Source: Acinetobacter phage Acba_3. Taken from it: DNA of 55,181 nt. Below, piece by piece: positions 1 to 55,181 of this stretch; the first letter of the stretch is position 1, and every line of letters begins with the position of its first letter. Location of the stretch: sequence record OQ101248.1. The stretch is one strand, 5' to 3'. Both the position numbers and the translations under genes were made by a program. The notes below the pieces were generated by a model. It saw only the letters and a list, made by a program, of their open reading frames with translations. It ran no database searches and was not told where the DNA came from.

Positions 1-73
1 TCATTTGTAAAGCTTGCTAAACTTCTAACAGTAAAGTAGACTTGACAAAGTAAAGTTGAAATTGGAATTAATT
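1..73. promoter_or_regulatory. Candidate immunity-region operator/promoter (PR-like) upstream of cro-like gene
   Basis: GTAAAG motif recurs at 7-12, 33-38, 49-54 (and again at 55159-55164 at the other window end); TTGACA at 42-47 with a weak -10 about 17 nt downstream; lies between divergent cI-like (window end, minus) and cro-like (plus) genes if the ends are joined. Confidence 0.4.
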
Positions 74-250
74 ATGCGAATTGAGATGAAAACATCTGAT
101 GTTTTGGCTCGGTTCAATGCGCCAAAAATCGCAAAACTTTTAAAAATTAGCCGTCAAGCAGTTTACCAGTGGGGTGAATTTGTACCCGAAGCTGCTGCTT
201 TTAAATTGCTTGAACAAGAACCAACACTACCAGTTAAGAGGGTTTCATGA
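74..250 (+). CDS. Cro/YdaS-like HTH DNA-binding protein (start uncertain; TTG 56, ATG 74 or ATG 86)
   Basis: Motif KISRQAVYQWG typical of Cro/antitoxin-HigA-like HTH; small size; first gene rightward of putative operators. Confidence 0.5.
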   Translation: MRIEMKTSDVLARFNAPKIAKLLKISRQAVYQWGEFVPEAAAFKLLEQEPTLPVKRVS

Positions 251-513
251 GCCTTGAAAAAAAATCTACGCATGTGCGTTTATCTCCCGAAATCCATGAA
301 CGAGCAAAAATACTTGCTCATGTTAAAGAAAAGGATCTCGCGGCCTATCTAGGTTTTCTTATTGAAAAAGAGATAGTTGGCGAGTGGCATGTATTCAATA
401 TACAAGCAAAATCTTTCGCGCGTTTGGGAATGTCGGCTTTAGTACGGGAGTTAAGTACAGAAGTCAGCTTTTCAGAGGGATCGGAAGGGATTAACGGGAA
501 TTTAGACAAATAA
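247..513 (+). CDS. Ribbon-helix-helix (CopG/Arc-like) DNA-binding protein
   Basis: N-terminal VRLSPEIHERAKILA...LAAYLGFLIEKEI matches beta-strand/helix/helix RHH pattern; 4-nt overlap with upstream gene. Confidence 0.35.
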   Translation: MSLEKKSTHVRLSPEIHERAKILAHVKEKDLAAYLGFLIEKEIVGEWHVFNIQAKSFARLGMSALVRELSTEVSFSEGSEGINGNLDK

Positions 514-515
514 AA

Positions 516-538
516 AGCCTGATCTCGTAAATCAGGCT
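516..538. terminator. Hairpin (agcctgat...atcaggct); weak T-run on + strand, TTTTTA follows on - strand
   Basis: 8-bp inverted repeat right after stop codon at 511-513. Confidence 0.3.
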
Positions 539-553
539 TAGTGTTCAAACAAG

Positions 554-745
554 GTGGACCAAATGAACTATTCAATATTAGCAGACATTGAACTAAATCG
601 GAAGATTAGTTTGTTTCAAAAAGCGGTTGAGGCTTATGCAATAGAACGCAGTTTAAAAAACTCGGTTGCTGTAGCTGAGGCTAAAAGTAACTTGGAGCGT
701 CATTACTATGAATCCTACAGCTTTGCGGTTCATAAGGGAGTATGA
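554..745 (+). CDS. Hypothetical protein
   Basis: ORF in early operon; no recognisable motif. Confidence 0.3.
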   Translation: MDQMNYSILADIELNRKISLFQKAVEAYAIERSLKNSVAVAEAKSNLERHYYESYSFAVHKGV

Positions 746-881
746 GCATGAAGTTTATGAAGGTGCGAAATATGCACGCCAGTATGGTGATCTTCAAAGG
801 CTTTACGATGCTTCAAGTGATGAATTCTTCATTGAAGAAATCAACGATGCTTATGAAGAGTTTAAGAGGAGCTTGGTATGA
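708..881 (+). CDS. Hypothetical small acidic protein (57 aa) translationally coupled to the replication gene
   Basis: ATG 708 preceded by GGAG at 694-697; frame reads MNPTALRFIREYEHEVYEGAKYARQYGDLQRLYDASSDEFFIEEINDAYEEFKRSLV; stop TGA 879-881 overlaps ATG 878 (ATGA). Confidence 0.35.
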   Translation: MNPTALRFIREYEHEVYEGAKYARQYGDLQRLYDASSDEFFIEEINDAYEEFKRSLV

Positions 882-1621
882 CTAGTTTTATTTCTAATGC
901 ATTCCAGATTCCTAATGACCTAATAGATAACGGACATATGGCTAAGATGAAGGGTGCAGCTTTGCCTTGTTATCTTCTCATTGTTCGTAAAACGCGTGGC
1001 TGGAATAAACAAGCAGATAGCATCAGCCTATCTCAGTTTGTAAAAGCAACTGGATACAACAAGGATACTGTACAAAAAGGCCTATTAATTTTGGAAGAGA
1101 TGGGTGTAATTATCCGCCTTGAAACTGACAAACAAATTAATGAATGGTCTCTAACTGACCAGATAATTACCACTGAAAACCATACTAAAAATTCGCCTAG
1201 CGAAAATTTAGCTATGCTAAAAAATAGTACGGAACCATACGAAAATTTAGTATCAAACCATACTAAAAATTCGCCACACAATAACAATAATAAAAACAAA
1301 GAAAAACAAGGGGTGGGTTACTCAGAAAACTTTGAGAAGTTCTGGTCTGCATATCCAACTTGTAAACGTAAATCAGACAAGTCTGGCACTTATAAAACTT
1401 TCACAAAGCATGAAGGAAGTTTTGCGATTGAAACACTTCTTTCAATTCTTGAAAAACAAAAATCTGATGTCTCTTGGACAAAGCAGGATGGTGAGTTCAT
1501 TCCATCACCTAGCACTTGGTTAAACCAAAAACAATGGGAAAACGAGTATTGGTTTCAGGTCAACAGCTCTGTGGTAGCTCCTGATTTCTCTAATGCCCAA
1601 TTGCAATATGGAGACTGGTAA
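878..1621 (+). CDS. Replication initiation protein / phage replisome organizer (lambda O-like N-terminal domain)
   Basis: N-terminal winged-helix-like segment LPCYLLIVRKTRGW...ISLSQFVKATGYNKDTVQKGLLILEEMGVI typical of phage replisome-organizer N domain; directly precedes and overlaps (ATGA) the DnaB helicase gene; contains internal NHTKNSP peptide repeat encoded by iteron-like DNA repeats. Confidence 0.6.
   Translation: MTSFISNAFQIPNDLIDNGHMAKMKGAALPCYLLIVRKTRGWNKQADSISLSQFVKATGYNKDTVQKGLLILEEMGVIIRLETDKQINEWSLTDQIITTENHTKNSPSENLAMLKNSTEPYENLVSNHTKNSPHNNNNKNKEKQGVGYSENFEKFWSAYPTCKRKSDKSGTYKTFTKHEGSFAIETLLSILEKQKSDVSWTKQDGEFIPSPSTWLNQKQWENEYWFQVNSSVVAPDFSNAQLQYGDW
1177..1275. repeat. Iteron-like direct repeats inside the replication gene, followed by an A-rich tract (candidate ori)
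   Basis: Perfect 20-bp direct repeat aaccatactaaaaattcgcc at 1177-1196 and 1256-1275; 11-bp repeat cgaaaatttag at 1200-1210 and 1240-1250; A-rich stretch 1276-1315. Confidence 0.45.
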
Positions 1622-2946
1622 TGAGTACAAACATTCAAAATATGACAATTGAGCAGAGTGTGCTAGTCGCATTGATGACAGTGAGCCATTCCCTAGAGGT
1701 TGTCGCAAATGATCTTACCGAAGAACATTTTTACGCTGGTCGTCACAAGATTATTTACAAGGCAATTGTTGAGCTTGCTAATGCTGATAAGCCATATGAC
1801 TCAGTATTTGTCTGCAAGCATCTACAAGAGCGAAATCTTCTCAATGACATTGGTGGAGAAGAGTATTTAATTGAACTTAACAGTGCAGTTGGTAGCGTAC
1901 ACCACCTGGAATATTTTGTTGCTGAGTTGAATAAACTTAAGCAGCATCGTGAAGTTGAAAATATTGGTCTCTCGATTGCAGAGTGCGCTAAAGATTTGAC
2001 CATTACTGATGTTTACTTAGCTGCTGAGAATTTATTTAGTTCGTCTAGTAATTCAATTGAGCAAAAGCAAACAGGCTTTGATTTTAACCAAGCTTTAGAA
2101 AAGACACTTGAGCGATTTGAGAAAAAGATTGCCCAGAAGGAACAAAAGGGCTTCATAGGTGTCCAGTTCAATATTCCTCATCTTGATAACCTTCTTGGCA
2201 CAATCGAGAAAGGACATTTTTGCGTTATTGGTGGTCGTCCGGGTAGTGGCAAGTCAACACTCGCGCAAATGTGTGCAATGCAAACTGCTAAGCGCTACAA
2301 CATGCCTGTTTTATTTATCTCTGCTGAGATGGACACACCAACCCTAACCAACCGCATGATCTCAGCATTAGGGCATATCCCATATAACAATCTGCACAAT
2401 GGGGAAATTTATGACGGGATGTTTGAAAAGCTTACTGGCACGATAGCTCAGTTCCGCAACCTTCCAATTTTTATTGAAGAGAAGCAGAAGCCAACAATTT
2501 CTGAAATCCAAAGCTATGCGCGTAAAGCAAAACGCAAATATAAGGCTCTAGGCTGCATCATTGTGGACTACTTGGGCTTAATTCGTGACCCATCTAAAAA
2601 AGACCGTGTTCAGGAAGTTGCATCAATTAGCCGTGATTTAAAAGCCATGGCTAAAGAGTTTGATTGTCCAGTAATTGCATTGGCTCAACTTAACCGTGGA
2701 GCAGAAGGACACAAGCCAGTAGCAAGTGATCTTAAGGATTCTGGACAGATTGAACAGGATGCAGACCAAATCATCATGGTTCATCCAATCCTCGAAAAAG
2801 AGACTAATGCGCCAACTGGTGTAACCGAGTTAATTATTGCCAAAAACCGTCATGGCAAGCGTGGATCTGTGAATGTTCAAGACCGTTTAGATATTTGCCG
2901 TTTCGTTGGGATGTCATTCCCAGTGGAAGAGAGAGGTGCGGCGTGA
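1621..2946 (+). CDS. dnaB: Replicative DNA helicase, DnaB family
   Basis: 441 aa; Walker A GGRPGSGKST, Walker B IIVDYLGL, DnaB N-terminal domain features; RecA-like core motifs (AQLNRG, KNRHG). Confidence 0.9.
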   Translation: MSTNIQNMTIEQSVLVALMTVSHSLEVVANDLTEEHFYAGRHKIIYKAIVELANADKPYDSVFVCKHLQERNLLNDIGGEEYLIELNSAVGSVHHLEYFVAELNKLKQHREVENIGLSIAECAKDLTITDVYLAAENLFSSSSNSIEQKQTGFDFNQALEKTLERFEKKIAQKEQKGFIGVQFNIPHLDNLLGTIEKGHFCVIGGRPGSGKSTLAQMCAMQTAKRYNMPVLFISAEMDTPTLTNRMISALGHIPYNNLHNGEIYDGMFEKLTGTIAQFRNLPIFIEEKQKPTISEIQSYARKAKRKYKALGCIIVDYLGLIRDPSKKDRVQEVASISRDLKAMAKEFDCPVIALAQLNRGAEGHKPVASDLKDSGQIEQDADQIIMVHPILEKETNAPTGVTELIIAKNRHGKRGSVNVQDRLDICRFVGMSFPVEERGAA

Positions 2947-3194
2947 ATCCAAAACAAAGAGTAATCGCGTTCCAAAACATTTTTGACATTTTGTTGTTCG
3001 CAACGCATGCGACTGAGCCTTTCACAATGAAGGATTTACGTGACTATGTGTTAGATGCACCTAACAACACTATTCAATGCTATGTCCAAGAGCTAATCAA
3101 AAGTGGGTACCTAGAAAAAGATTCATATGCAACCTACAAGGCTACGCAATACGCAAAAGACATCCTGAATGTTAAAGGGGAGCTGAAAGCATGA
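2943..3194 (+). CDS. Hypothetical protein (GTG start; alternative TTG 2895)
   Basis: ORF immediately after dnaB stop; no motif recognised. Confidence 0.3.
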   Translation: MNPKQRVIAFQNIFDILLFATHATEPFTMKDLRDYVLDAPNNTIQCYVQELIKSGYLEKDSYATYKATQYAKDILNVKGELKA

Positions 3195-3367
3195 ACGAAT
3201 TTGTAGATTACACCTCAATGATGAAGCTGCGCAGAGCGTACAACCTCGGTACTCGCAATAAAGAAACAAGAGCAGCAGCGAACCTCTACGAGAAATTAAG
3301 AAAGCTCAAAATGCTAGACCAGCTTAAGAAGGAAGCCATGACTAGACGTTACAAGGAGTCGGTATGA
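3191..3367 (+). CDS. Hypothetical small protein (58 aa)
   Basis: ATGA overlaps at both ends (3191-3194 and 3364-3367) typical of coupled phage early genes. Confidence 0.3.
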   Translation: MNEFVDYTSMMKLRRAYNLGTRNKETRAAANLYEKLRKLKMLDQLKKEAMTRRYKESV

Positions 3368-3732
3368 AACCAGAACAGTTTATTCGTGAGTTTGGGGTGG
3401 AGAAGGCGAGAGAGGTTGTTGAGGGGGCGCCTAGCAATGCTGAGAGCTTCCAAGATGGCTACTACTTCAGAACAAAACCACAATTTGAATTTCACAATGG
3501 CATTCATGAGGCTTGGAACTTAACCGATAACGATGGTGAGTACTTCAAGAAGCGTGGCTTTGAACCAGTAAAAACCAATGACCTGAAAATGATGTTGGAA
3601 AGCCTCCGCATTGTGGATCAGTTCGGTGGAATAGAAAAAGCAAAGCTAGTTGCGAAAACCAAAGACGGGATGGGTTATTTGAAGGGATGCATCAAAGACC
3701 ACGAATCAATATACGGAGGCGGGGATGATTAA
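3364..3732 (+). CDS. Hypothetical protein
   Basis: ORF with coupled start. Confidence 0.4.
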   Translation: MKPEQFIREFGVEKAREVVEGAPSNAESFQDGYYFRTKPQFEFHNGIHEAWNLTDNDGEYFKKRGFEPVKTNDLKMMLESLRIVDQFGGIEKAKLVAKTKDGMGYLKGCIKDHESIYGGGDD

Positions 3733-3918
3733 GTTTATTACCGTATGGGTTCTCACTGTGACCCAACACCAGATGGTTGGTAGTGCCACCGAGTCAACAT
3801 ACCAGCTTCAATATGCAACTCAGTCAATTTGTGAAAAGCAAAAACTACGTCACGAAACAGATCGAACAAGTGTGCGGTGTGATTTTCAACAAGTGCCAGT
3901 TTATGTGAGGAGCCAGCC

Positions 3919-4260
3919 ATGAGTGAGTTTAAAGTCGGGGATTGGGTCAAGATGAAGGATGATTCTTCTGCATGGATGGGTAAGGTAGCAGCTATAGAGT
4001 ACAAGCCGTGTTTCGATTCAAAGTGGAACAGATATGAGATTGAGATTCTTGTTTTTGAAGATGGCACGAAATTGGGTTCTGGATGGGCAATTCATGTTGT
4101 TAAAGCAGCAGGCCACCGCATTGATAAAACAATAGGAACTTTGGAGGAATTGCATCCCGAGTTTTCAAAAGTTTTGCACGAGAACTTTTTAGAGTTGCTC
4201 GGAGATGATGCCCACATAGAAAACCACATCAGCCCACATTGCCAATCGAAGGATGTTTGA
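3919..4260 (+). CDS. Hypothetical protein
   Basis: ORF with GAGG RBS upstream. Confidence 0.4.
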   Translation: MSEFKVGDWVKMKDDSSAWMGKVAAIEYKPCFDSKWNRYEIEILVFEDGTKLGSGWAIHVVKAAGHRIDKTIGTLEELHPEFSKVLHENFLELLGDDAHIENHISPHCQSKDV

Positions 4261-4798
4261 GATGGATAAACCAATAACATTTAACGAATGGTTAGGCACA
4301 CAAGGCAATATGGTTCTCCTTCATGCCAATTGTTGCCGTATTGCCTTTGAAGGTGGTCAGCAGTCACAGCAAGCGAAAGTGGAGGGGCTGCAAAAGCAAT
4401 TAAGTGAATACATATTTGTGGCTGAAACTATTGATGAAATGTATGTGAAAGAAGTCCAGAAAAGTGACGAGCTGCAAAAGCGGGTGGATGAGCTTGAGCG
4501 TAAATTACAGATCAAAACTAGACATTGTGAGTTCTATGAGCAAAGCCGCAATGGGCATAGAAGTCTGGCAATTCATCGCAAAAAGCAAATTAACAGTGCC
4601 TTAGAACAAATTGAAAAGCTCTATTCAAAAGCAGAAAACGATTATGAGAAAGATCGTAACCCTTACTACGACGGAATGTTGTCAGCTCTAGATTTGGCTG
4701 AGCAGGCAATTAGAGGTGAGTTGGAAGAGCAAGCGCTCAAGGGGGATCAATACGATGAACATCGCAAGAAAGCAGAAGAGGCCATCTCAGAGAAATGA
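4253..4798 (+). CDS. Hypothetical coiled-coil protein
   Basis: Glu/Lys/Gln-rich helical sequence. Confidence 0.4.
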   Translation: MFEMDKPITFNEWLGTQGNMVLLHANCCRIAFEGGQQSQQAKVEGLQKQLSEYIFVAETIDEMYVKEVQKSDELQKRVDELERKLQIKTRHCEFYEQSRNGHRSLAIHRKKQINSALEQIEKLYSKAENDYEKDRNPYYDGMLSALDLAEQAIRGELEEQALKGDQYDEHRKKAEEAISEK

Positions 4799-5031
4799 CT
4801 AGACCGCAAAACGACACATTAGAAAACATGAATCCAGCGTGTGTTCCTTGTAATACAAACAAGTCGTCTATGCCCTTGGAAGGGTGGCGGAGGATGCTCA
4901 CACATTATCGTGATGTTCAGTTGTTACGAGATAGCACACATGCTCGTCATTTACTACGTTTTGGGCTGATTGAAATCAAATCTGAGCCTGTGAAGTTTTT
5001 CTTTGAGAGTTATAAAGAGGGCCAGTCATGA
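4795..5031 (+). CDS. Hypothetical protein with HNH-like C-terminal half-motif
   Basis: NMNPACVPCNTNK resembles the distal N...C..C(H/N)..K part of HNH nucleases; no upstream catalytic His half in frame (stop 12 codons upstream). Confidence 0.3.
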   Translation: MTRPQNDTLENMNPACVPCNTNKSSMPLEGWRRMLTHYRDVQLLRDSTHARHLLRFGLIEIKSEPVKFFFESYKEGQS

Positions 5032-5210
5032 ATAAACCATTAGAAACTTTTGATATAGACGCAGCAAAGGCTCGCTACGAAAAATTACGAGGCCGATATA
5101 ACCGGAGTGGGCTATCTAATACTGATTACAACGAGCTACTTCAATTAGAAAAGGCAATCGAGCAAGCAAAGAAAGTTAATGAAGGAGCGCCGATTGATGA
5201 GCGAAAATAA
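5028..5210 (+). CDS. Hypothetical protein
   Basis: Coupled small ORF. Confidence 0.3.
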   Translation: MNKPLETFDIDAAKARYEKLRGRYNRSGLSNTDYNELLQLEKAIEQAKKVNEGAPIDERK

Positions 5211-5598
5211 GTTATCACCAAGACAGTTGGTACTCATTCGACGGGCAGCTGAAGATGCTATACATGCTTGCAATAGACATTACGGCCCATTTGTTGACTA
5301 TGTTGCTCACCCATTAAATATCATTTCATTGGTTGATATGGCGCAAGAAAGCCTACACCAGCAAGAGCTAATAAAACAAAAGGATACAGTAATAAAATTT
5401 GCTAACAGTATGGCGAATTTAGATCAACAGAAGTTCAAGGAATTACAAGAACGGATAAATCTTGCCCTGCAACAAATACAAGGCAATTTGCAATATGTTG
5501 AGCAGGATAAGAGAGAAAACTTTGAATTTCTGCAAATGGCTATGATTCGAGCATTTAAAGAATTAGAGAAAGTGCTCAATGGTGGTGAGCCTAAATGA
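5179..5598 (+). CDS. Hypothetical protein
   Basis: ORF. Confidence 0.4.
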   Translation: MKERRLMSENKLSPRQLVLIRRAAEDAIHACNRHYGPFVDYVAHPLNIISLVDMAQESLHQQELIKQKDTVIKFANSMANLDQQKFKELQERINLALQQIQGNLQYVEQDKRENFEFLQMAMIRAFKELEKVLNGGEPK

Positions 5599-6002
5599 CA
5601 TCGATGAGTTTAGCGGATTATCACTCTAAATTTCCAAACGGCCATAAAGCTAAAAAGGGCCGTAATAAATTTAATGCTTCAAAAGTCACATTAGATGGGA
5701 TGACTTTCGACAGCAAAAAAGAACTCAAGCGATATATCGAACTTAAAGCCATGCAGCAACGCGGTGAAATCTTTGGATTAGAGCACCATGCAAAATTTGA
5801 ATTGGCTCCTAAAACTAAGATAGAGGGGGAAAAGAGAACAAAGCCGGCACTTAGATATTTTGCTGATTTTACTTACTACCTCATCAATGGCGAGTACATC
5901 GTTGAGGACGTTAAGTCTATTGCTACTAGGAAATTACCTAGTTATCGCAATAAGAAACATTTAATGAAAACTGTACACGGTATTGATATTAGAGAGGTTT
6001 GA
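5595..6002 (+). CDS. DUF1064-like phage protein
   Basis: Pattern KF.A..V..DG..FDS..E..RY..L...G.I..L...F.L...Y.ADF.Y...GE..VEDVK matches my recollection of the DUF1064 family common in phage replication modules. Confidence 0.45.
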   Translation: MTSMSLADYHSKFPNGHKAKKGRNKFNASKVTLDGMTFDSKKELKRYIELKAMQQRGEIFGLEHHAKFELAPKTKIEGEKRTKPALRYFADFTYYLINGEYIVEDVKSIATRKLPSYRNKKHLMKTVHGIDIREV

Positions 6003-6011
6003 GAAAAGTTT

Positions 6012-6296
6012 ATGAGCGACATTGAAACGGTAGGCTGGACGGCAGATAAGCGGTTTTTCATATTAAAAATTAATATGGAAACGAGTTTGACTACAGATGA
6101 TTGTGAGGTTTTAGCAGGATTGTTTGTTGAAAAATATAGTCTGGAATTTTCAGGCTGCCAGTTTCATGGAAAGCTCGCAGTGATATGTGGAGATAAAGTT
6201 TACGTGAATCCTTGGGCGCTTGATCAAGAAGCAAGTGTAGATGAACCAGTTGAGGAACTGTCATTTAGTGAGTTCCAAACGTTATTGAATAATTAA
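6012..6296 (+). CDS. Hypothetical protein
   Basis: ORF. Confidence 0.4.
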   Translation: MSDIETVGWTADKRFFILKINMETSLTTDDCEVLAGLFVEKYSLEFSGCQFHGKLAVICGDKVYVNPWALDQEASVDEPVEELSFSEFQTLLNN

Positions 6297-6317
6297 GGTA
6301 TAGGGGGTGCTTATCTT

Positions 6318-6881
6318 ATGACTACAGTTGTAATGGATTGGTCAAGATTTTCTATTTTTGAATGGTTCGTTTGTGGCTTAAACCCGAAATCACCTTCATT
6401 TGGTGCTGCGAACGTTAGATGTACCGATGGGAGGTCAATAGACTTTCATGACAAATTAGGGGTGGTAGCTGCAATGGGTGATCAACTAACAAAATCAGTT
6501 GCAATGGTCATTATGACCGAAGGAAAGTCCCAACGGGATTATGAATATGTTCGCAATCATTTAGCTAAAATAATGATTGATGGAGCAGAGAAAGATAAAA
6601 GAAGAGAGCCTAAGGGGATAGCTATTTACCACTTAGCTTGGTTAATTGCTCGTATTGTTATTGATTTTGCTTTAGATCCCGAATTAGAAAACGCACATAA
6701 GGATCCTGGTCGACTTGTTTATGCCGGCATTAGAAGTTTCCAAATGGATCCGGAGGTATACCGCAAAAAATGGAAACGATACGAAGATATGATGATTGCC
6801 GCGCTTAATGAAGAAATTTTAAAAGCTACTGTAATCGCTGAACGCTATAAGAAAGAAACCTTAAATGAAGCAAGAAATTAG
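6318..6881 (+). CDS. Hypothetical protein; candidate late-gene regulator by position
   Basis: Last gene before a strong promoter-terminator unit (6891-7034) that heads the methylase, packaging and structural genes. Confidence 0.35.
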   Translation: MTTVVMDWSRFSIFEWFVCGLNPKSPSFGAANVRCTDGRSIDFHDKLGVVAAMGDQLTKSVAMVIMTEGKSQRDYEYVRNHLAKIMIDGAEKDKRREPKGIAIYHLAWLIARIVIDFALDPELENAHKDPGRLVYAGIRSFQMDPEVYRKKWKRYEDMMIAALNEEILKATVIAERYKKETLNEARN

Positions 6882-6890
6882 TTTCCACTT

Positions 6891-6919
6891 TTGTGCTATT
6901 TGAGGTATAGTTTTATTAA
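6891..6919 (+). promoter_or_regulatory. Sigma70-like promoter TTGTGC-N17-TATTAA (candidate late promoter)
   Basis: -35 at 6891-6896, -10 at 6914-6919; followed by hairpin ttggtc...gaccaa at 6921-6945 and terminator at 6999-7034. Confidence 0.4.
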
Positions 6920-6998
6920 ATTGGTCGAAGTATAAATTAGACCAAATTGCATTTAAAAGCTCATCTAAACAGGTGGGCTTTTTTATGGCCTCATTAAA

Positions 6999-7034
6999 AG
7001 CTCGGGTCCTTAAGGATACCGAGTTTTTTTATTT
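6999..7034 (+). terminator. Rho-independent terminator
   Basis: Stem ctcgg(7001-7005)/ccgag(7019-7023) then T7 and T5 runs. Confidence 0.6.
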
Positions 7035-7061
7035 TTAGTCTTAATTCTAGGAATAAACAGC

Positions 7062-7292
7062 ATGACTATGACAAACGCTGAATTAGAGAATGAAATCAAA
7101 GCTCTAAAAACTCAAATTACATCTCTTCAAGGAACTGTTAGCAATAAAGCTGATGCTACAGCAGTAAGTGCTTTGAATGCCCGAGTTACTAGTGTGGAAG
7201 GTGTAAATACAAGCCAAGGTAATTCAATCACTACTTTGAATAATGGCTTAAATGCAGTTTCGACACGTGTTACTGCATTAGAAAATAAATAA
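7062..7292 (+). CDS. Small coiled-coil protein homologous to the repeat unit of the giant tail fibre
   Basis: KADATAVSALNARVTSVEGVNTSQGNSITTLNNGLNAVSTRVTALE matches fibre repeats such as KADATALNALTNRVSTAEGTITSQGNSITSLRNDL (aa ~1255-1290 of the 3489-aa protein); AGGA RBS; terminators on both sides. Confidence 0.5.
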   Translation: MTMTNAELENEIKALKTQITSLQGTVSNKADATAVSALNARVTSVEGVNTSQGNSITTLNNGLNAVSTRVTALENK

Positions 7293-7331
7293 ATAAAAAA
7301 CTCGGTCCCAAATGGAGACCGAGTTTTTTTA
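7293..7331. terminator. Bidirectional rho-independent terminator
   Basis: A6 run, stem ctcggtc(7301-7307)/gaccgag(7317-7323), T7 run. Confidence 0.65.
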
Positions 7332-7477
7332 TATCGAGTAAAACTGGGGACGAAGTACTGCGGTAACAGCACTTCGACCTCCTGACAGATGTAGCCTGCC
7401 AAAAGCCAAGCCCAGCTATCGTGCACACGATTTGCGAAGGCTATCAAAAATATAAGCTTTTGCACAGGAAAATTTTT

Positions 7478-8248
7478 ATGAAATCAAAACCAATAATTCC
7501 ATGGCAAGGTGGTAAAACCCGTTTGGCTAAGGATTTGTTGTGTAAGTTCCCAGAACATTCATGTTATGTGGAATTATTTTGTGGTGGAGCAGCATTATTC
7601 TTCTTAAGAGAAGGACCAGCAAGAACTGAAGTAATAAATGATCTGAATGACGAGTTGGTAAATCTGTACCGGGTAGTGCAGAACCATTTAGAAGAATTTG
7701 TGCGTCAATTCAAATGGTGCATTTCAAGTCGCCAGATTTTTGAATGGGAAAAACTAAAAGTACCAGACACACTAACGGATATTCAGCGAGCTGCAAGATT
7801 TTATTACCTTCAGCAACATGCGTTTGGTGGTAAGGTTTCTGGGCAGACATTTGGATATGCAACAACAGGCCGCTCTTTAAATCTCTTGCGGATAGAGGAA
7901 AGTTTAAGTGCAGCACATTTGCGTTTGAATGGAGTCTATATTGAAAACCTGTCCTGGGATATTTGCTTTGATAAGTATGACCGGGAACATACATTTTTTT
8001 ATGCTGATCCGCCGTATCTAGATACAGCAGGTTATGGAGTAGATTTTCCATTAGATCAGTATGAACTTCTTTCTGAAAAGATGAAGACTTGCAAAGGGAA
8101 GGTAATGCTATCAATTAATGATCATGAAAAGATTCGTGAAATCTTTAAAGGTTTTAATTTTGCATGTACTTCAATTAATTATTCTGTTGGTCGTGATTTG
8201 GCTGCTAAGAGTAAGAAAAGTAATGAACTGATAATTATGAATTATTGA
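7478..8248 (+). CDS. dam: DNA adenine methyltransferase, Dam family (D12 class N6-A MTase)
   Basis: N-terminal PWQGGK motif, FCGGAALFF SAM-binding motif, DPPY catalytic motif; AGGA RBS 8 nt upstream. Confidence 0.85.
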   Translation: MKSKPIIPWQGGKTRLAKDLLCKFPEHSCYVELFCGGAALFFLREGPARTEVINDLNDELVNLYRVVQNHLEEFVRQFKWCISSRQIFEWEKLKVPDTLTDIQRAARFYYLQQHAFGGKVSGQTFGYATTGRSLNLLRIEESLSAAHLRLNGVYIENLSWDICFDKYDREHTFFYADPPYLDTAGYGVDFPLDQYELLSEKMKTCKGKVMLSINDHEKIREIFKGFNFACTSINYSVGRDLAAKSKKSNELIIMNY

Positions 8249-8296
8249 TCTCATAATTTGGTTTAAAAGTTTGCCGTAATAATTGCGGCGCAAACG

Positions 8297-8336
8297 GCCC
8301 CTCTAAAAAATGGTTATTGGAGGGGCTTTTTCTTTT
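8297..8336 (+). terminator. Rho-independent terminator
   Basis: Stem gcccctc/gaggggc with long loop then TTTTTCTTTTT. Confidence 0.5.
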
Positions 8337-8349
8337 TGGAGAAATAAAA

Positions 8350-8553
8350 GTGCGTATGAGCCGATTATTACTAGCCACAACTGCTGGATTAATGGCCTTA
8401 AATACAAAACTAAGTGTTTTAAGCGCCTTGGTTGCATCATGTGGACACGCATCACCTTTGAGCTGTAAGGCAAATACAGTAAAGAGTAAACCTAACAAAC
8501 TAAGTCAAAAGAAAAAACGCCTTATTGCTCGTCGTCTTAATAAACATAAGTGA
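8350..8553 (+). CDS. Small lipoprotein (GTG 8350 or ATG 8356 start)
   Basis: Signal peptide MSRLLLATTAGLMAL...SALVASC with lipobox VASC; very basic C-terminus. Confidence 0.4.
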   Translation: MRMSRLLLATTAGLMALNTKLSVLSALVASCGHASPLSCKANTVKSKPNKLSQKKKRLIARRLNKHK

Positions 8554-8562
8554 GCTGGATAA

Positions 8563-8736
8563 ATGGACAAAAACGAAGCTAAAAAAAATCTGGATAAATA
8601 TTCACAGGAACTTGAGCGTTATCAAAATCTCTCCAGATCGGGTCTTAGCCGTGATGAAATGTTAGTTATCGATAGAATAATTCTTAGATTAAAAAAGCAA
8701 GTTAATAATTTACGGACGGCCTTATATGGACAGTAA
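8563..8736 (+). CDS. Hypothetical small protein (57 aa)
   Basis: ATG 8563; overlaps next gene. Confidence 0.3.
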   Translation: MDKNEAKKNLDKYSQELERYQNLSRSGLSRDEMLVIDRIILRLKKQVNNLRTALYGQ

Positions 8737-9193
8737 CGATTATTTTTGGCTTACAAGAAAAAAAGAACCAAGAACAAAACCAAAAAGCCGCCCATTACCC
8801 AAAGCAACTCAAAAATACCTAGAAGCTGAAGAAGAATTTACTCATGCATTAGATGTGCTTGAAATCAAATATGAAAAGAAATTTAAGTTTAAATCTACAA
8901 AACATTGGCGATTTGATTTTCATTTAATTGAACATCGTATTCTGGTCGAAATTGCGGGTGGTCCATGGTCAGGTGGTCGAAAAGGTAAGCTCAAAGATAA
9001 AGCTTGGAGTATGGATCGATACGATGATGCTGAAGCAATGGGATATACGGTTGTTCGGTTAGAGGCAGCACCAAGTTTTAAAATTAATGAATCTGGCCCG
9101 TTACAGATACAAGCTCATTTTGCTAGTCAGTGGCTTAAAAACTTAAAGAGGCAAATATTTAATGGATCAGATCAGACCGTTTCCACCAACTGA
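8726..9193 (+). CDS. Hypothetical protein with restriction-endonuclease-like (DUF559/Vsr-like) signature
   Basis: WRFDFHLIEHRILVEIAGGPW resembles R.DF.L....i.vEiDG..H core of DUF559/Vsr-fold nucleases. Confidence 0.3.
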   Translation: MDSNDYFWLTRKKEPRTKPKSRPLPKATQKYLEAEEEFTHALDVLEIKYEKKFKFKSTKHWRFDFHLIEHRILVEIAGGPWSGGRKGKLKDKAWSMDRYDDAEAMGYTVVRLEAAPSFKINESGPLQIQAHFASQWLKNLKRQIFNGSDQTVSTN

Positions 9194-9803
9194 TTTTATT
9201 GATCAAGCTGAAGAAGAGGAAGCAATTCGTTTAATACCGGCTCCAGACCTAAAAAAATGGGTTGTGGCTAATTACTTAACGATTGGTGGGCCTCTTTATA
9301 ATCCAGATCATGATCATATTGCTGAGTTACTTCATGATAATGAAGAGTTCTTGGCATTTGCTTGGGCCTCTTCTGCATATAAAAGCAAGCAGGCGATGGT
9401 GCTGGGGCAGTGTGAAAAAGTAATGTTTAACGTCGGTGGCTGGCGTAAAGCTAGACAAGAGCAACAGATGCGTGACTGGTTCGGTTTTGTGCCAACATAC
9501 TTAATAACTGTCGACGCTTCTTTCTGTGAGCGTGCAAACGATACAGAGTTCTGTTATTTGCTTGAACATGAGCTTTACCACATTGGAGTGATGAGAGACG
9601 AGGACGGAGAAATTGTTTATAGCGATAGTTCTGGTCTGCCTAAGCACTATCTTGCTGGTCATGACGTTGAAGAGTTTATTGGCGTAGTTAAACGGTGGGG
9701 ACCAAGTAAGAATGTTAAGCGACTTATTGAGGTCGCAAAAAATCCGCCGTTTGTTTCTGATTTAGATATTGCGAGATGCTGCGGGAACTGTGTAATCAAT
9801 TGA
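9162..9803 (+). CDS. Hypothetical protein with HExxH metallopeptidase-like motif
   Basis: LLEHELYHIG motif; Cys-rich C-terminus CCGNC. Confidence 0.4.
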   Translation: MDQIRPFPPTDFIDQAEEEEAIRLIPAPDLKKWVVANYLTIGGPLYNPDHDHIAELLHDNEEFLAFAWASSAYKSKQAMVLGQCEKVMFNVGGWRKARQEQQMRDWFGFVPTYLITVDASFCERANDTEFCYLLEHELYHIGVMRDEDGEIVYSDSSGLPKHYLAGHDVEEFIGVVKRWGPSKNVKRLIEVAKNPPFVSDLDIARCCGNCVIN

Positions 9804-9823
9804 GCCTTATGGCTCTTTTTTTT
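9801..9823 (+). terminator. Rho-independent terminator
   Basis: gagcc-ttat-ggctc followed by T8. Confidence 0.6.
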
Positions 9824-9861
9824 GTCCTGTTTGCTGTACGTAGCTGTACGAAGGGGAATTT

Positions 9862-10332
9862 ATGGCAGCACTAAAAGAGCCTGTGAAAATATTTATTGTT
9901 CAAGCTCTTGCATGCCGTGATACCCCTCAAGAAGTGGTTGAACAGGTCAAGCAAGAGTTTGGAGTTGATATTAGTCGTAGCCAATGCGAATGCTATGACC
10001 CAACAAAATATTCGGGCAGAAACTTAAGCAAGAAGTTTGTTGAGCTTTTTGAATTAACCAGAGAGAAGTTTGATAAAGGCTTAATTGATATTCCTATTGC
10101 TAATAAGTACTACCGACTGAAGCAATACCAAAGACAGCTTGAGAAGACTAGAAACGTCAAAACAGCCTTAAAAATTCTTGAGCAAGCCGCTAAAGACATT
10201 GGTGGTCAATTTACTAATCGTCAAGAAATTACAGGCAAAGACGGCGGACCAGTTCAAACAGTTAATTCTGAAATTCCAGTTCCAATGGAAGATTACTTAA
10301 AAGCGCGGAGGGAAGTCTTAGATGAGTACTGA
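9862..10332 (+). CDS. Putative terminase small subunit (DUF2280-like)
   Basis: IVQALACRDTPQEVVEQVKQEFGVDISRSQ matches my recollection of DUF2280; immediately upstream of and overlapping the large terminase. Confidence 0.5.
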   Translation: MAALKEPVKIFIVQALACRDTPQEVVEQVKQEFGVDISRSQCECYDPTKYSGRNLSKKFVELFELTREKFDKGLIDIPIANKYYRLKQYQRQLEKTRNVKTALKILEQAAKDIGGQFTNRQEITGKDGGPVQTVNSEIPVPMEDYLKARREVLDEY

Positions 10333-11749
10333 TGCGGCTCGGGATAAAGCCATCCAGATCGAGGCGCAAGAAGATTTATATTTCTTTACAAGGTACATGT
10401 TTAAGGAGCGCCGAGGCTACAAATGGATGCAAAATTGGCACCACTTAGAAATCTGCGAAGCATTAATGAAAGTTTATCGCGGTGAGACTAAGCGGTTAAT
10501 TATTAACGTACCACCTCGATATTCAAAAACTGAAATTGCTGTAATTAATTTTATGGCTTGGTGTTTTGGAAAGAAACCTGACTGTGAGTTTATTCATATC
10601 AGTTACTCGGCAATGCTTGCCGCAAATAATGCATTTCAGACTCGTAATATGGTTCAAGAAAAGGCTTATAAAAAGGTCTTTCCTGATCTTAAATTACGTG
10701 AGGATAGTAAAGCTAAGGATTTCTGGCGCACAGATGCAGGCGGAGTCTGCTATGCGACTGGTACTGGCGGTACCATTACAGGTTTTGGTGCAGGCAAAAT
10801 GCGTGAAGGCTTTGGTGGTTGCATCATCATTGATGACCCGCATAAGGCCGATGAAGCCAAATCAAAAACTATCCGTGAAGGTGTAATTGACTGGTTCCAA
10901 AATACTCTCGAGTCTCGTACTAACTCACCAGAAACGCCAATTATTGTCATTATGCAGCGTCTTCATGAAGATGATTTGGCTGGATGGCTGCTAGGTGATA
11001 GAAAAGACGGCGTTCCTGTAGCTGGTGGTAACGGTGAAGTGTGGGAGCATCTATGTCTTTCGGCTATTCAAGAAGACGGATCTGCATTGTGGCCAGCAAA
11101 ACACAATATTCAAAAGTTGAAGCAAATGGAGCAAGCTGCGCCGTATGTTTTTGCCGGGCAATATCGTCAAATGCCATCACCGCCAGCAGGTGGTTTTTTT
11201 AAGCCTGACAATATTGAAATTGTGGATGCTTTACCTGCTGATGTAGTGAAGCAAGTAAGGGCTTGGGACTTTGGTGCTACTGAGAATGAAGGCGACTTTA
11301 CAGCAGGTGTTAGAGAAGCTCTTGGCGCAGATGGTTTTACTTACATTGTCGATGTTACAAGAGGACAGCTTGGTCCAGACAATGTTAATAAGCGCTTAAA
11401 ACAAGTCACAGAGTTAGATGGGATGGGCGTAACGGTAAGGATTCCTCAAGATCCTGGTCAAGCTGGTAAATCACAAGCTAGTGCATTCGTAAAACTTCTT
11501 GCAGGATATGACGTCAAAGCCAAACCAGTTTCGGGAGACAAACTCACACGTGCACAACCTTTTGCGGCGCAAGTTAACGTGGGTAACGTGAGAATGCTTA
11601 GAGGTGATTGGAATAAAGACTTTATTGAAGAGCTTCGCAATTTTCCAAATGGAACGCATGACGACCAAGTTGATGCTGGTTCAGATGCATTTAATGAATT
11701 GAATGGAGGTTTTGAGGCCTTCTTTGCTGATATGGGATTTGCTCGATGA
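10322..11749 (+). CDS. Terminase large subunit
   Basis: 475 aa; ATPase Walker-B-like CIIIDDPH; C-terminal nuclease-like acidic residues (DDQVDAGSDAF); position before portal. Confidence 0.85.
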   Translation: MSTDAARDKAIQIEAQEDLYFFTRYMFKERRGYKWMQNWHHLEICEALMKVYRGETKRLIINVPPRYSKTEIAVINFMAWCFGKKPDCEFIHISYSAMLAANNAFQTRNMVQEKAYKKVFPDLKLREDSKAKDFWRTDAGGVCYATGTGGTITGFGAGKMREGFGGCIIIDDPHKADEAKSKTIREGVIDWFQNTLESRTNSPETPIIVIMQRLHEDDLAGWLLGDRKDGVPVAGGNGEVWEHLCLSAIQEDGSALWPAKHNIQKLKQMEQAAPYVFAGQYRQMPSPPAGGFFKPDNIEIVDALPADVVKQVRAWDFGATENEGDFTAGVREALGADGFTYIVDVTRGQLGPDNVNKRLKQVTELDGMGVTVRIPQDPGQAGKSQASAFVKLLAGYDVKAKPVSGDKLTRAQPFAAQVNVGNVRMLRGDWNKDFIEELRNFPNGTHDDQVDAGSDAFNELNGGFEAFFADMGFAR

Positions 11750-13197
11750 GTGACGTAACTTTTAAACATCCTGAATATGTTAAAAACTTGCCATATTGGC
11801 AGAAGCTAGATGATGTGTGTGAAGGCGAGGATGCTGTAAAGGCTAAAGGAGAAAAGTATCTTCCGAAACCCAATGCTCATGATCAATCACCTGCAAATAA
11901 AAGTGCTTATGAGGCTTATCGTACTCGGGCAGTCTTTTATGAAGTAACGGGGACTACATCTAATAGTTTAGTTGGTGCAGCTTTTGCAACCGATCCAAGT
12001 TTTAAATTTCCTCCAGAACTAGCTCACTTAGAACGCAATGCTAACGGCGCGGGATTAAGTGCTTATCAATTGGCACAGAACGGGATCCGACATTTATTAA
12101 AGCATTATCGTTGTGCTTTATATGTTGACTATCCTGCAGTTACACCGGCTCGAAATCTTGCGGAGTTTAAACAGCAAAAAGCCTACCCGATGATTCACTT
12201 ATTGAATGCCATTGATGTGATCAATTGGGATTCAATGATGATTGATAACCAGAAAAAGCTTTGCTTGGTGGTCATCCGTGAATTTACTTCAGAACGAGGC
12301 GCTGATGGCTTTAGCAAATCTGAGGTAGAGCAATACAGAGTACTTCGTTTAGAGCCTGATAATGAAGGAAACTTCATCTATACAGTTCAAGTTTACACAA
12401 AAGGCGACAAGGGTACATGGAAGGGCGAAGATAAGAAGTATCCCACTGATAATAACGGGGATTTCTGGTCTTATATTCCATTCACTTTTGTGGGGGCTAT
12501 TGATAACTCTGAAGAGATTAAAAAGCCTCCATTGCTCCCATTGGCTAATCTTAATTTAGCTCATTATAGAGATAGTGCGGACTTTCAAGAGTCCGTTTTT
12601 TATATGGGCCAACCACAGTTTTATGCTAAGGGAGTTAATTGGGCTTGGTATGACGAGGCTAAAAAGCGTGGCATTTATATCGGTGCGAAAGTTCTATTAC
12701 CTTTACCTGAAAACGGTGATTTGGGGATTGTACAAGCAGATCCAAACACATTAGCACGGGAAGCTATGAAGGATAAGTGGGAGCAAATGAAGGAGCTTGG
12801 TGCTCGACTTATTGAAAAAGGTTCCGCAGCTAAAAAGACTGCTACTGAATCTAACAGTGATGATGCCGTGCAGCATTCCGTTCTTTCACTTTGTGTTGTG
12901 AATATGAATGAAGCTTTGTCTATGGCTTTACGTTGGGCTGCTAAATTTGTAGTACCTAATGTTGATGTTCTGACTAAAGATGAACTGATGTTCGAAATTA
13001 GTCAGGAATTTAACAAGCAAGGTTATTTAGCTGAGTTGGCTCGTCAATTGTTTGAAGCAGCTTTACAAGGTAGATCTTCATTCAAATCTTGGTGGGAATA
13101 CAACCAAACAGGAATGTTTCCTAAACAAAAATATGAAGAAGAAATCCTAAATGTTGAAGCTGAACAGGATGGGACTTTGAATCAAGGAGTGAATTGA
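11746..13197 (+). CDS. Portal protein (DUF4055-like)
   Basis: 483 aa; follows terminase with 4-nt overlap; N-terminal Y..W...DD...GE.AVK..GEKYLP pattern. Confidence 0.7.
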   Translation: MSDVTFKHPEYVKNLPYWQKLDDVCEGEDAVKAKGEKYLPKPNAHDQSPANKSAYEAYRTRAVFYEVTGTTSNSLVGAAFATDPSFKFPPELAHLERNANGAGLSAYQLAQNGIRHLLKHYRCALYVDYPAVTPARNLAEFKQQKAYPMIHLLNAIDVINWDSMMIDNQKKLCLVVIREFTSERGADGFSKSEVEQYRVLRLEPDNEGNFIYTVQVYTKGDKGTWKGEDKKYPTDNNGDFWSYIPFTFVGAIDNSEEIKKPPLLPLANLNLAHYRDSADFQESVFYMGQPQFYAKGVNWAWYDEAKKRGIYIGAKVLLPLPENGDLGIVQADPNTLAREAMKDKWEQMKELGARLIEKGSAAKKTATESNSDDAVQHSVLSLCVVNMNEALSMALRWAAKFVVPNVDVLTKDELMFEISQEFNKQGYLAELARQLFEAALQGRSSFKSWWEYNQTGMFPKQKYEEEILNVEAEQDGTLNQGVN

Positions 13198-13198
13198 T

Positions 13199-14302
13199 AT
13201 GGCGGCAACTATCAAAGAACTCTTAGAGGCACTAACTCAACACCAAGCATATCTTTTTCGCGCTTCATCAAAAACAGTTAATGAATTATTAGGTTTATTT
13301 AATGATGATACAAAAGCAATGCTTTCAAAGCTGCGTGATCTATTAGAGGAACTTAATGATTCAGAGAAAATTGCTTTAGCTGGTGGGAAGTATACAACGT
13401 CAAACCTCAGAGAGATTAAAGATTTGATTGACCAATGGTTTGCTAGTGTAAATACAAGCTTACCTGAAGCTTTCACCGTCTCTGCTACCGCTTTAGCGGT
13501 TTATGAAGCTAATTACATAGCCAAGCTATACGGAGCGAAAAATAAAACTCTTAGCGGTGACAAGTTCTATTCTGCTGCTAAAAAGGTACCATTGGCTGGT
13601 GGTGCCCTAGTTGATGATCTTTTATCAAGAATTACTGAAGCTGCCCGTCAAAAAGTTGAATATGCAATCAGAGATGGTATTAACACTGGCAAAACTAATA
13701 GTGAGATTATTCAGCGTATCCGTGGTACCAAGAAGCTAAATTATGAAGACGGATTACTCAACAGCACAAAATCAGACATTGAGCGCACTGTAAGAACGGT
13801 TCGGAGCCATGTAGCTAACCAGGCATATTTAAAAAGTTTTGATCAAATTGGCTTCAAATATGTGCGATTTGTGAGTGTTCTTGATGGAAGAACTTCAAAA
13901 CTTTGTGCATCCCTTGATGGAAGCTTTTGGGAAATAAATGACCCAGCAAAGCGCGTTCCTCCATTACATCCAAATTGTCGAAGCATTCTGGTACCAGTTG
14001 AGAAAGACGGTTCTTTAGCTGGTCAGCGTCCTTTTGTGATGGATGAGAGAAGAGTGAAAGACATCCCCAAAGAAGAGCGTGATCAGTTGATTGGGCAAAT
14101 GGATGCAAACATAACATTTAAAGAGTTCTTCAAAAAGACAGATGACTTCTTTCAAAAAGAATGGTTGGGACCAAAGCGTTACAAACTCTTCAAAGAGGGA
14201 AAATTTGATTTTGAAAAGTTCTTCGATCCGGATGGACGTCTTTATACACTCGACCAACTTCGCATGTTGGACGAACAATTGTTCAAGAGGTTGGGAATAT
14301 GA
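13199..14302 (+). CDS. Head morphogenesis protein, phage Mu F / SPP1 gp7 family
   Basis: Conserved block VLDGRTSKLCASLDGSFWEINDPAKRVPPLHPNCRS characteristic of Mu-F-like minor head proteins. Confidence 0.85.
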   Translation: MAATIKELLEALTQHQAYLFRASSKTVNELLGLFNDDTKAMLSKLRDLLEELNDSEKIALAGGKYTTSNLREIKDLIDQWFASVNTSLPEAFTVSATALAVYEANYIAKLYGAKNKTLSGDKFYSAAKKVPLAGGALVDDLLSRITEAARQKVEYAIRDGINTGKTNSEIIQRIRGTKKLNYEDGLLNSTKSDIERTVRTVRSHVANQAYLKSFDQIGFKYVRFVSVLDGRTSKLCASLDGSFWEINDPAKRVPPLHPNCRSILVPVEKDGSLAGQRPFVMDERRVKDIPKEERDQLIGQMDANITFKEFFKKTDDFFQKEWLGPKRYKLFKEGKFDFEKFFDPDGRLYTLDQLRMLDEQLFKRLGI

Positions 14303-14558
14303 ATTTTACTTTAAGTGGTGAGGGGAAAATTCAACTATCTACTCGAGCAAAATACAGATTGCGTAGATGGCTTAGAAAACTTGAAAAGAGGTCGAAGTTA
14401 TGAAGCAAATAACTATGACTCAAGCACAATACATCCTAAGTACAAATCTTATTGTTGTGCCTTTTGTAAGGAAGTTGATTCCAAGATATATGGCTATTTT
14501 AGGATACAACTTCAAACAGCCCACAGCACAGATTCCGCATTAAACCTAATTCAAACCA

Positions 14559-14582
14559 TAGCACCTTCGGGTGCTTTTTTTA
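14559..14582 (+). terminator. Rho-independent terminator
   Basis: gcacc-ttcg-ggtgc then T9. Confidence 0.7.
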
Positions 14583-14594
14583 TATGAGGTCATC

Positions 14595-15107
14595 ATGACA
14601 AAGCAACCGCAAACACTTCAAGAGCTAGTTCAAAATGTTGAATATTTCAATGTGGACCAAGCATCACCAGATGCACTACCTAAACGCATTATATGCATCC
14701 TAAAACTTCACTCTGGAGTGCAAGTAAACGGCGAGTATTTGATTCCTGAAGGTTCACCTGTTGGTGATTACAATCCGTTTGCACTTACATCTGCCATTGA
14801 AAATTTAAAAAAGCTCGGATTTGAAATTATTGAACCACCTTCTGAACCACAAGTAATCGAAGGTGAGGCAGTTGAGGTTGGCCAGAATTTAGATGACCCA
14901 TCACTTAAAGCGGTTGAAGCACCAAAAATTAAAAGTCTGGAATCCCATGTAACTGTTACGGGCGCAGGGGTTAATACTTATGATGTTCGTCATGCAAATC
15001 TGCATTCAATTGAAGCATTGACCTCACTTTTGAAGGTTACGAAGTTAAATACTGATGTGTCGAATGCTGCAAACTCTAAGCTTGTTGAACTTATTAATGG
15101 ACTCTAA
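14595..15107 (+). CDS. Hypothetical protein (single-gene cassette between terminators)
   Basis: GAGGT RBS; ATG 14571 rejected because it lies inside the terminator. Confidence 0.4.
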   Translation: MTKQPQTLQELVQNVEYFNVDQASPDALPKRIICILKLHSGVQVNGEYLIPEGSPVGDYNPFALTSAIENLKKLGFEIIEPPSEPQVIEGEAVEVGQNLDDPSLKAVEAPKIKSLESHVTVTGAGVNTYDVRHANLHSIEALTSLLKVTKLNTDVSNAANSKLVELINGL

Positions 15108-15142
15108 GTTTCAGGCGTCTTGAGCATATTTTAATTTTAACC

Positions 15143-15165
15143 AGCACACTAAGGTGCTTTTTTTG
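15143..15165 (+). terminator. Rho-independent terminator
   Basis: agcac-actaag-gtgct then T7. Confidence 0.65.
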
Positions 15166-15175
15166 TGAGAAAGAA

Positions 15176-15490
15176 ATGACCAAAGAAGTAACAGAGCAAG
15201 AGTTAGCGGAAAAGTCTGTGGCACCCCGAGTAACTAAAGCGCAAATTGATGCGATGATGGACCGCGTTACATATACAGTGGAGCAGCGCCCTGGAGGTAC
15301 AACATCTACTTTTGTACATGCATTTTTAGATGGAAAATTTTTTCTAGCAACGGGTTTTAGCGCATGTGTGAATGCAGAAAACTTTGATGCTGAAATGGGT
15401 GAGCGTATAGCTCGAAGCAACGCAGAAAAGTCAGCCGAAAATAAACTTTGGGAACTCGAAGGCTATCGTTTATTTGCCACAAACTTCTAA
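15176..15490 (+). CDS. Gp49-like protein (phage N4 gp49 / Sf6 gp66 family)
   Basis: Sequence pattern ...VTKAQIDAMMDRVTY...FLATGFSACVNAENFDAEMGERIAR... fits my recollection of the PF13876-type family; flanked by terminators (moron). Confidence 0.5.
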   Translation: MTKEVTEQELAEKSVAPRVTKAQIDAMMDRVTYTVEQRPGGTTSTFVHAFLDGKFFLATGFSACVNAENFDAEMGERIARSNAEKSAENKLWELEGYRLFATNF

Positions 15491-15504
15491 GTTTTTAATC
15501 GAAA

Positions 15505-15530
15505 TAAAGCGTCCTTAGGGGCGCTTTTTT
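15505..15530 (+). terminator. Rho-independent terminator
   Basis: aagcgtcc-tta-ggggcgctt then T6. Confidence 0.6.
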
Positions 15531-15603
15531 AATGTCTGCCGGAAGCGGATGCGGACGGTGAATCCGGGCGGATGCCCACTTGTGTATATAGGTTGGATGA
15601 CCA

Positions 15604-16371
15604 ATGAAACTTAAAACAGTAACGATCGACGGTAAAGTTTATGCGGAAGTAGACGGCGATAAGCCGATCTATATTCATGATGACGGCAAAGAAATGCCAC
15701 ATGATGCACCTCATTCGGTAGCAACAATTGCACGCTTAAACAATGAAGTTAAAACACATCGTGAAGCCAAAGAAGCAGCTGAAAAAGCATTAAAAGCTTT
15801 TGAAGGAATCGAAGACCCTGCGGCAGCTAAAAAGGCCTTACAAACAATCCAAAATCTCGATGATAAAAAGCTGGTGGATGCCGGTGAAGTTGAGAAAGTT
15901 AAAGCTGAAGCTATCAAAGCAGTTGAAGAAAAATATGCCCCGATTGTTGAGCAACGTGATGCTCTTGAGGCCTCATTGCATAAAGAGCTAATCGGCGGTG
16001 GTTTTGCTCGTTCTAAGTACATTCAAGACAACATTGCAGTACCTGTGGATATGGTGCAAGCGACCTTTGGTCATCACTTCAAAATCGAAGAGGGCAAGGT
16101 GGTTGCATATGACCAGAACGGCGAAAAGATTTATTCACGTGTACGCCCAGGTGAACTTGCAAATGTTGATGAAGCTTTAGAGTCATTGGTTGGTGGATAC
16201 CAGCATAAAGACTTAATTCTTAAAGGTGGTAAAGGGACTGGTGGAGGTTTCCAAAGCGGGGGCAAAGGTGGAGCACCTACTGGAATGAAACGCAGTGAAA
16301 TGTCTGTTTCTCAGAAAGCAGATTACATCAAAGAACATGGCAATGATGCCTTCCTAAAACTACCGAACTAA
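15604..16371 (+). CDS. Putative scaffolding protein
   Basis: 255 aa, Ala/Glu/Lys-rich helical protein immediately upstream of the capsid gene. Confidence 0.5.
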   Translation: MKLKTVTIDGKVYAEVDGDKPIYIHDDGKEMPHDAPHSVATIARLNNEVKTHREAKEAAEKALKAFEGIEDPAAAKKALQTIQNLDDKKLVDAGEVEKVKAEAIKAVEEKYAPIVEQRDALEASLHKELIGGGFARSKYIQDNIAVPVDMVQATFGHHFKIEEGKVVAYDQNGEKIYSRVRPGELANVDEALESLVGGYQHKDLILKGGKGTGGGFQSGGKGGAPTGMKRSEMSVSQKADYIKEHGNDAFLKLPN

Positions 16372-16398
16372 TCATTAAATATTTGGAGATAAGTAGTT

Positions 16399-17355
16399 AT
16401 GACTACAACAGTTAATTCAGACATGATCATCTACAACCAATTGGCTCAAACTGCTTATTTAGAGCGTTTGCAAGACAATTTGAACGTATTTAACCAGGCC
16501 TCTAATGGTGCAATTGTATATCGCAATGAGATTATTGAAGGTGATTTCAATAAAGAGGCATTTTACAAAGTGGGCGGTAGCATCAAGCATCGTGATGTGA
16601 ATTCAACCGCCAAAGTAGTGCCTGAGAAGATTGGGTCTGGTGAATCTGTAGGCGTAAAAGTCCCATATAAATATGGTCCTTATGCTTCAACCGAAGAGGC
16701 ATTCAAACGCCGTGCACGCACACCTGAAGAGTTTGCCATGATTCTTGGTTATGATTTAGCAGATGCATTAGTTGCAGGACGTTTACAGTACAGTTTAGCC
16801 TCCTTAAAAGCAGCTATTTCTAGCAACCCGGATATGGTTGCCAAAGGCAGTATTGCTGTAGATGGGCGTAAAGCATTAACACGTGGTATGCGTAAGTTTG
16901 GCGATAAGTTTGGACGTATTAGTTTATGGGTAATGAACTCAGATACTTATTTCGATATTGTCGATGATGCAATCACTAATCAAATTTATGGCGAATCTGA
17001 AATCGTTATCTATGGTGGTTTACCGGGTACCTTAGGTAAGCCGGTATTGGTTACAGATGCCGTAGGTGATGATGATGCATTTGGTTTGCAAATGGGTGCA
17101 GTTACTGTTACAGAATCACAAGTACCAGGCTTCCGCGCGTATGACATCAATGATGAAGAAAACTTGGCAATCGGTATGCGTGCTGAGGGTACATTTAACC
17201 TAGATATTCTTGGTTATAGCTGGGATACATCAAAAGGTGAAAACCCTGACCTTACTTTACTTGGTTCAAGTGCCAACTGGAAAAAACATGCTACTAGCAA
17301 CAAAATGACAGCAGGCACATTGCTTGATCTATCTGGCACAACAACAACTGGTTAA
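16399..17355 (+). CDS. Major capsid protein
   Basis: 318 aa; position after scaffold, strong GGAG RBS, followed by terminator (high expression unit). Confidence 0.65.
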   Translation: MTTTVNSDMIIYNQLAQTAYLERLQDNLNVFNQASNGAIVYRNEIIEGDFNKEAFYKVGGSIKHRDVNSTAKVVPEKIGSGESVGVKVPYKYGPYASTEEAFKRRARTPEEFAMILGYDLADALVAGRLQYSLASLKAAISSNPDMVAKGSIAVDGRKALTRGMRKFGDKFGRISLWVMNSDTYFDIVDDAITNQIYGESEIVIYGGLPGTLGKPVLVTDAVGDDDAFGLQMGAVTVTESQVPGFRAYDINDEENLAIGMRAEGTFNLDILGYSWDTSKGENPDLTLLGSSANWKKHATSNKMTAGTLLDLSGTTTTG

Positions 17356-17375
17356 CTCATAAACATCTCACTATA

Positions 17376-17400
17376 AGAGGGCTATTAAGCCCTCTTTTTA
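17376..17400 (+). terminator. Rho-independent terminator
   Basis: agagggc-tattaa-gccctct then TTTTA. Confidence 0.55.
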
Positions 17401-17419
17401 CATTTAAGAGAAATGCATC

Positions 17420-18085
17420 ATGAAGCTAATTTATACACGTATTGCTGCTGCAGCTGCGTTAGAGGTTGGAACTATTGCCAATCCTGATTATTACGAACAT
17501 CCGAATCGAAGTGCTGAAGAAGTAATTATTTACGGTGATTACCCGAAAATCCAAAATGATTACCAAGCTCTGGATATTCCTGTTGAAGTTCGCAAATTGG
17601 AAGAGCCTGCAAAAACGACATTGGCCACTGTAAATGTAGCGGTTGGAATTACTCCAGAGCTGCAAGAAGTTATTGATAAAACTAAAGCTGAGTGTGAAAA
17701 GGTTGTTGAGGAAAACGGGCAACTTAAACAGAAAATCGAAATCTTGGAACAAGCTAGTGGTGATAGTTCGGAGTTAATTTCTGAAAACTCACGTTTAAAA
17801 GATGCTGTACTCCAAGCTGACAATGCTACTAAAGCGGCTGAAGAAAAGGTAGTAAGCATTCAAGCAGAGTTTGATGCTTTTAAAAATGATGTTGCTGCTA
17901 TGCAAGCGCGTATTGCTGAATTGGAAGCTGGAAAAGCGGCAGAAAATTCAGCAACAGAAACGGCAGCTAATGATTTTGAAAACTGGTCAAATGATCAATT
18001 AAAAGAGTATTTGGCTAGTAAAAACATTGGTTACAAACCGTCTGCAACAAAAGCAGAACTCCTTAAATTAATCCCGAAGGAATAA
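17420..18085 (+). CDS. Coiled-coil protein with C-terminal SAP/HeH-like motif (possible head decoration/structural)
   Basis: Central heptad-rich segment; C-terminal SNDQLKEYLASKNIGYKPSATKAELLKLI resembles SAP/HeH DNA-binding motif. Confidence 0.4.
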   Translation: MKLIYTRIAAAAALEVGTIANPDYYEHPNRSAEEVIIYGDYPKIQNDYQALDIPVEVRKLEEPAKTTLATVNVAVGITPELQEVIDKTKAECEKVVEENGQLKQKIEILEQASGDSSELISENSRLKDAVLQADNATKAAEEKVVSIQAEFDAFKNDVAAMQARIAELEAGKAAENSATETAANDFENWSNDQLKEYLASKNIGYKPSATKAELLKLIPKE

Positions 18086-18089
18086 TGCA

Positions 18090-18479
18090 ATGAGCTTTAT
18101 TACTGTAGATGACGCAAATTCAATTTTGGGCAGCGATTTTGCACCAGACAGTGATAAAGCTCGTCTGGTAAAGCTGGCTAATGTTTGGATGAAAAAACGG
18201 ATTGGTTTTGTACCAGATCCTATTGATCCACTTCTTAAAGACGCGGCTTGTGAAATTATCAAAGGAATTCTGGCCAAAGTAATTTATAACGGCAAAGACC
18301 AGCAGTTGAAACGTAAGAAAGTTAAAGCTGATTCTGTTGAGTCAGAAAAAGAATATCAGGACGGATCTGAAGCAATCTCTAGCTTTGAACAGATAGCAAT
18401 TGATTTTATTGATTCACTTGAATTGAAAGATCCAAATGCAAGTTTTAATGGCTTTGGCATACCACTTTACAGGGCATGA
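18090..18479 (+). CDS. Putative head-tail connector / DNA-packaging completion protein
   Basis: Position and size (129 aa) in neck module. Confidence 0.4.
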   Translation: MSFITVDDANSILGSDFAPDSDKARLVKLANVWMKKRIGFVPDPIDPLLKDAACEIIKGILAKVIYNGKDQQLKRKKVKADSVESEKEYQDGSEAISSFEQIAIDFIDSLELKDPNASFNGFGIPLYRA

Positions 18480-18480
18480 T

Positions 18481-18849
18481 ATGGGCTTACGTGACGAAAT
18501 TCAGGCAGATATTGCTGAAGCATTTAATGAGGATCTGGCGGATGCGGTCCAAACATTTACATGTGACAGGGTTGTTAGTACCAACTGGAACCCTAAAACA
18601 AACACCTCTGAAAATGTCATTGAGCATTATGAGGGGCGTGGCGTTCTGTTTGGCTCATACAATCAATATGAAATACAAACTCTCGGAGTACTGGCCACAG
18701 ATAAAAAGGCAACTGTGCTGCAGAATGAAGTTACCAAAGAGCCGATGATTGATGACGAATGGAGTACGGCGCAAGGTACATATCGCATCATGCATATCAA
18801 ACAAGATCCAATCAGTGCAAGCTGGAAATGTCAGCTTCGAAAAGTGTAG
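18481..18849 (+). CDS. Putative head closure protein
   Basis: ATG 18481 directly follows upstream stop; 122 aa. Confidence 0.4.
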   Translation: MGLRDEIQADIAEAFNEDLADAVQTFTCDRVVSTNWNPKTNTSENVIEHYEGRGVLFGSYNQYEIQTLGVLATDKKATVLQNEVTKEPMIDDEWSTAQGTYRIMHIKQDPISASWKCQLRKV

Positions 18850-18857
18850 GGGCTAAA

Positions 18858-19262
18858 ATGGTTAATACCGAATATGTTCCAGAGTGGTACATCACACCTT
18901 TTCAGCATGTGCAATACACGCTTGCTAGAAATCAGCTTCACATGGATTTGTTATTTGAAGATATGGATGAAGCTGATCAATTTTTGGATATGGGAGCGGA
19001 TGCACAGGTTAGTACTTTTTCTGATGGTGCATATGCAATCGTCCAAATTGGTGATACGGCGGATAAAGACAAAATTCAAGTATATGGATTGCTTTTACAT
19101 GAAGCGGTTCACGTTTGGCAAATAGTAAAGAAGCGAATGGGTGAAAGTGAACCAAGTGTTGAGTTTGAAGCATATTCAATTCAAGCGATCGCTCAAGACC
19201 TATTTGAAATGTACGAAGCAAGCGAGGTGAGCAATGGGATGGAAGGGGAAAAAGCCGACTAG
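18858..19262 (+). CDS. Putative neck/tail component (contains HEAVH motif)
   Basis: ATG 18858 preceded by GTAGGGG RBS; LLLHEAVHVWQ motif noted. Confidence 0.4.
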   Translation: MVNTEYVPEWYITPFQHVQYTLARNQLHMDLLFEDMDEADQFLDMGADAQVSTFSDGAYAIVQIGDTADKDKIQVYGLLLHEAVHVWQIVKKRMGESEPSVEFEAYSIQAIAQDLFEMYEASEVSNGMEGEKAD

Positions 19263-19602
19263 CTTTAGTGTTGATGTGGTGAAAAATGCTGAAGAACAAG
19301 TAAAGAAAATCACGATGGATACCGTGCAATCACTTGTAGTTTCGAGTCCAGTTGATACAGGTGCTTACAGAGCTTCTCATATCGTATCTATTGGAACTGC
19401 TGATTATGGTGTTCGTGAACCATCAACTAATCCAGTTCAAGATGCAGCAGTTCAAGCAGTCAAGTTTAAGCTTGGAAATCTGATCTTTATTCAAAACAAC
19501 AAAGCCTATGGTCCGCGATTAGAAAACGGTTGGTCTGATCAAGCACCTCTTGGTATTTACAGCACTACTTTCACTTACATTACTCAAAAATATGGTGGCT
19601 AA
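19234..19602 (+). CDS. HK97 gp10-like tail component
   Basis: VDTGAYRASH matches the dTGnLrrS signature of HK97 gp10 family. Confidence 0.5.
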   Translation: MGWKGKKPTSFSVDVVKNAEEQVKKITMDTVQSLVVSSPVDTGAYRASHIVSIGTADYGVREPSTNPVQDAAVQAVKFKLGNLIFIQNNKAYGPRLENGWSDQAPLGIYSTTFTYITQKYGG

Positions 19603-19603
19603 G

Positions 19604-20002
19604 ATGCCAATGACATTAGAGCAAGCTAGACAAGCAATAGTCGACCGTATGATGGCCTTTACAGGAATTTCTCAAGAAAGAATCCATTATCCAAATGCAC
19701 CAGGCTTCTTAGCACCAGCAAAGGGCTTATGGTGCCGCTTAACCATTAAATGGGGTCCAAGTTTCATTGCTGGGTTAGCCGATACACCCTGTACTCGACG
19801 TACTGGGAATATCTTGATTCAATGCTTTGCAAGACCAGACACGGGAGACCAGGCAATAACCATTCTAAGTGTTGCATTACTTTCACATTTTGAATATTTC
19901 AGGATTGGGCATTTAGAATGCTTTCAAGGTCAAACGATAGATGCGGGTAAAGATGCTGACTTTCTGCAGTACAATGTGACGATTGGATTTACGGTGAATT
20001 GA
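19604..20002 (+). CDS. Putative tail terminator / completion protein
   Basis: Position before major tail gene. Confidence 0.4.
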   Translation: MPMTLEQARQAIVDRMMAFTGISQERIHYPNAPGFLAPAKGLWCRLTIKWGPSFIAGLADTPCTRRTGNILIQCFARPDTGDQAITILSVALLSHFEYFRIGHLECFQGQTIDAGKDADFLQYNVTIGFTVN

Positions 20003-20003
20003 T

Positions 20004-20216
20004 ATGTCTTACATGCTGACGCTAGAAGAAATTGAAATTAAAAAACAAGAGCTTGAACGACACTTGGCAGATGTAATGGCTAAGGAGCTAAGTAAATGGC
20101 AGTTGTCTAATAAATTATGTATTTCTGATGTAAAAATTCGCCTCGCTAATGTTAATAGCATAAATGGACCAAATTTAAATATTGTTACTGGAGTAAGTGT
20201 TGATTTGGATGATTGA
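20004..20216 (+). CDS. Hypothetical protein
   Basis: ORF. Confidence 0.3.
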   Translation: MSYMLTLEEIEIKKQELERHLADVMAKELSKWQLSNKLCISDVKIRLANVNSINGPNLNIVTGVSVDLDD

Positions 20217-20236
20217 TATTAAGTTTTAAAGAAGTT

Positions 20237-20259
20237 ACCGCCTGAGGGCGGTTTTTTTA
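20237..20259 (+). terminator. Rho-independent terminator (first of tandem pair)
   Basis: accgcc-tgag-ggcggt then T7. Confidence 0.7.
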
Positions 20260-20274
20260 CGTCCCTAATTTTAT

Positions 20275-20299
20275 AGCCACCTTCGGGTGGCTTTTTTTA
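20275..20299 (+). terminator. Rho-independent terminator (second of tandem pair)
   Basis: agccacc-ttcg-ggtggct then T7. Confidence 0.7.
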
Positions 20300-20323
20300 T
20301 GCCTAACGTCGGAGTATATAGAT

Positions 20324-21253
20324 ATGTCGAGTGGTGCACGTCAGATAACACAAATCGCGAAGGAAACCACTGTTGGTACCACACCTTCACCCTTCGCACG
20401 TACGACCTTTGAATTTACTGAAAATGGCCTTGATGCGACAGTAACAAAGGAAGACTCTAACTCAATCACAAGTGGCCGTATTGCACGTTCATCAATGATT
20501 ACCGGTGCAGAGTATGCCGGTGAATTAAAATGTGAAGCGAAGTACAGTTCATTAGTTCAAGACTTAATGGCTGCAGCTGCTTTTAATAACTGGTCGTCAA
20601 ATGTATTAACTTTTGGTGGCACACTTCGTCAAACATTTTCTGTTTTACGTGGCTTTGAAGATGTTAATGACTACCATGTTTTCCGTGGATGTCATGTAAA
20701 CACTTTTGGAATTGATATTCCTGAAGCTGGCTTAATTACAATGACTTTCGGCCTTATGGCTCTTGGTCGTACAAACTTTTCTTCAGCACCGGCTGGAACA
20801 ATTACAGCGGCAGATAACAATCCTAAAATGTCGAATGTCTCTGTAGGTGACATTTTAATTGACGGCGTTTCTCAAGCTGGGATTTCATGCTTGACCGCTT
20901 TTACATTTAATTGGGATAACACTATGCAGCTACAACGCTGTTTAGGTGGTGGTATTGATGCACGTGCAATCCTAGAAATGCTTGCAACAGGTACAGGTTC
21001 ATTTACCGCAGCTTGGTCACGCAATACATCCGATATGTATGAAAAGCAATTCACTAACAAAACGATTTCATTAAAAGTTCCAATCACTGATACAGATGGG
21101 AATAAATATGAAATTTTTATTCCTAAAGCTGAAATTACTGCCCCATGGCCTAGTGGTGGTAATTCAGATCTTTTAAATGCTTCATTCGAATATAAAGTCG
21201 TAGAAGTAGCCCCAACCATCACTCGTACACCAGCAGCAGTTCCTGCGTCTTAA
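20324..21253 (+). CDS. Major tail protein
   Basis: 309 aa, GGAG RBS, flanked by terminators, located before chaperone/tape-measure genes. Confidence 0.65.
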   Translation: MSSGARQITQIAKETTVGTTPSPFARTTFEFTENGLDATVTKEDSNSITSGRIARSSMITGAEYAGELKCEAKYSSLVQDLMAAAAFNNWSSNVLTFGGTLRQTFSVLRGFEDVNDYHVFRGCHVNTFGIDIPEAGLITMTFGLMALGRTNFSSAPAGTITAADNNPKMSNVSVGDILIDGVSQAGISCLTAFTFNWDNTMQLQRCLGGGIDARAILEMLATGTGSFTAAWSRNTSDMYEKQFTNKTISLKVPITDTDGNKYEIFIPKAEITAPWPSGGNSDLLNASFEYKVVEVAPTITRTPAAVPAS

Positions 21254-21263
21254 TCAATCTGAT

Positions 21264-21287
21264 AGCAGCCTTAGGGCTGCTTTTTTT
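21264..21287 (+). terminator. Rho-independent terminator
   Basis: agcagcc-ttag-ggctgct then T7. Confidence 0.6.
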
Positions 21288-21297
21288 GGAGTTTAAA

Positions 21298-21831
21298 ATG
21301 GCTTTAAAAGTAAGCATTCAGACTAGTAAAACAGTTAGTAAATGGCGTAAGTATATTGATGGTGAAGGGAATGTATTAGCTGAATTTAAAGTACGTGGTA
21401 TCTCATATAAACCATATCAAGTGGCCCTTGAGCGTGCAAATAATCAGATTGCATCAAAAGGTTATGATGTAACTAAAGCTAGTAAAGACGACAAGCTATA
21501 TCATGAATTGCTTCTTGAAGCTGCGGCCTGCCATTTAATTGAGGACTGGAAAGGCGTAGTTTTTGAAGAAGTAACCGAAAATCAAGAACTGATTGTGTCT
21601 GAACCAGAATATTCGCAGGAAAATGCAATTAAGTTGTTGAATCTAGGCGATCTTGGTGTGGCAATTTGGTTGTTTGTGAGACAAGAGGCGGAAAATATCC
21701 AAAAAGAAGCTGATGCATATAAGGATGAAGTAGTGGGAAAGTCATTAACCTCTACAACTGGACCAAGTTCAACTCAGAAGAAGAAGCGAGCGACTACAAC
21801 AAGAAACAAACAGCAATTGCAAAAGCCTTAA
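21298..21831 (+). CDS. Tail assembly chaperone (lambda gpG-like)
   Basis: GGAG RBS; contains GGGAAAG slippery heptamer at 21735-21741 in X_XXY_YYZ phase; paralog of 25041-25388. Confidence 0.55.
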   Translation: MALKVSIQTSKTVSKWRKYIDGEGNVLAEFKVRGISYKPYQVALERANNQIASKGYDVTKASKDDKLYHELLLEAAACHLIEDWKGVVFEEVTENQELIVSEPEYSQENAIKLLNLGDLGVAIWLFVRQEAENIQKEADAYKDEVVGKSLTSTTGPSSTQKKKRATTTRNKQQLQKP

Positions 21832-22085
21832 ATTTAAAAATAGCTGAAACCATCCAAAAGCCTGAATACTCATTTACAGCCAATGCCATTCTTTCAGCAT
21901 ATAACGTAATTTCCCGTTCAAGGCGTTATGAGCAAGGCATTCCCTTGGCTTTGGATATTGCAGCTATATCTGCCTATTGTGATCATTATGAGATCCCAGT
22001 CGAAAGAGATATTTTTAACGACTGTATTTTTGCATTGGATAATTTGTTTTTGGATGAGGTGCATAAGAAAGCGAGTAAAAAATAG
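21735..22085 (+). CDS. Predicted -1 frameshift extension (lambda gpT-like) producing a G-T-like fusion
   Basis: 117 stop-free codons in the -1 frame from heptamer G_GGA_AAG (identical to the lambda G/T site) to TAG 22083-22085; frame contains no ATG, so accessible only by frameshifting. Confidence 0.55.
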   Translation, partial: GKVINLYNWTKFNSEEEASDYNKKQTAIAKALNLKIAETIQKPEYSFTANAILSAYNVISRSRRYEQGIPLALDIAAISAYCDHYEIPVERDIFNDCIFALDNLFLDEVHKKASKK

Positions 22086-22273
22086 AAATCTATATTGCAT
22101 TTGGCAAAAATCAAAGATAAATTGATGTCTCATACTTCTCACTCTTGACTGTATTTTTGCATTGGATAATTTGTTTTTGGATGAGGTGCATAAGAAAGCG
22201 AGTAAAAAATAGAAATCTATATTGCATTTGGCAAAAATCAAAGATAAATTGATGTCTCATACTTCTCACTCTT
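22020..22273. repeat. Perfect 127-bp tandem duplication (22020-22146 and 22147-22273)
   Basis: Identical copies; each carries the 3' end of the -1 frame T-like ORF plus a TTGCAT-N17-TAAATT promoter. Confidence 0.9.
22095..22123 (+). promoter_or_regulatory. Sigma70-like promoter TTGCAT-N17-TAAATT (second identical copy at 22222-22250)
   Basis: -35 22095-22100, 17-nt spacer, -10 22118-22123. Confidence 0.45.
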
Positions 22274-22278
22274 TGAGT

Positions 22279-22311
22279 AAGGGCCGCCGGTCGAATGTCG
22301 GGCTTTTTTTG
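22279..22311 (+). terminator. Probable rho-independent terminator
   Basis: GC-rich imperfect hairpin gggccgcc...gtcgggc followed by T7 run. Confidence 0.45.
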
Positions 22312-22342
22312 TTAAGTGGTAATTCACCTACAAAGGAAAGCA

Positions 22343-22485
22343 TGATGAAGAACCTTACTCATGCAGAACCCTATTTCATCATGCGTGAAAAAAAGGAACT
22401 GCAAAAGAGACTTTTAGATAAGAACAATGAACTATTGGAATTGATGCAAAGAGTTGAAAAATACTTGATGAGGATAGAAAAATAG
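22343..22485 (+). CDS. Hypothetical small protein (47 aa)
   Basis: AAGGAAAG RBS then ATG 22343; coiled-coil-like. Confidence 0.3.
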
Positions 22486-22501
22486 AGAGTTGTCTTTCTA
22501 C

Positions 22502-22535
22502 AAAAAAGCCCGCCTAATCAGCGGGTTTATTTGTT
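22502..22535. terminator. Bidirectional terminator
   Basis: A6-gcccgc-ctaatca-gcgggt-TTTATTTGTTT; serves convergent genes. Confidence 0.5.
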
Positions 22536-22780
22536 TCTAGCTCTTCAATTCGTGCCATTAGTTTTTCAATTAAAACAGTTGCGCGATCTAAATTCTTATT
22601 GCTCATATCTATAAGCTTCATAACTTCAGTTGGGATTTTCTCATTTATATCAAGGCTTTCTTCAAGTCTTGCAACTATTTCAGCAGTTAAAGATCTTTCA
22701 TTGTCTTTAGCCTTCTCTTCTAATAATTCTTTGAGCTTGCTAGGCATTCTAAAATTCACTTGAGAATAATCTTTAGCCAT
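22514..22780 (-). CDS. Arc/Mnt-like ribbon-helix-helix repressor (divergent partner)
   Basis: YSQVNFRMPSKLKELLEEKAKDNERSLTAEIVARLEESL is a classic Arc-type RHH N-terminus; ATG at 22780 preferred over TTG 22804. Confidence 0.6.
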   Translation of the reverse strand: MAKDYSQVNFRMPSKLKELLEEKAKDNERSLTAEIVARLEESLDINEKIPTEVMKLIDMSNKNLDRATVLIEKLMARIEELETNKPAD

Positions 22781-22902
22781 GGACCATATACCGCAAATTG
22801 ACAATTAACTAATCATATATAGCAAAAGTGCTTTACACAATGAAGCAAGAGTGCTATAAAGTAAAAATGCTATATAGCAAAGGTGCTTTATTGGAGGTAA
22901 AA
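22781..22902. promoter_or_regulatory. Divergent promoter/operator region of the immI-like module
   Basis: + strand TTTACA(22832-37)-N17-TATAAA(22855-60); perfect 12-bp palindrome TGCTATATAGCA at 22868-22879 over the predicted start site; direct repeats TATAGCAAA(A/G)GTGCTTTA at 22817-22835 and 22873-22890; - strand TTGTGT-N17-TATGAT. Confidence 0.5.
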
Positions 22903-23064
22903 ATGACAAGGCATGATAAGCAAATGAACGTTCGTATGGCACATGAAACAGTAAGTGAATTAAAGGAGGTAGCAAAGAAAAATCGTCGATCGGTAACGGC
23001 TCAGTTAAATCAAATCATAGAAGACTGGCTAAAAGAACAGAAACAACAGGATGCGAAAGCATGA
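22903..23064 (+). CDS. Arc-like ribbon-helix-helix repressor
   Basis: MNVRMAHETVSELKEVAKKNRRSVTAQLNQIIEDWL = Arc-type RHH; GGAGGT RBS. Confidence 0.6.
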   Translation: MTRHDKQMNVRMAHETVSELKEVAKKNRRSVTAQLNQIIEDWLKEQKQQDAKA

Positions 23065-23143
23065 AATTAACAGACAACAAAAAAGCCCCTGAATCTTGGC
23101 GGATGCGGAGCTTGATTGAAGTCATAACAGTGAGATATGAACT

Positions 23144-23530
23144 ATGTTAAATATACCATTCGAATTTGATAAAGACAAGGTTCTAGATATTACCGATCTA
23201 CTGCCAACCATTCCTATTGAGATTCTTGAGAAAGTAACAGATCAAAACGGTTCTGTTTCGGCAGATGAAGAAAATTTTCTAAAATCTGTAGGCCGTGCTG
23301 CGGAAAATGCAAACCTTCCAGTTTTAAAGGGATTAAGTGCTATTGGTGTGTTGCTTGCCAACGCAAATGAAGAAATACCGTTAGGAACATTTAATGATGT
23401 TGGCTGGTTAATACAATCGCTTAGCGAACAAGTTTTAGCTATAAGCCATATGCAAGGGTTCGCTGACTTACTTCTTGATGCAAGTAATAAGAACAAAATC
23501 TCTAAGGGCAATGGAGGGCTAATGTCATGA
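23144..23530 (+). CDS. Hypothetical protein
   Basis: ORF between arc-like and antirepressor genes. Confidence 0.4.
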   Translation: MLNIPFEFDKDKVLDITDLLPTIPIEILEKVTDQNGSVSADEENFLKSVGRAAENANLPVLKGLSAIGVLLANANEEIPLGTFNDVGWLIQSLSEQVLAISHMQGFADLLLDASNKNKISKGNGGLMS

Positions 23531-24066
23531 ATATGCTTATTAACCAAGAAACTTTAATTCCAGTTGTTGATAGAGATATTGGCGGAGAGGTTCAGCCTTC
23601 TGTTGATTCACGTGAATTGCATAAGTGGCTTAAATCTGGGGAAATGTTTGCCACATGGATAAAAAAACGGATTAAGACCTATAAATTTATTGAAAATGAA
23701 GACTATATTAGTTTTTTGGTAAACCCCAAAAAACCTAATGGTGGGCGTTCTTCAAGAGAATACATATTAACTATTGATATGGCTAAAGAGCTGTCAATGG
23801 TTGAAAACAATGAACAAGGTCGGGTTGCAAGACGTTATTTTATTAACTGTGAAAAAGCATTGCGACAAACAGCATTTGGATTAATGAACCAATTCAACAG
23901 AGCTGTATTAGAGTTTGAGAAGTTTACTGAAATTGCTTCAAATGCTGGAAGAACATTATGTTTGGTTGGTAAGCAGTACAAACCTCAAGCATTAAGTAAG
24001 GTTGAGGAGCTGAAGCAAAAGATTACGCCTTTGCTCCCATTCGAAGAAGACGAGATGCAAGCTTAA
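23527..24066 (+). CDS. Phage antirepressor (AntA/KilAC-like)
   Basis: SRELHKWLKSGEMFATWIKKRIKTYKFIENEDY...GGRSSREYILTIDMAKELSMVE matches antirepressor family pattern. Confidence 0.6.
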   Translation: MNMLINQETLIPVVDRDIGGEVQPSVDSRELHKWLKSGEMFATWIKKRIKTYKFIENEDYISFLVNPKKPNGGRSSREYILTIDMAKELSMVENNEQGRVARRYFINCEKALRQTAFGLMNQFNRAVLEFEKFTEIASNAGRTLCLVGKQYKPQALSKVEELKQKITPLLPFEEDEMQA

Positions 24067-24162
24067 AAGAATTAAGAACCCGCCAAGTGCGGGTTTTCTT
24101 CATGTGACATTTAGTAACCAGTTTGTTAAAGTTAGTACACTTTATAACAAACGGTGAAATTC

Positions 24163-24669
24163 ATGAAAAAGATTATTTTTATTCTAGCTGCACTAGGAAT
24201 TATTACAAGTCATGGGTGTATTACTATTCCTTCTCCAGAAGAAGTCCAAAGAAATGCTTATAAAGGATATTCTGAAGTGGTAGAACTGAATAGTATTCCT
24301 AAAGATCAAATATTTGAACTTTCAAAAATCTGGATTGCTAAATCTTTTAATTCTGCAAACAATGTCATTCAGTATGCGGATAAAAATACTGGAATAATCA
24401 TAGGGAAAGGTAACTTTTCTCTTAAATGCCCTGACAATGTAAAAGGTATGAATTGCTTAGCTTATACATCAACTAAAGCAGAATTTACTTTGAAAATAGA
24501 GATAAAAGATGGCAAATCCAGATTGACCTTTAGTGATGTACACCAAGCTGTAAATAACTACCCATTTTATGACAATATTTCTAAACCTATTATTGATTCC
24601 CAGATTAAAGGGATAGTTAAGAACTATGGTCTTGATATCATAAATCAAAAGAATGATTCAAATTGGTAG
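24163..24669 (+). CDS. Secreted/membrane-anchored protein with signal peptide (moron)
   Basis: N-terminal MKKIIFILAALGIITSHGC signal sequence; Lys-rich beta-type sequence. Confidence 0.45.
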   Translation: MKKIIFILAALGIITSHGCITIPSPEEVQRNAYKGYSEVVELNSIPKDQIFELSKIWIAKSFNSANNVIQYADKNTGIIIGKGNFSLKCPDNVKGMNCLAYTSTKAEFTLKIEIKDGKSRLTFSDVHQAVNNYPFYDNISKPIIDSQIKGIVKNYGLDIINQKNDSNW

Positions 24670-24729
24670 TAATTTGCTAATAAATAAAAGGTTAAATACT
24701 CATACTTAATAGTTTTTAAATACCAAATA

Positions 24730-24754
24730 GCCCACTCATCGAGTGGGTTTTTTA
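24730..24754 (+). terminator. Rho-independent terminator
   Basis: cccactc-atc-gagtggg then T6. Confidence 0.65.
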
Positions 24755-24769
24755 ATACCCAAAACAAAA

Positions 24770-24798
24770 CCCCAGTAGCGCTAACTACTGGGGTTTTT
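24770..24798 (+). terminator. Rho-independent terminator
   Basis: ccccagtag...ctactgggg then T5. Confidence 0.6.
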
Positions 24799-24840
24799 CA
24801 TTCCACCCACCGACGAAAGTAAGAGGAAAGTAAATCTATA

Positions 24841-24990
24841 TGGAGCATTTTAAACCAATAGTGGAGCTTATGAAAGTGTCTATTGAAAAGTATGGCTTAT
24901 GGCAGACAATTATTGCCTTTTTAATTTTGTTTTCCATACCAATTCTAATCTGGAAATTACCTGAAATCATTGCAGCGATTAAAGCCTAAA
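24841..24990 (+). CDS. Small hydrophobic peptide (49 aa, one predicted TM helix)
   Basis: MEHFKPIVELMKVSIEKYGLWQTIIAFLILFSIPILIWKLPEIIAAIKA; own terminator downstream. Confidence 0.3.
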
Positions 24991-25017
24991 ACCGACCTAT
25001 CAATGGTCGGTTTTTTA
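24990..25017 (+). terminator. Rho-independent terminator
   Basis: accgacc-tatcaat-ggtcggt then T6. Confidence 0.65.
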
Positions 25018-25040
25018 TTACCGAAATTTTGGAAGCAAAT

Positions 25041-25388
25041 ATGACGGATAAATCCAAATGGTTTGTTTTTAAGAAAAATGATCAAGTTTTTGGATGTTTC
25101 AGGATTAAGCCTTTTTCCGATCCTGAATTTGGTAAAGCCTATAAAATGCTTTGTACCAAAAAAAGTATTTTTAGAATGAGTGCCATGCGATCTGCCCAAG
25201 AGTTTGCAAAAATTATCGCAACTCATCTTATACAGGATTGGGAAAATATTGAACTTTCAAAAACAGGAATAGCTGGAGAAAAGGAAACACGGTATTCGCC
25301 TCAATCGGCCTATCAGCTATTGATGTATGGAGATCTAGGGGCTGAGATAACTTCATGGATCTTGGAAAAGTCCAAAAGTATTGCCTAG
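25041..25388 (+). CDS. Tail assembly chaperone paralog (gpG-like) adjacent to the tape measure gene
   Basis: Shares LI(Q/E)DW...LL..GDLG...W blocks with 21298-21831; GGAAG RBS. Confidence 0.5.
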   Translation: MTDKSKWFVFKKNDQVFGCFRIKPFSDPEFGKAYKMLCTKKSIFRMSAMRSAQEFAKIIATHLIQDWENIELSKTGIAGEKETRYSPQSAYQLLMYGDLGAEITSWILEKSKSIA

Positions 25389-25448
25389 TTAAGACTCGAT
25401 TTATTGCCGCCGCTTAAGGTGGTTTTTTATTGCCTGAAGGAAAGTCAA

Positions 25449-28400
25449 ATGGCTCAAGAAGCTCGCTTAGTAATTGTTATTGATTCGGAACGTGCGAAAC
25501 GCACTGCACAAGACTTATCAGTTGAATTGGATAGCATCACCAAAAAAGGGGATTTCGCCTCGAAATCTATGGACCGGATGTCTGTAGCAACTCGTGCACT
25601 AGCAGGGTATATGGCTGGTTTATTAACAGTAGGTTCAGCCATTTCAAAGATGGATACATATACTGGACTACAAAACCGCCTTAAGTTGGTCACTAATAAT
25701 CAAGTTGAACTAAATAAAGCTACGGAAGACACTTTCCGAATTGCTCAAAAAACCTATTCAGCATGGGATTCTGTTCTACAGGTCTACCAGCGTTTTAGTG
25801 ATAATGCCAAAACTTTAAACCTCACAATGGATGACACAGCACGTTTAACTGAAACAGTTTCTAAAGCTGTAGCAATTAGTGGTGCAAGTGCAGAAGCTGC
25901 TGATGCAGCTTTAGTTCAGTTCGGGCAGGCCTTGGCTAGTGGAACGTTGCGTGGAGAAGAACTTAATTCTGTAATGGAGCAAACCCCAGCACTAGCAAAG
26001 GCTATTGCTAAAGGTATGGGTATTACTGTAGGTGAATTACGTTCAGTAGCAGCTGAAGGAAAAATTACTTCACAAGAAATTGTAAAAGCGCTTAGAAATG
26101 TAGAATCTGATGTTGATGCTCTTTTTGCTAAAACAGATATCACAATCGAGCAGTCTCTCACACTCCTAAACAACGAGATCACAAAATTTGTTGGCGAAGC
26201 AGGTAAGGGAAGTGGTGCGGCACAGGTATTAGCTGGATCAGTTCAAACTCTTGCAAGTAATTTAGATTTAATTGCTGATGGGGCTTTAGTAGTTGGTATT
26301 GGATATATCACTCGTGCAATTTTGATGAAGAGCGCTGCTATTAAAGAGGGAATGGCTTCAACTTTAGCGAGCCGCCAAGCATCTGTATTAAATGCTCAAG
26401 CAGAATATGCAGAAGCTACCGCTGCTTTGAATGCAGCAAAAGCTCATCTCGCGAATGTGCGAGCAACAAATGCAGAAACCCAAGCTAAATTTGGCGCAAC
26501 AGCGGCAGCAACTCGATACGCACAAGCACAGGCAGCAGTAACTGCTGCTACAAATGCACAAACAGCAGCTCAAATTAAGCTAAATACTGCAACTTCAATT
26601 GCAGGGAGACTAGCTAAAGGGGCGTTTGGATTAATTGGTGGGTGGGCTGGAGTTGCAACATTAGGAGTAATGGGATTAGCGGCAGCCTATTCTTATTTTA
26701 ATAATAAGGCAGAGGGGGCAAAGCAAAAGCTTGCTGAACAAGCTAAAGTTGCTGAGAAAGCTGATGAGGAGTTAAAAAAATTAACTGGCAATGATAAGGC
26801 TAAAGCAGTTAATGATTTAACTACTGCTTTTAATGCACAAAATAAAGCATTAGAGAAATCATCGCGTGCTGTAGGGTCTGCATTAATTGATATCGAGAAC
26901 TATGCACGAGGAAATAGGGAGGTTGAAAAAATTTCCCAAGAAGCGAGAACTGGAACTATCAGCTATACAGAAGCCATTGAACGTCTAAATAAAATTAAGT
27001 TGCCTACAGATCTATATGAAAATCTGAAAAAACAGGCTGCGCAGTATGATGACAATGCATCTAAAGCAAGTTTATCAGCTGAGAAACTTAAATTATTAAG
27101 AGTTGAAGTGAAACTTGGAGGTAATGAAGCACAAAATGCGGCAATTCAGCATCAAAAACAAGCGGATGCTTTAGGAAATACTGCTACTGAAGCAGAAAAG
27201 GCAACTAAGGCTTTGCAAGATTATCAAGCCAAGCAAAAAGATAGCGTTATTGATTCAATCTATAAATCAGGTTGGCTTGATAAAGGTTACACTGTTGCTC
27301 AAGCTAATGCCATTTTAGAACTGCAAAAAGCTAAAGGAATGAGTGCAATTTTGTCTAAAGATGAAATTGATAGCGCACTTAGAAATCTCAAGATCATCGA
27401 AGAACAACAGGAGCGAGAAGATAAATTAACTGAAGCTAAAAGAAAGCAGACGCAGGAAATTGAAAAACAAGCAAAACTTACTAAACGCTTGGTCGGTATT
27501 TCCGGTCAATCCGGTATTGGTACTGGTCCACATCTTGACGTCCGATATGGTGGCTCATTGTCAGGTCAGAAAGTTTCTAATGAACATCTGGCTCGATTAC
27601 AGGCGGGAGGAAAACCTTTAACTTCCTACAAGATCAGTTCTAATTATGGTCCACGAAAAGCCCCAACTAAAGGGGCTTCTTCATTTCATAAAGGTATTGA
27701 TTTTTCAATGCCTGAAGGAACACCAATCACGACCAATGTTGCTGTGAAAGATATCAAGACATGGTATGACAGCAAGGGAGGTGGTTATGTCAGTGAAGTG
27801 ATCTTTGAGGATGGAGTGTCTCTTAAGCTTCTACATCAATCTCCCAAGATGCAGAGCAAGGTGAAAGGTGGTGCAAGTAAAGGAAGTGATAAAGCAGCTG
27901 GTGATATTCAATCTCAACTTGAACGTCAACAGGATTTGCAACGGTCACTTGAAAATGAGGTGGCTAGTGAAGTCGGACGGATTAACAATAATAGAAAGGC
28001 AAGACTGGAGGATGTTGATAAAGCAAACTTTAGCCCGGAACGTACTGCAGAAATAAAGGCGGAAATAAATCGTCGTGCAGATAATGATATTGCTATAGCC
28101 AAACAAGCCCTTAGAACGAAATTGGAAGACTATAAGGAGTTCCAGAAAACCGAGGAACAGTTACTAGAAGAGTCCTTTAACCGTAAAAAGTTCAATGCAG
28201 CTCATGACCTTGAATTAAGTAAGTTTGAGCAGAAGCAAGCTGTTGAATTGCTGGAACAGCAAAAACAGCAAGAGTTAGGGTTATTAAAACTAGCTCAGGA
28301 ACAGCGGTTGTTTCAAGCCCGTTTATCTCTGCTTTCTGAAACGCAAGCCATGCAGGAACGTTACAGACTCGAACGGGAGGAAATTCTTAAGAATACCAAG

Positions 28401-29423
28401 CTTTCTATAGAAGAGCGGCAAAAGCTAATCGCATTATCTAAAGCCAATCAGGATAAAGAGACACGCGATAAAGTGAATAATGCTGTTCAAAACTGGGGTG
28501 GTATTCAGGCGAGTATCACTGGTAATAGTGGTCAATTCGCTTTAGAACAGGAGCGCTTTCGCCGTTATGATGCTTCTCAAAAAGTATTTGATAGCCAGCT
28601 TGCTGATATTGAAACTCAGGAACAAGATCCAAATGCAAATATGGTAGCTCTAAATGCACAACGTGAACAAATCATGAAGGAGCACTTTGAGCGTTTGAAA
28701 TTGATTGAATCTACTTATCAAAATGATTCAATGAATCTCCAGTTGGGTTATGGAGCTAGTGTCACAGGGGCATTGGCTGGCATGTTTAAAAATATGCTTG
28801 GTGAGTCATCAAGTGCTTATCACGTTCTTTATGAAAGTCAACGTGCATTCGCATTGGCGCAGGCTGGAATGAACATGTGGAAAGCTGCTTCAGATGCTTA
28901 CGCAAATGAGCCAGGTACTTGGTACCAAAAAGCGGCAGCAGCAGCGATCGCGACAATTAAATCAGGTACATTTGTATCTCTCATCCAAGCTGCAACCCCG
29001 CAAGGATTTGCGGATGGTGGTTATACAGGTAACGGCCTAAAACACACTCCAGCAGGGATTGTGCATAAAGGCGAAGTCGTATGGTCGCAAGAAGATATCA
29101 AACGCTGGGGTGGTGTTAGCGTTGTTGAAAGTATGCGTCAAAGCAATCCAAGTGGTTATGCGAACGGAGGTTACGTTTCTAATAATCAGTCTGATGCTAT
29201 TGCAATACGTAGAGAGTCTAGACAGTTTGAGGCAATCAACTCTAATCAATCTCAATTGAATACGAACGAAAAGCCAATAAATGTGTATGTCACTGTTAAT
29301 GCCGATGGCACAAGTAAAACAGAGACAGAAAACGACTCAAAACAATTGGGCCAAATGATTGGTAATGCAGTAAGAACTATTATTCGCCAGGAACAAAGAC
29401 AAGGTGGTTTGTTATCTAAGTAA
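25449..29423 (+). CDS. Tail tape measure protein with embedded M23 (LytM-like) peptidase domain
   Basis: 1325 aa, Ala/Gln-rich helical repeats; M23 signature GPRKAPTKGASSFHKGIDFSMPEGTPI (aa ~740-770); ATG 25449 chosen because ATG 25404 overlaps an upstream terminator-like hairpin. Confidence 0.85.
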   Translation: MAQEARLVIVIDSERAKRTAQDLSVELDSITKKGDFASKSMDRMSVATRALAGYMAGLLTVGSAISKMDTYTGLQNRLKLVTNNQVELNKATEDTFRIAQKTYSAWDSVLQVYQRFSDNAKTLNLTMDDTARLTETVSKAVAISGASAEAADAALVQFGQALASGTLRGEELNSVMEQTPALAKAIAKGMGITVGELRSVAAEGKITSQEIVKALRNVESDVDALFAKTDITIEQSLTLLNNEITKFVGEAGKGSGAAQVLAGSVQTLASNLDLIADGALVVGIGYITRAILMKSAAIKEGMASTLASRQASVLNAQAEYAEATAALNAAKAHLANVRATNAETQAKFGATAAATRYAQAQAAVTAATNAQTAAQIKLNTATSIAGRLAKGAFGLIGGWAGVATLGVMGLAAAYSYFNNKAEGAKQKLAEQAKVAEKADEELKKLTGNDKAKAVNDLTTAFNAQNKALEKSSRAVGSALIDIENYARGNREVEKISQEARTGTISYTEAIERLNKIKLPTDLYENLKKQAAQYDDNASKASLSAEKLKLLRVEVKLGGNEAQNAAIQHQKQADALGNTATEAEKATKALQDYQAKQKDSVIDSIYKSGWLDKGYTVAQANAILELQKAKGMSAILSKDEIDSALRNLKIIEEQQEREDKLTEAKRKQTQEIEKQAKLTKRLVGISGQSGIGTGPHLDVRYGGSLSGQKVSNEHLARLQAGGKPLTSYKISSNYGPRKAPTKGASSFHKGIDFSMPEGTPITTNVAVKDIKTWYDSKGGGYVSEVIFEDGVSLKLLHQSPKMQSKVKGGASKGSDKAAGDIQSQLERQQDLQRSLENEVASEVGRINNNRKARLEDVDKANFSPERTAEIKAEINRRADNDIAIAKQALRTKLEDYKEFQKTEEQLLEESFNRKKFNAAHDLELSKFEQKQAVELLEQQKQQELGLLKLAQEQRLFQARLSLLSETQAMQERYRLEREEILKNTKLSIEERQKLIALSKANQDKETRDKVNNAVQNWGGIQASITGNSGQFALEQERFRRYDASQKVFDSQLADIETQEQDPNANMVALNAQREQIMKEHFERLKLIESTYQNDSMNLQLGYGASVTGALAGMFKNMLGESSSAYHVLYESQRAFALAQAGMNMWKAASDAYANEPGTWYQKAAAAAIATIKSGTFVSLIQAATPQGFADGGYTGNGLKHTPAGIVHKGEVVWSQEDIKRWGGVSVVESMRQSNPSGYANGGYVSNNQSDAIAIRRESRQFEAINSNQSQLNTNEKPINVYVTVNADGTSKTETENDSKQLGQMIGNAVRTIIRQEQRQGGLLSK

Positions 29424-29502
29424 CGCCTGAACTGTTTCCACTTTTCCGTTAATTGGGGTATAGTTTAATTAATATGGTCATACTTTAGTTATGGTCCTTA
29501 AA

Positions 29503-29528
29503 AGCTCGCTTATTGCGGGCTTTTTTTG
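29503..29528 (+). terminator. Rho-independent terminator
   Basis: gctcgc-ttatt-gcgggc then T7. Confidence 0.5.
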
Positions 29529-29540
29529 TGAGAAATAATC

Positions 29541-29882
29541 ATGAGTGACTTAAAATTTACCTTTGAGTGTGATCTTGAAGGTAATAATCAAACCCAACGT
29601 TTTAATACGTTATCAACAAAATTTGGTGACGGATATGAACAAAATACTTCAATTGGTATAAACAATCGATCTGGTGAATGGACCTATCAGCGCACAGCTA
29701 AGAAAGCTGAAATTTTGGAAATTAAAGCATTCTTTGATAAGCACAAGGGTGCTAATTCTTTTCTATGGGATTCGCCGTTAGATGGTGAAGTGCGCGTTAA
29801 AGCAGGGGATTATCAACCTGTTTGCTTGGGTGGAGATACGTGGCGCATTACAACCACATTTACTCAAGTTTTCTATCCATAA
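29541..29882 (+). CDS. Minor tail protein, lambda gpM-like
   Basis: 113 aa directly after tape measure, matching lambda M (109 aa) in size and position within an M-L-K-I-J order. Confidence 0.55.
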   Translation: MSDLKFTFECDLEGNNQTQRFNTLSTKFGDGYEQNTSIGINNRSGEWTYQRTAKKAEILEIKAFFDKHKGANSFLWDSPLDGEVRVKAGDYQPVCLGGDTWRITTTFTQVFYP

Positions 29883-29896
29883 TTTTTTCTCAACGG

Positions 29897-29917
29897 CTCC
29901 TTAAGGAGCTTTTTTAT
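29897..29917 (+). terminator. Rho-independent terminator
   Basis: gctcc-ttaa-ggagc then T6. Confidence 0.55.
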
Positions 29918-29936
29918 TGCTTATTGGAGCAGAAAC

Positions 29937-30287
29937 ATGGCTATTAAAACTTTAGATCTTGCTGAAGCATATATTGTCGGTGAATTACGCACTCAATTAT
30001 TAGATGCACGTAGTTTCGGGAATAATTTGCCTGCTGGCAGAATTGAAACTTTAGCGATTAATTATGATCGACCTTCTGATTCAGTGAATATTGCTGTTAC
30101 ACCAGGTGGTGGTTTAAACGGAAGTATGACTTTACTTGATGCTGACATCACAAAGTGGGCAATTCAAACGATCTTAAACACAGCTTATCTCTATCAGGTA
30201 GATGTAAACACTTTAAGCCTTAAATATGACTTGGCTGCTAAAAAAATTACTATTGAATATACTCCAGTTGTTTCAGGTCAAGCTTAA
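29937..30287 (+). CDS. Hypothetical tail protein
   Basis: 116 aa ORF between M-like and L-like genes. Confidence 0.4.
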   Translation: MAIKTLDLAEAYIVGELRTQLLDARSFGNNLPAGRIETLAINYDRPSDSVNIAVTPGGGLNGSMTLLDADITKWAIQTILNTAYLYQVDVNTLSLKYDLAAKKITIEYTPVVSGQA

Positions 30288-30296
30288 GGAGGTCTC

Positions 30297-30995
30297 ATGA
30301 CTTTACAAAGTGACTTCCAGAAACTTGAACCAGGTGGATTAATTCACCTGTATGAATTAGATGCCAGCTCGTATGGAGTTGGCATTCTTCGATTTCATGG
30401 CCATCAGCAAATGTAAAGTATTTTTTGGCAGGGTCAGGAGTTTGAAGCTATTAGTCTGGATGTCTCTGGTTTAGAAATGAGATCAGATGGTAAGGCTTCG
30501 GCTCCCACATTAACAATCGCCAATAACCTGAACGGAATACAAGGTGCAATTTCAGCTTACTGTCTCCAATGTAAAGATTTCGTTGGAGCTAAACTCAAAG
30601 TTATAACCACACTCACCAAGTATCTTGATGCCAAGAACTTTCCTGAAGGCAATCCAACAGCATCAAATGAATCAAAAGAGCAGATTTGGTATATCGAGCA
30701 GAAAACATCTGAAAATGCTCAACAAGTAACTTTTGAGCTTTCAAACCCGATTGATTTTGAGGGGTTGAGAATACCAGTTCGTCAAATTACTTCATTGTGC
30801 CATTGGTGCACGATGGGGAAATATCGTGGTGAAGAATGTGGTTATACCGGCGCTGCTATGTTTACAGAAAAGGATGAGCCAACTGATAACCCTGCATTAG
30901 ATCGATGTGGAGGAAGGTTGCGCTCTTGCCGATTACGCTTTGGAGAAAACAAGCCCCTTCCTTTTGGAGGATTCCCAGCATCAAGCTTAGTTTGA
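30297..30995 (+). pseudogene. Lambda gpL-like minor tail protein interrupted by an in-frame TAA (30414-30416); intact 3' segment corresponds to ORF 30477-30995
   Basis: AAGGAGG RBS then ATG 30297; 39 codons, TAA, then same frame continues SIFWQGQEFEAISLDVSGLEMRSDGKASAPTLTIANNL...; C-terminal YRGEECGY...C..C..C cluster and 232-codon total length match lambda L; N-terminal segment aligns with lambda L across the stop. Confidence 0.6.
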
Positions 30996-31001
30996 GGTCC
31001 T

Positions 31002-31757
31002 ATGAAACTAACAGCAAAAATCAAAAAAGCGGTAATGGCCCATGCTGATGAATGCTATCCGCATGAATGCTGTGGGGTCATTGTAGACAAGGAATATATC
31101 CCTTGTCGAAATGTAGCAAACAAATCAGATCAGTTTGAAATACATCCTGAAGACTTAGCTTTTGCAGAAGACCAGGGCGAGATATTAGCGTATGTGCATT
31201 CCCACCCTGACGGAACTACAAGAGCCTCAGAACTAGACTTAATTCAAATTGAGTTACATCAAAAGCCTTGGGTAATTTGTTCCTATCCGGATCTAGATTT
31301 TCAAATATATGAACCATGTGGTTATCGCGCCCCTTTAGTGGGGCGTAATTATTTTCACGGTTGGCAGGATTGCTACGCTCTTATACGCGATTTTTATAGT
31401 CGTGAATTAGGAGTCGAACTTATGGATTTCGAGCGTAAAGATGCTTGGTGGGAAGATAAAGATCATCCATCACTTTATCTTGAGAATTATGAGAAAGCAG
31501 GCTTCTATGAAGTAGATACGCCGCAATATGGCGATATGCTTGTTTGTCGTGTTGGGCGTACTGAACATCCCAATCATGCGGTTGTTTGGCTTGGGGATAA
31601 TGGGCAGCTTAAATCGGAACAAACTGAGCAATGCATAGGTTCAAGTCTAATTCTTCATCATCCATATAATCGTAAATCTGTTCGTGAAATTTATGGCCAA
31701 CAATGGCAAGAGCGAACAGTAAAGATATTGAGGCATCGAGATGTTAAAAACCATTAA
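31002..31757 (+). CDS. Tail assembly protein, lambda gpK-like (JAB/MPN + NlpC/P60 domains)
   Basis: MPN/JAMM motif E..HSHPDGTTRASELD; NlpC/P60-type Cys/His segment (GWQDCYALIRDF ... HPNHAVVW). Confidence 0.85.
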   Translation: MKLTAKIKKAVMAHADECYPHECCGVIVDKEYIPCRNVANKSDQFEIHPEDLAFAEDQGEILAYVHSHPDGTTRASELDLIQIELHQKPWVICSYPDLDFQIYEPCGYRAPLVGRNYFHGWQDCYALIRDFYSRELGVELMDFERKDAWWEDKDHPSLYLENYEKAGFYEVDTPQYGDMLVCRVGRTEHPNHAVVWLGDNGQLKSEQTEQCIGSSLILHHPYNRKSVREIYGQQWQERTVKILRHRDVKNH

Positions 31758-32412
31758 ACTGTATGGAGTATTGGGACAAAAGTTTGGCCGTGAATTTAAA
31801 CTTGATGTTTTAAATACACGTGAAGCTATGCGTGCATTAGCAGTACAAGTTGAAGGTTTCGAGCAGTTCATGTTGAAAGCACATGAGCAGGGACTCCAGT
31901 TTGCTGTATTTCTTAAGAGTAAAAATTCAAGCAAAAAGCGTGGAAAGAAAAGCCCATCAATTTATGACCATGAATCAAAACGACTGATTACTGGAGACAA
32001 TATCAGTGAAGACCAGCTTGATATGACTACACAAGCTGAAGTTATTCATGTTGTGCCTAGAGTAGTTGGAGCGGGCGGGGGTGGTGGCCTTCAAACAATT
32101 ATCGGGGCTGTTATGGTAGTTGTAGGGGTGGTTGTAGGGGTGTTTGCTGGATGGACTGGTGTTGGTGCAGTTGTGGCACAAGGGTTAATCGGGGCGGGTA
32201 TCGGCATGATGCTTGGTGGTGTGGCAATGATGCTTATGCCAAAGGTCGATAATACTCAGGACCAAAACCAAGATGGTAATAGGGCAAACCAAGGATTCGG
32301 TGGAGCTGTAACTACGGTTGCCCAAGGGAACCCTGTTCCAGTTTTATATGGCCAACGTGAAGTTGGTGGATTCATTGTGAGTGCTGGTCAGTATCCTGAA
32401 GACCAGATGTAG
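31741..32412 (+). CDS. Tail assembly protein, lambda gpI-like
   Basis: 223 aa (same length as lambda I), N-terminal ubiquitin-like segment and Gly-rich hydrophobic C-terminal region; overlaps K-like gene. Confidence 0.7.
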   Translation: MLKTIKLYGVLGQKFGREFKLDVLNTREAMRALAVQVEGFEQFMLKAHEQGLQFAVFLKSKNSSKKRGKKSPSIYDHESKRLITGDNISEDQLDMTTQAEVIHVVPRVVGAGGGGGLQTIIGAVMVVVGVVVGVFAGWTGVGAVVAQGLIGAGIGMMLGGVAMMLMPKVDNTQDQNQDGNRANQGFGGAVTTVAQGNPVPVLYGQREVGGFIVSAGQYPEDQM

Positions 32413-32435
32413 AAAATTTGTTGTGATGTTTTTTT

Positions 32436-32459
32436 AAGGCGCTTTAAGCGCCTTTTTTA
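32436..32459 (+). terminator. Rho-independent terminator
   Basis: aaggcgc-tttaa-gcgcctt then T6. Confidence 0.6.
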
Positions 32460-32478
32460 TTGCGCGAGATTTAAACCT

Positions 32479-35400
32479 ATGGCGATTGTAAAAGGCGCGA
32501 AAAAGGGCAAAGGTGAGGCAAGAAAACCTGTAGTTGCTCCAGATTCCGCACAATCTAAAACCTATATAAAAATCTTATATGGTTTAGGTGAAGGCGAAAT
32601 TGAAGGATTAGCCAATGGCAATCAATCAATATTTCTTGAAGGAACTCCACTACAAGATGCCAATGGGAATCTGAATTATTCAAACGTAAAACTAGATTTC
32701 CGTAAAGGAACTAATGATCAAGATTACATTGAAGGTTTTCCTTCAGTAGAAAGTGAAACTGCTGTCGATGTCGAATTGAAGTCAGGTGCTCCATGGGTAC
32801 GAGCTTTTAATAATATTGATCTTGATGCCGTTCGTATTCGCTTAAAGTGGGGACCACTTCGCCAGCAGGACTCAAGCACTGGTGATGTTAGTGGTATAAC
32901 AATTGAATATGCTATCGATATACAAACTGACGGTGGTGCCTGGACAGAAGTATTAAAAACAAAAATATCCGATAAGACTTCTGCAAATTATGAACGAGCT
33001 CACCGTATTGATTTACCAAAGGCCGATAGTGGTTGGTTAATCCGGGTACGTCGCATTACACCTAATTCAACCTCTGAGTTTGTAAGCGACAAAATGTATG
33101 TTGAGGCATTTACTGAAGTTGTTGATGCAAAATTAAGATACCCAAATACGGCATTATTAGGTCTGCAATATGATGCCGAAACTTTTGGAAATGTGGCGAA
33201 ATTAGCTGTAGATCTGAAAGGTCGATTGCTTTTAGTACCAACCAATTACAACCCGCAAACGCGACAATATACTGGAATTTGGGATGGTACTTTTAAAAGA
33301 GCTTACACAAATAACCCGGCATGGATTTACTACGACCTTTGTACAAATGATCGTTATGGTTTAGGAAATCGCTTAACCCCATTCATGATTGATAAATGGT
33401 CTTTGTACCGTTTAGCTCAATACTGCGATCAAAGCGTTTCCGACGGACTTGGCGGCCAAGAACCTAGATTTACATGTAATGTGTACATTCAAAATGCTGA
33501 AGATGCTTTCAGTATATTAATGAAATTGGCTGGTGTCTTTCGAGCGATTGCCTTCTGGGATGGTACAAGCATTATATGTGATGCCGATATACCACAAGAC
33601 ACATATTTCACCTATACCCGTGCAAATGTGGTTGGTGGTGTTTTCGAATACTCAGGAACACGTGCACGTGATCGGCATAATGTAGTTAAGGTTGCGTGGG
33701 ATAATCCTGCAAATCACTATAAAACAGAATACGAATTTGTTCGCGATGAAAATGCTATTGCTGAGTCTGGCCAAGTACGCATTCTTGAATTAGATGCGTG
33801 GGGATGTACTTCTCGTGGCCAGGCTCAACGTGCAGGCCACTGGGCTTTAAAATCCGAGCAAAAGGAGACTCGTACAGTTTCGTTTAAAGTCGGTTTAGAT
33901 GGGCATATTCCACTGCCAGGAAGAGTAATTGAAATTGCGGATGAACTGTTTGCAGGACGTGCTAATGGCGGACGTGTATCTAAAATTTCTGCTGATCTCA
34001 AAAGCATAACCATTGATCGAGATGACGTTATTGCTAAAGCTGGTGATCGTCTGGTTATCAATGGCGAAAATGGCAAAGCACAAACGCGAATTGTTCAGTC
34101 GATCTCTGGTCGGGTTATCACAGTAACACTTCCATTCGATGAGAATTCAATTGCTGTACAAAACGTATGGGTTCTTGATGCTCAAGATTTAGCGACAATG
34201 AAGTTCCGCGTAATTTCAATCTCGCAAGAAGAAAAACACCAATTTAGCATTACAGCGCTTCAGTACAACCCGCAAAAATTTGATGAAATTGATAACGGGG
34301 CATTCTTTGAAGATGCACCTATTTCAATTATTAATCCTTCAATCCAGGAACCGGTTAAAGATGTTTTGATTACGACTGAAAGTCGTGTTGATCAGGGTAT
34401 TAATATCACCACAATGATTGTGTCTTGGATGCAAGCGAAAGGTGCCGTTAAGTATCTGGTTGAGTGGCGAAAAGATGATGGATCGTGGATCCGGTTACCG
34501 CAAACAGGAAATAATTCAGTCGAGGTACCTGGTGTTTATTCAGGTCAATATCAAGCTCGTGTTACCGCAATTTCTGCTTTTGAAATCGCATCTTTACCGG
34601 TTACATCTTCCTTAACTGAAATTACTGGAAAGCAGGGATTACCGCCGAAAATAGCTTTTATACGTGCCACAGGTATTTTGTTTGGAATGAAGCTTGATTG
34701 GGGATTCCCTCCAACAGGTGCAAAAGATACAGCTTATACCGAAATTGAAGTTTCACCTGATGGCATCAACAATATTGCTCAATTAGGATTGTTTGCATAT
34801 CCGACTACCACTACCACAATCCAAGGTTTACAACCTAATCTTAGACAGTTTTATCGCGGTCGATTAATTGACCGGATTGGCAATGTTGGTCCTTGGTCTG
34901 AATGGGTCAATGGTACGACCACAGCAGATCCGGAAGCGGTTCTTGATCTTATTTCTGGTCATATTAATGAGAGTGATCTTGCCCAAGAGCTTCAAGGTAA
35001 AATTGAAAATTCAGTCGATGTATCTGAAGCAGCCCAAGCTGCAGCAAATAATGCCCAAGCTGTTGCTAGTAGCGCCCAAACTGCAGCTAACAATGCCCAG
35101 GCTGTGGCCTCTGAAGCTAAGACGGCGGCCTCGAGTGCTCAATCGGCAGCAACCACTGCTCAAACACAAGCTTCTTCAGCCCAAAAAATAGCAAATGATG
35201 CGAGTGTTATAGCGACCAATGCTAAAAATACTGCTGATCAGGCAGCTGAAGATGCGTCTTCAGCAATAACGGCAGCAGCAGAAGCAAAAACTACTGCTAC
35301 TAATGCGAATACGACCGCAACGAATGCACAAACAACCGCAAATAATGCTTCTTCGGCAGCATCAAAAGTTGCTTCAGATTTAACAACCTCAACAAATCAG

Positions 35401-38400
35401 TTGAATAAGAAAATCGCTGATGAAACTGATGCACGCACAGCGGCAATTTCTAAACTGAATGATGGTCTCACCACAGAAACGTCTCAGCGCAAGTCAGAAG
35501 ATGCTGCACTGTTAAACAATATTGAGACTTATAAGTCGAGCACCAATGGCACTTTGTCTAGTCTGCAAACGCAAATTAATACCAACGCGACAAATACAAG
35601 TGCAAATACATCAAAAATTTCTTCGCTTGACTCTCGTTTAACCACAAACGAAGGCAAAACCGCAGATGCGATTAATGCAGCGGCAACAGCTCAACAAACT
35701 GCCAATACCGCCGTTACTAATGCGGCAGCAGCAGCTTCGGCAGTTACCTCACTAAAATCAGAGTTGAGTACAGGCAAAGGCATCAACAATATCATTGCGC
35801 CTTTTTCTGATCCGCAAGAACTATCACCTTACATTATCGGTGCGTCGAGAACCGTTGCCTTAGTAAAATCACCAATGCGTATTAAGGGTAATGCTTATGA
35901 CGTTACATTTAATGCGGTGGCTGGCAGTATTTATTTTGGTTCCTCGTCACTAGCAACAGTCAATACTGCGGCGGCAGGTGTTGTCAGTGGCGGAAAGCGT
36001 TACATGCTAAGCGCTTATTTAAAGAACCTCGATGCCACTAAACAGGCAGATGTTTACTTTACATTGCATTGGTTTAAACGTGCAGCAAACGGCACTTTCA
36101 CGGCTTCTCAAAGTGTTTTATTAAATCAGGCAACTAACAACACACGAGTAACACCTTCAAACGACGGCGGTACAATTAGCTGTAAAGCTGTAGCAGCACC
36201 ACCAGATGCAGTTGCCTTTGCGGTTATCTGTTCTGGCAACGGCGTTTATAACGTCGCTGGTTCACGCATTCTCATTGACATGTTAATGCTTGAAGAGGTC
36301 GTTGGTGTCGATGTACCTGCTTCAACATGGACAGCAGGACCAACTGATTTAAGTGCTATTAAATCCGCTCTTGATGCCAATGCTTCTGCTATTAGCAAAA
36401 TCGATACCCGTGTAACAAATGCCGAAGGCACCATTACAAGCCAAGGCAATTCAATTACTCAATTGAATAACAGCGTTACGTCAATCAATGGCGAACTTAC
36501 GAAGAAAGCTGATGCTACGGCTTTAAATGCCTTAACCAACCGAGTATCGACAGCAGAAGGCACAATTACAAGTCAAGGCAATTCAATTACGTCTTTACGT
36601 AATGATTTAAACGCAACCAATGACAAGGTTTCGTCAAAAGCGGACTCAAGTGCATTAAATTCCTTAGATTCTAAGGTTACAAGCATTGATGGAAGAGTAA
36701 CTAGCAATACGAGTGCTGTGACCTCATTGCAAGGTCGTGTTTCAACCGTCGAGGGTGGACTTTCATCGAAAGCAGATGCCTCGGCATTAAACAATTACTA
36801 CACCAAAACAGAGGCGGATTCTGCCGCTTCTGGCGCAATCGATAAGTTCAACAGTCAATTGACGATCGGCGGAGTAAACGCTGTTGCGAACTCAGAGGCT
36901 CCACGTACTTCAACGGCAGCGACTAACAAAGAATACTTGCTGTACGAACGCAGCGCCGAATTAAAAACGTTCTATGACGAGAACCTTGAGAAGCCAATCA
37001 CGATTTCGTTTGAAATGAGCGTTCCTGTGGCTGGACCAGTTCAAGTTTATTCGTCAAATGGTTCTGCTCACCAATTCGTTACTTCCGTTAACGCGGTTAT
37101 CGTCAATCAGTTTGCCAAATACTCAGTAACAGTTAGTCCAAAATCGCACACCGCAAGTACAACTGTTTCAACAATTGAGTTCTATGGAACGTATGGAACT
37201 GGTCGTATCCCGACGATTCGTAAATTACAAATTGAAGCGGGCACAAAGGCTACCGCTTGGAGTCCAAGCCCTCGTGATACAAAGGCTGCAATTGACGCCA
37301 ATGCTTCTGCAATTCAAACGACCCAAACAAAAGTTGACAATATCGATGGTCGGCTAACCACTGCTACAGATTCGATTACGTCACTAAATTCGCGCATGTC
37401 TACAGCCGAAGGGAATATCAACAGCACAAATACTGCGGTTGGTGGACTTTCGACACGCATGGCAACCGCTGAGGGCAAGATCACCAATCAAAGTGATTCA
37501 ATTGCATCGCTACAAAATAGCGTCACCTCAATCAATGGAACACTGGCAAACAAAGCCGATTCAAGCGCGGTCAATAACTTAACTAGCCGAGTGGAAACAG
37601 CCGAGGGCAAGATTTCAAGTCAAAGCGGGCAGATTACTTCGCTTAGCAATAGCCTTGATCTAACAAACAGCAACTTGAACGACGTAAATGTTCTGGCGCG
37701 ACTGTTATCGCTTGGTAAGCCTCTACGCGAGGATCCAACTTTTAAAACTACCTCTTCGGGCGGTTTGTCTGCATACAATTTCCCTGCGGGAACCTCATGG
37801 ATTAAGCAAGCCAAGTCAACAGACAACCCAACTGGCTCAACCCATGAAATGCTTATTAAGGCAACTCAAGCGTTGGGTGGTGGTTGGTATCCAACTGCTC
37901 CAACGCTCGTGCTTACTGCTAATAAGACATTCTTAATTAAACAAATTATTAAGATGCCAGTAGGCACGAGATTGCTACCTGTAGGTAACACCACTGGTAC
38001 GGGTGGTTATATCAGAATCTTGGGTAACGATCTTGGGACTGGCAAATTTGAAACGTACTACTCGGTCGTTCAGGGTGGATCTGACTTAAGCAGCTCTATT
38101 CAGGGTCATTTCCGTGTAATTGCTGGGACCAACCCGCCAGTACCAACCGTTGATAGTCCAGTTTTTGTAATCCTCGCTTCATACGAAGTGTTTGATGTTA
38201 CGGCTGTAAATGACACCATTCCAAAAGCGTATAGCGATGCTATTGCAGCCAATGCGAATGCTATTAACACGATCTCAAACGCCGTCAGCCAGCAAGGCAA
38301 TACAATTGCTTCTCACAGCAATTCGATTACCCAACTCAACAACAGCATTACTAGCATTAATGGCGCACTTTCGAATAAAGCGGACGCGAGTGCATTACAG

Positions 38401-41400
38401 TCATTGGATTCAAAAGTAACGCTAATCGATGGCAAAGTTACTTCAAATTCATCGGCCTTAACGGCTTTACAAAGCAGCTTTGAGGGAATTCCAAATCAAG
38501 GCGTGAATCTGCTCGGCCCTGAAATTTCCAACACAATCGAAAAGCCAAATTGGATTTCAGGCCTTCCATTTGAAGTTATTCAATCACCAGATACGGTGAA
38601 TGTGCGTGCGTTCCAATTCACGATGACTGCTAACACCACTAGCGGCACTTACTTCAATATTGGCGGTGGTCAAGTGCCTCGCCAATGGTTAACTGAAGGC
38701 AAATATATCTTTAGTTTTGTTGCTAAAACAGTTGATGGTGCGCCACCCCACCCGATTGACTGGGTAATGTACAACGTTAGCACTACTCGCCAACGTTTCA
38801 ATATTACAGCGACATTAACTCGTTACAGTGCGGTATTCACCGTTCCTGCCGGCGGCGCGGCAGCATGTATGTTGTTGTACGGAAATCCTGCTGGCAAACC
38901 TGCTGGCCAAGTTATCAATATCGAAAGAATGATGCTTGAACGCCAAGTCGGCAACAACACCACGCCTTCGACTTGGATTGCAGGGTCAGATCCAACTGGA
39001 ATGATCATTTCCACTCAAGCAAAAGCGACTGACCTGTTCAATACAGCCACGAATCAAAATAATGCAACTGCGGGACGTGTTACTAGCCTCGAAAGTCGCA
39101 TGACAACCACAGAAGGCAATTTAAGCAAAAAGGCTGATGCTTCTGCGCTTCAAAACCTCGACACGAAAGTTACGAATGTCGATGGCAAGGTAACGTCAAA
39201 TACCAACGCTATCACCTCGCTCAATTCCGCGTTAAGCAATGCCACATCAAGTATTTCAATGAATGCGGGTAATGCACAGGGCGATTGGACATTCTTTAAT
39301 ACGTCAGGCGAATACTCAATTGTTGCACAAGCGGACGGACAAGCTGGTCGAGTTATTCAACTGGGTAACAACGCGGGCAATGACATTGTTTGGATGCATC
39401 CAAACAACTTCATTCCGTTTGACGCAACCAAAACATATCGCTTACGAGTGCGTTATCGCCGTCGTGCAGGCAATGGCACCATTTATGTCGGTGTCTCGCA
39501 GAAAACCCCAGACAAGGCACTATACGTAACAACAGCCAACGCATTATCGGGCGACATGGGATCTTCTAACTATGTCGTTAATGCCCACGCGCCTGCGATC
39601 GATGAATGGCAAGAAATCGTTGCGTATATCAAAGGTCGATCAGCAGGAGCGGCATCAGGTTCAGGCTCAAAAACAAGCCCACGTACTGTTTCACAACAAG
39701 CAGGCTTCATCACGCCGATGTTTATTGCAAACTATTCGGCGCAAACGGGCATTGTTGAGCTTGATTACCTAATTCTGGAAGATGCAGAGGCAATTGTTGC
39801 CAATGATGCAAATGCATCAGCGATTAGCGCTCTTGATACCAAAGTATCAGAAGTTGATGGACGCTTAACGACAGCAACAAATTCAATCACTTCGCTTAAC
39901 TCTCGTATGAGTGCAGCAGAAGGGAATATCTCAGCGGCAAACTCGGCTCTAAGCGGGCTTTCGACAAGAATGACGGCTGCTGAAAATGGTTTAACAAATC
40001 AAAGCAACGCGATTACTAATTTAAGTAACAGCTTGACGGTTACAACCAATACAGCCAACGCTGCATTGCCAAAGATTCAGGGCGGCACTGGCGCAGCTAA
40101 GTTATTTAGAGGCGTGCTGGTGTGGCAACAAAACGGCGCAAATCTAACTGGCAATATCGTAATCCAAACGCCAATTACGTTCACAAATAAAATGTTCCGA
40201 CTTTCACTTACTGGCTATAACTACTTGGCCGCTAAGAATGAAATTAATCTGAACATTGGGGGTTATGCATATTCGGGCACCTCTCTACTTCAACATGGTG
40301 TAGTGAATTCGGGCACCATGCCAATTCGAGTTCGCATGGGCGTCCGTAATGGCACAGTAGTCATTATTTTGACGTCCCAAGCGCCCGGTGCTTATTGGCA
40401 GTATCCAAAATTCAACATTGATGCCGAAATCGGCTATACAACTCCGCCAGACGAATGGATGAATGGTTGGTCTGCAAGCTTCATGGCAGAGGCAGACCTC
40501 GCATCTAATGGCATTTCGGCGATCATTGAGCCGTCTTTATTAGACATTTCAACAACGCTTAATGCCACTGCATCTGCAATTAGCAATCTGACAAATACTG
40601 TGTCTCAACAGGGTAATACAATTACTTCACAAAGTAATTCTATTACCACCTTAACCAACAAGATTACTAACAACGATTTATCGAATCTTGTTCTTAATCC
40701 TGATTTCGTAGACCCGAAAAGCGATTGGACATCTGGCGTAATTGTTGATGCGACTGACGCAGCACCTAACCCGCCTTCTCCAAAAGCATTAAGACTGAAT
40801 AACCGCGATAGTTATTACGGTCCTTTTGTCAAATGTAATGTTGGCGACATGTTCTACGTTTCGGCTTGGTTTGCAACGCCAAATACATCAGTAATCGCTT
40901 CTGCTGTACTTGGTTTCAATACTCGAAACAGTGCAGGTACTTATACTTGGTATAGTGTTGCCGTCAAGTCTACAGATAAAAATGCTTGGGGTATGGTGGA
41001 AGGTTATTTCACTGTGCCAAATGGCATGGTTGAAATTCGACCTTGGCTTCAAGTAAGTATTGCTGCGTCAGAGGCAGCGGGGCAGCAATGGCATGTTACG
41101 AACATTCAAGTACGTAACATTACAGGTAATAAGAAATTAGCAACCGACTTGCAAGCAACCTCGTCTGCATTAAGTACGCTTGATTCCAAAGTTGCAAACA
41201 TTGACGGCCGTGTAACTTCCGCATCTAACAATATTGTTTCGCTCAACAATAGCGTCACAAACATCAATGCCGCACTTTCTCAGAAAGCGGATGCGGCGGC
41301 ATTGAATTCCCTTTCTAACCGTGTAACCACTGCCGAAGGGAATATCACTAGTCAGGGTAATTCAATTACCTCATTGACCAACTCGTTAGCTGTGAGCGGA

Positions 41401-42948
41401 AAGGCGGGCACAAACCTTCTCATCAAGTCAAATCAAGTCGGTACATATGATGGTGTCTCTTATCCGCATCACACCTACAAACTCGGTGAAGATTGGGAAA
41501 TTGGGGCTACCTATACTTTAATTTGGTGCGCTGAACATAAACGAGGGACTGGTGATACAAACTCATCACTTGCTGTATACGCAGGTGGTGGCTCACAACA
41601 TCTACAAGCCGTAGTAAATACGAATGGTAAGGTTGTCAGCAAAGTTACCTTTGTTAAAAACAGCGCAGTTGCCTCTGGCCCAATTATCCACTTCTACATG
41701 CTCAACCGTCCGACAGCCGACAAGGGTAGCGTTGGTACGGTTTATTGGGCAGTTCTTGTTAAAGGCGATGTACTCACTACGGACGCGTGGATTCCGAGCC
41801 CATATGATTACATCCCTGATAGCAATGCAAACGCTTCTGCTATCGCAAATCTCACTAATACAGTAAGTCAGCAAGGCAATACTATTACCTCAAATAGCAG
41901 CAGCATTACCTCGCTAAACAATAGCATCACCAATATTAACAGCACATTAGCAACAAAAGCAGATAGTTCTGCGCTTACAAACCTCGCAAGCCGCGTAACC
42001 GCAACAGAAGGTGCAATTACATCCCACGGCTCAAGCATTACTTCACTGAATGCATCTGTGAATGGTTTATTAAAGGATGTTTCAGTATCCGATACGCGGT
42101 CAACAAATCAGCCGCCGTCATGGTACTGGTCAAACTATCCATTACGTATCGTTCGCGAGTTCAAACAAGCATCTGTGCTAGGTTTAACTGGCATGGGCAC
42201 TTATGTCTCTCTTGAAACATACGTTTATTGGACTGACGCATCTGGTGGCCCAATTATTCAAATTGCACGCGGCACAGATTCGAAACTTACTGCTGAACGT
42301 CGTAGTGCGAGTACAGCGGCATGGAGTACATGGACACAAGATATAAAAGCAATAAGTGATGGGCTTGCAAATAAGGCTGAAGCATCCGCACTTTCATCAC
42401 TTGACTCGAAAGTGTCGGTTATTGATGGGAAAGTTTCTACTCAGGCCTCAAGTATTACTACACTGCAAACTACAGTTGGTGGTAATACAGCCTCTATTCA
42501 ATCTCAACAACAATCAATTGATGGCCTGAAAGCAAGAGCAACATTGAAGCTGCAATCCGGCAATTTGGTTGGTGGCGTTGGCATTGAGAATGACAGCAAA
42601 ACAGTCGATTTCATCATCCAAGCTAATAAGTTTGCAATTGGTGCGCCTTCAACTGTTTCCGGCTCTGTGACGCCTAAATATGCATTCGTCTATCAATCAA
42701 CAGCAACAACTCTGCCGAATGGGACAGTGATTCCTGCTGGCTTGTACTTAGACAGCGCGTCTATTAGCTATATCAACGCCAACAAAATTTATGCAGATAG
42801 TTTAAGTGCTATTAGTGCAAATCTTGGTACCTTTACCTCATTGGCAGATCAATCAAAACCAAATGGTGCTAGGACTGTAATTAGTGGTGAGAGGATCGAA
42901 GTTTACGACGAAAACAATGTTATGCGTGTACGGATTGGGAGATGGTAA
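32479..42948 (+). CDS. Host specificity protein J-like central tail fibre, 3489 aa, with long repetitive multi-module fibre
   Basis: N-terminal ~1150 aa has lambda-J-like blocks and an FN3-like segment; aa ~1150-3350 is Ala/Ser/Thr/Asn-rich with at least 10 copies of KAD(A/S)SAL..L(D/T)S(K/R)V(T/S)..(D/E)G(K/R)VTS and SQQGNTITS.SNSIT.LNN motifs alternating with globular beta-rich modules; C-terminus FIIQANKFAIG...LYLDSASISYINANKIYADS resembles J-type C-terminal domains. Confidence 0.85.
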   Translation: MAIVKGAKKGKGEARKPVVAPDSAQSKTYIKILYGLGEGEIEGLANGNQSIFLEGTPLQDANGNLNYSNVKLDFRKGTNDQDYIEGFPSVESETAVDVELKSGAPWVRAFNNIDLDAVRIRLKWGPLRQQDSSTGDVSGITIEYAIDIQTDGGAWTEVLKTKISDKTSANYERAHRIDLPKADSGWLIRVRRITPNSTSEFVSDKMYVEAFTEVVDAKLRYPNTALLGLQYDAETFGNVAKLAVDLKGRLLLVPTNYNPQTRQYTGIWDGTFKRAYTNNPAWIYYDLCTNDRYGLGNRLTPFMIDKWSLYRLAQYCDQSVSDGLGGQEPRFTCNVYIQNAEDAFSILMKLAGVFRAIAFWDGTSIICDADIPQDTYFTYTRANVVGGVFEYSGTRARDRHNVVKVAWDNPANHYKTEYEFVRDENAIAESGQVRILELDAWGCTSRGQAQRAGHWALKSEQKETRTVSFKVGLDGHIPLPGRVIEIADELFAGRANGGRVSKISADLKSITIDRDDVIAKAGDRLVINGENGKAQTRIVQSISGRVITVTLPFDENSIAVQNVWVLDAQDLATMKFRVISISQEEKHQFSITALQYNPQKFDEIDNGAFFEDAPISIINPSIQEPVKDVLITTESRVDQGINITTMIVSWMQAKGAVKYLVEWRKDDGSWIRLPQTGNNSVEVPGVYSGQYQARVTAISAFEIASLPVTSSLTEITGKQGLPPKIAFIRATGILFGMKLDWGFPPTGAKDTAYTEIEVSPDGINNIAQLGLFAYPTTTTTIQGLQPNLRQFYRGRLIDRIGNVGPWSEWVNGTTTADPEAVLDLISGHINESDLAQELQGKIENSVDVSEAAQAAANNAQAVASSAQTAANNAQAVASEAKTAASSAQSAATTAQTQASSAQKIANDASVIATNAKNTADQAAEDASSAITAAAEAKTTATNANTTATNAQTTANNASSAASKVASDLTTSTNQLNKKIADETDARTAAISKLNDGLTTETSQRKSEDAALLNNIETYKSSTNGTLSSLQTQINTNATNTSANTSKISSLDSRLTTNEGKTADAINAAATAQQTANTAVTNAAAAASAVTSLKSELSTGKGINNIIAPFSDPQELSPYIIGASRTVALVKSPMRIKGNAYDVTFNAVAGSIYFGSSSLATVNTAAAGVVSGGKRYMLSAYLKNLDATKQADVYFTLHWFKRAANGTFTASQSVLLNQATNNTRVTPSNDGGTISCKAVAAPPDAVAFAVICSGNGVYNVAGSRILIDMLMLEEVVGVDVPASTWTAGPTDLSAIKSALDANASAISKIDTRVTNAEGTITSQGNSITQLNNSVTSINGELTKKADATALNALTNRVSTAEGTITSQGNSITSLRNDLNATNDKVSSKADSSALNSLDSKVTSIDGRVTSNTSAVTSLQGRVSTVEGGLSSKADASALNNYYTKTEADSAASGAIDKFNSQLTIGGVNAVANSEAPRTSTAATNKEYLLYERSAELKTFYDENLEKPITISFEMSVPVAGPVQVYSSNGSAHQFVTSVNAVIVNQFAKYSVTVSPKSHTASTTVSTIEFYGTYGTGRIPTIRKLQIEAGTKATAWSPSPRDTKAAIDANASAIQTTQTKVDNIDGRLTTATDSITSLNSRMSTAEGNINSTNTAVGGLSTRMATAEGKITNQSDSIASLQNSVTSINGTLANKADSSAVNNLTSRVETAEGKISSQSGQITSLSNSLDLTNSNLNDVNVLARLLSLGKPLREDPTFKTTSSGGLSAYNFPAGTSWIKQAKSTDNPTGSTHEMLIKATQALGGGWYPTAPTLVLTANKTFLIKQIIKMPVGTRLLPVGNTTGTGGYIRILGNDLGTGKFETYYSVVQGGSDLSSSIQGHFRVIAGTNPPVPTVDSPVFVILASYEVFDVTAVNDTIPKAYSDAIAANANAINTISNAVSQQGNTIASHSNSITQLNNSITSINGALSNKADASALQSLDSKVTLIDGKVTSNSSALTALQSSFEGIPNQGVNLLGPEISNTIEKPNWISGLPFEVIQSPDTVNVRAFQFTMTANTTSGTYFNIGGGQVPRQWLTEGKYIFSFVAKTVDGAPPHPIDWVMYNVSTTRQRFNITATLTRYSAVFTVPAGGAAACMLLYGNPAGKPAGQVINIERMMLERQVGNNTTPSTWIAGSDPTGMIISTQAKATDLFNTATNQNNATAGRVTSLESRMTTTEGNLSKKADASALQNLDTKVTNVDGKVTSNTNAITSLNSALSNATSSISMNAGNAQGDWTFFNTSGEYSIVAQADGQAGRVIQLGNNAGNDIVWMHPNNFIPFDATKTYRLRVRYRRRAGNGTIYVGVSQKTPDKALYVTTANALSGDMGSSNYVVNAHAPAIDEWQEIVAYIKGRSAGAASGSGSKTSPRTVSQQAGFITPMFIANYSAQTGIVELDYLILEDAEAIVANDANASAISALDTKVSEVDGRLTTATNSITSLNSRMSAAEGNISAANSALSGLSTRMTAAENGLTNQSNAITNLSNSLTVTTNTANAALPKIQGGTGAAKLFRGVLVWQQNGANLTGNIVIQTPITFTNKMFRLSLTGYNYLAAKNEINLNIGGYAYSGTSLLQHGVVNSGTMPIRVRMGVRNGTVVIILTSQAPGAYWQYPKFNIDAEIGYTTPPDEWMNGWSASFMAEADLASNGISAIIEPSLLDISTTLNATASAISNLTNTVSQQGNTITSQSNSITTLTNKITNNDLSNLVLNPDFVDPKSDWTSGVIVDATDAAPNPPSPKALRLNNRDSYYGPFVKCNVGDMFYVSAWFATPNTSVIASAVLGFNTRNSAGTYTWYSVAVKSTDKNAWGMVEGYFTVPNGMVEIRPWLQVSIAASEAAGQQWHVTNIQVRNITGNKKLATDLQATSSALSTLDSKVANIDGRVTSASNNIVSLNNSVTNINAALSQKADAAALNSLSNRVTTAEGNITSQGNSITSLTNSLAVSGKAGTNLLIKSNQVGTYDGVSYPHHTYKLGEDWEIGATYTLIWCAEHKRGTGDTNSSLAVYAGGGSQHLQAVVNTNGKVVSKVTFVKNSAVASGPIIHFYMLNRPTADKGSVGTVYWAVLVKGDVLTTDAWIPSPYDYIPDSNANASAIANLTNTVSQQGNTITSNSSSITSLNNSITNINSTLATKADSSALTNLASRVTATEGAITSHGSSITSLNASVNGLLKDVSVSDTRSTNQPPSWYWSNYPLRIVREFKQASVLGLTGMGTYVSLETYVYWTDASGGPIIQIARGTDSKLTAERRSASTAAWSTWTQDIKAISDGLANKAEASALSSLDSKVSVIDGKVSTQASSITTLQTTVGGNTASIQSQQQSIDGLKARATLKLQSGNLVGGVGIENDSKTVDFIIQANKFAIGAPSTVSGSVTPKYAFVYQSTATTLPNGTVIPAGLYLDSASISYINANKIYADSLSAISANLGTFTSLADQSKPNGARTVISGERIEVYDENNVMRVRIGRW

Positions 42949-43272
42949 ATGCCCACAGGAATGATAATAAATTCTGAATCAGGGGAAGTTGTTTTTGATG
43001 GAACTGTGAAGATCCCTAAAATACTAGGGAAGGTTCTAATCGAGAATGGACAAACTTCAGCAGTATTAAACCTTAACAAGCCACTTGATGGCACGATGTT
43101 TTTTATTCCAAAAGGATTAGCAACTACAGTCGATCCAATCTATGCCCCTTTGGGAATTAACTATGAAGTAAGTCTTAGTTCTAACAAGCAGGTTGTAACG
43201 GTTAAATACATCGCGACCAGTGAGCAGCCAAAAGCAGGGACTGATTTTGAAGTTTATATTGGTGAATATTGA
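42949..43272 (+). CDS. Hypothetical protein downstream of fibre
   Basis: ATG immediately after fibre stop. Confidence 0.35.
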   Translation: MPTGMIINSESGEVVFDGTVKIPKILGKVLIENGQTSAVLNLNKPLDGTMFFIPKGLATTVDPIYAPLGINYEVSLSSNKQVVTVKYIATSEQPKAGTDFEVYIGEY

Positions 43273-43997
43273 TGGATAACTATTTCTTAGTAAAGAATGA
43301 CTTCATAAATGCTATTGATGATGACTATTTCAATCTTGCATTTATTAGAAAACAACGTTTTAACTTCACATCTGAACCTGGGATTACCTATTACTATCGT
43401 ACTTTTGAAGTAGATATAACAGGGATAGATTTTCCTGTTATTGCAATTAGTTGTGTTTGTCCTTCTGCTTATTTAAGTATGAAAGCCAATACGCTTTCTA
43501 TTGTTTGCTCAGCAAGTAATTATGATGGTGTGGCTAATTCAGTTAGCAATTTAAATAATTCATCTAAGTATTTAGATGTGTTTGTTTTTGGTCGATTGCC
43601 TAGAAGCAGTATTCCAGAACATGGTATTGGTGTAGTCTGTTTAGATGCATCAAGTAAAGTAGTTTATTACAGTGGTGCAGAGTATTTGAAACCCATAAAA
43701 ATGTTTATTGATCCCAATACTTATCGACCAATGTTTAATTCAAACTACAATACTCAGGTCGAGTATTTGCCGATTGGCAAGTCTTATGCATGTATTCCCT
43801 TAAATAGAGTAAATACTGTTTATTCGGAGTGGACGCCTGAAGGTCAAGATGTCATAGCAATGTCATCAGTTTGTGCTATTGAGGGCAATACTATTACTTA
43901 TACCTCAAATCAGGTGCAAGTCGCACAAGATATTAGTGCTGTTTACAATGGATATTGTAGACATATGTACATGTTAATCGATGTATCGAACTATTAA
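43269..43997 (+). CDS. Hypothetical protein (possible fibre-associated/assembly)
   Basis: ORF overlapping previous by 4 nt. Confidence 0.4.
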   Translation: MMDNYFLVKNDFINAIDDDYFNLAFIRKQRFNFTSEPGITYYYRTFEVDITGIDFPVIAISCVCPSAYLSMKANTLSIVCSASNYDGVANSVSNLNNSSKYLDVFVFGRLPRSSIPEHGIGVVCLDASSKVVYYSGAEYLKPIKMFIDPNTYRPMFNSNYNTQVEYLPIGKSYACIPLNRVNTVYSEWTPEGQDVIAMSSVCAIEGNTITYTSNQVQVAQDISAVYNGYCRHMYMLIDVSNY

Positions 43998-44013
43998 TAA
44001 ACCTTTAATTATC

Positions 44014-44038
44014 AGCACCCAATTCGGGTGCTTTTTTA
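44014..44038 (+). terminator. Rho-independent terminator
   Basis: agcaccc-aattc-gggtgct then T6. Confidence 0.7.
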
Positions 44039-44064
44039 ATGCCTAAAAATATCTGGAGAAATTT

Positions 44065-44454
44065 ATGGAACCAGTTTCCACTAGCGGTTTTACAGCACTT
44101 TTAAAATTATATGGGATTGCAATCATGGTGACTTTAGCAGTCGGTTTGGTTGCAGCAGTTGTATTAATGACTCGTATGCCACGCTCACCACAAGAGTGGG
44201 CAGTTGGTTTGATCTGTACGGTTGTATCAAGTTTGGCTGGCGGCTCATTCATTATTGTGAAGTGGGGACTTCATGAATGGGTTACTGATGTATGGGGGAT
44301 GATTGCTCTAGGTGGGTTCTTCTTTGTTTGTGGTTTACCTGGCTGGGCTTTAGTCCGCTGGATCTTTAACTTCATTAACAAACAGGAAGGTAAGACGATT
44401 ATTGAAGTACTTAAAGAAGTTAAGAAAGCTAAAAGAGATATCGAAAACAGTTAA
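44065..44454 (+). CDS. Putative holin (three predicted TM helices)
   Basis: 129 aa with hydrophobic segments IAIMVTLAVGLVAAVVLM, VGLICTVVSSLAGGSFIIV, MIALGGFFFVCGLPGWALV and charged C-terminus; immediately upstream of endolysin. Confidence 0.6.
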   Translation: MEPVSTSGFTALLKLYGIAIMVTLAVGLVAAVVLMTRMPRSPQEWAVGLICTVVSSLAGGSFIIVKWGLHEWVTDVWGMIALGGFFFVCGLPGWALVRWIFNFINKQEGKTIIEVLKEVKKAKRDIENS

Positions 44455-44455
44455 T

Positions 44456-44477
44456 GCCGCCTTCGGGCGGTTTTTTA
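44456..44477 (+). terminator. Rho-independent terminator between holin and endolysin
   Basis: gccgcc-ttcg-ggcggt then T6. Confidence 0.65.
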
Positions 44478-44496
44478 TTATCTAAAGGAAAGTGAA

Positions 44497-45039
44497 ATGA
44501 ACATTGAACAATATCTTGATGAATTAATTAAGCGTGAAGGCGGGTATGTAAATAACCCAGCTGATCGGGGCGGTGCAACTAAATATGGCATCACACAAGC
44601 TGTTGCGCGTGAAAATGGCTGGAATGGCAATATGAAAGATTTGCCGCTTGATGTGGCCAAAGCTATTTACAAGAAGCAATACTGGACAGCTCCGCGATTT
44701 GACCAAGTAAATACAATCAGCTCAGCAGTGGCCGAAGAGCTTCTAGACACTGGTGTGAATTGCGGTACCGGCTTTGCAAAACCTCTTTTACAACGAGCTT
44801 TGAACTTACTAAACAACCAAGGTAAAGCTGGATATGCAGATTTAGAGGTTGATGGTGTTTATGGATCTGAAACTCTTAGAGCTCTAAAAACATACTTGTC
44901 AAAACGTGGGAAAGAAGGTGAGAAGGTTCTGGTGCGAGTGCTCAATATTATGCAAGGGCAACGCTACATTGAAATCTGTGAGCGTAATCCAAAGCAGGAA
45001 CAGTTTTTCTATGGCTGGATTGCTAACCGGATCGGCTAG
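44497..45039 (+). CDS. Endolysin, glycoside hydrolase family 108 lysozyme with C-terminal peptidoglycan-binding domain
   Basis: N-terminal EGGYVNNPADRGGATKYGIT signature of GH108; C-terminal PG-binding-like segment. Confidence 0.85.
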   Translation: MNIEQYLDELIKREGGYVNNPADRGGATKYGITQAVARENGWNGNMKDLPLDVAKAIYKKQYWTAPRFDQVNTISSAVAEELLDTGVNCGTGFAKPLLQRALNLLNNQGKAGYADLEVDGVYGSETLRALKTYLSKRGKEGEKVLVRVLNIMQGQRYIEICERNPKQEQFFYGWIANRIG

Positions 45040-45178
45040 CATGAAAATCTTTCACAGTAAGCGAACTAAGTTTGCTTCGATTATTACTGTGCTGTGTATT
45101 CTATTATCGGGCTGCACAGCCCATACGATCAAAAATAATATTAGAGTCAGCATTTGCGTACAGTGTGTTGTTAATTGA
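45040..45178 (+). CDS. Small lipoprotein, candidate outer-membrane spanin (Rz1-like)
   Basis: MKIFHSKRTKFASIITVLCILLSGC with canonical lipobox LSGC; 46 aa; ATG immediately after endolysin stop. Confidence 0.4.
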
Positions 45179-45472
45179 CATTTTGTACCAACTACCTAAG
45201 GTTGGCCAAAGCAGCTGCAGTATTTGGCCAACTTCTCGATATTAATTTAAGTTATTGAAAAATAGTAACTAGAGAAAAAATAACATTTATGTTTGATTGG
45301 CATTTTGTATCAAAAAATAGAAGAGTAATTAAAATAGCCTTTTTCTTCTGAGAATAATTTTGCGCAAAAATATCAATATTAAGCAAATATGAGCATAAAT
45401 TTGCGCAATACACTTAACTTACTTGAACGATGGATTGATGTATCATTATTAAAATTACTTTGAATTATTGTT
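45177..45472. promoter_or_regulatory. AT-rich repeat-containing region at the 3' side of int: candidate attP / int regulatory region
   Basis: Direct repeats gacattttgtaccaa (45177-45191) and ggcattttgtatcaa (45299-45313); two palindromic ttggccaa octamers (45202-09, 45224-31) flanking cagctgcag; tttgcgcaa twice (~45359-45367 and ~45399-45407). Confidence 0.35.
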
Positions 45473-45667
45473 ATGTCTTCACAGTTAATCAAAATTCATT
45501 ATCATGCATATTCTCGCGTTGCAGATCTATTAGCAGATCTAGATAAGAAAGGAGAGGTCACTAAAATTTATGACCTCAATGGCAACGAATTAAAAATTAA
45601 TTTCTTGCGTGACGAAGTTTATTATAAAAAAGTCTGGTGGCATTTTCAGAAGAAGCAAGGCGGTTAA
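45473..45667 (+). CDS. Hypothetical protein
   Basis: ORF convergent with int, overlapping its 3' end by 4 nt. Confidence 0.25.
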   Translation: MSSQLIKIHYHAYSRVADLLADLDKKGEVTKIYDLNGNELKINFLRDEVYYKKVWWHFQKKQGG

Positions 45668-46860
45668 ACCGCCCAGCTATCCACAATATTAGCCCAGTCC
45701 TGTAGCATTTTTCGCCTGCTTTCTAAATATTTGGCATGGTTATATGTGGCCCTAGTTTTATTACCATCTGCATGCGCTAATTGTTTTTCAATCCATTTGT
45801 CATCGTAATCCTTTTCATTTAACAAGGTTGATGCAGTGGCACGAAAGTCATGAGCAGTGACATCAGACAAGCCAATGTAATCGAGCATTTTATTCATTGT
45901 AGTAGCGGAGAGCATCCCATCTTGATAGATGGCTGGAAAAACATATTCACGATTACCTACAATGTTGCGCTGTTCTTGAAGAATATTAAAAACTTGGTCA
46001 GACATAGGAACGATATGAATACGTTTCTTTTTCATCATCTCTTTTGGGAATGTAATTGTTCTAGCTTCAAAATCAACATATTCCCATTTCATGCGGCGGA
46101 TCTCGATAGTCCTGAGCATAGAGTAGAGCATTACAAGGCCAGCATTTTTAACTGTAGTAGATCCACCATAGCTATTTAATTTATTTCTAAGTTGCACAGC
46201 CTCATATTTTTCCATGGGTCTGGCATGTTCTATTTCGGGACGTTCTACAACGTTTTTAACGGCATAGGTTGGATCATAGTCGGCTCTAAGTGTGGCGATT
46301 GCATAACGCATTACGCCGCCAATAAAAGTACGATTTTGAATTGCTGACACTTCGCCAGTACCATGGTTTTTTTGACGCTTAACTCGTGTAATCGTCTTTT
46401 TCATAATAGTCAAAACGTCTGCTGAGGTGACTTCTTTAATATCCTTATCACCAATAACTTTTAAAATATCTTTATCTAAGGCGCGTTGAAAAGCTTCTTG
46501 ATACCTTTCTGAACGATTATTTAATTTTTCTGCTTTATATTCTGCAGCAACATGTTTAAAGAGAACCCTATTGTCATACTCATCAGATTTAGCCTTTTTT
46601 TGGTTTTCTTTTTCTTCAACTGGATTTATACCGCTTGCAACTAAAGATTTAGCTTCATCTCTTTTAGTACGGGCTTCAGCTAATCCCACAATAGGGTATT
46701 CACCTAAGCTCATCATTTGTGTTTTTTTGAGCCATTGAAAACGATAGCGCCAATACTTCTTGCCATTAGGTTTTATTTCAACACACAAACCATCGGAATC
46801 ACCAAGCCTATAAAGCTTTTCTTTCGGTTTTGCACTTCTAATTTTTGAGTCACTTAACAT
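45664..46860 (-). CDS. int: Tyrosine integrase (P4-type, DUF4102 N-terminal domain)
   Basis: 398 aa; N-terminal LSDSKIRSAKPKEK...DGLCVEIKPNGKKYWRYRF; catalytic-domain HDFRATAST and HADGNKTRATYNHAKY (R-H-R-Y set). Confidence 0.9.
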   Translation of the reverse strand: MLSDSKIRSAKPKEKLYRLGDSDGLCVEIKPNGKKYWRYRFQWLKKTQMMSLGEYPIVGLAEARTKRDEAKSLVASGINPVEEKENQKKAKSDEYDNRVLFKHVAAEYKAEKLNNRSERYQEAFQRALDKDILKVIGDKDIKEVTSADVLTIMKKTITRVKRQKNHGTGEVSAIQNRTFIGGVMRYAIATLRADYDPTYAVKNVVERPEIEHARPMEKYEAVQLRNKLNSYGGSTTVKNAGLVMLYSMLRTIEIRRMKWEYVDFEARTITFPKEMMKKKRIHIVPMSDQVFNILQEQRNIVGNREYVFPAIYQDGMLSATTMNKMLDYIGLSDVTAHDFRATASTLLNEKDYDDKWIEKQLAHADGNKTRATYNHAKYLESRRKMLQDWANIVDSWAV

Positions 46861-47147
46861 GAAATCTTGAGTATCCGGTTATGATTTTTAGGGTCATACT
46901 CAAAATGATACTCAAGATTGGTGATTTTGCATAGTTTGCTTAGATTTGCCTAGATTTGTAATTTTAATAAATTTCAATAATTTGTGATTTTCAAAATTTT
47001 GCTAGATTTTTTTAGATTTGTTCAATACTTCTTTTCGATCATTAGAAGCATTTTAGATTCAACTCACTAATATATAAAGGGATTTTATTTTGGGGTGATT
47101 TTGATACTCAATTTGGTACTCAATATTGAAAAAGTACCTATCTCATT
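46861..47147. promoter_or_regulatory. int upstream region with two families of short repeats
   Basis: 11-bp inverted repeat tcttgagtatc (46865-75) / gatactcaaga (46908-18); TACTCAA also at 46897-46904, 47103-47111, 47115-47123; TAGATTT(G/T) at 46941, 46951, 47003, 47013. Confidence 0.45.
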
Positions 47148-47178
47148 GTATAAAATAAAGCCACCTCAATAGGTGGCT
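47148..47178 (-). terminator. Rho-independent terminator for the leftward early operon
   Basis: Stem agccacct/aggtggct (47159-47178); on the minus strand it is followed by TTTATTTTAT. Confidence 0.5.
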
Positions 47179-47435
47179 ACTTTACCAGATTCTTTTGTGT
47201 CTGTAACGACAGATTGCACGTAGGACAATAACCAAAAACTTTTTCGCCCATCCTTGTATGGCCTTTGGTATCTGCCTTCACGAATCCGAGCGTCTAGAGT
47301 TTCAGGTTCGATATTGAGCATGTGTGCAAATTCTTCACGACCAACTCGGCGTTCTTCTTTTGACTGAGCAATACGTTCAGCTACAGCAACAATCTTTTCT
47401 AGAATGCTAGCCTCTATTTTAACTATTTGTCCCAT
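47166..47435 (-). CDS. Putative excisionase / AlpA-like DNA-binding protein
   Basis: REEFAHMLNIEPETLDARIREGRYQRPYKDGRKSFW resembles HTH-17/AlpA excisionase pattern; immediately upstream of int on the same strand. Confidence 0.45.
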   Translation of the reverse strand: MGQIVKIEASILEKIVAVAERIAQSKEERRVGREEFAHMLNIEPETLDARIREGRYQRPYKDGRKSFWLLSYVQSVVTDTKESGKVATY

Positions 47436-47918
47436 TCACCCCTCCTTACTTTCCGCTTTCATAAAAGTAATCCAATGTGTGTTGCTGCGCTTTCCGCTTA
47501 TGTGGCCAAACAATGGCTTTTGATCTGTTAGCTCTAAAAGTTCACTAACTTTGATCTGTGTTTCATTCCATTTGAAAATTAAAACACCGCCATTGGTCAA
47601 CACACGGAAGCACTCTGCAAAACCTTTGCGAATATCTTCGCGCCAATCTTCTGACAACTTCCCATACTTGGCAGCTAACCAACTTTGTTTACCAGCTTTC
47701 ACCAGGTGAGGAGGATCAAACACAACTAAAGTGAATTGGCCATCCTTAAAAGGCATGTCGCGAAAGTCCATCATTACATCCGGTTCAATCACTAAAGAAC
47801 GACCATCACATAATGTATGTTCTTCTTTTCTGATATCGCCATACACTACATTTGGATTATTCCGATCAAACCACATCATGCGAGAGCCACAGCATGGATC
47901 TAAAATTTGTGCATTCAT
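47436..47918 (-). CDS. Small DNA methyltransferase-like protein
   Basis: Motif I-like DPCCGSRMMW and motif IV-like VFDPPH. Confidence 0.4.
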   Translation of the reverse strand: MNAQILDPCCGSRMMWFDRNNPNVVYGDIRKEEHTLCDGRSLVIEPDVMMDFRDMPFKDGQFTLVVFDPPHLVKAGKQSWLAAKYGKLSEDWREDIRKGFAECFRVLTNGGVLIFKWNETQIKVSELLELTDQKPLFGHISGKRSNTHWITFMKAESKEG

Positions 47919-48304
47919 CCCTCAGCTCCCGATTCGCTTGCTTCAACCATTGCCTTGTATCCAGTTTTACTAAGCGCTGACATTGGCGCGACTGAATAAC
48001 GTTCATATGCTTGGAACATCTTTTCTGTAGGCACCTTTGGCATTAGCACATAACCCTCTGGCACCGCCTGAGCTTTGGCTTTTTCTAGCTCTGCTCTAAG
48101 TCTGTCAATTTCACATGCTGCATGGTGACAAATAACACGTAATTCATCTTCGTTATATTCATCTGCATGCATCATCATTAAATGACTGATTTCCGTTCCT
48201 TGCTGGCTATCACCATCAAACACCCAAACAGCACCATCATCTTGCTCAAAACGTAGATTAACTTCTCTTTCCTTATTCAAATCTGTCATGCTGCTGCTCC
48301 TCAC
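47915..48304 (-). CDS. Hypothetical protein
   Basis: Coupled ORF. Confidence 0.4.
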   Translation of the reverse strand: MRSSSMTDLNKEREVNLRFEQDDGAVWVFDGDSQQGTEISHLMMMHADEYNEDELRVICHHAACEIDRLRAELEKAKAQAVPEGYVLMPKVPTEKMFQAYERYSVAPMSALSKTGYKAMVEASESGAEG

Positions 48305-49182
48305 GCATTGCCTTGTGTACCAATTAAAGAATGCTTGCGACTACTACAAGCGCTAACGATTTCAGCTTCACAATTAGTGCCTTTGAACTGTGAATAGATG
48401 ATTCCAAGTTCAGCGACATCTGTAGTTGCATTGATACGCTTGATAGCTTCATCAAAAGCTGCTTGAAGCGCTTCTTCTTGACTACGACCATCGTTAAGCC
48501 AAGCAATAAGCTTTTCACCTGTTTCCTTTGTGATTACTTCACCGGCAGGATTAAATAGTTTGGTACGGTCTTTGGTTGGTAAAACAACATGGCTTTCATG
48601 CACTACATCAAGCGCAACTGTTAGTTCATACTCATAGCCATCACGTTGCTCAGCCTTCATACCAAGCTTCATGATTTTCTTGTTTTCACCTTGAACTGTC
48701 TCAGTTTTAGCGCGAGTAGTTGAGATGATGTGCATATCTGTTTGAAGGATTGCATCAATGAATTTACGGTGACGCGGTGTAGTTTCAGACCATGCTGACC
48801 ATGTGTTACCACGGAATTTGTTCGCTGCTGTCTGATCATTAATTTCCAAACATCCACCAGTTCCAATCCATTCATGACTAGCACTATCAATGATAAGAAC
48901 TTCATAGCCCATGTTATGTGCTGCATGGATCGCACCAGCAAAGCGTTCAGGACTATAGGGCGGCTTTAATGGCAATGTGTCAAAGGTAAATTCATTTGCA
49001 TATAAAGATGCAGATTCATTTTCTGTATCAATAACTGCAATCTTTTTGCCAAGACTTGAAGCCAACACAAGGGCAGAGTAGGTTTTACCCGAACCACTGG
49101 CGCCATTAAGATTTAGCTTAAGCTTTGCTTTTTTACGTTCTGCTTTAGTGAAAGAGAACTGTTCTTTACTTTGCATGTTCAT
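48301..49182 (-). CDS. Sak4-like RecA-fold ATPase (AAA_24 family recombination protein)
   Basis: Walker A LNGASGSGKT, Walker B VLIIDSASHEW, size and early-operon context. Confidence 0.55.
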   Translation of the reverse strand: MNMQSKEQFSFTKAERKKAKLKLNLNGASGSGKTYSALVLASSLGKKIAVIDTENESASLYANEFTFDTLPLKPPYSPERFAGAIHAAHNMGYEVLIIDSASHEWIGTGGCLEINDQTAANKFRGNTWSAWSETTPRHRKFIDAILQTDMHIISTTRAKTETVQGENKKIMKLGMKAEQRDGYEYELTVALDVVHESHVVLPTKDRTKLFNPAGEVITKETGEKLIAWLNDGRSQEEALQAAFDEAIKRINATTDVAELGIIYSQFKGTNCEAEIVSACSSRKHSLIGTQGNA

Positions 49183-49184
49183 CT

Positions 49185-49505
49185 TTAATCACCTTTATAT
49201 TTCGAATTTGAATAAATCGGAGACAGTTCACGAGTCGTTTCTTCTTTCTTAACTACGACTTGATTAACTGGTCCGCATTTGTAATTTGGTTCTTTCTCGC
49301 CGATTGGTGTGCAATGCTCTAAAGTTAATGCCCATCTCTTCCAAGACTTTGAAAGTGCATCCCAGTAGAACATCTGGTCTTTATTTGCTTTCAGTTTCCA
49401 ATCGCTGCCACCAAAAGTGCTGTAGTGAGTTGCTTCATCTTCTTCACCAACACAGCAACCAAATTGTTCAAGAAATTCTGCATTGAAGAAAAAGCCCATA
49501 CACAC
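49185..49505 (-). CDS. Hypothetical protein
   Basis: ORF. Confidence 0.35.
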   Translation of the reverse strand: MCMGFFFNAEFLEQFGCCVGEEDEATHYSTFGGSDWKLKANKDQMFYWDALSKSWKRWALTLEHCTPIGEKEPNYKCGPVNQVVVKKEETTRELSPIYSNSKYKGD

Positions 49506-49506
49506 C

Positions 49507-49716
49507 TCACGCTTTAATAGTTGCTAAAAGTTTTGCAGTGTGTTGGCGCTCCATTTCTGCAATCTTGCGTTGCCAGTTGCGGTATTCTTTAGAGTCGATG
49601 TCACCACGTTGGAAAGCATATTCAACTGCACCTGCTAGAAGCTCGGGATGTTTGCTTAAGTCTTTCAAAAGCTTTGATTCAGCAGCATCAAACGAGATAT
49701 TGGCTAACATATTCAT
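49507..49716 (-). CDS. Hypothetical protein
   Basis: ORF. Confidence 0.3.
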   Translation of the reverse strand: MNMLANISFDAAESKLLKDLSKHPELLAGAVEYAFQRGDIDSKEYRNWQRKIAEMERQHTAKLLATIKA

Positions 49717-50501
49717 GAGTTAGTACCTCTCAGCTTGTCTGCAAATGCATTGCGTTCTTCGCGAGTTTTGAACTCGTAAGTGACTGCATACACCAATGAA
49801 TTGTGTTGAGTTTCTTTGTTTGGTTTAGGAAGCTCAGCGTTTACGGTTAGTGTGGTTGGTTTGAGGCGATACTTAAAACCACTTTCCTTAATGCGCTCTT
49901 CATCAATGAAGTTCTTAGCATTAATGTTTGTGATATCTAAGTCTGTCCAATTAGGAAAGTCTTTACTGATCCATTGAACAAGGCGTCCACATGCTATATA
50001 TCGCAACGCCTCCGCACCGCTAATCAAGGCTGGGTCTTGGGTAATTGGTTTTAACTTTGCTAGTGTTTCTGCATTTCCACTTAAGTCAGAAATTACCCAT
50101 TCATTTGCTGATTCAGCATAGAAAAATAAACGGTTATCACTTGTCTGATATAAGTTATAGTGCGTCCCATCACTTACATTCGCATCCTTCACATCATTCC
50201 GATGCAAAACAACAAGGTCTCGAAGCTGAGGAAGGGTGAGTTCTTTAAATACAAGTGGAGAATCAATATGAGTGCCACTTGAATATGCAATTTCACCTTT
50301 CTCTTTAGCTAGAATCCAATGTGCTTTTAGCAAGCAATCTTGTTCATCAAACTTCTTTGGTGTCCATACATAGCCAAGGTCATTAAGGGCCTTGATAATC
50401 TCATTTGTGTGAGTATTAATGATTTTGTAGTTATCCATGAGAGGGCTCCTTGTCTTGCTCACCCTCACTAAGCTCTTTAAGTCCTTTAAGGGTTTGTTCA
50501 A
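49713..50501 (-). CDS. Hypothetical protein
   Basis: 262-aa ORF in recombination module. Confidence 0.4.
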   Translation of the reverse strand: MNKPLKDLKSLVRVSKTRSPLMDNYKIINTHTNEIIKALNDLGYVWTPKKFDEQDCLLKAHWILAKEKGEIAYSSGTHIDSPLVFKELTLPQLRDLVVLHRNDVKDANVSDGTHYNLYQTSDNRLFFYAESANEWVISDLSGNAETLAKLKPITQDPALISGAEALRYIACGRLVQWISKDFPNWTDLDITNINAKNFIDEERIKESGFKYRLKPTTLTVNAELPKPNKETQHNSLVYAVTYEFKTREERNAFADKLRGTNS

Positions 50502-50658
50502 CTAAGTGTGAGAAATCAACTTCATAACTAATTCTTGAACCATCTTCAGATTTAAGCTTCAATGAGATGCTTGGAAGCTCTATGCCTTCATGTTCAACAA
50601 GCATCATTAGGGCTTCAATTACCACAACTGAAACGGTTGCAACTGATTTTGTATCCAT
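50431..50658 (-). CDS. Hypothetical acidic protein
   Basis: ORF. Confidence 0.3.
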   Translation of the reverse strand: MDTKSVATVSVVVIEALMMLVEHEGIELPSISLKLKSEDGSRISYEVDFSHLVEQTLKGLKELSEGEQDKEPSHG

Positions 50659-50843
50659 TAGTTAGCTCCTTCCACTTGCACACGCACATACATGTTCTGT
50701 TTTGCTTTGAGTTCGTTGACGTGTTGCTCGTCGGCACATGAACGAAGAAGACCAACAAACAAGAAGAAAACAATCCAAAACAATAAGAAGCCTGATGTGC
50801 CATCAATGAAAGCCTGCTTGATTGAATATTTATTCTGAATCAT
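50658..50843 (-). CDS. Small membrane protein
   Basis: FLLFWIVFFLFVGLL TM helix; start ATG 50843 (alt 50879); overlaps end of pentapeptide gene. Confidence 0.3.
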   Translation of the reverse strand: MIQNKYSIKQAFIDGTSGFLLFWIVFFLFVGLLRSCADEQHVNELKAKQNMYVRVQVEGAN

Positions 50844-51528
50844 TGCTAGTCTCCTCAACTGGATGAACGTAGCTATCACACATATTCAAAAGCATTGATT
50901 TATGCTGATTCCAGAATTCAAGTGCTTCGCTATCCATGCGTGTGATACGTGCATCGTCAAATGACTTCCAATCTGCAACCGCATGTTCTTGGCAGCCAAT
51001 ACGCATCTTGCCTAAGCCACTGATAATCACATCCCAGCGCAACCCGTAGACAATAAGTGGGGCAGCTTTAGCACAGCTAAGGTTGGCACCGCGAAGGTCG
51101 GCATCGCGAAGGTTGGCACCGCGAAGGTCGGCATCGCGAAGGTTGGCATAGCTAAGGTTGGCATAGCTAAGGTTGGCATCGCGAAGGTTGGCACAGCTAA
51201 GGTTGGCATAGCTAAGGTTGGCATAGCTAAGGTCGGCATCGCGAAGGTCGGCATCGCGAAGGTTGGCATAGCTAAGGTCGGCATCGCGAAGGTTGGCATA
51301 GCTAAGGTCGGCATAGCTAAGGTTGGCATAGCTAAGGTTGGCATAGCTAAGGTCGGCATAGCTAAGGTTGGCATAGCTAAGGTCGGCATCGGCAGCTATC
51401 GCAGCCTCAGCCGCATGACGAGCAATCATTCCTGATCCCATTCCTTCTGGAACATCACAGGTAAAAAGGACTTCTTCTGTCCAGCGATTTTTAATTTCGA
51501 ATTTCTGTGTCATAATCTTCTCACTCAT
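50830..51528 (-). CDS. Pentapeptide-repeat protein (about 22 consecutive A(D/N)L(S/R)(Y/D) pentapeptides)
   Basis: Classic pentapeptide repeat with central Leu, flanked by ~30-aa N-terminal and ~75-aa C-terminal non-repeat regions; start ATG 51528 preferred, 51618 possible. Confidence 0.75.
   Translation of the reverse strand: MSEKIMTQKFEIKNRWTEEVLFTCDVPEGMGSGMIARHAAEAAIAADADLSYANLSYADLSYANLSYANLSYADLSYANLRDADLSYANLRDADLRDADLSYANLSYANLSCANLRDANLSYANLSYANLRDADLRGANLRDADLRGANLSCAKAAPLIVYGLRWDVIISGLGKMRIGCQEHAVADWKSFDDARITRMDSEALEFWNQHKSMLLNMCDSYVHPVEETSNDSE
51063..51392. repeat. About 22 near-perfect tandem 15-bp repeats (ggcatagctaaggtt / ggcatcgcgaaggtc variants) encoding the pentapeptide array
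   Basis: Visible as ladder of gcatagctaaggttg / gcatcgcgaaggtcg units; alternate-frame ORF MPTLAMPTLA... is an artefact of the same repeat. Confidence 0.9.
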
Positions 51529-51536
51529 TGAGTAAA

Positions 51537-51569
51537 AGTCCCGTCGGTCAGATGTCTGGGACTTTTTTG
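51537..51569 (+). terminator. Plus-strand terminator-like hairpin antisense to the 5' end of the pentapeptide gene
   Basis: agtccc...gggact stem followed by T6 on the + strand; only TTTTAC follows on the - strand. Confidence 0.35.
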
Positions 51570-51664
51570 TTATCTGGTGAGATTTATTAAACCAAAGGTA
51601 TAAAATAAAAGCAAGCATAAATTAAACCATAGGTGAAAATAATTTATGATTAGGTTTAAATATG

Positions 51665-51692
51665 CTTTAATAGACAAAAGAAAACCCACCGT
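51665..51692 (-). terminator. Rho-independent terminator after the restriction-modification gene
   Basis: cccacc-gtggt-ggtggg preceded on + strand by aaaagaaaa (T-run on minus strand). Confidence 0.55.
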
Positions 51693-51714
51693 GGTGGTGG
51701 GTTCGAAGGGGGGA

Positions 51715-53982
51715 TTAGTTGTAATTTTGAGGAAGTTCCCATAATGCTTCTGTCTTTAGACGCAATTTTTTTTGATTTTCCTTGAGACTATTCTCAATTT
51801 CCTTTATTATTTTATGTTGTTTTACTATTTGATCTTTAACCTCTTCAGGAGGATTCGGGATCTCAATATTCAAAAACATTTCATCAGGAATACTGCGTCG
51901 TCTCTCTACACTGCCTTGCATTTTACTTTTGTATATTTTTCTTAGAGAATTAGATCTCAAAATCAAATCCAAATATTCTACATTAACTTCTCGTTTTAAT
52001 CTAAAGATTTTGTATGCTGGGCTTACGGCAGCAGCATCGTAATATTTTTGAAATCCTAGAACACCTTCATCTATAGGGAACCCCATTACAAGTTCATTTT
52101 TAAAAACCTTTTTATACCCAGAAATATCAGAACTTGCGACTCGTTTTTTAAATTTCTCATGCTGATCAATTAAGCCATGTTCCATAGTGATACTCATAAT
52201 AGGCATATTTGTATCCTCTCCCACTTTGACTTTGCCAGACAAGGATAGGAGTTCTTTTAGTTTTATAGTTGGGAATTTTGATTTTATATGTGAATTACTA
52301 TAGTGAGCATAATTATAAATATAATCATTGCTTCTGATTAATTCTGGATTAACTTTTAAGAAACCTAATTCATTATAATATTTATCAAAGTCGCTCTTAT
52401 TTAAATCAGCAAAATCTAAATTTTTTAAATCATTTTCGTCAATTTTTCTACGGAAAGAATCTAAACTTAGGCCATCATTTGTCACATTGTAGTAAAAAAC
52501 GTCAGAATTTGTTCTACCATTATGACAGTTGGTAAAGTAGAGTATATTGGTTTTAACTTTTGCATATGGCAGAAAAACTTCTTTTGGAAGTGAAACTACT
52601 GCTTTTAGTTGGGCGTTTTCAAATAAATACTTCCTTACTGGAGCTAAAGCGGCTTTAAAAAGAAAGCCTTCAGGTACTACTAATGCCATTCGCCCTCCTT
52701 TTTTTGTTGCTTTAAAGCAATGTAGAACACATACTCCATCACCATCGTTTTTAGCTAACTTATTCTCATATAAGTGAGAATAAGAAGTTTTTTGAGAAAA
52801 TGGCATGTTGGTTATAACCACATCATATTCAGATTCAATAGGGTTTTGAAGTGTGTCTATCTGGCAAATTCCACTATGCCCATCCCCATGCAGAATCATA
52901 TTCATTTTTGCGAGTTTTGCATTTGAGGTAATTTCTCTTCCAAAAATAGTATTATGTTTAAGCTTGATTTCTTCACTACTATTGTTTGCAATTAAAGTGT
53001 TATCTTTTATATGATCAAATGCCTCTGTTAAAAAACCACCTGTCCCACAAAAAGGGTCATAGATCTTTTCACCATATTTAGGGTTGACTAAGTTAACAAT
53101 GGTTTTAGTTATGTGACGTGGAGTAAAATATTCTCCTAAGTCATTATTAGTTGCTGTAGCTTGCTGTAAGAAATACTCAAAAGCATCTCCTTTAATATCG
53201 GTATCTATTGATGAGAGTTTTAACTTATCCAACTCTTTGATCATCTCTTTAACAGCAACAGGGTTGGTTAGCTGTAAATTTGTAAAAACAGAAGCACCAT
53301 ATTGTCTATCAATATCTTGTAGTATGTTATTAGTTGTATTAATTAGCAAATCATTATCGAGACTTTTGAGAGAATTCCAAATACCTGTATTAGCATTCTC
53401 TGTATACAATTTTAAAAAAAGAATGTTTGCAAATTCTGAAAGCCTTTCTATACCAGCTCTTAAACCTTCACCTCTTAGTGAGTTATTTAACTTCTTGAAA
53501 ACATTAATTAACTCTTTGCGAGAGACTAAAATTTCTTTAGGTGTAATATAAATACCATTTGTTTCCTGCAATATGAACTCTTTAGCTTCATTTACTCTTA
53601 TTAATTCATTAACCTCATTTTCATCAATAAATAATGGTTTTTGGGTATACAAATGCCGTGTTTCGCAGAAACCATTATTCATTGCAAATATCAAAGGTGC
53701 ATCAAGCATTTCAGCATATTCGGTTGCCTGATCCAGTGCTTTTGTTAAGCTTTTTCCACCTGATTTCGTTTCAATTACACCGATTGGCCGCTTATTTTGT
53801 GAATCGAAAAGAACATAATCGGGTCTTTTTTTACTTTTCTTGAGAAACTCATTATTAACAATTCTTAAGATATCTGATTCAAAAAAGACATTTTTGTTTG
53901 GATCTTGAATGTCCAAGATCCAGCCCTTGTTAATCAAATTATTGTTAACAATAAAACGTGTATCTTGCTCAATATTAGACAT
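51715..53982 (-). CDS. Single-polypeptide restriction-modification enzyme of Type IIG architecture: PD-ExK nuclease + gamma-class N6-adenine MTase + one HsdS-like TRD
   Basis: N-terminal PDYVLF...IGVIETK (PD...ExK, HsdR_N-like); HsdM_N-like LRGEGLRAGIERLSEFANILFLKLY; MTase motif X GEYFTPRHI, motif I YDPFCGTGGFL, motif IV TNMPF; C-terminal HsdS-type recognition domain ending IPNPPEEVKDQIVK; markedly lower GC than neighbours; ATG 53982 (TTG 53997 alternative). Confidence 0.7.
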   Translation of the reverse strand: MSNIEQDTRFIVNNNLINKGWILDIQDPNKNVFFESDILRIVNNEFLKKSKKRPDYVLFDSQNKRPIGVIETKSGGKSLTKALDQATEYAEMLDAPLIFAMNNGFCETRHLYTQKPLFIDENEVNELIRVNEAKEFILQETNGIYITPKEILVSRKELINVFKKLNNSLRGEGLRAGIERLSEFANILFLKLYTENANTGIWNSLKSLDNDLLINTTNNILQDIDRQYGASVFTNLQLTNPVAVKEMIKELDKLKLSSIDTDIKGDAFEYFLQQATATNNDLGEYFTPRHITKTIVNLVNPKYGEKIYDPFCGTGGFLTEAFDHIKDNTLIANNSSEEIKLKHNTIFGREITSNAKLAKMNMILHGDGHSGICQIDTLQNPIESEYDVVITNMPFSQKTSYSHLYENKLAKNDGDGVCVLHCFKATKKGGRMALVVPEGFLFKAALAPVRKYLFENAQLKAVVSLPKEVFLPYAKVKTNILYFTNCHNGRTNSDVFYYNVTNDGLSLDSFRRKIDENDLKNLDFADLNKSDFDKYYNELGFLKVNPELIRSNDYIYNYAHYSNSHIKSKFPTIKLKELLSLSGKVKVGEDTNMPIMSITMEHGLIDQHEKFKKRVASSDISGYKKVFKNELVMGFPIDEGVLGFQKYYDAAAVSPAYKIFRLKREVNVEYLDLILRSNSLRKIYKSKMQGSVERRRSIPDEMFLNIEIPNPPEEVKDQIVKQHKIIKEIENSLKENQKKLRLKTEALWELPQNYN

Positions 53983-54114
53983 ATTGCATAATCCCAATAT
54001 CTACTATAAAAACTATTGGCAATCTACACATTACACACTAAAACATCAATAAATATTACTATCTAATAAGTGATATACCCCACATTTAAAAGACTGTGTC
54101 GGGTTCACAGTTTA

Positions 54115-54330
54115 TTAATCTTTTGTGTTATTAATTTTCTGGCCTAGCTTTCCTTCTTTTACCAACTGCACGACCTGCTCATTAGTAAGCACAGGAATAA
54201 AGACTTTGTCGCCAATATCTTTAGAAAGAATCTTTACTTCTTCAGCGGTTAGCACCAAAGCTTCACCATGTTTCGCAGCATCATTGATGCGAGCAATAAT
54301 CTGGTTGATTGGTCGTTTTGAATTGTCCAT
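54115..54330 (-). CDS. Hypothetical protein downstream of cI
   Basis: 71-aa ORF between repressor and RM gene. Confidence 0.35.
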   Translation of the reverse strand: MDNSKRPINQIIARINDAAKHGEALVLTAEEVKILSKDIGDKVFIPVLTNEQVVQLVKEGKLGQKINNTKD

Positions 54331-54344
54331 AAGTCTTCCTGTGA

Positions 54345-55127
54345 TTAATGCGAATAAGGATGTTCTTGTCTGTGCTGACTTGGTGGTACGATGTCAGTAA
54401 TAGCTGTAATGCTTTCTACCTCATCCATTTCAAAGAAAAATCGCTCACCACCATTCACAGAAAGCAAGCTTAAAACCCCGCCATTTATGCCAACAAATTC
54501 TTTAATTGTGCATCTTCCATCCTTCAAGCATACCTGAACAAACTCATTCGGCACGAGTTCCGCATCTGGATCACAAACCACATACCATCCATTACGGATA
54601 GCTGGAAACATTGAGTCGCCAGTGCCTTTAATACCATAGGCTCTTGGTCCTGCTGAGTGAGTTGGAACATACCCATCTCCAGCATTTCCATCGTATCCCA
54701 TATCTGTGAAATACCCATCCATACCCATCTTTGAATAAGCTTTGACGGGAACGTATCTTTTTTGAATAGGGAATGGTTTATCTGATGTTTGAACAAACTT
54801 AACAGCATCTTCCCTATCTGGAATGTTGTACTTCTGCTTAAAGGCTTCAATATCAAGAACATTTAATTGTGCACCACCACCATCCAGCTGTGTGGCAATC
54901 ATTTTATTACCTTGTCCAGCTAGCCAATCTTTAGAAACTCCTAAAAACTCAGCCGCTTTAACTAAATTTGACCCCTCCAACTCTTGGGTTGGGCCATTTA
55001 CCCACAACCCAACATTAGCCCTGCTCACGCCTGCAAATCTAGCCAGCTCAGTATTTTTGAATCTTTTACCTGTCACAGATTCATAGTGCTTTATAGCTAA
55101 AGACATTCGCTCTTGAAGAGTACTCAT
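54345..55127 (-). CDS. cI: CI-like repressor (XRE-family HTH + S24 LexA-like peptidase domain)
   Basis: N-terminal HTH ...NTELARFAGVSRANVGLW...; C-terminal GTGDSMFPAIRNGWYVVCDPD with catalytic Ser and downstream Lys. Confidence 0.85.
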   Translation of the reverse strand: MSTLQERMSLAIKHYESVTGKRFKNTELARFAGVSRANVGLWVNGPTQELEGSNLVKAAEFLGVSKDWLAGQGNKMIATQLDGGGAQLNVLDIEAFKQKYNIPDREDAVKFVQTSDKPFPIQKRYVPVKAYSKMGMDGYFTDMGYDGNAGDGYVPTHSAGPRAYGIKGTGDSMFPAIRNGWYVVCDPDAELVPNEFVQVCLKDGRCTIKEFVGINGGVLSLLSVNGGERFFFEMDEVESITAITDIVPPSQHRQEHPYSH

Positions 55128-55181
55128 AGTGTAAATCTCATGGCTATTGCCATAAACAAAATGTAAAGGAATCTTAACTTT
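55128..55181. promoter_or_regulatory. Upstream region of cI with GTAAAG motif (55159-55164) matching repeats at window start
   Basis: aaaatgtaaagga vs tttgtaaagct / acagtaaagtag / caaagtaaagtt at positions 4-57. Confidence 0.35.

Follow-up and report, generated by a model that had tools for sequence, protein, structure and literature searches.

Sequence analysis predicts an immI-like antirepressor cassette between the tail chaperone and tape measure genes of Acinetobacter phage Acba_3

Judged by its sequence, the region 22086–25040 of the window (the whole 55,181-nt stretch of phage Acba_3, OQ101248.1, that was analysed) is probably an "ant moron": a secondary-immunity cassette complete in itself, accompanied by lysogenic-conversion genes and occupying the classic moron site of a temperate Acinetobacter siphophage. 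The original prediction had recognised in this late-region island the mnt-arc-ant logic of P22 immI, and this was supported by RHH proteins passing the Arc thresholds, a Mnt layout, palindromes over a promoter, an AntA domain and a sar-like unit. An immI-like antirepressor cassette is a module of a known kind; the host and the phage type are new. The following features were annotated:

21298–21831, plus strand: tail assembly chaperone G, 177 aa (phrog_313, E=1e-51; 100% identity with the AM106 chaperone)
21735–22085, plus strand: slippery site GGGAAAG (21735–21741) and T extension of gpGT in the -1 frame (stop 22083–22085)
22020–22273, no strand: perfect 2 x 127-bp tandem duplication (TRF, copies 100% identical), very likely an assembly artefact
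22342–22485, plus strand: orf47, small protein (phrog_34228, E=6e-35), convergent with the long RHH gene
22506–22528, both strands (terminator scan): bidirectional intrinsic terminator common to orf47 and the long RHH gene
22514–22780, minus strand: Mnt-like repressor, 88 aa, N-terminal RHH and long C-terminal helix (Pfam Arc PF03869, E=1e-10)
22821–22887, no strand: predicted operator cluster, with AGCAAAAGTGCT (22821–22832), AGCAAGAGTGCT (22844–22855), degenerate AGTAAAAATGCT (22860–22871) and AGCAAAGGTGCT (22876–22887)
22832–22860, plus strand: predicted Pant-like rightward promoter TTTACA-17-TATAAA (10/12 match)
22903–23064, plus strand: Arc-like repressor, 53 aa (Pfam Arc, E=2.3e-7; PDB matches Arc/Mnt), GGAGG Shine-Dalgarno sequence 5 nt upstream
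23080–23178, minus strand: candidate sar-like antisense unit, promoter TTGTCT (23178–23173), 17-nt spacer, TGgTATATT (-10 at 23155–23150)
23144–23530, plus strand: orf128, helical (phrog_14904, E=2e-86), translationally coupled to ant (ATGA overlap)
23527–24066, plus strand: antirepressor-family protein Ant, 179 aa, AntA (PF08346, E=1e-26) and ORF11CD3 (PF10549, E=1e-18) domains
24075–24097, plus strand: intrinsic terminator 3' of ant (-13.6 kcal/mol, z=-3.9)
24163–24669, plus strand: DUF4468 secreted or lipoprotein-like moron protein (PF14730, E=1e-18)
24729–24797, no strand: two hairpin terminators, 24729–24749 and 24766–24797 (terminator scan)
24840–24989, plus strand: 49-aa single-pass membrane peptide (phrog_35629 "membrane protein", E=9e-30), followed by a terminator at 24988–25014 (-14.6 kcal/mol, z=-5.3)
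25041–25388, plus strand: G-like chaperone paralog, 115 aa, without a frameshift site (phrog_313, E=8e-20; BLASTP against G, E=1e-7)
25449–29423, plus strand: tape measure protein, mosaic (ORF; blastn breakpoints), Vieuvirus type to ~28524 and AM106 type from ~29013

The HMM searches agreed with the proposed divergent pair of Arc/Mnt-type RHH repressors and with the AntA/KilAC-like antirepressor at 23527–24066: both RHH proteins exceeded the Pfam Arc threshold and matched Mnt and Arc in the PDB, and Ant matched AntA together with ORF11CD3. The long RHH protein (PDB 1mnt, E=0.004; 37% identity with Mnt residues 1–43) is, as its sequence and AF2 model (pLDDT 84) indicate, of Mnt architecture, with predicted helices at residues 14–26, 31–43 and 51–83, the last of them a 33-residue C-terminal helix. 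The short RHH protein is 37% identical to the long one, with the same Q-x-N-x-R strand. The long RHH gene lacks a Shine-Dalgarno sequence, and orf47 had no match in Pfam, PADLOC or NCBIfam.

The two RHH genes diverge from a 122-bp intergenic control region (22781–22902) with 3–4 AGCA-N4-TGCT palindromes. The palindromic operators expected there were found as three exact copies of AGCAARRGTGCT, all inside 67 bp of this region and nowhere else in the window, and these predicted operators overlap the rightward promoter at its -35, in the spacer, at its -10 and at the start region. The layout with an operator in the spacer between -35 and -10 recurs in relatives L008, L018, L026, L028 and L032, and relatives with other RHH types carry different repeated palindromes in the same place. 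The best match to a leftward promoter for the mnt-like gene (8/12) was not convincing. Across at least six types among the relatives examined, changes in the RHH proteins go together with changes in the repeated motifs: the Q-x-N-x-R types (the window, L018, L011 and L028) have Q-N-R in both RHH proteins and sites with AGCA/TGCT, and L008 has Q-x-K-x-R in both proteins and GAGGTAC/GTACCT sites, a pattern independently repeated in L032 (Q-x-K-x-R in the short RHH protein, sites GAGGTAC/GTACCT). In P22, Omnt and Oarc are distinct; in contrast, the predicted base-contacting residues (Q-x-N-x-R) are identical in both RHH proteins of the window and a single operator motif family can be seen, so that a P22-style division of labour is not evident.

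The orf128 protein had 62 homologs, all from Acinetobacter and none with a Pfam domain; its AF2 model is a helical hairpin (pLDDT 74), for which fold comparison gave no informative match. It is the constant partner in relatives, next to AntA, pRha, Bro-N or KilA-N/ANT effectors. Ant of the window also matched phrog_5817 "anti-repressor Ant" (E=1e-63). To our knowledge, AntA, Rha, Bro-N and KilA-N proteins are loosely termed "antirepressors", the target being proven in few. The phage's own CI consists of HTH_3 and Peptidase_S24 domains.

An antisense RNA is predicted over the orf128 ribosome-binding site. The putative transcript of ~64 nt would run from ~23143 to ~23080 and end in a terminator hairpin (23113–23083) with a U6 run; the fold of the hairpin is of modest significance (-17.9 kcal/mol, z=-2.0), and the RNA matched no Rfam family. 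Promoter and terminator are kept in 12 of 13 diverged loci, the spacer varying and the hexamers not, and TTGTCW-17-TGGTATATT was present in 33 loci, every time at the start of orf128. Across loci, two unrelated hairpins occur, and behind each of them a T6-7 run is found, solely on the minus strand. Ten of the 54 codons for invariant residues have frozen synonymous sites, and four of these ten are exactly the hexamer codons (hypergeometric ~7e-4, post hoc). Part of the conservation seen at the NIPF and DK codons could be due to recent common descent.

In the mechanism proposed for such a cassette, a Mnt-like tetramer would occupy the palindromes in the lysogen and, since these overlap the rightward promoter from its -35 through spacer and -10 to the start region, would keep orf128-ant silent. 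Upon infection or titration of the repressor the rightward promoter would fire, and the Arc-like protein, encoded first in the operon, would turn it off again, producing a negative-feedback pulse. The ~64-nt antisense RNA, with its promoter within the first orf128 codons, would pair with the ribosome-binding site of orf128 and, as ant is translationally coupled to this gene, lower the yield of Ant. Ant and/or the orf128 protein might then bind and inactivate a CI-type repressor, either the phage's own or that of a co-resident prophage, thereby opening a RecA-independent route of derepression, and the RHH/operator type would determine which phages silence one another's ant.

The closest known counterpart is the P22 "ant moron", where mnt, arc, sar, ant and sieA lie in the late operon and genetic flux is high (PMC2629481). 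Common to both are the divergent Mnt-like and Arc-like RHH proteins (88 and 53 aa here, 83 and 53 aa in P22), the long C-terminal helix of the former, palindromes clustered over the rightward promoter, arc as the first gene of the ant operon, an antisense RNA (predicted here) at the ribosome-binding site of the gene 3' of arc, and the placement beside likely exclusion/conversion genes in the late (virion) operon, with highly variable content among relatives (PMC2629481). The site differs, however: in P22 the moron precedes the tailspike gene, here it lies between the chaperone and tape measure genes of an Acinetobacter siphovirus; the effector has no homology with P22 Ant, being of AntA/ORF11CD3 rather than P22_AR_N/ANT composition; a conserved orf128 is added between arc and the interchangeable effector; and the antisense RNA has neither sequence nor Rfam similarity to sar. 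The P1/P7 immI region (c4, icd, ant) resembles the cassette in the AntA/AntB Pfam domain and in control by an antisense RNA (predicted here) and by an upstream ORF coupled to ant, as with the translationally coupled icd-ant of P1, while the P1 antisense RNA is processed and trans-acting and RHH repressors are lacking. Small antirepressor modules, as this one would be, also provide Gifsy, N15 and 186 (Tum) with an induction route apart from direct RecA cleavage of CI, but are controlled there by LexA or HTH repressors instead of a phage-encoded RHH pair. Acinetobacter is described as being without LexA (PMC3978071).

Two other functions were weighed for the regulated genes. It is unlikely, in our estimate, that the effector is not a CI antirepressor and that the RHH pair governs orf128 and an AntA/Rha/Bro-type DNA-binding protein with some other target, such as transcription of the host or of a heterologous phage, or with a role in anti-defence, in abortive infection or as a gate to late read-through into the tape measure gene. 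The exchange of non-homologous families (AntA, pRha, Bro-N, KilA-N/ANT) beside a constant orf128 is consistent with this, as are the many terminators in the late transcription path, the failure to find a solved or characterised homolog of Ant, and the suggestion in the P22 literature of a modulating effect of the ant moron on read-through into the tailspike gene (PMC2629481). However, antirepression is the role historically linked with all four effector families, the regulatory layout fits immI down to the predicted antisense RNA, and PADLOC defence models gave no match among the island proteins. A toxin-antitoxin or plasmid-partition-type module (ParG/CopG/antitoxin-like) instead of an immunity circuit has an almost negligible probability: weak matches to ParG, FitA-like proteins and TraY, PHROG labels "partition protein ATPase", HicAB in AM106 and, in L008, two genes that from their sequence alone may form a toxin-antitoxin-like pair, both at the same hot-spot, point in that direction, but the RHH genes are divergent and neither is paired with a toxin, no toxin or ParA-like neighbour gene is present, Arc is the top-scoring family and the sole one well above threshold for both RHH proteins, and orf128 and ant follow downstream in every relative.

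The limits and the origin of the island had to be revised. The GGGAAAG heptamer is in frame with G, and reading in frame -1 stays open up to 22085, giving a lambda-type G/GT gene; the T part matched Phage_TAC_18 below threshold (E=2e-4), and its C-terminal motif DIFNDCIFALDNLFLDE is kept in three lineages. Thus, an insert does precede the tape measure gene, but the 3.2 kb originally assigned to it (21832–25040) shrink to 22086–25040, as 21832–22085 is coding. The GC content of the island is 0.30–0.39 versus 0.41 in the flanking tail genes. The comparison of synteny with relatives identified the gap between the chaperone and tape measure genes as a cargo hot-spot common to dozens of Acinetobacter prophages, with at least six RHH/operator types and interchangeable effectors, so that such an island is no peculiarity of this phage; the gene order of long RHH (minus), short RHH (plus), orf128 and effector is kept in all relatives examined.

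A recent entry of the island through recombination between G genes, with paralogous chaperones left at its ends and the duplication as a genuine promoter-bearing scar, is very improbable and largely refuted. In its favour, the island has a phrog_313 protein at either end, two lineages are combined in the mosaic window, and the duplication begins at the left crossover. Nevertheless, the crossovers are located in the conserved T 3' end (22019/22020) and inside the tape measure gene (~28524), none being in G; the paralog aligns with G over 58 aa at no more than 33% identity; a G/GT of its own, an identical island, the paralog and the tape measure gene are already present, in that order, in the donor lineage (Acba_1, IMG/VR L007); and the paralog is absent from many cassette-bearing relatives and sits apart from the tape measure gene in L029. 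The 127-bp tandem duplication, present in the sequence as described, is very likely a joining artefact of the assembly (SPAdes 3.12, 2x250 reads), since its unit equals the largest SPAdes k-mer (k=127), it is missing from four otherwise 100%-identical sibling genomes (Acba_11, Acba_14, Acba_18 and Aclw_9), and its first copy is the first 127-mer common to co-isolated Acba_1-type phages, the last difference being at 22019. Nor was the promoter attributed to it convincing: the best match (9/12) spans the left boundary and therefore occurs once.

The DUF4468 protein and the 49-aa peptide represent two independent morons, each with terminators of its own and probably a role in surface modification or superinfection exclusion. 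The former corresponds to the signal-peptide protein recognised previously at 24163–24669, and its slot holds other lipoproteins in relatives; the latter does have strong terminators on both sides, its earlier coordinates (24841–24990) being off by one base. HK97 gene 15, likewise between the chaperone and tape measure genes and with its own terminators, encodes a small inner-membrane protein (PMC3594210), of which the 49-aa peptide, with a putative exclusion function, is an analogue by position and physical properties; the HK97 site holds a single gene in contrast to the 3-kb multi-gene island here. The second gpG-like chaperone was also correctly recognised as having no frameshift site, both a slippery heptamer and an alternative-frame ORF being absent, and an intact ortholog with 52% identity is present in L026, L029 and L030. 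Terminator-like sites were enriched (11 observed versus 2.4 +/- 1.6 expected), and late transcription would need to read through at least six terminators before reaching the tape measure gene.

The 6.2-kb query aligned as one piece to Acba_13 (OQ101255.1) at 99.9% identity, window coordinates being those of the OQ101255 record minus 85. The phage is a temperate siphophage, with an integrase and CI (HTH_3 plus Peptidase_S24) encoded at the far end of the record, and its tail genes follow the order tail tube, chaperone G, island, G-like paralog, tape-measure gene.

Features of the tail region and the island
20324-21253: tail tube (PF18906)
21298-21831: chaperone G (phrog_313)
22342-22485 (+): orf47, a small island gene
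22514-22780 (-): 88-aa Mnt-like RHH protein
22781-22902: control region between the divergent RHH genes
22903-23064 (+): 53-aa Arc-like RHH protein
23144-23530 (+): orf128
23527-24066 (+): ant, a 179-aa AntA-domain effector
25041-25388: G-like paralog (phrog_313)
25449-29423: tape-measure gene

The heptamer GGGAAAG, which is the slippery heptamer of lambda as well, is present in the G frame at 21735, and the -1 frame is open for 116 codons up to a stop at 22083-22085. The segment 21298-22085 upstream of the tape-measure gene is a lambda-type G/GT pair, probably read by a programmed -1 frameshift. As the -1 frame is open that far, the T extension spans 21832-22085, and non-tail DNA starts at 22086.

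The divergent pair of Arc/Mnt-type repressors anticipated in the original prediction was confirmed by the domain searches. Both RHH proteins matched the Pfam Arc family PF03869 above its 20.4-bit cutoff (E=1e-10 for the 88-aa and 2.3e-7 for the 53-aa protein) and hit Mnt (1mnt) and Arc chains in the PDB. The 88-aa protein aligned with Mnt from residue 1 (MAKDYSQVNFRMP vs MARDDPHFNFRMP) with 37% identity over 43 residues; the first 43 residues of the Mnt query agreed with the 1mnt alignment. In the AF2 model (pLDDT 84), the helices 14-26 and 31-43 of the RHH fold are followed by a 33-residue C-terminal helix (51-83), i.e., the predicted fold has the Mnt architecture. At 53 aa, the short protein has the size of Arc, and its gene is preceded by the Shine-Dalgarno sequence GGAGG. 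Identity between the long and the short protein is 37%, and both have the strand pattern Q-x-N-x-R; in Arc, the bases are contacted by Gln9, Asn11 and Arg13. None of the island proteins had a match in PADLOC, and the NCBIfam search of the same proteins gave only two far-sub-threshold matches, both to the 88-aa protein (TprA with 33 bits and DDP1 with 18 bits, at cut-offs of 150). Elsewhere in the record, another 88-aa protein, encoded in the early operon beside a Cro-like gene (window 196-462, record 281-547), is labelled 'regulatory protein ARC'; this label is unsupported, because no Pfam match was found for it at E<=0.01.

Palindromic operators had also been claimed for this pair, and matching predicted sites were present in the control region: AGCAARRGTGCT occurs there exactly three times (22821, 22844 and 22876) and nowhere else in the 55 kb, and a fourth, degenerate copy is located at 22860. 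These predicted operators overlie the -35, the spacer, the -10 and the start region of the best predicted rightward promoter, TTTACA(22832)-17-TATAAA(22860), which matched at 10 of 12 positions. In the control region only one motif family was detected, without a second one that would correspond to separate Omnt and Oarc sites. A scan for a leftward promoter of the mnt-like gene gave nothing above 8/12, and a leaderless start of this gene is possible.

For the comparison with relatives, about 130 fetched loci were searched by tblastn with the proteins of the window. Where the RHH pair was replaced, the replacement kept the architecture, with a minus-strand gene for a long protein (87-136 aa) and a plus-strand gene for a short one (51-59 aa), and each RHH type had its own repeated palindromes in an unchanged promoter layout.

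Predicted operator sites and RHH strand residues in the window and in relative loci
window: AGCA-N4-TGCT; Q-N-R in both proteins
L018: TAGAGTGCTA, AAGCACTTGCTT; Q-N-R in both proteins
L011: GTTAGCA/TGCTAAC; Q-N-R in both proteins
L028: AGCAAAACGCT; Q-N-R in both proteins
L008: TAGAGTACCTCTA, GAGGTAC, GTACCT; Q-K-R in both proteins
L032: sites as in L008; Q-K-R (short RHH protein)
L026: CCACAAAKTGTGG, three times; short RHH protein with a different strand

The RHH proteins and the palindromic sites thus varied in step across the types. Such co-variation is what repressor/operator specificity modules are expected to show, and for the predicted operator assignment it provides the best computational support available. 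The predicted operator of the Q-x-K-x-R type in L008 (IMGVR_UViG_3300014091_000002, 5297-5311), ATAGAGTACCTCTAT, contains TAGA-N5-TCTA, with the half-sites and spacing of the P22 arc operator (TAGAAGCACTCTA).

The genes of the 53-aa RHH protein, orf128 and ant lie on one strand in that order, and no plus-strand terminator was found between the first of them and 24075-24097, suggesting that the three are co-transcribed with the arc-like gene in front. The original assignment of an AntA/KilAC-like antirepressor held for its first half: ant combines AntA (PF08346) with ORF11CD3 (PF10549), but neither of the P22 Ant-type domains, P22_AR_N and ANT-KilAC, was found in it. A search for a solved homolog of Ant returned none. 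In P22 immI the effector inactivates the primary repressor (CI/C2); the counterpart here may be the CI with HTH_3 and Peptidase_S24. The second gene, orf128, was encountered in Acinetobacter only, has no Pfam domain, and has homologs recorded on hundreds of contigs of this genus, the three commonest variants accounting for about 300, 310 and 190 of them. Its AF2 model (pLDDT 74) is a helical hairpin, for which Foldseek against the PDB returned only generic helical hairpins (CorA and similar), none of them at E<=0.001 and none informative. In dozens of Acinetobacter prophages, orf128 and ant are conserved together at 98-100%. The effector following orf128 is an AntA protein in the window, pRha in L129, L131 and L133, and Bro-N in L136; in L135, KilA-N plus ANT is placed before orf128, and some relatives thus do have KilA-N plus ANT, or P22_AR_N (L135). 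Because AntA, pRha, Bro-N and KilA-N/ANT alternate beside orf128, the effector slot is interchangeable, with orf128, the RHH architecture and a putative antisense unit as the constant parts. In the Acba_1 record (a Vieuvirus-type phage), the label 'antirepressor' is attached to orf128 and not to the AntA gene.

The putative antisense unit starts from a predicted minus-strand promoter in codons 3-12 of orf128, in which TTGTCT (23178-23173) is separated by a 17-nt spacer from TGgTATATT (-10 at 23155-23150). About 64 nt downstream there is a hairpin at 23113-23083 followed by U6 (-17.9 kcal/mol, z=-2.0). Since on the plus strand the same hairpin has A6 before it and no T-run after it, it would terminate leftward transcription only; no leftward gene is present to the right of it. 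The predicted product is an RNA of about 64 nt, from ~23143 to ~23080, antisense to the orf128 leader and ribosome-binding site; the orf128 stop and the start of ant overlap (ATGA). Of 13 diverged loci, 12 kept the two hexamers, the TGG and a spacing of 17 nt while the spacer sequence varied, and TTGTCW-N14-TGGTATATT occurred once per locus, in the same place, in 33 loci. In loci with another gene instead of orf128, the terminator and the TATATT -10 were retained. Only 10 of the 54 invariant residues with degenerate codons had an invariant third base, and four of these ten were N3, I4, P5 and K12, the codons spelling both hexamers (chance of such a coincidence ~7e-4, calculated post hoc). Two unrelated hairpin sequences were found, both with a minus-strand T-run. 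These two types being too different to align, RNAalifold of the antisense region gave a weak consensus energy with covariation counts that are not meaningful, and the terminator was for this reason judged from per-sequence hairpins and T-runs. The Rfam scan of 21800-25500 produced only sub-threshold, terminator-like noise and neither sar nor any other family; the predicted unit would, on that ground, be sar-like by analogy and not by homology to P22 sar.

Two small features were observed in the same interval. A 29-aa ORF (23062-23151, +; MKLTDNKKAPESWRMRSLIEVITVRYELC) overlaps the stop of the 53-aa RHH gene (ATGA) and the start of orf128 (ATGTTAA), traversing the antisense-terminator hairpin; it may be a translational-coupling bridge or a leader peptide, and gene callers placed 32-34-aa genes at this position in L129, L133 and L135. 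The loop motif of the hairpin, ATCTTGGCGGAT (23091-23102), is the reverse complement of ATCCGCCAAGAT in the L020/L025 hairpin type, and the minus-strand T-run is present with both loop orientations. The loop appears to be inverted in one type relative to the other, perhaps because the two stem arms recombined.

The 'ant moron' in the late operon of P22, of which 'ten types in sixteen genomes' were described, consists of mnt, arc, sar, ant, sieA and further, unknown genes (PMC2629481). The island apparently reproduces its logic point by point: a divergent pair of Arc/Mnt-family RHH genes shares a control region, the Mnt-like protein carries a C-terminal helix and the Arc-like one is a bare 53-aa RHH, the predicted palindromic operators overlap the predicted promoter of the ant operon, and the arc-like gene is the first in this operon. 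In contrast to P22 with its distinct Omnt and Oarc, the window has a single motif family and the same strand residues in both proteins, so that the operator specificity of the two repressors appears to be shared. Furthermore, the effector is non-homologous to P22 Ant, orf128 is an extra conserved gene, and the island sits in a siphophage, at the moron site of HK97, in a host genus from which LexA is absent (PMC3978071). Overall, the immI-like interpretation advanced originally is well supported by the architecture and by the comparison with relatives. Literature searches on Acinetobacter yielded no description of the module, and 'regulatory protein', 'DNA-binding protein', 'antirepressor' and 'hypothetical' are the only labels that its genes bear in GenBank.

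Taken jointly, the data might describe a portable four-part cassette (Mnt-like repressor, Arc-like repressor, sar-like RNA, and orf128 with a swappable effector), residing in the tail operons of most temperate Acinetobacter siphophages with at least six repressor/operator types, in which orf128, and not the swappable AntA/Rha/Bro/KilA-N protein, would act as the conserved antirepressor or as an obligatory co-factor; we put this forward tentatively, the odds being rather against it. If true, it would represent a second 'immunity type' system, and the cassette would decide which co-resident and incoming prophages induce or silence each other in polylysogenic, LexA-less A. baumannii. Strains of this species are usually polylysogenic, and its temperate phages are being engineered for therapy, e.g., by CI deletion. 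A cassette working as predicted would constitute a RecA-independent switch for prophage induction and cross-induction, a naturally occurring collection of orthogonal RHH repressor/operator pairs, and a test of an immI-type circuit with antisense control rebuilt from non-homologous parts in a different morphotype.

The chaperone-to-tape-measure site has, from the sequence comparison, the character of a moron locus as outlined by Hendrix and Juhala within a late operon, the promoters being predicted ones. The GC content of the island is 0.30-0.39 vs 0.41 in the flanking tail genes, and terminators flank the DUF4468 gene and, as strong ones on both sides, the gene of the 49-aa membrane peptide. 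The cargo at this site did vary among relatives, with differing secreted proteins or lipoproteins downstream of ant and HicAB (AM106), other small genes or orf47 (window) upstream; the orf128-ant pair itself was nearly always found between a G/GT chaperone and the tape-measure gene. In L023 and L134 (IMG/VR and JGI 3300031087) the entire cassette (minus-strand Arc, short RHH, orf128, AntA) is located directly downstream of the tape-measure gene and not upstream, hence its genes travel together from one slot of the tail operon to a neighbouring one. At the same hot-spot, the annotation of L002 (AM106) gives a HicA/HicB pair at 8887-9514, and L008 has adjacent same-strand genes of 149 and 134 aa (3904-4772), which, judging by their sequence, might be a toxin-antitoxin-like pair.

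While the original prediction was largely right about the island, its acquisition scenario, recombination between the G genes of two phages with the paralogous chaperones left as bounds, was not supported. The sequence is AM106-like at 99.6% up to 22057, Acba_1-like (Vieuvirus) at 99.8% over 22020-28524 and AM106-like again from 29013 (99.3%), which places the left crossover at 22019-22028, within a conserved stretch of about 40 bp encoding the T C-terminus, and the right one inside the tape-measure gene. These positions imply that a 6.5-kb block, comprising the island, the paralog and three quarters of the tape-measure gene, was exchanged as a unit, with both lineages already using the hot-spot. 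As to the 115-aa paralog, its likeness to G comes from phrog_313 only, and neither a slippery heptamer nor an overlapping ORF was found at 25041-25388, so that it lacks the frameshift of a G/GT pair. It is carried by Vieuvirus-type phages and, at 52% identity, by A. lwoffii-type prophages, where it does not in every case adjoin the tape-measure gene; many cassette-bearing relatives lack it, including L009 with a 96%-identical tape-measure N-terminus. This patchy distribution and variable placement argue for cargo rather than a scar bounding the island, and the paralog appears to be a maintained yet dispensable gene. Its TAG stop is in frame with the tape-measure ATG (25386-25451), with 20 codons and no stop in between, and read-through would join the two proteins; this is probably a coincidence, the L029 ortholog not adjoining the tape-measure gene.

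The perfect tandem duplication, said to carry a promoter, exists in the record as two 127-bp copies at 22020-22273 (TRF; joint …CTCACTCTT/GACTGTAT…), but is likely spurious, and no convincing promoter was found in it: the best matches reached 9/12, the plus-strand one spanning the repeat boundary, and the promoter was rejected. No other long exact repeat occurs in that part of the window, the remaining ones of at least 40 bp being inside the pentapeptide-repeat gene (51079-51383). Acba_11, Acba_14, Acba_18 and Aclw_9 are 100% identical over 20300-26500 with exactly 127 bp missing (6,074 vs 6,201 aligned bases, in two pieces). The genomes are SPAdes 3.12 assemblies of 2x250-bp Illumina reads; for 250-bp reads the largest default k of SPAdes is 127, and edges adjacent in the graph share an overlap of length k. 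Copy 1 coincides exactly with the first 127-mer common to the window and the co-isolated Vieuvirus-type phages, and is therefore the branch vertex of the mixed-sample de Bruijn graph; Acba_1 and IMG/VR L007 have this 127-mer once, after …TTTAAT, where the window has …TTTAAC. Two contigs joined end-to-end at the branch vertex would yield precisely this duplicate. Because the siblings lack the 127 bp, the default k reaches 127 and copy 1 is the branch vertex, the duplication is very likely an assembly artefact, and users of the Acba_13 record should be aware that contigs were very likely joined wrongly, by a shared k-mer, at a mosaic junction. As the left junction coincides with this probable artefact, the case for its physical existence in Acba_13 depends on the four sibling assemblies, which come from the same laboratory.

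The OQ101255 record leaves the 49-aa membrane peptide (24840-24989) unannotated, covers the paralog by its final 70 codons only (record 25261-25473) and begins orf47 at an upstream ATG, spanning a hairpin. Beside CI, at ~50878-54105 on the minus strand (record 50963-54190), a 287-aa pentapeptide-repeat protein (PF00805, E=2e-44) and a 755-aa product annotated as 'type I restriction enzyme M protein' are encoded, both genes being likely defence/anti-defence morons in the early-left region.

Follow-up and report, generated by a model that had tools for sequence, protein, structure and literature searches.

The window analysed in this study is the complete 55,181-nt record of Acinetobacter phage Acba_3 (OQ101248.1), and the locus of interest is a tail gene of 232 codons that carries a stop codon within its frame (Table 1). 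A preliminary description had listed the AAGGAGG ribosome-binding site, the ATG at 30297, the TAA and a frame that continues behind it. Each of these elements was recovered from the sequence, and the peptides given for either side of the TAA as well as the C-terminal YRGEECGY motif were also correct. The frame proceeds beyond the TAA without any shift to a TGA at 30993-30995, which gives 232 sense codons and the internal stop. The latter stands in the context UAA-A and cuts L at 17% of its length, leaving an upstream fragment of 39 amino acids.

Table 1. Coordinates of the L gene, its internal stop, neighbouring genes and other features in the Acba_3 window
Feature	Position	Strand	Remarks
127-bp tandem duplication, exact	22020..22273		22020-22146 identical to 22147-22273
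gpM-like distal tail protein gene	29541..29882	+	PF05939, E = 2.6e-23
AAGGAGG, Shine-Dalgarno-like	30286..30292	+	4 nt 5' of the L ATG; read from the sequence
Lambda gpL-type tail-tip hub gene (minor tail protein L)	30297..30995	+	232 codons, interrupted at codon 40
In-frame TAA (codon 40)	30414..30416	+	T at 30414 is a G-to-T change private to the Acba_3 record
172-aa residual ORF	30477..30995	+	Identical to GenBank WCF71491.1, 'minor tail protein L [Acinetobacter phage Acba_3]'
C171, C181, C204 and C211 of L	30807..30929	+	Aligned with Cys173/182/205/212 of lambda gpL
gpK-like gene, JAB and NlpC/P60	31002..31757	+	PF14464, PF00877
gpI-like tail assembly protein gene	31741..32412	+	PF06805
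J-like central tail fibre ORF, 3489 aa	32479-42948		Many repeated Ser/Thr/Asn-rich coiled segments

Family, structure and neighbourhood of the L gene

When the stop was masked, the product of 232 residues matched the Pfam family PF05100 (Phage_tail_L) with 227.5 bits (cut-off 25; E = 1.4e-67). The match is full-length, covering residues 26-231 of L and positions 3-205 of the 206 in the profile, and it spans codon 40, which confirms the L-like identity and the conserved sequence across the stop that had been proposed before. The product furthermore matched phrog_18, 'minor tail protein', with E = 2.8e-112. Its closest solved homologue is the hub protein (BHP) of the F2-pyocin (25vf_7; E = 4e-80; residues 1-232 versus 1-229), and lambda gpL (8iyk_L) was aligned with E = 1.5e-27. 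Because the PF05100 match runs through the stop and the homologues align from residue 1 onward, a chance ORF pattern is ruled out, and the locus is identified by its sequence as a true, interrupted gpL-type gene.

Lambda gpL resembles the Acba_3 protein in its length of 232 amino acids, the four ligand cysteines and the gene order tape measure-M-L-K-I-J. In lambda gpL, residues 1-166 make up the HDI β-sandwich, which joins gpJ in forming the last tail ring, and C173, C182, C205 and C212 ligate a [4Fe-4S] cluster (PMC10721106). With all four ligand cysteines kept, L has a C-terminal domain with a predicted cluster of the same type. At codon 40, however, the two differ: the position pairs with the Glu in 'KGEPVTWQG' of lambda gpL, whereas the Acba_3 record has TAA. 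The F2-pyocin protein matches L from end to end, including the N-terminal 60 residues, but it belongs to a Pseudomonas tailocin and not to a phage, and chain 7 of 25vf has a Gly opposite codon 40. Thus, the residue at codon 40 itself is not conserved.

The neighbouring genes follow the lambda-type tail-tip order of tape measure, M, L, K, I and J. In the sister records, the J-like ORF is annotated as 'putative main tail protein', and near-identical contigs have J-type Pfam domains on record. L can be placed in the lambda gpL/PF05100 family by all features tested other than the intact frame. Unlike lambda, which has no such gene, Acba_3 carries an additional 116-aa ORF (29937-30287) between the M-like and L-like genes. 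This ORF is kept in all sister phages; its sole match was phrog_16763 (unknown function), and it had no match in Pfam.

Codon 40 in related phages

A megablast search with positions 29500-31800 retrieved nine Acinetobacter phages with 99.9-100% identity, namely AM106, phi1_092021 and Acba_4, Acba_11, Acba_13, Acba_14, Acba_15, Acba_16 and Acba_18. Direct alignment revealed GAA (Glu) at codon 40 in all nine, in agreement with the sense codon that had been predicted for the closest relatives. Scanning IMG/VR with a pattern that had N at the variable base returned eight contigs, of which seven read GAA and one read AAA; the same pattern gave zero matches in the genome and metagenome contig collections. 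The TAA allele was accordingly seen in none of the 17 related DNA sequences (nine phages and eight IMG/VR contigs). At least 1000 public contigs encode the exact 232-aa L protein with Glu40. The N-terminal fragment of 39 amino acids was absent from a collection of ~15 billion proteins. Over 2.3 kb around L, the Acba_3 record is identical to its GAA-bearing relatives apart from one base. Judged from these comparisons, the G-to-T change at 30414 is private to the Acba_3 record and occurs nowhere else in the sequences examined.

The alignments also bear on the idea that L naturally consists of two polypeptides, or that it starts at the ATG at 30477 and is preceded by a separate small gene. The GenBank annotation of Acba_3, which gives only the 172-aa ORF, would agree with such an arrangement. 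All nine near-identical phages, however, annotate L as one 699-nt CDS, so that a start of the homologues at 30477, named in the preliminary description as an outcome that would refute its finding, is contradicted by relatives encoding a single 232-aa ORF. In addition, the Pfam and PDB alignments cross codon 40, the latter covering residues 1-60. The ATG at 30477 is the first in-frame ATG, GTG or TTG after the TAA, and no Shine-Dalgarno sequence precedes it; an AGGAG at 30436-30440 stands before an in-frame ATT only. We therefore consider a natural division of L next to impossible.

Translational restart was likewise considered as a route to a functional L protein from the interrupted gene. The 172-aa ORF is devoid of residues 1-60, and since these form part of the conserved HDI β-sandwich domain, restart was rejected.

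The exact 172-aa ORF was found on 24 contigs, i.e., 23 besides the Acba_3 record, which include two long-read chromosomes of A. baumannii and Logan contigs. The inherited truncation that this number suggests was rejected, as all ten contigs listed among the 23 read GAA at codon 40 and are broken instead by a T6-to-T5 deletion at 30421-30426. Each of the contigs with this deletion carries further indels, with 1-21 gap openings per contig. The deletion is probably long-read homopolymer noise and unrelated to the TAA; three of the ten contigs have intact neighbour genes and may represent a real frameshifted prophage allele.

A further proposal was that programmed readthrough or suppression of the UAA, possibly by a suppressor tRNA, tunes the dosage of L. 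It is supported only by the viability of the phage and by the conserved sequence that follows the TAA in the same frame. Against it stand the absence of the stop from all 17 related DNA sequences and the Glu40 codon in the protein on at least 1000 contigs. Moreover, the flanks are identical to those of the GAA-bearing relatives, which argues against a co-evolved readthrough signal. UAA is the least leaky of the bacterial stop codons. An ARAGORN search of the whole 55,181-nt sequence detected no tRNA gene, and none was found by the authors of the genome either (PMC9866556). In summary, neither a conserved stop nor a leaky UGA or UAG, a stimulatory context or a suppressor tRNA was present, and the readthrough proposal was abandoned as very improbable.

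The A1 protein of phage Qβ illustrates what such a device looks like. There, readthrough takes place at a conserved UGA and adds a C-terminal extension to an already functional protein. Acba_3 has no more in common with it than a stop in frame with coding sequence behind it; the Acba_3 stop is a UAA, occurs in a single record and truncates L early. The TAA interruption of L corresponds to no known regulatory device.

Reliability of the Acba_3 record and its sister records

The whole genome of Acba_3 is 99.7-99.9% identical to those of Acba_18, Acba_14, Acba_13 and Aclw_9, and the ends of its record are offset by 14 nt from those of Acba_18. The record thus covers a complete phage genome in circular permutation and does not represent a chromosomal prophage. 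Baginska et al. (2023; PMC9866556) have documented plaques of Acba_3 (their Fig. 1A) and a transmission electron micrograph of a long-tailed virion (their Fig. 2A), and they determined an adsorption constant of 1.2e-9 mL/min. On the strength of these published plaques, virion and adsorption data, we conclude that the Acba_3 stock makes working tail tips. The earlier suggestion that a nonsense mutation turned the phage into a tail-defective, cryptic prophage is thereby only partly sustained: a real nonsense allele is possible, but a cryptic prophage is incompatible with a record that is a complete phage genome and with an isolate that forms plaques and has a tail.

Four independent lines of evidence (the assembly methods, a duplication, the Acba_13 record and the private changes) indicate that the Acba_3 record is not reliable. 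The first line is the assembly procedure. The authors reported 'highly fragmented contigs', and contigs from data subsampled to 6-14x were fed to SPAdes as trusted contigs; contig ends were then fitted to reference phages, and the sequences were submitted as 'partial genomes' (PMC9866556).

The second line is the exact tandem duplication of 127 bp, which is intergenic and follows the tail-assembly-chaperone gene. The unit occurs as a single copy in Acba_18 and Acba_14 and in two copies in Acba_13. For 2x250 reads, 127 is the largest k-mer used by SPAdes, and circular or permuted genomes that come out of this program usually show a terminal overlap of length k. The duplication looks like an untrimmed SPAdes contig-end overlap that was left inside the sequence after rotation; given that it is shared with Acba_13, it could also be real.

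Third, in the record of Acba_13 (OQ101255), likewise a plaque-forming phage, the major capsid gene (16484-17440, corresponding to 16399-17355 in Acba_3 coordinates) is interrupted by an in-frame TAA (Q231*; position 17174, equivalent to 17089 in Acba_3) and is annotated as two CDSs. The same gene carries a VVP-to-GGQ cluster and an Asp-to-Val exchange, all of which are private to the Acba_13 record. A private GGA-to-TGA stop is located in another ORF of Acba_13, at the equivalent of Acba_3 position 6189.

Fourth, we surveyed private changes in the Acba_3 record and eight sister records. Among the private isolated substitutions, 4 were synonymous and 23 changed an amino acid or created a stop; 9 were transitions and 19 transversions (including 9 C>A and 8 T>G). 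Among shared or clustered (mosaic) variants, the corresponding ratios were 47:39 and 60:46. The two classes thus differ both in coding effect (Fisher p = 3e-4) and in spectrum (p = 0.03). For these genes, a model of random substitution predicts 22% synonymous and 4.7% nonsense changes, that is, 1.3 nonsense changes in 27, and two were observed. Isolated private changes, among them the G>T at 30414, therefore appear to behave as unselected noise. Six of them belong to Acba_3 (6425, 6769, 7650, 23608, 30414 and 38533). Four of these six are G>T or C>A, and L is the only gene broken.

Consensus error versus a genuine nonsense allele

Having weighed these data, we propose that the TAA is a consensus base error, a single G-to-T change in the deposited record, and assign this reading a probability of about 0.7. 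We infer that the T at 30414 is an error rather than the true base of the sequenced DNA. Of the options offered in the preliminary description, a sequencing or assembly error is hence the favoured one. It is consistent with an allele private to one record, a likely assembly artefact in that record, private changes that look unselected throughout the series, and a viable phage stock. The locus itself holds an ordinary gpL-type gene, whose product contributes its N-terminal HDI β-sandwich to the last tail ring together with J. The wrong consensus base at 30414 would stem from a low-quality short-read assembly, and the phage that forms the plaques would carry GAA (Glu40) and make the full 232-aa L protein. 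Low-coverage bubbles are normally removed by SPAdes, and for this reason a random error in the consensus requires either the unusual route of subsampling followed by 'trusted contigs' or locally thin coverage.

The main competing explanation is a real E40* ochre mutation, in which the dominant packaged genome of a mixed lysate has a dead L gene. Such a genome could propagate with intact L provided in trans, either by a near-identical phage infecting the same cell or by a prophage resident in the propagation host. Another possibility is that most of the DNA derives from non-infectious particles and that a minority genotype forms the plaques. The T does stand in the deposited consensus. Several related temperate phages seem to be present in the lysates, and titres were low, at 1e7-1e8 PFU/mL (PMC9866556). 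Eleven 'different' isolates, furthermore, share a tail and lysogeny module that is 99.7-99.9% identical. Real mutations of recent origin, or DNA damage, in a population in which L is complemented in trans would likewise be compatible with the transversion bias and the apparent lack of selection, as complemented recent mutations would also look unselected. On the other hand, the allele is present in no other phage, IMG/VR or metagenome contig examined. Together with the missing 39-aa fragment, this leaves E40* without a lineage history. Several lethal alleles dominating separate stocks are less parsimonious than base errors, in view of the capsid stop of Acba_13, and the spectrum is rich in C>A and T>G transversions. 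Artefacts of library preparation or sequencing typically show such a spectrum. Overall, we regard a real E40* allele as rather unlikely. Slightly less probable still is the specific scenario in which the T is the majority base in the plaque-forming stock and the L-ochre allele is kept either by trans-complementation from a near-identical prophage, co-propagating or resident, in a helper-dependent population with a defective majority, or by decoding of UAA. Within this scenario, decoding of UAA in the Acinetobacter host is far less likely than trans-complementation.

Nonsense mutants of lambda tail genes provide the closest formal precedent. The sus, amber and ochre mutants resemble the Acba_3 allele in form only, with an early single-base nonsense change in an essential tail gene. 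In lambda, early nonsense in a tail gene blocks assembly of the tail tip unless it is suppressed or complemented. The lambda mutants were selected and maintained on suppressor hosts, whereas no suppressor is evident for Acba_3, and its L nonsense allele is most likely not real.

The interruption of L represents no new biology. Its significance lies in database hygiene, which is affected by the truncated L of Acba_3, the split capsid gene of Acba_13 and the 127-bp duplications. Owing to these defects, the Acba_* records are unfit for uncritical inference on evolution or therapeutic phages. A genuine stop would make the majority genome sequenced from this candidate stock for phage therapy tail-defective and helper-dependent. 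This would matter for the quality control of phage therapy, again without being new biology.

Additional observations concern the remainder of the tail region. The module common to the eleven nominally distinct isolates measures ~21-23 kb and comprises the tail and lysogeny genes (28266-51389 in the comparison with Acba_4, Acba_11, Acba_13, Acba_14, Acba_15, Acba_16 and Acba_18); these isolates came from different water samples and hosts, and their early regions differ. The tail tube protein gene (20324-21253) shows a double substitution private to this record (TA to GG at 21147-21148), which turns Leu275 into Trp and could be either a real change or another base-calling artefact. Within the tape-measure gene (25404-29423), a block of ~800 bp (27467-28266) aligned with no sister record in megablast searches. 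On both sides (27449-27463 and 28268-28343), differences are dense and for the most part synonymous, and the block looks like a recombination mosaic specific to Acba_3.

Follow-up and report, generated by a model that had tools for sequence, protein, structure and literature searches.

The window analysed here is a 55,181-nt stretch of DNA from Acinetobacter phage Acba_3 (OQ101248.1). It contains a central fibre gene at 32479..42948 (+), which is one unbroken open reading frame (ORF) with an ATG start and encodes 3489 aa, as stated in the initial annotation. A tape measure ORF of 1339 aa (25404-29423) lies upstream of both the fibre gene and the lambda-type tail-tip genes M, L, K and I. Pfam searches of the latter ORFs identified Phage_min_tail, Phage_tail_L, Prok-JAB plus NLPC_P60, and Lambda_tail_I. 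Self-comparison of the fibre protein showed that, downstream of an Ala-rich coil, nine repeat stalks (S1-S9) alternate with nine non-repetitive modules (G1-G9). This alternation had been recognized before as six or more cycles; the count is nine, not six. The features are as follows.

29541..32412, (+), upstream lambda-type tail-tip genes M, L, K, I (Pfam)
32479..34968, (+), N-terminal TipJ hub region with hub and FNIII-type domains, aa 1-830 (lambda J homology)
34969..35766, (+), Ala-rich heptad coiled coil, predicted proximal alpha-helical shaft, aa 831-1096 (composition, periodicity)
35767..36354, (+), module G1, aa 1097-1292 (non-repetitive in self-comparison)
36355..36861, (+), stalk S1, aa 1293-1461 (44-aa, 132-nt repeat units)
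36862..37278, (+), module G2, aa 1462-1600 (AF2 beta-sandwich, pLDDT 69-83)
37279..37674, (+), stalk S2, aa 1601-1732 (AF2 helix, gp26 profile match)
37675..38232, (+), module G3, aa 1733-1918 (AF2, about ten strands, pLDDT 57-86)
38233..38475, (+), stalk S3, aa 1919-1999 (one NA.AI..L.N.VSQQGNTI.S.SNSIT.L repeat copy)
38476..38994, (+), module G4, aa 2000-2172 (related to G1)
38995..39243, (+), stalk S4, aa 2173-2255 (repeat coverage in self-comparison)
39244..39804, (+), module G5, aa 2256-2442 (AF2 beta-sandwich, pLDDT 72-89)
39805..40035, (+), stalk S5, aa 2443-2519 (repeat common to S2; hydrophobic period 3.5)
40036..40554, (+), module G6, aa 2520-2692 (non-repetitive)
40555..40665, (+), stalk S6, aa 2693-2729 (second copy of the phi1_092021 breakpoint repeat)
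40666..41136, (+), module G7, aa 2730-2886 (AF2, 7-8 strands, pLDDT 47-65)
41137..41394, (+), stalk S7, aa 2887-2972 (copy of repeat family D1 at 41319-41369)
41395..41820, (+), module G8, aa 2973-3114 (AF2 beta-sandwich, pLDDT about 50-68)
41821..42057, (+), stalk S8, aa 3115-3193 (flank repeat of the phi1_092021 extra module)
42058..42354, (+), module G9, the penultimate knob, aa 3194-3292 (adjoins the C-terminal domain)
42355..42525, (+), stalk S9, aa 3293-3349 (profile alignment to solved tip-fibre coils)
42526..42948, (+), putative C-terminal tip-fibre domain CT, aa 3350-3489, plus stop codon (profile matches)
42949..43272, (+), 107-aa ORF, candidate distal-tip partner (begins at the first base after the J stop codon)
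43269..43997, (+), 242-aa ORF, candidate distal-tip partner (4-nt overlap with the 107-aa ORF)

The gene is repetitive and many of its database homologues are partial at contig ends, which could suggest that the 10,470-nt ORF is an artefact of assembly or annotation, with collapsed or chimeric repeats or several fused genes. The chance of this is practically negligible. The same ORF occurs at 100% in five phage genomes, where the deposited proteins of the Acinetobacter phages Acba_4, Acba_14, Acba_15, Acba_16 and Acba_18 are identical, and at >99.9% in two more (Acba_11 and Acba_13). Phage AM106, isolated in another country, carries a homologue of the same length at 94% identity that is annotated as "putative main tail protein, central fiber". 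Identity between AM106 and Acba_3 is mosaic, and the ungapped comparison is uninformative at about aa 1733-2172 because of compensating indels. The ORF has no internal stops, and the globular modules are unique sequences and therefore not a product of repeat collapse.

The N-terminal region was collinear with lambda J (aa 9-847 with J 3-840; 35% identity, E 3e-139, BLASTP). It scored above the Pfam cut-offs for FNIII-A_GpJ (151 bits) and Phage-tail_3 (65 bits), and its sequence matches in the PDB were the F2-pyocin fibre 25vf_A (E 3e-258) and lambda gpJ 8iyk_J. These similarities support the assignment of the 3489-aa protein to the TipJ/gpJ family of host-specificity (central tail fibre) proteins, with a modular fibre apparently inserted after the hub and FNIII domains. 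The first ~1150 aa had been described as J-like; a J-like N-terminus is present, but the likeness stops at about aa 847.

An Ala-rich coiled coil, placed by the initial annotation at aa ~1165-1300, does exist, but its true position is aa 831-1096. Its 266 residues include 68 Ala, 40 Thr and 34 Ser, with an Ala periodicity of 3.5 residues and a weak match to Pfam Alanine_zipper. The position corresponds to that of the helical shaft in the F-pyocin central fibre. The F2 pyocin alignment was significant to about aa 850 only, and the coil alone (aa 801-1110 as query) gave no PDB match. Homology of this coil to the pyocin switching coil was dropped for the latter reason.

The stalks consist of Ser/Thr/Asn-rich repeats with a hydrophobic period of 3.4-3.6 in every stalk (3.4 in both S1 and S7). 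At the DNA level, S1 contains direct repeats at 132-nt spacing, and S2 and S5 have a 75-nt repeat in common at 75% identity. The near-repeated DNA reported around 36435, 36570 and 41346 was confirmed: a 23-nt repeat lies at 36436 (exact) and 36568 (one mismatch), with 0 chance matches expected, and a 51-nt copy at 41319-41369 is 80% identical. The motif NTVSQQGNTITS was found twice, at aa 2706 and 3127. The stalk motif given as KADASALNSLDSKVTSIDGRVTS is not present as written; the actual string is KADSSALNSLDSKVTSIDGRVTS at aa 1387.

Profile searches matched the stalks to the P22-type needle gp26 (S2 to 4lin_A, E 3e-13), reovirus sigma-1, trimeric autotransporter stalks and fibritin. S9 aligned with the coil ahead of the tip domain in 9ze4_N and 7z4b_EA. 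AF2 modelled S2 as a helix (pLDDT mostly 77-87 in its central part), S1 as helices of low confidence (mostly 36-71) and S4 as a low-confidence helix. Heptad periodicity and profile similarity to solved trimeric coils thus support reading the stalks as coiled coils. The fibre is presumably trimeric, since its hub is of the gpJ type and its stalks match trimeric fibres; the models themselves are monomeric.

The stalks might instead be metastable segments that switch fold, as a 163-residue coil does in the central fibre of the F7 pyocin. The F7 motif SxSxxMxxLxS was counted in both orientations: S1-S9 contain 37 occurrences, shuffled sequences 16.4 +/- 3.8, and none of 2000 shuffles reached 37. 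Forward and reverse matches alternate (e.g., 3300/3313/3321), S9 immediately precedes a beta-structured tip domain as in F7, and the NCBI label of close relatives is "beta strand repeat-containing protein". Furthermore, a fibre of about 150-200 nm would need a means of bringing the tube to the membrane. However, heptad periodicity is lost in the shuffled controls, and an ordinary coiled coil rich in Ser, Thr and Ala may be all that the enrichment reflects. For the stalks, AF2 yielded nothing but helices, and a switch would have to cope with the globular modules between them. The Ala-rich coil, whose position is that of the pyocin coil, was not enriched in the motif (4 vs 3.4) and has no sequence homology to the latter. 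Fold switching is therefore considered quite unlikely. An extension of it, which we regard as improbable, is that the stalks would switch from coil to beta-prism after tip binding, so that a contractile tether reels the non-contractile tail through the thick Acinetobacter capsule, with the CBM-like knobs as ratchet holds on the polysaccharide. The tether is compatible with the data because of the motif enrichment, the place of S9 ahead of the beta-structured tip and the two genes at the PyoF11/PyoF12 position. The support for it consists of the motif counts.

The AF2 models of the globular modules are monomeric, and the alignments behind them were shallow (20-28 rows). Within these, G2, G3 and G5 were confidently predicted as beta-sandwiches with a carbohydrate-binding module (CBM)-like fold (pLDDT 57-89), and G5 is the best-modelled domain of the fibre. 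Foldseek searches with the model holding these three modules returned CBM22 (E 1e-7), CBM4-2 (TM 0.58) and Cry toxin domain III, with E values from 1e-5 to 1e-10 for these folds, and also protoxin CBM-like domains, Bacteroides SGBP-B and Douge gp20. The Foldseek output carries no query coordinates, so the matches are not assignable to single modules; the size of G5 fits the single-domain matches CBM4-2 and CBM22 (TM 0.55-0.60). G5 also gave a weak Pfam match to Endotoxin_C (E 0.046). The second model (aa 2443-3489) was poor, with a mean pLDDT of 49.7, and its fold matches are weak support. G7, with CBM-type Foldseek matches from this low-confidence model, and G8 may also be CBM-like beta-sandwiches, at a weaker level of prediction.

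No reliable fold was obtained for G1, G4, G6 and G9. The models were poor for G4 (pLDDT 26-63), G6 (24-39) and G9. G1 had no Pfam match and was related to G4 by profile-profile comparison (hhalign 93%, 163 columns). None of G1-G9 reached the threshold of a Pfam family, even with E up to 5, or belonged to a curated CBM or lectin family, and no solved structure was matched by sequence or profile search of the PDB. In relative P0135, sibling modules of the same fibre family score above threshold for Pfam CBM_4_9 and ILEI. Relatives P0122 and P0125 have an extra module of 291 aa that was also considered as an ILEI domain; this was withdrawn, as Pfam did not detect it. The module-end motifs of the initial annotation were all located: LIDMLMLEEV at aa 1265, IERMMLERQVG at aa 2148, VELDYLILEDAEAIV at aa 2426 and VLTTDAWIPSPYDY at aa 3098.

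Depolymerases are frequent in Acinetobacter phages and one Foldseek match was the phi24B carbohydrate esterase, which raises the possibility that one or more modules are enzymatic (capsule depolymerase, esterase or lysin) in a multi-enzyme, tailspike-like fibre. This is highly improbable. Neither Pfam nor PHROGs detected a beta-helix, SGNH, lyase or glycosidase family, the modules have just 100-190 aa, and the Foldseek matches are to the binding domains of enzymes, not to catalytic ones. Plaques of phages with exactly this J protein are small and clear and lack halos. With neither enzyme families nor halos, the depolymerase reading was rejected; a depolymerase fold, which the initial annotation had listed among the folds to check for, was found in none of the modules.

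The modules are not unique to Acba_3. Homologues of G2 occur in the myophages ABMM1, phiAbaA1 and Acibel004 (56-78% identity), of G3 in ABMM1, ME3, TAC1 and Acibel004 (32-71%), of G5 in phiAbaA1, ABMM1, TAC1 and Presley (37-49%), of G8 in phiAbaA1, ABMM1, TAC1, Presley and ME3 (39-76%), and of G9 in Acibel004, TAC1, ME3 and Presley (39-60%). G4 has two homologues in ME3 (41% and 29%), G7 has a 31%-identical homologue in Klebsiella phiKO2 gp21, and G6 is rare in relatives. In these myo- and podophages, the module homologues stand in other orders.

More than 60 module architectures were seen in 184 homologues from A. baumannii, and modules that stand in differing contexts are 90-100% identical. 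The complete phage phi1_092021 has the order G1-G2-G3-G7-G8-G5'-G9, and its hub, Ala coil, G1, S9 and CT have 100% protein identity with Acba_3. Its nt 5773-5881 match both S3 and S6, which marks the breakpoint of the G4-G6 difference, and nt 9427-9533 of the Acba_3 gene (S8) are matched at both flanks of the phi1_092021 extra module. The breakpoints thus lie inside the common stalk repeat, which supports recombinational module exchange. Many homologues are partial and come from draft assemblies, where misassembly could account for some of the apparent architectures; the variation itself is real, as seen in the two complete phage genomes and in several proteins encoded on 3.9-Mb contigs. Modules are reassorted with breakpoints in the stalk repeats. 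The earlier proposal that the repeats promote module shuffling agrees with this varying module content, and the fixed module order by which it was to be judged was contradicted. Proteins of at least 3000 aa made up 38 of the best 150 cluster representatives. Giant phage fibres are a widespread, partly described class to which the Acba_3 protein belongs.

The C-terminal ~140 aa (CT) scored 18.2 bits for Pfam Phage_Tail_Tip (PF09327, DUF1983), for which the cut-off is 22. CT matched 9ze4_N by profile (E 5.9e-13), the SU10 tip fibre 7z4b_EA aligned with it up to the very last residues (...RIGxW), and the homologous CT of relative P0135 reached 39 bits for Phage_Tail_Tip. Through these, CT is indirectly assigned as a Phage_Tail_Tip-type domain. 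The last ~200 aa had been called J-like. About 140 aa do resemble lambda J ~875-986 (Phage_Tail_Tip), but not its last 130 aa: Ig_GpJ_C, the lambda receptor-binding domain, for which lambda J itself scores 247 bits, is absent from the Acba_3 fibre.

The 107-aa ORF, 100% identical in phi1_092021, had no Pfam match and belongs to a PHROG family of unknown function; its position is that of PyoF11 in F-pyocins. ORF pairs of similar size lie directly 3' of the CT-ended fibres of TAC1, phiAbaA1, Acibel004 and Presley. Homology of the two ORFs to counterparts in other phages was not established by sequence comparison, the 242-aa ORF matching a phiAbaA1 ORF only marginally (at 23% identity, with E 0.001 against a very small database), and neither had solved-structure relatives. 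The two small downstream proteins may be the true terminal receptor binder.

The modules could be structural only, as trimer-registering or stiffening knobs and spacers on the model of T4 fibritin or the long tail fibre, with their number tuning fibre length, e.g., for capsule thickness, and with receptor recognition confined to G9, CT and the two downstream proteins. CBM-like jelly rolls also serve purely structural roles. In all TipJ-type relatives, G9 always adjoins CT and this distal pair is invariant, while internal modules come and go. The ORF pair keeps its position after CT-ended fibres, at the place of the putative receptor binders PyoF11/PyoF12, and in some relatives the CT end is replaced by a fused extension of ~200 aa or longer. 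Also, no curated sugar-binding family was detected in the window protein. On the other side, at least eight mutually unrelated module families, 90-100% identical across contexts, exceed the diversity that a spacer needs. The model of G2, G3 and G5 resembles binding modules, the sibling modules are true members of CBM_4_9 and ILEI, and in Douge the host surface is bound by CBM-like domains of the central fibre. We therefore regard a purely structural role as possible but rather unlikely.

The reading that we favour, as reasonably probable, is a trimeric TipJ/gpJ central fibre of a temperate A. baumannii siphophage whose glycan-adhesin modules are exchanged via the stalks. Residues 1-830 would form a lambda-like tail-tip hub. 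Beyond it, from about residue 831, all three chains would run on as an alpha-helical coiled-coil shaft, the Ala coil followed by nine stalks, with nine loop-out points per chain, each carrying a different beta-rich globular module. Fully extended, such a fibre would have a length of the order of 150-200 nm. At its distal end would sit the small knob G9 and then a tip domain of beta structure, a homologue of phage tip fibres with solved structures, with the two small downstream-encoded proteins probably docked on this tip. By fold similarity, the CBM-like modules would most likely serve as multivalent adhesins that bind capsule or lipooligosaccharide glycans on the cell surface with low affinity, capturing and orienting the phage; the tip would then trigger infection. 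The initial annotation had proposed stacked receptor- or carbohydrate-binding modules. The CBM-like beta-sandwiches G2, G3 and G5 agree with this in part, but the modules would be beads along a coiled-coil shaft, so "stacked" is not quite right.

Since the stalks carry near-identical DNA repeats, homologous recombination could delete, duplicate or import whole modules. Relatives would thereby come to differ in module set and, presumably, in adsorption range. Host range is not set by J alone, since lytic spectra vary from 17 to 75% between phages whose J proteins are identical.

A. baumannii is a priority pathogen, and engineering of its temperate phages is under consideration. The corrected domain map supplies concrete units for host-range engineering and binding assays: hub, Ala coil, nine exchangeable modules lying between recombinogenic stalk repeats, the conserved G9-CT tip and two candidate partner genes downstream. 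It also gives direct sequence evidence that putative adhesin modules move whole between sipho-, myo- and podophages of one host via short stalk repeats. The Acba_3 fibre is not exceptional, as the same gene is already deposited and similar giant fibres are abundant in public data.

Among known systems, lambda gpJ (PDB 8iyk, 8xcj) is likewise encoded behind M, L, K and I and has the collinear hub and FNIII region of ~840 residues at 35% identity, as well as a Phage_Tail_Tip segment (J 845-972) that is probably related to CT. Unlike lambda gpJ, the Acba_3 protein is three times longer, holds ~2500 residues (coil and nine modules) between the equivalents of lambda ~840 and ~875, and has no Ig_GpJ_C receptor-binding domain (lambda 1001-1132).

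The F-type pyocin fibre (F2: PDB 25vf) is the best solved match to the hub (E 3e-258). As in F7 (PMC12874032; PMC13455828), where the shaft is trimeric, a long, predicted alpha-helical shaft directly follows the FNIII domains. Two small genes lie directly 3' of the fibre gene, a likeness by position and number to PyoF11 and PyoF12, which are predicted receptor binders capping the fibre end (PMC12874032). However, significant sequence similarity ends at about residue 850. The pyocin has one 163-residue coil with no interspersed globular modules, its side fibres dock on that coil, and the fold-switch motif of F7 is not enriched in the equivalent Ala-rich coil of Acba_3.

The giant fibres of Acinetobacter myo- and podophages (ME3 gp104, 5419 aa; phiAbaA1 gp32, 3259 aa; ABMM1 gp22, 3451 aa; TAC1 gp42/43; Acibel004 gp123; Presley gp60) share the stalk repeat and homologues of G2, G3, G4, G5, G8 and G9 (30-78% identity). 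Most of them share the same CT, which was not detected in ABMM1. In contrast to Acba_3, they are not fused to a J hub, their module order and number differ, and ME3 has further domains beyond the tip domain. The homologous fibres of ME3 and TAC1 are reported to have galactose-binding-like domains, and these phages to form no halos (PMC11058221). Klebsiella phiKO2 gp21 (3433 aa, annotated 'similar to lambda J') has the stalk repeat as well as the G7 homologue.

Mycobacteriophage Douge gp20 (PDB 8zdp) was the top phage structural match of both models and is a siphophage central fibre with several CBM-like domains; host-surface binding was shown experimentally for its CFP-NTD as well as its CFP-tip-CTD, which have carbohydrate-binding-like folds (PMC13033339). 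It differs from the Acba_3 fibre in having no sequence similarity to it, in being far shorter (763-878 residues modelled) and separate from the hub, and in lacking long coiled-coil stalks. P22-type gp26 resembles the stalk repeats at the profile level (E 3e-13) and in heptad periodicity. Unlike gp26, sigma-1, fibritin and autotransporter stalks, which are single short coils, the Acba_3 chain alternates nine predicted coils with modules.

The J gene, coding for the giant central tail fibre, is a single unbroken ORF at 32479..42948 on the + strand, with an ATG start and a product of 3489 aa. It is annotated as "putative main tail protein" ("central fiber" in phage AM106) or "central tail fiber J". 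The window also carries an integrase, a CI repressor, and a lambda-like tail module, and the database matches and record annotations therefore identify a temperate A. baumannii siphophage. The J gene is already deposited. In megablast comparisons, its 10,470 nt were 100% identical in Acba_4, 14, 15, 16, and 18 and >99.9% identical in Acba_11 and Acba_13. The AM106 gene was 93.8% identical at equal length, and three pieces of the complete related phage phi1_092021 together covered 79% of the gene. There is no discussion of the J protein in the publication on the Acba phages. The phages with identical J have reported lytic spectra of 17 to 75% of tested strains (PMC9866556); therefore, factors other than the J fibre must also shape host range.

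The domain map was based on comparison of 100-aa chunks with the whole protein, separating repeat-rich from unique stretches, and on sequence inspection.

Domain map of the J protein (gene 32479..42948, + strand; positions in aa)
1-830, hub
831-1096, Ala-rich coil
1097-1292, globular module G1
1462-1600, globular module G2
1733-1918, globular module G3
2000-2172, globular module G4
2256-2442, globular module G5
2520-2692, globular module G6
2730-2886, globular module G7
2973-3114, globular module G8
3194-3292, globular module G9
3350-3489, C-terminal domain (CT)
Intervals between modules, repeat stalks S1-S9

The repetitive modular fibre described in the initial annotation is real, although its coordinates were wrong and are corrected here: the true Ala-rich coil lies ~330 residues farther upstream. 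The module-end motifs it listed were found at the ends of G1, G4, G5, and G8, and its stalk motif KADASALNS... was a mis-transcription of KADSSALNS.... The DNA repeat it reported is present at 36436 and 36568 (0 expected by chance), with an 80% copy at 41319-41369; the 132-nt spacing corresponds to a 44-aa unit.

The N-terminal part of the protein was compared with lambda J using BLASTP. Residues 9-847 were collinear with lambda J 3-840 (35% identity, E 3e-139), and the hub contained the Pfam families FNIII-A_GpJ and Phage-tail_3. Among solved structures, the F2-pyocin fibre 25vf_A came closest (E 3e-258); further J-like fibres and lambda gpJ ranked after it. The genes upstream of J are M, L, K (JAB plus NlpC/P60), and I. 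Lambda J continues with Phage_Tail_Tip (845-972) and the receptor-binding Ig_GpJ_C (1001-1132), whereas a domain search for Ig_GpJ_C found none in the window protein. The last 140 aa matched Phage_Tail_Tip weakly (18.2 bits against a cut-off of 22) and also lambda J 875-986 weakly; the homologous CT of the relative P0135 exceeded the Pfam threshold at 39 bits. In profile searches, S9 plus CT resembled the solved tip fibre 9ze4_N (E 5.9e-13) and the SU10 tip fibre 7z4b_EA, the latter aligned through the terminal ...RIGxW. Thus, relative to lambda J, the fibre occupies an insertion between positions ~840 and ~875, and there is no counterpart of the lambda receptor-binding end. The tip domain is not always terminal: gp104 (5419 aa) of the jumbo phage ME3 has its CT-like (DUF1983) domain inside the chain, at ~aa 4360-4440, with more galactose-binding-like domains after it.

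All stalks displayed a hydrophobic periodicity of 3.4-3.6 and were rich in Ser/Thr/Ala/Asn. Their profile matches were trimeric coiled-coil fibres, including the P22-type needle gp26 (E 3e-13), reovirus sigma-1, trimeric autotransporter stalks, and fibritin, and the fibre is probably a trimer. AlphaFold2 modelled the stalks as long helices, with the central part of S2 mostly at pLDDT 77-87. The Ala-rich segment showed a strong Ala periodicity of 3.5 residues and a weak Alanine_zipper match. Coil and stalks together comprise 1067 residues, or ~158 nm if fully helical; with the nine knobs and the tip added, the fibre length would be of the order of 150-200 nm. In the published Acba micrographs the tail is given as 237 nm, with no mention of a terminal fibre (PMC9866556).

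In the F7 pyocin fibre, a 163-residue coil with the conserved pattern SxSxxMxxLxS converts to a beta-prism, driving penetration (2026 preprint). The Ala-rich coil holds the equivalent position in the window protein. Its sequence did not match the pyocin coil, and it was not enriched for the pattern (4 occurrences versus 3.4 in shuffles). The repeat stalks contained 37 occurrences versus 16.4 +/- 3.8, a count reached in 0/2000 shuffles. This enrichment is only suggestive of fold-switching segments of the F7-pyocin kind, because simple shuffles destroy the coiled-coil periodicity.

None of G1-G9 had a significant Pfam match or a solved-structure match in the PDB by sequence or profile. In profile-profile comparison, G1 and G4 were the only related pair (93%) and the other modules were mutually unrelated, so at least eight module families are present. 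Two MAFFT alignments of database homologues were used for structure models, in which collinear multi-module rows were needed to place single-module fragments correctly. Model A (aa 1293-2442) gave confident beta-sandwiches for G2 (pLDDT 69-83), G3 (57-86), and G5 (72-89), with G4 poorly modelled. Foldseek matched this model to PDB structures of CBM22 (tandem and single domains), CBM4-2 (TM 0.55-0.60 on the target), Cry toxin domain III, protoxin CBM-like domains, Bacteroides SGBP-B, CBM-bearing glycosidases, and the central fibre gp20 of mycobacteriophage Douge. Model B (aa 2443-3489) was poor (mean pLDDT 49.7), with G7 and G8 marginal (~50-68) and G6 and G9 unreliable; its low-confidence matches were Douge gp20, CBM22, CBM16, CBM4, the Fbs1 sugar-binding domain, and the lambda gpJ open fibre. 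The confidently modelled modules are thus predicted beta-sandwiches with CBM-type fold matches.

The Douge central-fibre domains CFP-NTD as well as CFP-tip-CTD, which have carbohydrate-binding-like folds, bind the host cell surface experimentally (PMC13033339). Sibling modules in P0135, which belong to the same Acinetobacter fibre family, pass the Pfam thresholds for CBM_4_9 and ILEI. In myophages such as ME3 and TAC1, which form no halos, the homologous giant fibres contain galactose-binding-like domains according to a published InterProScan survey (PMC11058221). This context is consistent with a binding role of the modules. The first interpretation is supported in part. The protein is a central fibre of the J type into which a modular shaft has been inserted, and its modules may bind sugars. 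Two relatives, P0122 and P0125, carry between G8 and G9 an extra ~291-aa module that the window protein lacks and that Pfam does not recognize.

Module exchange was compared directly among relatives. The 184 A. baumannii homologues displayed >60 architectures built from common modules at 90-100% identity. Forms of the TipJ (lambda gpJ central tail fibre) family begin with G1-G2 and nearly always carry G9-CT distally; some of them have a further extension after it. Internal sets include G8 alone, G3-G8, G3-G7, G7-G8, and G3-G4-G5, and duplications (G2-G2, G7-G7-G7) and extra modules also occur. Several variant-architecture proteins are encoded on 3.9-Mb contigs. In phi1_092021, J has 2990 aa in the order G1-G2-G3-G7-G8-G5'-G9, and the hub, Ala coil, G1, S9, and CT are 100% identical to the window at the protein level. 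The DNA of its first junction (nt 5773-5881) corresponds to S3 as well as to S6 of the window gene, whose S8 repeat is matched on both flanks of the extra phi1_092021 module. Therefore, the breakpoints lie within shared stalk repeat, in agreement with the earlier proposal of module shuffling through these repeats. The AM106 gene (1201-11670 versus window 32479-42948) keeps the nine-module order and length with mosaic identity: it is 100% identical over the first ~4.2 kb and G6, 100% blocks alternate with 83-93% blocks, the distal third is at 83-93%, and the G3-S3 region has compensating indels.

A free-standing 76-aa ORF at 7062-7292 (+) is made up entirely of the stalk repeat of the fibre (…NKADATAVSALNARVTSVEGVNTSQGNSITTLNNGL…). 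Situated in the early region directly upstream of a methyltransferase-like ORF (7421-8248), it is matched by PHROG profiles of giant tail proteins, and its DNA at 7209-7231 differs from the J stalk 23-mer at 2 positions. It may serve the fibre stalks as a donor or target of recombination, or encode a small coiled-coil protein.

Two start/stop-coupled ORFs abut J without a gap, at 42949-43272 (+, 107 aa) and 43269-43997 (+, 242 aa). Both had no Pfam match or solved relatives and fell in PHROG families of unknown function; GenBank labels of the 242-aa ORF vary between 'putative side tail fiber protein' and 'membrane-associated protein'. A similar-sized pair follows every CT-ended fibre examined (TAC1, phiAbaA1, Acibel004, and Presley), and such pairs are found in sipho-, myo-, and podophages of Acinetobacter, with marginal sequence similarity to each other. 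They occupy the position of PyoF11 and PyoF12 in F-pyocins, two essential genes after the central fibre gene whose products are predicted fibre-end caps and receptor binders (PMC12874032). The terminal receptor binder of the window phage would thus probably be supplied in trans. Some A. baumannii relatives carry a fused extension of ~200 aa or longer instead of the last ~40 aa of CT, and this alternative distal end suggests exchangeable tips, fused or supplied in trans. In P0175, P0127, P0131, P0051, and P0009, the replacement is ...IKVKNANIEDGAIDTLKIKDEAVTVPIG..., followed by a globular extension of ~200-350 aa ending in ...VIEMKK.

Several non-siphophage Acinetobacter phages contain homologues of G2, G3, G4, G5, G8, G9, and CT (30-78% identity) in different orders, namely the myophages TAC1, phiAbaA1, Acibel004, and ABMM1, the jumbo phage ME3, and the podophage Presley. 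A search with aa 2973-3489 against representatives of 50%-identity clusters matched 2090 clusters (182 below 1e-30), and 38 of the best 150 representatives had at least 3000 aa (longest 4797 aa). Therefore, the size and build of the J fibre are common. Klebsiella phiKO2 gp21 (3433 aa, annotated "similar to lambda J") contains a 31%-identical G7 homologue. Giant fibres that are modular and have galactose-binding-like domains are an already known class, to which J-fused proteins such as phiKO2 gp21 also belong.
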